From Oopsacas minuta (taxonomy: Eukaryota; Animalia; Porifera): a DNA stretch of 25,988 nucleotides. Below, one piece after another: positions 1 to 25,988 of the stretch. The DNA lies in contig JAKMXF010000308.1 in the NCBI GenBank assembly GCA_024704765.1, positions 352,622 through 378,609 on the forward strand, given 5' to 3'. Position 1 is the first letter of the stretch. Each line of letters begins with the position of its first letter. The translations under genes were made by a program, and so were the position numbers. A model generated the notes under the pieces. It was not told where the DNA came from, ran no database searches, and saw only the letters and a list, made by a program, of their open reading frames with translations.

Positions 1-159
1 ACCGAAATGACGTCATATTCCCAATAGTGGTAATACTACGGAAAATTTAAATGAAATTTTTGAAATTTACGGTGTCGAGTTACTATATAGACCACATAAA
101 ACATGTCTAGTTGTAATGGTTACCCTAATACGCCATTATGGCAATTTTGGCACACTGTG
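1..159. mobile_element. Possible right end of a Transib-like non-autonomous element (terminal CACAGTG on minus strand)
   Basis: Reverse complement of 121-159 begins CACAGTGTGCCAAAATTGCC. CAC(A/T)(G/A)TG is the known Transib TIR start. The partner TIR and TSD are not in the window. Confidence 0.33.
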
Positions 160-299
160 CTAGGGGTGGGGATGTGGACTGAATGCTAATTTTGTGTCTG
201 GATGGACTTTTGTTGGATTAATTATTAGAAAACCGTTTCAAATTCCTACTCCACATTTTATTTTTGGTCAAATTCCAACATTTTTTGGTCTAATTCTTG

Positions 300-1860
300 T
301 GTCTCATTGATGGTCCTCAGAATGCGATATATACCTCGGTTGCAATACCGAACATACTTCTACACATAAAGGGTGAATGGTAAGGGAAAAGGGATGTACA
401 GATGTAAAAGAGCCCGGTATTTATTCCATGCTCGCAGATAAATATAATACTTTAGTAAAACTGAGCAACATCCAATTGTTGTAAGATATGTTGAAGTTAA
501 GACAGCAACAATACAAGAGCCACTCCTTACATTCACTGAAATTTCAAGGCATTATGCAACTGCTTTGACAGAGTATATCCTTGGTACACTACACGAGTAC
601 AACTTGAATGTCCAATCCATAGTTCCCTAAGAATACTATGGAGCATCAGTGATGAGTGGGAAATGTCCAGGTGTACAATGGATGTTGCCCCTCAAACAAT
701 CTACACACACTGTTTTTGCACATTCTTAAACTGTGCTAAAAATTTTTTCCACGCTGGTAGATTCTTCTCCATTCTTGAGTCACTATATATATCCATGTCT
801 TCCTTCAAAGCCCATGTTGTTTTCATTCGAAAACAAACCGAACTTTACCCCTCAGAACCTAAGCGTGAGCAGAAAAGCTCTCAGATACTCGTTGGGCCTG
901 CAGATATTTAGCGGTTGATACAATGTGTCATACTTTTGATCCATTATTCGCCACTTTTGAGGATAGCAGATGGAGATGGCCATGCAAAAGCTGTTGGGGC
1001 TAATGGTTTCCTTTGCAGGCAAAGTCTTTCACTTTCTTCTCCATCTCATTATCTTTGTTCGAACCCTCTGTTGCATGAAAAAACTATATGATCTCTTACA
1101 AATTCAGGGGTGCACTTGAACAAAAGCAACTGACTTGGTATCTACAACTATCGAGACATATCAAGAGTTTAGATCTGACAGCTCCTGGAATCAAACTTTA
1201 TGCAGAGCAAGTAGCAGAAGTCCATTAGATAGCTTCCTCATTTTCACTGAAGCGACCCTCTAGGCCACCTGATCGATTTAAGTACAACGTCCTCTTGGAA
1301 TCAACAAATTCAAGGGAGTGTTTGTCTACCAGTCGTCAATAAAAGATGAACGTGCATTTTCCTATTCTTGTCAGTTTTTTAAAAGAACTGAGTAGTCGTA
1401 TCAATTCCAATAATCTGATAATAATGATAGCGATCCAGGCTTGTTGTCCTCAATTAAAAACTTCTTGAATCCTGATTGTATCCAACCACTCTTTGACAAC
1501 TACAGTTTAGATTCCGAATCACAAAGAATGGAAGTAATACTAGCAAAACGTACTTGAAGCGGCAAACAGATGGAAACAATAAGTGATGTTCTTCTTTAAA
1601 CCCAACCTTTTCAAGGAGCGTTTCCTACTTTAGCGAAGGTGCTTCACATTGCATTGACTATTTGTGTCAGTTTCAGTGTGAAAGGAATTTCTCATCTTTG
1701 AAACGTATCAATTGATTCTACGATCGACTTTGACAGAAGTAGGTTAGTGGACTTAGCATCTTTATCTATAGAACGTAACCTCAGCGGTTCAATATTGGTG
1801 GAGGAAGTGATAGAGAAGTTTATAGCAACAGGACAAAATTATTTTGCAATAACTTTATGA
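300..1860 (+). pseudogene. Degenerate hAT transposase (ZMYM1-like/DUF4371 plus hAT dimerisation domain)
   Basis: Manual translation across frameshifts and stops: GPQNAIYTS (~310), VKEPGIYSMLAD (first catalytic D, ~440), SKTEQHPIVVRYV, GASVMSGKC, LSDTRWACRYLAVD (~880-915), KSFHFLLHLIIF, FPTLAKVLHIALTICVS..CERNFSSLKRI..LRSTL..RLVDLASLSIE (1621-1775). The ORF-track hit 663-911 is one piece of it. Confidence 0.9.
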
Positions 1861-1944
1861 TTTTATTATTACACTGGTTACTGTTTGATTGATTCTTTCC
1901 TAATTATGGAATTGTTTATTAGATAATAATTTGACGCGCATAAC

Positions 1945-1983
1945 CCGTGCCCTAGTTATTTTACCAGTCTGTCTACGTCACTG
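1945..1983 (+). mobile_element. Right terminus (TIR) of the hAT element carrying the 300-1860 transposase relic
   Basis: Ends GTCTACGTCACTG (reverse complement CAGTGACGTAGAC, a typical hAT CAGTGGCGTA-type TIR) about 120 bp after the transposase stop. Left TIR not found; the element is 5'-truncated. Confidence 0.6.
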
Positions 1984-2501
1984 CTGCAGTAGAATAGAGA
2001 GTAGGTCTAACCTCTTTATGCTCTCTAACACAGATGGCAACTATGATGCATCCTGTGGATTCCTGATATTTTAAAATGCAATACATGGATTGGAGTCTGG
2101 AGAAAACTACTTTAATTATAATTAAGAATTAACTTATATGATACAGTCTGAGTTCGTGTACTATTTTGGGTTGTTTCAATGTGGTAAAAGCATCTTTGTG
2201 GCTATTAAATTGTTTCCTGTTTCGTTTGAAACCAATTTTGTTTTGATTCGATTTTGCAATGCTGCTGCCATTAGTCTATAGATTGTACTGTATTTAATAC
2301 GAAGTTATTTCGTGTCCACGTATATCACTATAAGTTATAATAAAACTTACGGTGAGATTGCACAAAGTGATACTGAACTTATGTGCCATTGAAATGGCGA
2401 TACAAAGGCTGTTCAATAAATTTTGAAGAATCGAATATTATCCGATAGAAAAAGGTAATGTACAATTGACTCAGTAGAACTCAGACAAAGATATAAGTTT
2501 T

Positions 2502-2604
2502 CAGGCCCATTGGAAGGGGTCGGCCATGGCCGCCCCATTTTTCATTATCATAATGACACAACACTGGTGCCATACGCCGTAGGATAATCCTGACGAGAAC
2601 CCTG
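2502..2604. mobile_element. Solo hAT-like terminus relic
   Basis: Ends CATACGCCGTAGGATAATCCTGACGAGAACCCTG (reverse complement CAGGGTTCTCG...), GC-rich within AT-rich DNA. No matching opposite TIR or TSD found. Confidence 0.35.
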
Positions 2605-2715
2605 GTATAGTGATTACTAATAAATTAATAATGTAGAAATAAGGTGACTATTGTCCAGTGTTTGGGGTCAATTTTGGCTATGTTGAGGTTTTAGCTGTCC
2701 AGTTTCTTCACCTGA

Positions 2716-3822
2716 TAGGCCGGTCAATATGATGTATGACCCCAAAATAGTTTCAAGAAATTGTTTTATTGCATTTTTCGTAGTATCCTCTTTAGGGAAT
2801 AACATACCTACTGAAAGTTTAGCAGAATCGGATCCCAAGAAGTTGAAAATTTGTGGGGTCAGAACTTGGTTTCAAATAGGAATTACTGGTGGTGTAAATG
2901 TTGGCTATCGAATTCAATTACTTTCGATCAACTTTTTATGGTCATATTCGTGCTCATCATCAAATTTCCAGCCGTTTGTAAACATATTGACCATATTTGA
3001 GAGATGTTTCCCTAGCAAAGCAAAAGTTTTCCTCGGGAATGTGACAAAAGTGTTCGAACCGATATGTCCCGATTAAGCGGAGTTGACTGTACATAACTAG
3101 ACTCAGCTTGCCTAGCGGCGTCGAACAAGGTGTCACTCGATGAATTTCTAACAAAATTTGAGATTGGAATGTTGTCACATTCCTGAAGAAATTTTCTTTG
3201 CTAGGGAAAATTCCCTCAAATATGATAATGCATAAAACTGCACGAAATTTGATCCTGAGCACGAATATGGCCATGAACAGTTGATCGAAATCAATTGAAT
3301 ACGCTAGCCAACATTTACAACTAGGGCTGTACCGGATATCCGGTACTAATCCTGTCCGACCAGTTACAGGATATCCGGCCGGAACCAGATATGAAGCACT
3401 GTTACTATCTTATACGGATATAAAAGGTGAATGAATGCAATACATATTGATACTGCATCTATTGTGGAATCACGTAAATTCTTTGAAGCCTAACTAAATA
3501 TACAGAATCCTAGAATTTGTACATTCAATTAAGAAAAAGCAGAACATGTTCTTGATGTGACATTTGGCAAAATTTTTCGGAAGGATATTTAATCGGATTT
3601 CCAGATCTGGACGGAGAAGTGAATCTCTAATCCGGTATAGCCCCTTTCCAACACCGATGATTCCTATTGGACACCAAGTTTTGAACCCGAAATTTTAATT
3701 TCTGGTGATCCGATTTTGGTAACTTTTAGTATACAGAGGATACTACGGGAAAAACGCATTAAAACTATTCATTGCAATTATTTTGGGGTTGGCGCATTTT
3801 TATTCTTTTTTTGACTCGACTA
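2716..3822. mobile_element. Foldback-like long-inverted-repeat non-autonomous element
   Basis: Left arm ~2716-3047 aligns by eye (roughly 75-80%) to the reverse complement of 3172-3321 joined to 3653-3822, with a 124-bp spacer (3048-3171). Termini approximate; superfamily not assigned. Confidence 0.8.
3322..3644. mobile_element. hAT MITE inserted in the right arm of the foldback element
   Basis: TIRs TAGGGCTGTACCGGAT and reverse complement GGGGCTATACCGGAT. TSD TTTACAAC (3314-3321) and TTTCCAAC (3645-3652), 7/8. Clustered CCGG/ATATCCGG subterminal motifs. Foldback arm homology resumes after it. Confidence 0.85.
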
Positions 3823-4490
3823 TTAGTAAAACGCATGTTATTTACAGCATTTTCTGCGATCTATCTTAGATTGCTTCTCAACTTATAGTACGTTTACAAA
3901 TACATGTATTAATAATTATTACATTTACATAGCATACAGAAATACCGCCATAAACTAATTAAATAGTATGTCCAGTTTGTGTGTCCAGTTATTTTTAATG
4001 TTCTGTCCAGGAAAGTCCAGTTTTTTTCGAAAACTTGAGAATGTCCAGGTTTTGTTGAAAAACCTTTTGGTCACCCTGTGTAGAAATAGTACGTGCATTT
4101 TTTTATCAACCACTAACTACATAATATTAATAGAAAATAAGAACTAAAATTTTGACCAATCAAATAAGAAGCGAAGTGTCGTGTAATTAGGTCATGTAAC
4201 GAAATGTAGCTTTAGCGAAAATGAAATTAACGTCCGTTCGAAAACATAGATTTTTCGAACTGTAGGCATAACTTAAACAAAACTACCCATTTTAAGAGAA
4301 AGTCAATATATTATTCTTTCATTCGTTTAGCACAAGGTGTACAAATCTAGTGTCATCAATAATCAGACTTGAAAAGTCACTTTGGTGAAACTATGAAGAT
4401 TATTTTCGTCTAGATTTAGCTCCACCTAGACTTTGATTCGATAAGCATGTTATTACCTCAATATAGAGATAGTATAAAGGAATATTACTA

Positions 4491-4514
4491 GAAGAAGAAA
4501 GAAAGAAAGAAAAG
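4491..4514. repeat. (GAAA)n / purine-rich simple repeat
   Basis: GAAGAAGAAAGAAAGAAAGAAAAG read directly. Could be the 3' tail of a minus-strand non-LTR relic, but no RT-like coding sequence was seen. Confidence 0.7.
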
Positions 4515-5715
4515 TTTAATTTGTGCCGTCAGGGTAAATTGCCCTTACAAAAATATTCATAAAAGAAAAAAATCACCCCAGTTCTCATCCCCTAAGGGTT
4601 GTCGCTCCATCAATATACTTTATTTATGAATATTGAATGAGCTAGCTATACTGGTAATTTAACCAGATAGTACCTTAGGTAAGAAGCCATTTTTTTACAT
4701 ACAAAACAAACAGCAAATTTTCACTTCCAAGTGATTATGTCGTGTATTATTATGCTTAACAGATTAAAGCTAGACACTTGCTCTATATCCGCCCTTTGTA
4801 AATATTTGAAATTTCGCCAACATAAACGTAATCTTTTCAGGAATAAATGTATAAATTTCAGATTCGAAATCAACAAGGAAGATTGTCGATTAATAGGAAG
4901 AGTGATATTCACTTTGATAATATTTTTGTCGTCACCAAAATTTGCGATATTTAAAATTTTCTAAATTGATAATAAACTTCACTTCTTCTTGTTTCGTTGG
5001 ATACCAATTATGTATGATTCAGACATCGGGAAGTACTTTAAATTTAAATTAGTTCTGTGCTCAGTTGAAACTTGCGCCAAACTTAATACTCGTTCAATAA
5101 TTACTCATTAACAGAAACAAAATTTGAGATGAGGACAGGCCGATCAAAGGGTGTTCCTGAAATATAGTGCCTCTCACATTTTGAATATTACAATAACAAA
5201 GATTCACCTACAGTTTTATTATATATATAGTAATTCAACTAATTTACTAAGTATTCTATTAGTATCAGGCAGATTGCGATAGATTTCTTTTACAAGGGAT
5301 AAAATTTTTGTTTTTTCAGTCTCAAAATTTTGTCGTTTAAGAGCTTAGATGATATCAAATTTGAATTCTAAGATATGTATTCTACCTAAAAAGTCCGTCC
5401 ATGGCTAAAATACCCTATAGCGGAAAGATTATTGGCGTTGATGCTGAATTGCCAGACAAGGGCCGATTTACAAATTATGAAAAGTGGAAATTTTCATATT
5501 ATGGTTCATTGATATTATTGGGCAGATTTTCAGGTTAATCATAAGTGATAGAGATGTTTGATGGTGCAAATATTAAATCAATCGGAGATGGTCATAGCTT
5601 TCCTGGGCGTAATGAGGTGGAATACCAGAAATTTTAGTTAGTTATAATTACAGGATATTGAACATCTACTCGAAAAGAATAATCTTGACGTAAACTAGTA
5701 AAGAAATATATTAAG

Positions 5716-5803
5716 CAGGTTTAACCCACTTTAATCAACAAAAGGGGTTTAGTTCACCGGTTTAAACCGGGTTTACATGGGGGGGTTAAACTTTCCAACC
5801 CAG
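5716..5803. repeat. Short relic rich in GGTTT/AAACC motifs, possibly a hAT MITE remnant
   Basis: CAGGTTTAACCC...CCGGTTTAAACCGG...GGTTAAACTTTCCAACCCAG. Flanking 8-mers match only 5/8. Confidence 0.3.
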
Positions 5804-6308
5804 ATTCTAACGAGTGACAAAATCGAAATTCTAACAAATAGGCAAGCATCTTCAAGTTATTGATGAATATTGGCAAAATGTATCATCCACGGTGGCTATT
5901 AGAATTCTGTAACTCGCGAACTTTATAATGCCACCTTTTGATATTCTTGTACAGCAACATCGTTAGATCTAATGGCATATATTTGTAACTGTAAACGTAT
6001 TTTACCCCATTACGAAGTTTCAAAATTGGAAGTTTTTTGACAAATTTGCTAAGTTAGTAATTAGATTAATTAGATAGACTGTGAGTAATGTCAATTATCA
6101 ATAATGCATTTATTCCACCATTTGTACCATTTAAGTATTATCGCAAAAATTAGGGTTCCCAAGGACAGACTTAACATATCTCCTGGTCCAAGTCTATCAA
6201 TCAGTACTATTGCCTCAGTGTATAGGGTGGATACTATACCTAGAGGGATAATAATTACATATTAGTTAAACTGTGCATGATACAAAAATATTATATACGC
6301 AAGTAAGA

Positions 6309-6314
6309 TTTAAT
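6309..6314 (-). promoter_or_regulatory. Candidate polyadenylation signal (ATTAAA) for TOR
   Basis: ATTAAA on the minus strand about 85 nt after the TAA stop, followed by T-rich sequence. Not experimentally supported. Confidence 0.3.
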
Positions 6315-6398
6315 ATACGCTATTCTAAAATCAATGCAATATGATTATTGTTTATGTTTGGCGAGTATGTAAAAAATATTAACATCTACAATGCTGGT

Positions 6399-9300
6399 TT
6401 ACCAAAAGGGGCACCAGCCTATATAGCATTGGCATAGGTTTTCATGAGAAGTAGCCTGATAAATTAAAAGTTGAACTTGATCTTCTATGGACAGTCCACT
6501 TTTGCATGAAAAATCACAACCAGTAAGCTTATCTTTTATACGAGATATTATTGAAAGGGCCTTTTCATTAACCTCCATTTGAGGAAAATCTTCATTTTCT
6601 TCAATGATTGATGGCTGTGTAATCAAATTAGTGGGTCGCTTATGTAACAACGTAATATCATCTACAAGAAGGTTGCTTGTTTCCGCTTGTGGTCGAATAT
6701 TTTGTTTAACTTCTGTTTTATGTGGATTTGAATCTACCAATCTCCAAGAGAGGAGTGGGTCATATACAAATGCCTCTAATACGGCCATGACACTGTCTCT
6801 GTTATTTCTTAGTACATTCATAACATTAATGCACGTATGCTTGAACGTGCCATCAATGCCGGTAATTTCCATCGCTAATACTAGCATACGTGTTAGTCTA
6901 AAAGGTATCTTTTCAGGGAATTTTTCACGTATCATTGCGACTTCGAAACAGTCACCAAAGTCAATGTGAAGTACTCTCCCACTTACCCTATCGAGCATCA
7001 AATTTGACGGGTGTCTGTCCCCTAGACCCAAAATATAGCCAACCATAGACATAACTGAAAGTGAGCGTGTATAGTTAGTTCTTCTCGCGAACCAAACCTC
7101 TGAGCTAGGGCTCTTTAACCATAGAATGTTAGCTAGATCATGCCCATTTCTTTCTTCCAATGCTCTCTGAAATACCTCCACCTTCTGAATCAAAGGCAAA
7201 CAATCATAATCAGGTGAGTATTTTAGCATTAGTCGATGCTCGATATTTAGTACTATGTTTTTCTTCTCACGAAAATCTCGGATCAAAGCATGCATTGTAT
7301 CACAGTTTGGTACCCATCCGATAAGCCCAGAATTAGGAGAAAGAGGTATCACAGAATATCTCTGAATGAAGAGTTCTTTTTTAAATGTTTCCGAGTTGTT
7401 AATCAAAAGGGTATTCACTAATCCAAACAATTGCATTACCCGTGCATCTTGCCTCAAATCTTCATGACCTTTCAAAAGAAACTGAAATTCTTGTCCATTA
7501 CTCCCACGTAGACTTAATTTCCTAGGTCTTTGCTTAGATGGTATCACTTGAAGAGTTGGAGAGAATTCTTGAATATATATCATGGGCTGCCCTGGCTCAT
7601 AAGTACCGGGAACTGGTAGAACCATATCTCGCTGGTCGTTCAGCTTATGGGAAACACTTTTAAGCTCTAATGATACCAAAAGTGGCAGTTGTTTGCTGAT
7701 ACGCTTAAAAACATGAAAATATAACTCCCAAGCTTGAGTTAAATCTTTAATACATTGTGTACTTTGGTATTTTTTACACCAATCTTGCGCATCTGACAAG
7801 TCTCTCCCGTATGCTTGACTAAAAGACATCTCGTTTAACGTTTGTGGCCCTAATTCCAAAATAGAATGTAATGGTTCAAGTGTGTTCAACATACCCTGAA
7901 CATTTTTATCTGCAAAATACAATCGCGAGGCTTCCTCTAAACCTTCATGCCACAATTCATGCCATAGGATTGCAACTCGGATAAGTTCTTCAGACACGAG
8001 AAGTGCCTGTATGGTAAGTTCATGCCTTGTTTCAGAAATTACATTCAGAATTGCTTTAGCAGCATCAGAACGTGTTTTGACAACCGATTTAGAAGCAACC
8101 GTTATCGGATACACCAGGGCTTGAGGGTGTTGTTTTCCAACATCACATAATAGATTGTGAACCAATTTCTTTACATTATGGAATCGTGAATCAATTCTTG
8201 CTATTAATTGTGGGATAACATGTAACCAAGTGTCTATGGATACAGTTCTTATTCCTTGATCAAGTGTTTCAAAAATGTCATCATGTCCAGCATATTGAAA
8301 CCAAAGTGTAAGGAGACGTAATGAATCTTGTAGTGAATTAGCTGATAAAGATATTGACTTTAAAAAACCTTCTATTGAGTTCTTCACAAAGTCAATATGT
8401 GTAACGTTGATATCTGTAGTTCGAGCACCATATCTTTTATGAGTACTTGGAAGATCAATAAAGTTAGTTTGAGTTTGATCTTTTTGATTAGCTAGTTCAA
8501 AATTGTAGATAGCCCACGCATGCCAAGCTTTGTAAGAATTTGAATTGTATTCTGTGGCTGATTTGAGATATGTCAATATATTCTTAACAATTTGTGGATC
8601 GTTGAGAGTTTTATAGAGTTCCCAATTCCAAATGCCCAAACGTAAAAAGCATTTTGATAACAATTTTGGAAGTGAAGAAGAGGGTTCGAGTAGGGAATTT
8701 TCTTTCATTGATAGTATTTTTTTCGTGAAGGTAAGCATATGGTCTAAAATTTGAGTGCGTTTTTGATAGCTCTCATTAGATAATACTGTGTGCCATCTAA
8801 ATTTTATATAAGCATAATCAACATAAGGGTCAACCCAATCTGATTCAGGTTGATCAGCTCCCAAGAATTTTAATGTTTCCCTAGCACGAGTGAATCTTCC
8901 ACTCTTTCGACATAAGCTTGAGTATTTTATCCATGATCGTGTATCCTGGGTAGGTTTAACAATGAGTGACCTAACTAACAGTATTTTTTGCCAATCCTCA
9001 ACATTGTAATGACACCCTTGTAGCCTTTCCCACCATGTATTTATCAAATCTTTATATTTGTTTGCTGATGGTTCTGATTTAACATCAATGACTTCCTCTA
9101 GTTCTGACAGATTCTGTATAAATACCATTGCATTATAAGCACGAGTATAACTTTCACCAACAAGTACGCTTAATTCAGGATCCATCAAAACTCGTGCTTC
9201 TTTAATATAATTTCTCGCAACACAATAATCTTCCGAGTGAATTGAATATACTGCTCGAAAATATGCTCCATTTTGAGAATGAGCGGGGATACGATCTATA

Positions 9301-12300
9301 AATTCATTGAACTTTTCCCACTTATTAAGTCCCCAAGCAGCTGAGCAGGCAATTTGGGAAATAGTAACTTTCTCCAATTTATTCGCTTTATTCCAAGTAT
9401 CTAATGAACAATCGTAAAGTTCTTCCCATTCACCCAAAGCTTCCAGGCAACGCAGCTTACCAATTGTATCTTGCATGCTTTCTAATCCGCTATACTGGTG
9501 ATTTCTATATATTTCCAATGCTTTATCCCAACACTGGAGACTTTCGTACCATTTAGCATCTTCGAGAACACCGTACATTTCTCTAGAATGTTCAAGAACT
9601 CCTAAGGAAGCCTCTGGCACCTGTAATTTATTATTTAGATCAATTAGATTTTCGAGTAAATCTTTTGTACTTTTGTTTGGTTCAAATTCCTTCTCTTTAT
9701 ACCTTAAAGCCTTTGCATAAGCCCTCGAGTGGAAAGCGCTTTCACATAGAACCTTACTATCCAATGGAAGGGAAATTATCTCTAAATGTTCAGTAAATTC
9801 AAGTAGATTAAGAATCACTTGAATGATTTCCGGACTTTTGCTTACTTTGAGAGCCTTCTCAAGATTCGTGATAAGTTCATCCCTATGAAACTGTGGTAAG
9901 TTCGACCAACAAGAAATAAAGGTTGCGTTAAATAATTCCCGGGCAAGAATATTGTAACAGGTACATATTTGATGAAGTGCTCTGAGAGCTTTATCAGGTG
10001 TTTCTTGTACTAACTGCATACTAAGCCTTCTTAGCCATTCATTCCAAGCCTCAACATTCAAGTTATCCTTTGTGTCCCAAGCTTTACTAAGACTAAGGAT
10101 ATTCATATAGGAGCCCTTGACTCCTGGGGTACTTTTAGAATGGAGATAAGAATCGCTAACATGTTCGTTTACGGTAAGAGCATGTTGAAGAAATGTTACT
10201 TCTGTAGGAATATTTATAGAACAGGCCTGCTTGTTTTCGGTTAATTGGAAAATAAGATATTTATAGTCAGTGTTATATAATCCATGTTTCTCTAGAACTG
10301 TGTTAACCATGGGTATAAAGATTTCATAGCTACGACCAAGTTGAGGAATAATAGCAATTAAGACCTGAAATGCATCTATCTTTACTTCTTCACTATTTTC
10401 AATCGTCCTGGACAATGTATGTACAACAGGTGACACAAAATCATTGAAGTCAATACAAGAACTTAGAGATTTAATTGCTAGTAGAGCTTCTCTAATAACT
10501 GTTAAGGAACTATCTGGTCCTTCCAATAATTTGATGACGGGAGGTAAAAGCATGTGCAAGTAATCGTCTATATTCGCGCCACAAATTTGTAGAGCCCTCA
10601 ATAGTTCTATGGTATCCTGTTTACCATGAGAATTATCTTCTAAGAGAACACCCAACATTGGTTGGACTAATTGAGGAATATAATTTCGAAATTCTGATCC
10701 CAGAGTTGTTATTAGTTGTTTAATTAGTTCAATCAGAGCAGTTCGTTTCACTCCAGTATCCCAAGATTTATGGATAATTTCGAATATTTTGGGCATAAAG
10801 TCTTTGGCTTGAGGTCCTGCTATTGCTACAATCCTCTTGAGTTGCGAAAAAAGGGTGGTTTTTAATTTCGTGTCAGCATTAATCTCAATTACTGGTAGGA
10901 TTGTGGGTAAAATTAGTTTAACAAACTGGGGTGCTTTATCATCCAGGTACTCTAAAATCAAAGGGAGAGACATTGCTGCTTCTAAGTGGAATGCTGCAAG
11001 TGAGGTATCATTTAAAATCCTTAGGAGGCATCTAATTGCGACTTGAGGATAAAAATCCTCAAGTTGTTCACTTGATGTTGATACCCAAACTTCACTAGTA
11101 AAATTTCCGAGAACATTTTGTGGTATATCGAGATTTTCTGAGGTGATGTTTCCAGTACTATTCTGGTTTTGAACTTCTTGTTTGAGTTTGTGATGATAAG
11201 CAAGATATTTGTGTGGGTCTAATGCGCCAAGAAGACCAAGAACACGAATACTCTGGAGGCGAACAGTTGGAAGTAATTCGACCTTTAAAAAAGAGTAGAG
11301 TATATCCATCATTTGCGGACGTTGGAAGGAAGGCTCTAATACATATCGTGTGTGTTCAAGAAGCTCTCCAAGTGTCCAAAGCATCATGAGAGATTTGTCT
11401 GTAGAACTATTAGCTGAATCTTGAATATTATCTCTAAGTATAGGTATAATCCTAGTGGAATAATTTCTCATTTCGGATTGGCTAACTTTAGCTTGCATAG
11501 CGATTGCCAGTAATACACTCATAATGACTCCTACTGAAGTGTTAGGATCTTGCAGTTTAGGAATTAAAGTATCCAATATTGGTTCGAAATATGGTTTTAC
11601 AAGAATGGGTGTATGGGTAATCAAACAAGCAAGTAGCTGAGCACTTTGTTCTTGAAGTTGATCTGTATTCGTAAATCTAAGATCATCCAATAGCTGAACG
11701 AGAGTCTTACGTAATGATGGCAGTAGGTAAGCAGGGTTATATACGTTCAAGCGACCAAAAATCTCCAAAACCTCCAATCTAATCTCGAAATATTCATCTT
11801 GGAATGCAGCGAATAATTTTTGCAAGTTCTCAGCCTGAGCAAGGTGTCCATCGAACTTAGACGTAAGCGAACAGAATACACATAACCGAACACTGTAATC
11901 CTGGTCAGTAACACCGACTTTAAGTATCAAATTTAATATTGCAGAAACATTTTGAGTTGCTGCCTGTTGATTGGGTTGTTGGACAATTGTAGAAGCAGCA
12001 ATAGTAGGAGAAGGAATAGTCTGCTTTAGAAGATTGCAACATGTTATAATAGTTTGAGTACGCACACTCCTGTCACAATGATCCAGAAAGGTGTGGGCTA
12101 CCAATTTTAAATGAAATGATATGCCTATCAAATCTTCAAACTCAAATTCAGAAAGGGTTTTCAGAGAGAGTATAATTTCTTCCGAATTAGCTAAAAGAGG
12201 GGGAAATGATTGCAGATCCAAGAAAGAAGAACCTCTTTGAAGTCCAGGATGATGGATTGGTTTGTGAAGTAGAACAGAAAATATTTGGTGGAGTAAATGT

Positions 12301-13856
12301 TGTTGAATTATTTTCTTGAGCTTTGCATCAGTATCAGTAATTTCTTGGAGTACTAGAATTAATCCTTCGCTTAGTCTGATGTTCATATTCTCCAACTGTT
12401 CAATCAGACTCTTTTTGTAGGTTTCTAAACCCGTAAATCCAGATCTTAGAAGATAAGACATACATTTATAAACCGCAGGGTCAACTTCTCGCGATCTTTT
12501 AAGAGTATCACGAGGGAGTTTACCCCAAACAGCATCAACCGTACTCTGAAGAAAGGTTTTAGGAAGCTTAATTATATCTTGTTTTAAGGCAAGTATTAGA
12601 AGACCTAAATCATGAAATGCTTCTGATGCACGATCTTTATCATTCGTTAAAGAGATTAAATAATCTGTAGCTTGATGGATATAATTCAACAAAAAAGTCT
12701 GAGGATCAAAAAGAGCTAGCCAGGGTAATATATTTATAATGGCTGAGGATAGCTGAGGAGATTTACTAGACAGGTTGTTTATTACAACTGAACAAATTTT
12801 ATGATAGTGTTTGCCAATAAACGTTTTACACTTTTCTGAATACGGATGTGCCCTTTGCCTACATGTTTTAGAATCCAACTGAAGAGTCTCTAGAATTAAC
12901 CTATAACCATGTGTAGGTGGACAAAGATACTCATCACCAAGGAATTCATCAGAAACATTTTCAATTGAATAAAAGGGAGTAAAACTCTCAGGTAGAGTAG
13001 GGAGTGATGAAATACGCAGTAATTCATGTACAAGCAATAAAAAGCAATGCGTATGGTCATCTCGCAATATCTTATCTTTTTGACTCACATTTTCTAAATG
13101 ATTTTCCGCACTTTTATAAAGATTTCTCCATGGAGGTGAATTAGAGTCGATTTCCCTAGTTGCTGAGAGAGCAAGGCAAGCCTTGAGGGAAGCTATTGCT
13201 CCTTCTCTCATATACGGTTTATTATCGGAAATGCAAGAAAAGGCTAGATCATAAAAATCATCAATTTTATAATGGTAGTAACTTTGAGCATTAATGGCTA
13301 GTTCTTTAATTATAAGAAGAGACGCAACCCTCTTAATATCAATTTGACCTTTGGTTCCTAACCAATCAATAGCGGTAGACCAGAATTGACAACCAACAGT
13401 ACTTGCACCTCTAACTTCGTTTCTAGAAATATATCCAATTGCCCTTGATACAAGTAATGGCATGCCGTCCCCCTGAACCAATAAACCCAGGAATGAATTA
13501 CGAATTCTTGCATTGATTAGAGATTTTTGGCTGGGGCTCACGTCTAATCTTAGTAAGACGACTGCTGCATATACTCCGCCCCTCTTCTCATGAGAGTTCT
13601 GACTCGCTAGTAAATTGCCAAGTTCACGGAGTAGTGAAAATACGTCATCTTGTGTAAATTCCAAATAACGATTAGTCACATAATTAAGTAAACATCTTGC
13701 TGCCATTTTTTGCGTTTGCTCAACATCACTTGCTAGATTTTTCAGGTAAGGTTGCAAAATTGAACAGGAGTCAGCCTCCATTATTTCTATAGCAAAAGAA
13801 CAAAGTGTAAACTTACCGTATTTCCCTGAATAAGCGTCATGCAGCTTATTATTCAT
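6399..13856 (-). CDS. MTOR: Serine/threonine-protein kinase TOR (mTOR), uninterrupted 2485-aa ORF; likely true start Met26 at 13781
   Basis: N-terminal HEAT repeats; FAT ([28 protein letters not shown]); FRB ([25 protein letters not shown]...[16 protein letters not shown]); kinase [47 protein letters not shown]; FATC ending [18 protein letters not shown]. No stops or frameshifts. Confidence 0.98.
   Translation of the reverse strand: [2485 protein letters not shown]
6402..7600 (-). other. PIKK kinase domain, LST8-binding element and FATC of TOR (approximate)
   Basis: Catalytic Lys motif ([11 protein letters not shown]), catalytic loop DRHPSN, DFG, and C-terminal CYIGWCPFW all intact. Confidence 0.95.
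7690..7990 (-). other. FRB (FKBP12-rapamycin binding) domain
   Basis: Recognisable against human FRB. Ser1977 (codon 7926-7928) corresponds to human S2035; Phe2047 (7716-7718) corresponds to human Y2105. Confidence 0.93.
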
Positions 13857-13965
13857 GCAGGAGAATACCCCAGCATTTATTCGGGTCTAGAAATTAATGT
13901 TACAGTGGAATTCTGGTATTTGTCTATGGACTTAGGGTGTTTTGTGTATCCGAGGGGGTACTTAC
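13787..13965 (-). other. Putative 5'-UTR intron of TOR (179 nt; alternative donor at 13816 gives 30 nt)
   Basis: Minus strand: donor GTAAGT at 13965 and another at 13816; pyrimidine tract TTTGTTCTTTTGC followed by TATAG acceptor ending 13787; then AAATA-ATG-G (A at -3, G at +4) at 13781. Similarity to known TORs starts just after that Met. Confidence 0.5.
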
Positions 13966-14479
13966 TGGAAATTATTTGAAAATATTTCGGCTAACTTTGT
14001 CCTAAAGTATATTTTGTAACTTTTCAATATACTGGATTAGTTCATGCCCAATTAATAGCACATAACATGTCTTCTGTTTATTGTCAATTGCTTATATTAG
14101 CTATCAGAAAATCTTGTCTATCTGTAATTGGCATAATGGGTTATTTTATGGTTCTGGCTGTGTAATCAAATGGACAAAATAACCCGAATTCAACTGTATT
14201 TTCAATTTCGGGTGCTGCTACCCTCGGCTCTTTTTCAAGGAAATACGCTATTTGTGAAACCGATTACTTAATGTTATTTTTATACGGACTGTGAAAGGGT
14301 ATAAACCGGGAGAATTAGCAGCTCGAATAATGTGAAAAATGTAAGAAAATGCGGGAATCTGATAACCAGCTTGTAAATCATGTTAACAGTATACGTCGAG
14401 TTGTTTCGAGCAATTTCTATAACTTTCGTCTTCAGTTCGTTTACGGTTAAATTTAATATACACAAAGTAGAACTCTCTG

Positions 14480-14880
14480 TACCTGAAAGTTCGATTTTCA
14501 GTGCAGCCCTATAGGGAGATGCCCTAATGGAATGGACGATGTGCGACGTCCGTACGTCCGTACAACCGCGAGGCCGTGCGAAAATCTAGCAGTCAATTGA
14601 ACATGAACATTGACATACTGTACATTTGGGTCGGAGATTTGCACCTCGGACATGAATATTTTCTAAAGTGAATATTTCTCACCTTTTTTTGTATTTTTTC
14701 AGGACCAGGAGCGCAAAATCAGTCCGGGTCTGGTAGATTGTGGGATCTACACGGGGTCAGGCGTGCCCTCCTGAAAATAACAAATATACAAAACCCTGAG
14801 CTGTACTAGCATTTTATCGGATGGACATTTTCTGCATGTCGTACTTACACTGTACACAAAATCACACTCCTATGAGCCCC
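14480..14880. repeat. Possible Helentron/HINE-like interspersed repeat relic
   Basis: Hairpin CTGAAA-GTTCGAT-TTTCAG (14483-14501), palindrome CCCTATAGGG (14507-14516), and CGTCCGTACGTCCGTAC (14547-14563), resembling the GTCC-type microsatellite of DINE-1/HINE elements. No second copy in the window. Confidence 0.3.
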
Positions 14881-14914
14881 CATTTTTTGTAATGTTTTTG
14901 AAGAGTAATCGGTA

Positions 14915-15173
14915 TAGTGACGTAACTTCTTTATGTGTGCCCCCGCTTAATCAGGTTGGAGGCCCCTTTTAAGCAAATCATATATTTCGAAATAATAAAT
15001 GATCTCAAAATAACTGAAAATCGAAATTTATTTGAATTGGTAAATTATTATAATTATTTTCTTCTAACCTTCAAGCTAGCATAGCCAAGGGGTAATGCCC
15101 ATAATGGCCCCCTCAGTGTTAGGCCCCCAGCGCGTGGGTGGTGTGGCGGGGGGGTTGGCTAGTTACGGCCCTG
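14915..15173. mobile_element. hAT MITE (259 bp)
   Basis: TIRs TAGTGACGTAACT and reverse complement CAGGGCCGTAACT (10/13). Flanks AATCGGTA and AATTGTTA (6/8). GC-rich GGCCCC subterminal motifs. Confidence 0.6.
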
Positions 15174-16309
15174 AATTGTTATGGCAATAATTTCATCTCA
15201 TTATGAGTTTTCATAAATGTCATGTATCCATAGTTATAAGTTAAATTGAATTGTTAAATAATAATCTTACTTCACAGTCCATACTATACTGATTACATCA
15301 TATCGAAATTAATATATTGTGGCCTATGTTATATAAGGCCTATTCACTAACTACATTTTCCTGTACCATGGATTAAAGGATGTCCACATATTTACATAGG
15401 TAGTTCTATTCGTTACGGTACAATCAAAATGGTACATTTTTACACGATTAATTGTAATACTAGTGCGCTTCGCTTGCTAGTCACTGCCGAAGCAGTGAAA
15501 TACTCAGTAATACGTATTTCGTGCTCTAGGCGAATTTTCGCGGATGTTTTAATTTTTATTATCAATGGCCCATCGAAAATCCATTTGATGACCTTCTCTG
15601 GTAATACTAGAGCTCTCATGTGGCTTAGGTTTAGCAATCTCGACCCCTTGTATTAAGAAATTTGGAAAATTTTCAATTTTAGTACAGTCATGATGACCTA
15701 GTAATTTCATAACGAGTTTGCAATTGTTAAGAGTTATGAAGTCAGGAAAATGGCATGTCATGGGTTCCCTGTGATTTAAATTCCAACCATAAATCATCTA
15801 TATTGGGGTGGCTAATAACGTGATTTTGAGAATCTAAAAAGGTGACAGTGACGTCATTATTTCGTCATACGTGTGAATTTTCGTCCAAGACTCGAACTTG
15901 TCCGATCCAGACCAAAAATCCCCTGTATGCCAAAATCATCCATGGGGGTCATCCAGATTCTTCAATCAATTCCGGACAGACGAGGAGATATATATATCTA
16001 TATATGTCACCGTCCAAATTGAGGAAGGTTATTCTTATATAATTTGCTACTTATGATATTATGGGTCAACTAAAATGCAAAATATTTGTGTAATCACTAA
16101 TCAACATACATACCAAAGTTACCTAGATGCTACTGGGGTGTTAGGCCCTTAGTAACACTTGTGCTATCACGCGACAGTTACTGCGCTATTTCTAACTAGT
16201 TACCGTAGATATGTATTGTACTTAGGGCATTCAAAATGTTCCCATCTTTGTTTAATATCTTCACACTACAACTACTTACTAATCAAATTTCTACATAAAA
16301 TTCGAAATA

Positions 16310-17638
16310 CTAGGGCGTTCAATAGGTCTTGCGGTGATATCATAGAATATGATACAAACACTATACGCACTAATTCACTATATTATTTATTCAAAGTAAT
16401 CCCCTCCTGCAGATACACAAATTTTAACCTTTCCACCCACTTGTAAACACATTTCTGTACTCTTCTTCGGGGATGGATTTCAAGTACTGGTACAGGCCCG
16501 TTCTGAGTGCTTGTAATGTGTTAAAATCTTTGCCTTGAAGGTATATTTTAAGCTTGGGAAATAGCCAAAATCACACGGAGCTAGGTCTAGTGAGTATGGT
16601 GGATGGGGAAGTAATTCTAACCCTTCTACATCCAAGAAATTTTTGCTAAGCTTAGCTGTATGGGAACTGGCGTTATCAATTAGAATCTTCATTCCTCGAG
16701 TTCCGGTTTTCGGGCGGTACTTTCTATATTTTTTATCAAATTTGGAAGCACGTCCTCTGTAAAGAAAGTAGCAGTAACAGCCTTGCCACTCTCACACGGT
16801 AATTACAAGACAATTCCATGACTACTGAAGGAGATGGTATACATAATCTTAGGTTTTCTGAAGTCGGGCCTAGGAATTTTCGCCGGTTGTTCGTCGCCCC
16901 TCACCCATGATCGCTTCTTATACTTGCATATGGTGTTGAATAGTACATCCACGTCTCGTCGCCAGTAATAATCTCTGTTAGGCGTCTAGAATCGCAGTTC
17001 TCATAAGTTTTCAAGAGTTTCTTGGCAATATTCAGTCATGCCAACCTTTGATTCTCACTGAGCTTATGCGGGACCCATTTCCCACAAATCGATCGGTAGC
17101 CAAGCTCAGTCGTCAGAATTGTATGAATAGCTCCCGATGAAATCTCCATACTTTGTTTTAACTGATTGACAGTAATGCACTTGTCTTCCATGACCATACT
17201 TTCAATAAGTGCGATATTCTCTGAAGTGGTGGCGGATACCGGTCTTCCAGATCGAGGCAAATCTGTGACATCAGCATCACCAGATCTAAAACGGGTAGTC
17301 CATCGCTCTACAGTAGATCTGGAAGGGCAATCCACGCACAATATCTCCTGTAACTCGCTGAAGATCTGTACGGGCTGGATCTTGAGTATTGCGCGAAACT
17401 CTATGTAAGCTCGCCATTTGAGGTTGAAATTATCATCCTTTGAAGCCATAAATTCAACAGTGGGTATAAATTGACTACACGTAACTATCTCAAAAATTCA
17501 TAATTAGTATTGAATAAGCTTGAAACTTTCAGTATATGGAGTTTAACTATATGCGCTTGTAATATATGAAAGTTAAATATATTACTTGACTAATTCCTAA
17601 GATATATCATGATCCGCAAGACTTATTGAACGCCCTGA
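16310..17638 (-). mobile_element. Mariner element 1, full length (1329 bp)
   Basis: 25-bp TIRs CTAGGGCGTTCAATAGGTCTTGCGG (16310-16334) and reverse complement TCAGGGCGTTCAATAAGTCTTGCGG (17614-17638), 22/25. TA TSD at 16308-16309 and 17639-17640. Confidence 0.93.
16387..17449 (-). pseudogene. Mariner (DD34D) transposase of element 1, inactivated by stops and frameshifts
   Basis: HTH region (SRSTVERWTTRFRSG..DLPRSGRP), WVPHKL, stop at 17036, IITGDETW (16949-16966), IDNASSH...HPPYSLDLAPCDF (34 residues between Asps), C-terminal CVSAGGDYFE* ending 16387. Confidence 0.93.
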
Positions 17639-18460
17639 TACTCCCTCTCTATGTCTATGCATAGTTGTAGCCTTTCAACCCACTACGAAAATGTGGTTTT
17701 ATACTCGTCTCTGTCCACTGAATTGAGGTAGTGGTAAACCCCGTTTTCCAGCTCTTGTCGAGTATGAAATAGCCGTCCTCCGAGATGGTTTTTCAGCTCA
17801 GGAAATAGCCAAAAATCACAATGTGATAGATCTGGGAATACGGAGGATGTACCATCGTTTCAAACCCGATATCCTTAATAACTTCGCTAACATATTTTGA
17901 AACATGAGGTCTAGCATTATCGTGGAGAAGTTTGATTCCTCGAGTTCCTGTACGCGGAGGTCGTGTTTAATAGACTTTCTCGACTTCTCTCACGCATTTA
18001 TCTGCGTAAATTTCTCCATTGAGTCGTTCATCTTAGGCACAGGGATTTGAGCCACTGGCCCATACGCATCAAAAATATGCTGTAGAGAACCTCATCATCT
18101 CGGAAGGCCGAACGTGCCTTTTCGGGGGGTTAAGAACCTTTTGGGAGCCACGATTTCTTTGGCAGTTACGTAGAGGTTTAGAAAATTTAATACAAGTTTT
18201 GTCACTAGTAACGATTTCATATAACCTTGAGAATCACAATCTCTATATTCTTTAATCAATTTTTCGCGCATGAAACCTTCTCCTTTTGCAATTGAAAGTA
18301 GGACAGATATAGATATATAATGGCCTGAGTGAATTGCTCAACAGCCTTAAATAGGTAATCGATAGGATTATTTGGATATACTATGCATTTCATGTAATCG
18401 AGTAGAGTCTGGCTGATATAAACAATTGATGGGAACATCTTGGATGCCCAAAGTACTTAA

Positions 18461-18488
18461 TATTGTTTGTCCATCTGGACAAACAATA
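18461..18488. repeat. Perfect 13-bp inverted repeat with 2-nt loop
   Basis: TATTGTTTGTCCA-TC-TGGACAAACAATA read directly. Confidence 0.95.
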
Positions 18489-18489
18489 A

Positions 18490-18865
18490 CTATATTTTCA
18501 TTTCGTCAACTAAAGAAATTTTCGAAGCAGAGCTTCAAAAGCTCAATTTACAGGTGGTCGGGAGAGATGAGAGAGATGGGATTATCGAGGTTACAGAGAT
18601 GACAATTGCATACGAACGATCGCAATTGGGGCAGACCAAGTTGCGCTATTCTGTGGAGGAGTTTGAGGGTGTAAAGGTCCTGTAAGTGAAAGGGGGTGAG
18701 TTCCGGGGGACTACACGGAGCAAGTTACGCGTAGTGGCTTAGGAAGACCTGTTGGATACGTTAGTGGCCGCACATCACGAGCTCAGTTATGTATGGAGGA
18801 CGAGACAGGATGTACGAGTATTTCATGAGTCACAACTATCACGTCCTTCGTGCAGTAATTGTGTG
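18490..18865 (+). pseudogene. N-terminal relic of a KRBA2/SCAND3-like (Ginger2-type) integrase with integrase zinc-binding region
   Basis: KEIFEAELQKL...KLRYSVEEFEGVKVL*VK...LRVVA*EDLLDTLVAAHHELS-[frameshift]-GGRDRMYEYF (18795-18812). This resembles the H-x3-GHGGRDRM signature of KRBA2/SCAND3-like integrases. Family call from recalled motifs only. Confidence 0.55.
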
Positions 18866-18867
18866 GA

Positions 18868-19410
18868 GAGGAAACTGAAGCAGAATGGAAATTGTTTCGG
18901 CAGGTAATTTGGAGGCAATTCAAGAATTGTTCTTTGCAGGATGTACTATCGAAATTACTCAATAGCGGAGACATTTCGATTGCATTTCCAAACTTATCAA
19001 ATTTAGCTCAATAGTAGATGCTTTACTAGTAACAACAGCCATTGTTGAACGTACATTTAGCTATGAAACTAATAGCAACAAGACTTAGCAGCAGGATGGG
19101 CGAGGACACGTTGAACATAGGATACACATATGCATTGAAGGCCCTGATCACCTAACGAAAGATATGTTGGAGGAATTTGTTGATCATTATATAGGGCAAA
19201 AGAACCGTAGAATAGTAATGTGAGGTTCAGGCTTAAATTTTGTGTTTTGTTAATTAACACAGATTGTCCCAAAATATTCAGCTTGTAATTATTTTTTTTA
19301 TTACTTGCACAAATTATCTGCATAGTCTAAAAAAGGAAAGAATAGTTAGGGCTATATCGTTCTCCATAATGACAACTTCCCCCCAAAGTAAAATCCTGGA
19401 TTGAGCCCTG
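18868..19410 (+). mobile_element. 3' fragment of a hAT element (ZNF862-like transposase C-terminus plus right TIR)
   Basis: EETEAEWKLFRQ...AFPNLSNLA..VTTAIVERTFS-MKLIATRLSSRMGEDTL..ICIEGPD...DHY...RRIVM* (stop 19221-19223). Terminus TCCTGGATTGAGCCCTG (reverse complement CAGGGCTCAATCCAGGA) ends 19410. Left end missing. Confidence 0.85.
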
Positions 19411-19416
19411 TTGAGG

Positions 19417-19541
19417 CAGGGGTTCCATTTGCGTCTCATGCAATGTAAGACAGCTGTCGGAACACTTGCCGGTGCAAGTGGAAGTAGGTTAGATGCATTT
19501 CGAGGAGTGACAGGCACTCTACCGTATGCGAGAACAGATAG
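19417..19541 (+). pseudogene. Cys-rich C-terminal relic of the same KRBA2/SCAND3-like integrase
   Basis: With frameshifts: QGF..CVSCN..SCRNTCRCKWK*VRCISRSDRHSTVCENR*, matching the recalled QGF-C-C-C-C-C-SRCH-C-N tail of this family. Confidence 0.45.
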
Positions 19542-20305
19542 CGATGTGAAAACAGGATTTTTTCAAAAGCACCCAAATCATCTGGTCAATTACCCTAATA
19601 ATCAACTGGTCAACTAATTCACTGAAAATAATAGAGTTTCTATAAGTACATTTACTACATTACCTCCTACTTTGTCATGATTTTATAGTATATTCTGTAT
19701 GTAAACAGGGGCGTCAAAACCTGGTATTTCATGGGGGATTGAATGATATGAATACATGAATAATAACATTCAATTTGGTAATCGAGATAGTCTAAATTAG
19801 AGCTTTGGCAATCTCCCAAACTTCCTTTCACAGTGTTAAGTATTTATAGACATTTGTAATTTGTTAAAATATAAACTGTAGTGTGTTCATTGCTTATGTA
19901 CTAACAGGGCTGGATTACCGCACATGCGGAATGTGCGATCGCATCAGGGCCCCCAAACTAGTGAATATTTACCTAATCGCAGACCCGTGCAGGGTTTAGG
20001 TAATCTTTTAGATGTTTTAGTTTACTTTCATTGTCCACTTTAATTATTAGCTAATTGCTCATAATGGAATTGTGTTTCTTTTTTTGTATTCTTCAATTCA
20101 TAAGAACAATTCCTTGTTTTTAAGGCAGGAGATCAATTTGTCAACAATGAACTCTATGAATTAACTAAGGTGAAATTGTGAAAACATATTATAGTTGTTT
20201 ATTCATAACAAATCATCATTTCCTACTACATATGAGACCATTACAAATTATTTGTATATTTTGATACTTTCCTTAATAAGTTGTCTGAGCTATATTTTTG
20301 ATTCG

Positions 20306-22670
20306 ATGTCTGCCTACAAACACAAAGTGGGGCGCAGAAACGAGATGCTGCTGCTTCCACAGAGCGTTATATATCAAAGCTGCCAAAACTTGACAACTTC
20401 TTCGCACCAACACAACCGCACTACAGCCCCAGGATGGGACTATACAACCAACACAATCTAATAATGATCTTGGACAATTGCAGCAGGTAGATGAGGAGCT
20501 TAATTTTTCTGCTGGAGAAGACAGTTCACCTCCTCTCGTAATTTCTCAATTGTCTATACATTTGAAAGATCCGTCAACTTGGCGTGAATCGCTAAATTCT
20601 GCTCCAGAAATGACAGACAAGCTAATTCGACTAGGCCCTGCTGCTGCGCACAACCGCTCAACGAGTTATCCGGCATCGAAGAGGGTATACAATGATGGTG
20701 AGTCCAGATATTTTCAGAACAAAATGCTCATTGTTGAATATGCAAATGGCGAATTGGGCAAGCGTGAATGGCTCTGCTACTCACCGTTGTCGGGTAATGT
20801 ATACTGCTTCCAATGCACTATTATGTTGACTACATCGAAAGAATCCAACAATTCCTTCGTACAAGGCTTCATTGACTGGAGACACTTCGACCGAATGTTT
20901 ATTGGTCACAGGTTCTAAAGAGAGTATTGCTGTAGTAAAATTCCTTGGATCCAATGGATTGGCTTTCCGCGGAACCGATGAGAGATTCAATAGTATTACC
21001 TCAGGCAACTATATTAACACCCTAAAGCTTCTTGCAAAGTTCGATGCATTCATTGCTGGTCACATCGCCAAATACGCGGACAAAGGGCGCGGGAGTGTAT
21101 CATATTTATCTTCCACTATTGCTGATGAGTCCATCGCTGTGATCGCAGAGAAAATAACTGATACGATCGTAGCTGAATTAAAAAAGGCAAAATATTACTC
21201 CATCAGTGTTGACTCAAGCCCAGATATCAGTCATGTAGACCAGCTTGTGGTCGTGATCCGTTATATTCACCCCCATCGACATGAACCTGTCGAACGCTTT
21301 CTTACCTTCATCCCATTTTCTCACACACTGGGCAGTCACTTGCAAATGTAACACTCGAATTACTTCATAGACTAAGAATTGATCTTGGAGGCATGAGGAG
21401 ACATGTTACGATAACGCTGCAAATATGTCTAGCAAGTATAACGGAATGTAAAAGAAAATTCTTGAACATGCCCCTCTTGCAATTTATCTTCCATGCTCAC
21501 CATACTCTCTAAATTTGGTAGGATAGGCAGCAGTTTCATCTGTCGATAGAGCGACGATTTTTTTCAGTTTCATACAAAACGTGTATACTTTTTCACCGCA
21601 TCCACTCACCGATGGAAAGTATTGACCGATCACTTTGGAGATAAACTAGTACCAAAGAATCTCGCTGATACGCGATGGTCAGTGCACGCTCAGGCGATAA
21701 GCGCTTTGAAAGAAGGTTATGATCAGCTGGACGTGGCATTGCAGGAAATTGCAAACGACTTGCAACAAAAGCCATCTACTCGACATGAAGCTGAAAATCT
21801 GTCTGCTACACTGTCCATCTGGGATGTCCCACTTCTTACAGAATTGTGGAATCAAATACTGCATCGAATCAACAGCGTCAACAAATGCCTTCAAGATGCT
21901 TCATTAGACCTTAGTGAAACATATCTCCTAAATTCATTGGTTGGATACTTCAAGTCATTGAGGGAACGCTCCACTGCGATTCTGTTAGATGCAAATAATA
22001 TTTCGCAAAAGGAAAGAAAAGATCCTTCCCGAGGGAGCTGTAAACATCGAGGGCAACATTCAACCAGCAAAATTGATTTATTCAGGATCAATGTATTTCT
22101 ACCAATTATAGACCTCCTCATTGTGGAACTGATTCGTCGTACAGAGGTCTACAAGGATGTCTACTCATTGTTTGGCTTTCTGATTAATTTATGCGCGACC
22201 GCCCCAAGAGAAGAAGTTGTTGAGAAGGTTCAACATTTGATATCCAAATATCCTGAAGACCTCAAAGACATCCATGAAATTATTGAGGAGGTCATACATT
22301 ATCGTATTCTCATGTCAGTTGTGCCTAGGGAAGAGCTGAGGATAAAGTGCACTTCTAGGAATCTCGGTGATGATAATCGTATAAGCTTCGGCGGTGTATA
22401 TCTCTATTTGTGCAACCATAGCATCGACAGCGTATTTCCCAATGTCACCATAGCATTGCGAATTTGTTTGACTATCATGTGCGCGGTAGCGACTGATGAA
22501 CGATGTTTTAACTACATGAAACATCTAAAAAATGTACTACGCACATCAATGTCAGAGGATCGATTCACTGATCTAGCTATGATTACGATTGAGCGGGAGC
22601 TATTGGAAGAAACCGACGACAAAGAAATTATCTCTAAATTTGTGGATCAAAAATTCGCAAAAATCTATGA
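20306..22670 (+). pseudogene. hAT transposase (ZMYM1-like: TTF-type zinc finger, DUF4371, dimerisation domain), frameshifted
   Basis: MSAYKHK..GAQKR..LPKLDNFF; REWLCYSPLSGNVYCFQC; LAFRG..SGNY..LLAKFD; YYSISVDSSPD; YDNAANMS; CxxH degraded to CSPY; ADTRWS; FPNVTIALRICLTI..ATDERCFN..KNVLRTSMSEDR. The ORF-track hits 20478, 20872 and 21622 are pieces of it. Confidence 0.93.
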
Positions 22671-22671
22671 A

Positions 22672-22760
22672 TCTATATTATTAAATCTGCATTTTGTCTG
22701 TTTGTCTGTCTGTTTGTTTGTTTGTCCGTTGTCAAGGAAAGGCTCGAACGGAAGGTAACG
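22672..22760 (+). repeat. Helitron-like 5' terminal fragment with (TGTY)n microsatellite inside the hAT 3' end
   Basis: A|TCTATATTATTAAATCTGCATTTTGTCTGTTTGTCTGTCTGTTTGTTTGTTTGTCCG resembles the TC-start plus GTCT/GTTT microsatellite of non-autonomous Helitrons. No 3' CTRR found. Confidence 0.45.
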
Positions 22761-24544
22761 CACAGGGCCCGCAATATGCTTAATCCGGCCCTGTGTATTA
22801 CTAGTGTGGTTAGTAATCAGCAGCCATGAAACAAAGGGAAAATTACTTTTTAATAAGCTTTGTTGTTAGTAGTAAAGTATTTCTATACATGTGAGGTGCC
22901 AATTAACAACTAGATAATATGAGGATATAACTCCAGCAGGCTTCAACCAATGACTGGATGTGTGAGGTTTCTGTTGAAAAGCTTTCCAGCTGGCAACAAC
23001 ATTATAATATGAAAATAACTATAAACAACCAATGATGGGGAAGATAATACCCTCAAAAAGATAATCCCTATCGTAGTTGGTTTATAATTATTTTCTAATA
23101 AGTATCGAGAATACCCATCCGGGGTGTAAACTATTGTACATTATATCCATCCTAAATTGGCAGAATGTTCTAATAAATGCGAAAATAATTAAATACTCAC
23201 TCACAATTATAGGGGGGATTATTCCCCTTTGCCTAATTCATGGGGGGATGAGTGCCCCCATCCCCCTCACTTCCGACGCCCCTGTATGTATAATTAGATA
23301 TTAATCATATTAAACACTACATATACTTTTATCAAGTCAATTGTGACATTTATTGGTAGTATGAATCTAGATACAACATACTTTTTTAGTGGATATTTCA
23401 TCATTTTTAGCAGGCTAGAAATCATATCTTTGAAATTATGAAATCTTGTTTTTTAGTAAACCATAATATTTAATCCATTATTTTGTATAAGAATAACCTT
23501 ACACAATTTGGTGGATACTCAATTTGGGCGGTAGCATATATAAATATATATATATTGATACACATACATGTATATAGATAATTGCGCTTTACAGTATAGA
23601 TCGATATTTTACTATTCACACAAGCTCTATCTACAAAAATTTCACAACGAAATGGCGTCATCTTTTTTATTACTAAACAAAATTTCTTGACCAAATTTCT
23701 GCAGTTTAGAAACTTCGTCAATAGATAATCCATAATTTATACTACAAAATTCACACAAGGGGATCTAGAGAATTTACCATACAAAATATAACAAATTTAT
23801 CATGATAAAGTTCGAGCGACCTTCAGAGATAGTAGTGACGATGGATGGCATATTTTTTGCCAATAAACACCCATAACTTGATAACTTTCAATGTTATGGC
23901 CGAATTATCTGACACATATATATTTAGTATATACCCTGACCTCCCATTTCCTGCTAATAAATTTGATGTGATATCTGAGAAGATTATGACGTCTAGGAAA
24001 TGCCCATATATGGTATTATTGATGTCTGCACAATATTCTTCGGAGATATCATATCATACTGTATTTTCAAGGTAAGGAAAGTCGGGTATTCACTATATCT
24101 CAGTAGAATGATTGGCCCTAACAATTGAAGTTTTAAGGTATTAGCGAATATAGGCAAAATGTGACATCCATGGTTACTACTATAAACCTGGAACGCGGCA
24201 ACTTTACAATGACAAATTTTTTATAATTTGTATGGAAAAATCATTAGGACCCGTGATGTGAATTTCGTACTGGAAATTTATGGATTATCCTTATGTGAAG
24301 TTCCTAACTTGGCAACATTTTGGTTAAGGAATTTGTCTAGTAAGCAAACAGATGACGTCATTTCGTTTTGAAATTTTTTGTAGATAGAGGTTGTGCGTAC
24401 TGTAAATATCAATAATACACTTAATCAGACCAAAGTGTACCATTTTGATGGTACCGTAACGAGTAGAATTCAATATGTAAATATATGGACTTCCTTTAAT
24501 CCATGGTACCGGAAAATACAGTTGGTGAACTGGCCTTATATAAC

Positions 24545-25029
24545 CTAGTGTTGGTCAGAAAAGACCACCCGGAATATCCACCTGGAAAAAAACAGGAAAA
24601 TCTTCTGACGATAATCACCATGTGTGACTTATTTCATGGCACATTTTGAGAGAATGATTTTCTAAAGAGATTTTACTTTTTTATTACCTCTTGTTGTTGA
24701 AATTTCGGACTATAACTCTTCTATACTGGGTTCCTAATGTGACAGAGGTTTGTAGAATATCAACTTAATGAACTGACATGTTTGTTTAGATAAGATATTG
24801 TGAAAGAGAATATCCCTAATAACTAATCAATATTCATTTCGTTTCAAGCATTTCATGAATTGAATTTAGATAGTGAAGAAATCGCATCCTAAATTTACAG
24901 AAACATAATAATTATATGTAACCTAATTTTTTACCTAATCAGCAGAAAATGCAGAAAAGACCAGAAAAGCCGGGTTTTTCCCACCTGTCTCGGTCTATTC
25001 TAGAAAAGGGTGGTTGTATCCGAACACTG
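24545..25029. mobile_element. hAT MITE (485 bp) inserted in the tip of the right arm of element A
   Basis: Perfect 8-bp TSD TATATAAC (24537-24544 and 25030-25037). Termini CTAGTGTTGG and reverse complement CAGTGTTCGG. CAGAAAAG(A/C)CC subterminal motifs at both ends. Arm A homology resumes after the TSD (GTAGGTTACA). Confidence 0.8.
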
Positions 25030-25244
25030 TATATAACGTAGGTTACAGTTGTTTACAATAAATAATAACACGTGGTGATAATAAATATATACGGCCTGGC
25101 AGCAACTGGGCCAGGGATTCGTAACCCGATGGAACATATTTCTTGGTATCGATATTACAGAAACCTATCGAGTTTGTACTCCATAATTGTACAACAACAA
25201 ATGACCAACCATTATGTGCTAAAAATTTCAGGAATTTATCAAAA

Positions 25245-25852
25245 CTAGCGCGCATCCTTGCTATGTCGCTAGGGGATAGCTTAGTGCCTCATGGTGGCTT
25301 GAGTATTGAACAGCTAATTTTCTTACTACTCTTGGGCGCAACGCGACGGTATCTACTATGAAATAGCAGAAATTTTGATTATCCATGGTCCATCGAAATT
25401 CTATATAATAGCCGACAGCAATAATATTAGAGGTGATAGGTAGCTTTTTGGTTTTTTAATCTTGGTATTTTGTGCTTCGAGCATTATGAAATTCTGAAAA
25501 ATATCGAAATTCGGTGAATTTTGATTATTTAGTAAAAAGTCTTGATGTAATAATCCAATTATAAGTTAGTATTTAGCCCAAATTATGATGTCAGGACATT
25601 TTACACATTGAGGGTTCCTTGAGATTAAATCTTCAAGCCTCAATCAAGTATATTGGCTAAGCCGTGGCTAAATAATGTGATATTACGAGAGTACAAAAAG
25701 GTGACCATTACGTCATAATTTCGTCATAGGTATGAATTTTCGTCCAAGACTTAAATTAGTCTGAGCCAGCCCAAAATACCCCTGTGTGCAAATATCAGCC
25801 ATGGGGGTCTTTCAGTTTCTTTAATCAATTCGAACATACAAACATATATATA
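25245..25852 (-). mobile_element. Helitron-like element B, copy 2
   Basis: Starts (plus strand) A|CTAGCGCGCATCCTTGCTATGTC, like A|CTAGTGCGCTTCGCTTGCTAGTC of copy 1. Shared blocks include TTATC(A/C)ATGG(C/T)CCATCGAAA, GAATTTTCGTCCAAGACT and CCATGGGGGTC. Ends in a (TA)n tract. Confidence 0.68.
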
Positions 25853-25988
25853 CAGTGTGTTCGGAAATTATTGGGACTGATTATAAATGTATTCTACTAT
25901 GAATTCATGACTCGTAGAGATTTCTCGTTTTAACACTAAGTTAAAATACATATAGTTGAAGAAAAACTAGCATTATTATCACATTCAA
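25853..25988. mobile_element. Probable left end of a TA-targeting (Tc1/mariner-like) element inserted in the (TA)n of B copy 2
   Basis: TA|CAGTGTGTTCGGAAATTATTGGGAC starts exactly where B homology stops. The other end lies outside the window. Confidence 0.35.

Follow-up and report, generated by a model that had tools for sequence, protein, structure and literature searches.

How did 9730 nt of DNA upstream of the TOR kinase gene of Oopsacas minuta come to hold nothing but transposable elements and their target-site duplications? We analysed a window of 25,988 nt (assembly GCA_024704765.1, contig JAKMXF010000308.1, 352,622-378,609 of the forward strand), in which the first-pass annotation had described five to six levels of nested transposons about 1.5 kb upstream of an essential gene. 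In window coordinates, the nest occupies 15318-25047, and the intronless TOR gene has its start codon ~1.46-1.47 kb downstream of it, in agreement with that placement. The DNA around the nest is repeat-dense too, and the 1.46 kb separating it from the TOR start codon is also full of MITE-sized repeats. Nested insertions were readily seen in the few paralogous loci fetched as well.

The nest was resolved into eight transposable elements and 32 nt of target-site duplications with nothing left over, and the element sizes and duplications add up to exactly 9730 nt. Foldback A contains MITE F and Helitron B, B contains element C, and C contains mariner 2 and the hAT MITE D. At the innermost levels mariner 1 lies inside mariner 2 and the near-full hAT E lies inside D. 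The pieces, together with a second B copy outside the nest, are as follows.

15318-15459, no strand: foldback A, outer left arm; pairs with 24413-24548 at 83%; paralog termini at ~15319
15460-16004, minus strand: Helitron B, 3' part, ending in CTAG at 15460; high-copy family, copy alignment, fold
16005-16215, plus strand: left end of C; ~55-nt TIR; TATA duplication at 16001-16004; 32 genome matches at 81-93%
16216-16309, minus strand: left piece of mariner 2; TIR pair 16218-16259 and 18415-18456; TA duplication at 16214-16215
16310-17638, minus strand: mariner 1, with a frameshifted transposase; 1329 bp; TA at 16308-9 and 17639-40
17641-18457, minus strand: mariner 2, right piece; internal deletion of ~425 bp at 18289/18290; TA at 18458-9
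18458-19705, plus strand: middle of C; degenerate integrase zinc-finger relic at ~18743-18904 and hAT-dimerisation-like relic at ~18864-19220
19706-19904, no strand: left part of hAT MITE D; family breakpoints at 19705/6 and 19904/5; duplication TATGTAAA at 19698-19705
19905-22793, plus strand: hAT E, 2889 bp, near full length; duplications TGTACTAA and TGTATTAC
22663-22745, plus strand: Helitron-like 5'-terminal fragment in E; (TTTG/TCTG)n tract; 495 candidate matches
22794-23284, no strand: right part of hAT MITE D, matched throughout by the D family; opens with the 8-nt E duplication
23285-23536, plus strand: right end of C; the first 8 nt are the D duplication TATGTATA; right TIR; TATA duplication at 23537-23540
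23537-23600, minus strand: 5' part of Helitron B; remainder of the (TA)n and a ~45-nt conserved terminal segment; TC at 23600
23601-24544, no strand: foldback A, inner left arm, loop and right arm; self-palindrome; 89 genome matches
24545-25029, no strand: MITE F, hAT-type, 485 bp; perfect 8-bp duplication TATATAAC at 24537-44 and 25030-37
25030-25047, no strand: foldback A, right tip; 8 nt of F duplication and 10 nt of A
25245-25853, minus strand: B2, second B-family copy, outside the nest; self-BLAST and copy alignment

All joins were checked against uninterrupted paralogs in the same genome, each of which gave a one-piece alignment over the join. The reconstruction from split ends was borne out by excision in silico, as the paralogs, including the uninterrupted copies found for A and C, cross the emptied sites in one piece. 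The duplications found were TA/TA for both mariners, TATA/TATA for C and 8 bp each for D, E and F, with none for B; the match is perfect for F (8/8) and imperfect for D (7/8) and E (6/8). These comparisons confirm that the nest is real and, to judge from the sequence, built by successive insertions to a depth of five levels.

The outermost element, A, has 1096 bp of its own sequence, with a terminus starting TGTGGCC (15318) and the loop centre at ~24006. Self-BLAST aligned the inverted arms 15324-15459 and 24548-24413 (83%, E 1e-34) and detected the palindrome within 23600-24413 (71%, E 5e-90). Once joined, the left arm proved colinear with the right arm in reverse complement. The left arm had been placed as broken at 15459 and resuming at 23579. 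The break stands, and the resumption moves to 23600/23601, where A homology begins again; paralogs of A align without interruption over the 15459|23601 join. With this join the arm alignment scored 408 as compared with 388 for the earlier one, and the 3-nt and 20-nt gaps of the latter vanished, leaving a single 1-nt indel 6 nt past the join. The hAT MITE thought to split the tip of A's right arm is F, whose family matches span 24547-25029 at 77-88% identity. A's inverted repeat runs on through the F site, the paralogs terminate at ~25046, and A paralogs are continuous over the site when F is excised. Like other foldback or long-inverted-repeat elements, A is ~1.1 kb long, consists almost entirely of two inverted arms, is non-coding and is multi-copy. 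It differs from them in that no target-site duplication was recognisable for A and that most of its paralogs lack the outer ~85 nt of the arms present in the nest copy.

The corrected join also fixes the termini of B. The ~22 nt beyond 23578 are conserved in 12 further copies of B (B2 of this window and 11 at other loci) and end in TATAGA, with T as the next base. The minus strand has the 5' TC at 23600-23599 and the 3' CTAG at 15463-15460, and the same ends are found in most aligned paralogs. Of the Helitron-like ends originally described, CTAG at 15460 and the A|T site were retained, and TC at 23578 was 22 nt off. B is inserted between A at 15459 and T at 23601 without a target-site duplication; A's other arm represents the empty site, and the excised sequence matches it without a gap at the join. 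Near the 3' end, a 7-bp stem lies 21 nt and a GCGAAGC mini-hairpin 7 nt upstream of the terminus. The paralogs keep a stem of different sequence, and the z-scores of the short folds alone are not significant. Because B is ~605 bp without a long reading frame, it is a non-autonomous Helitron; it carries no Rep/helicase gene, unlike autonomous Helitrons. It shares with canonical non-autonomous Helitrons the 5'-TC, the CTAG-3' (CTRR), subterminal hairpins, insertion at A|T without duplication and high copy number (672 candidates in the genome). It differs in the (TA)n microsatellite ~45 nt from the 5' end and in the GCGAAGC of the 3' hairpin. The (TA)n tract is split by C (16005-23536), as annotated, with family breakpoints and TATA duplications on both sides. 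In B2, too, the (TA)n tract is interrupted, at 25854, by a further element whose ends are hAT-like. The tract of B shows itself to be a repeated target of transposons preferring TA or TATA.

The bounds of C at 16005-23536 were confirmed by family breakpoints in an own-genome search. C paralogs pass from 16217 directly to 18465, without mariner 2, and from 19700 directly to ~23283, where D is absent. The termini are TGTCA...ACA with TIRs of ~55 nt. In all three complete copies a 4-bp duplication can be read (CGTA, TATA, TATA), its length being ambiguous within a TA tract and resting largely on one paralog whose context is not TA-rich; a 2-bp TA reading may be the alternative. Ginger2 elements have TGTNR termini, TIRs of 50-180 bp and a 4-bp duplication at an AT-rich RTATAY target (Bao, Kapitonov and Jurka 2010, PMC2836005). 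C resembles this Ginger2/TDD group in its TGTNR-type termini, ~55-nt TIRs and TATA duplication in an AT-rich target, as well as in a weak relic of the integrase H2C2 zinc finger, seen in one paralog (L042; Integrase_H2C2 E 0.002, below gathering score). It differs in its hAT-dimerisation-like C-terminal relic (Dimer_Tnp_hAT at E 0.001-0.02 in four C paralogs) and in that no integrase DDE core was found in any of the C copies fetched; only non-autonomous copies were seen. Other internal reading frames of C had no Pfam or PDB match. The annotation had counted at least four superfamilies. Helitron, Tc1/mariner and hAT are firm, making at least three; C, whose ends and target are Ginger2-like, is a fourth type, and A is an unclassified foldback.

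The two relics in C had been explained as an integrase relic cut by a hAT. We rejected a local cut, for the arrangement is common to the other C copies examined. Paralog blocks in the middle part of C are interrupted only at 18862/18864, and this break is an internal deletion local to the nest's copy. The pairing of the zinc-finger relic with the hAT-like C-terminus is older than C's arrival at the locus. One reading is that C belongs to a Ginger2-type family whose transposase once joined a C-terminal dimerisation domain of hAT type to a Gypsy-like integrase. We consider it doubtful: its evidence is the two relics, both below threshold and common to the C copies examined, and an old hAT fragment nested in the founder of the family would account for both equally well. 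The fusion would have the same architecture as mammalian SCAND3/ZBED9, which has been ascribed to separate contributions put together in the host (Llorens et al. 2012, PMC3575427). If true, it would mean that the integrase-hAT fusion was present first in a mobile element.

Family breakpoints in the same genome confirmed the bounds of mariner 2 (16216-18457) and mariner 1 (16310-17638). The claim that C holds mariner 2, with mariner 1 inside it, was upheld by the TA/TA duplications of both and by the C paralogs without mariner 2. Mariner 1 has at least 326 candidate copies at 93-97% identity, with ends at 16308 and 17640, and the mariner 2 family has 288 candidates at 82-88% identity. The pieces of mariner 1 match Pfam HTH_48, Transposase_1 and DDE_3; owing to the shortness of the pieces, each match falls just below the gathering score. 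Identity between the mariner 2 relic and the DDE region of mariner 1 is 46% (E 3e-15). Both elements have the TA duplication, TIRs and mariner-type DDE transposase of Tc1/mariner.

The bounds of D (19706-23284) and E (19905-22793) were confirmed in the same way. D carries the TIR CAGGGGCGTC at both ends, and an uninterrupted copy of 689 bp was found at C277:309334-310022. E matches Pfam DUF4371 (E 2e-11) and Dimer_Tnp_hAT (PF05699; E 4e-5, above gathering score), and its copies are 86-94% identical with ends at 19905 and 22793. As annotated, the hAT MITE holds a near-full hAT, and D paralogs are intact over the E site. The 8-bp duplications of D, E and F and their short TIRs of CAGGG or CAGTG type (beginning CAGGG or C(T)AGTG) are those of hAT elements and MITEs. 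E has the DUF4371 and hAT dimerisation domain of hAT elements, and differs in the interrupted reading frame of the nest copy; neither D nor F has coding capacity, and their TIRs are unlike those of E. The Helitron-like fragment in E had been taken for a local insertion and the sixth level. It has a sharp 5' boundary common to unrelated loci, and it occurs in six of six other E copies covering 22663-22745. The sixth level was rejected, as the E family inherited the fragment, and five levels stand on paralogs and breakpoints.

Because the members are DNA transposons, dating relied on distance to the family consensus and not on LTR pairs. The K2P distances to consensus were 0.33 for A, 0.20 for B, 0.18 for C, 0.076 for D, 0.020 for E and 0.073 for F, with consensus sequences drawn from 7-19 paralogs and partial alignments; such distances mix insertion age with subfamily history. 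The value for A overstates its age because the paralogs used belong to a younger subfamily, which lies at a median of 0.05 from its own consensus and lacks the outer ~85 nt of the arms. Divergence falls inwards (A > B > C > D > E), and pairwise identity is lower in the outer mariner 2 than in the inner mariner 1. A relative chronology in which outer elements are older than inner ones is supported, as the nesting had suggested.

Very probably, eight separate insertions took place at one spot, with every newcomer landing inside an existing element. Foldback A would have arrived first and then been struck near its right tip by F. B would have entered the left arm of A between A and T without duplicating its target, and C, a TIR element that has TGT...ACA ends and an internal deletion, would then have entered the (TA)n tract of B with a TATA duplication. 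Within C, mariner 2 would have inserted at a TA, followed by the young mariner 1 at a TA of mariner 2; D would likewise have entered C, and E then D, both with 8-bp duplications. The nest may have grown because new elements that land in defunct transposon sequence ahead of an essential gene would be harmless, and because transposases preferring TA or TATA targets may be drawn to AT-rich or (TA)n stretches in the elements. This reading assigns the nest no function.

Could the host-passenger pairs (D with E, mariner 2 with mariner 1, C with its passengers) have come as ready-made composites, which would keep the nesting order with fewer local steps? Composites do occur, as the inherited Helitron-like fragment of E and the integrase/hAT-like arrangement of C attest. 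However, mariner 2 was in none of the ~10 C paralogs covering its site, E was absent from all of at least 10 D paralogs, full-length mariner 1 copies among the matches listed end at their own TA sites and not within mariner 2, and the passengers are clearly younger than their hosts. We regard composites as unlikely. Less likely still is a selected or specialised trap, such as a piRNA-cluster-like locus or protected sink, in place of passive accumulation. The crowding of eight elements, of four or more types and in both orientations, into 9.7 kb beside an essential gene might evoke one, and the first-pass annotation had suggested a tolerated insertion sink, but the MITE-sized repeats continue up to the TOR start codon, and nesting looks like the norm of this genome because the few paralogous loci fetched readily show it. 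Misassembly of repeats into an apparent nest is very improbable, for although every component is a multi-copy repeat and the genome is in 365 contigs, all junctions fall exactly at element termini with the expected duplication or Helitron A|T site, both halves of each host rejoin colinearly, and a mis-join would not yield matched duplications for C, both mariners, D, E and F.

The closest known systems are the retrotransposons nested in the intergenic DNA of maize and the clusters of nested elements in Drosophila heterochromatin. There too, elements inserted into earlier insertions, split hosts rejoin in silico and nesting order agrees with divergence. The present nest differs in being small, at 9.7 kb, and in its members, which are DNA transposons (foldback, Helitron, Ginger2-like, mariner and hAT) and not LTR retrotransposons. 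It points to no novel mechanism; transposons have long been known to nest in one another, and the locus is a clean case of this ordinary event. With 9.7 kb fully assigned, empty-site controls and an age order equal to the nesting order, it is a tidy worked example that helps to annotate the repeat families of the genome, among them the B Helitron family, whose true termini are now fixed.

The nest at 15318-25047 is a five-level structure that arose through eight insertion events. The first-pass annotation, made from the sequence alone, reconstructed it correctly except for the right boundary of the Helitron and two sub-claims, a local integrase/hAT relic and a sixth level. Own-genome searches were run against the assembly sequence, which comprises 61 Mb in 365 contigs. 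The elements, with their net sizes, are as follows.

15318-25047: foldback A, 1096 bp, outermost host
15460-23600, minus strand: non-autonomous Helitron B, 605 bp, in A
near 16005 to 23536: TIR element C, 1701 bp, in B
16216-18457: mariner 2, 911 bp, in C; TA flanks, TIRs of about 40 nt
16310-17638: mariner 1, 1329 bp, in mariner 2; TA at each side, pieces match HTH_48, Transposase_1 and DDE_3
19706-19904 and 22794-23284 (search breakpoints): hAT MITE D, 682 bp, in C
19905-22793 (search breakpoints): hAT E, 2889 bp, in D; other copies 86-94% identical
24545-25029: hAT-type MITE F, 485 bp, in A; perfect TATATAAC duplication, own repeat family
~25245-25853: B2, second copy of the B family, outside the nest, found by window self-BLAST

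The eight element sizes plus 32 nt of duplications add up to 9730 nt, which equals 25047-15318+1. The nest starts 1.47 kb upstream of the start codon of an intronless reading frame of 2485 codons (6399-13856, minus strand), identified as TOR by its FAT, FRB, PI3/PI4-kinase, mTOR and FATC domains. The GC content of the window is about 31-42%. High-copy MITE-sized repeats (13996-14198, 14494-14688, 14695-14831 and 14945-15116), one family of which has about 400 candidate matches (77-85%), lie in the 1.46 kb that separates the nest from the start codon. Downstream of TOR lie a second foldback-type structure at 2739-3789 (palindrome 2893-3319, outer arms 2739-2908 and 3637-3789) and, at 5851-5966, a lone 116-bp fragment similar to the arm of A.

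Window self-BLAST aligned the arms of A at 15324-15459 and 24548-24413 (83%, E 1e-34) and returned 23600-24413 as a self-palindrome (71%, E 5e-90). Once joined, the two parts of the left arm gave a colinear alignment to the reverse-complemented right arm, as had been proposed. The contiguous part of A has 89 genome matches at about 70% identity. With B and F excised in silico, eight A paralogs crossed the 15459|23601 join in a single piece, and the F site was likewise crossed in a single piece by longer-armed paralogs. The termini of the latter fall at ~15319 and ~25046, essentially the limits originally assigned to A. The outer arm ends of the window copy are common to only a handful of loci; most A paralogs (loci L002-L012) belong to a much younger subfamily, diverging by about 5% from its own consensus, that is without the outer ~85 nt of the arms found in the window copy.

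The right end of B had been placed at 23578. In the alignment of B with 12 further copies, B2 and 11 from other loci, the tail past the (TA)n tract is conserved for about 22 nt beyond 23578 and ends in TATAGA followed by T, so B spans 15460-23600. Independent support comes from the A-family homology, which begins at 23600/23601. The arm alignment scores 408 with the 15459|23601 join, with no gap at the join and a lone 1-nt indel 6 nt farther along, versus 388 with the earlier join, which needs gaps of 3 nt and 20 nt. An end at 23578 is thus ruled out. On the minus strand B reads 5'-TC ... CTAG-3' and is sited between A and T. The fold of its 3' end consists of a 7-bp stem and a GCGAAGC mini-hairpin; a stem of different sequence is kept there in the paralogs. 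The agreement in size drawn earlier between B and B2 (590 versus 608 bp) is not like for like, because another element, one with hAT-like ends, interrupts the (TA)n tract of B2 at 25854 and the tail of B2 lies beyond the window.

The B family has 672 candidate matches in the genome. BLAST matches at loci L021 and L026 seemed to run across A/B junctions and suggested a recurring A-B composite; this was rejected, since the right-hand match is the conserved tail of B and the left-hand match a short AT-rich flank resemblance. Insertions in or beside the TA-rich tail occur in 4 of the 13 aligned B copies. The 5' tails of the family are struck repeatedly: by C in the B copy of the nest, by the element starting at 25854 in B2, by a MITE of about 100 bp in L015, and in L025 by a mini-element of about 50 bp consisting of two C-type TIRs.

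The TIR pair of C was found by window self-BLAST. In own-genome searches and in BLAST against the fetched paralogs, C paralogs pass directly from 16217 to 18465 and from ~19700 to ~23283. The sole other break in the paralog blocks is at 18862/18864, where longer copies, nested deletion derivatives of one another, carry an extra 0.86-3.7 kb absent from the window copy. The window C is thus a non-autonomous copy with an internal deletion. C has TGTCA...ACA termini and TIRs of about 55 nt, and a 4-bp duplication is readable in all three complete copies (CGTA, TATA and TATA). These features match the published account of Ginger2, which has TGTNR ends, 50-180 bp TIRs, 4-bp duplications and an RTATAY target (PMC2836005). 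This target preference would account for the insertion of C in the (TA)n tract of B. A 28-nt near-perfect palindrome (18461-18488), retained in part by C paralogs, lies just inside C, adjoining the mariner 2 site.

The short relic frames of the window C gave no Pfam match, and the relic domains of C were identified via its paralogs.

window 18743-19220; L042:818-1240 (minus), L033:1599-1856 (minus) and L036:1602-1829 (plus): C-family relics, H2C2-like and hAT-dimerisation-like, sub-threshold in Pfam
G000:C277:492800-498700, ~1400-4026 in locus coordinates: hAT of 2.6 kb with its own TIRs, nested in C paralog L084

Integrase_H2C2 matched the L042 frame at E 0.002, below the gathering score, and frames of four C paralogs, taken from where the second block begins, all matched the same positions of the hAT dimerisation domain profile (E 0.001-0.02). 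Both relics are family-wide in C and were juxtaposed in the window copy by internal deletion, so the integrase relic cut by a hAT that had been read at this locus is not a local insertion. The order of the H2C2-like and hAT-dimerisation-like C-terminal relics is similar to the domain order of SCAND3/ZBED9, with C matches below Pfam thresholds. The integrase DDE core was not found in any C copy fetched. The tandem array of ~27-nt units at L042:270-702, in the internal region of this C copy on contig C41, contains N positions and reads in every frame as a repeating peptide-like pattern.

A Hermes-like transposase in the long copy L084 suggested that C itself might be a hAT. This was rejected, because the transposase belongs to the separate nested hAT, whose TIRs begin CAGGCTTGGACC and which is flanked by an 8-bp duplication (GTATGCAC/GTACGCAC). 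Its frames match the Hermes transposase (E 1e-10) and the hAT dimerisation domain (E 5e-15), and its empty site is seen in copy L085. hAT catalytic motifs read by eye in internal frames of paralog L028 were unsupported by Pfam, a PDB search or BLASTP against E.

D is flanked by the duplication TATGTAAA/TATGTATA, one copy of which is absent from C paralogs, and an intact D copy of 689 bp lies at C277:309334-310022. E has the duplication TGTACTAA/TGTATTAC and encodes DUF4371 and a hAT dimerisation domain in an interrupted reading frame. The Helitron-like fragment in E (22663-22745), previously taken as a sixth level, matches hundreds of loci. Where it occurs in unrelated loci, it has a sharp start at a TC-type 5' end similar to that of B, followed by a (TTTG/TCTG)n tract, beyond which the match extends into a different element. 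The fragment is present in all six other E copies covering that stretch. Its acquisition predates the amplification of E, and it is inherited within the E family rather than a local sixth level.

The TIR pairs of both mariners were found by window self-BLAST. Judged from BLAST tables, the mariner 1 family is abundant and young, with at least 326 candidates at 93-97% identity that end exactly at TA sites, and the mariner 2 family has 288 candidates at 82-88%. Compared with its family, the window copy of mariner 2 lacks about 425 bp at 18289/18290, and its relic is 46% identical to the DDE region of mariner 1 (E 3e-15). For the other elements, K2P distances between the local copy and the majority consensus of few paralogs (7-19 copies each) are 0.33 for A, a value inflated by subfamily divergence, 0.20 for B, 0.18 for C, 0.076 for D, 0.020 for E and 0.073 for F. 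Together with the mariner identities, this order indicates that each passenger is younger than the element hosting it; no inner element appeared older than the one around it.

Nesting also occurs outside this locus, in one fetched C paralog with its own nested hAT. With the insertions in or beside the B tails and the high-copy repeats next to the nest, this makes it probable that the locus, suggested earlier to be a tolerated insertion sink, is not special. Nested insertion is well known, and this nest adds one more example of it.
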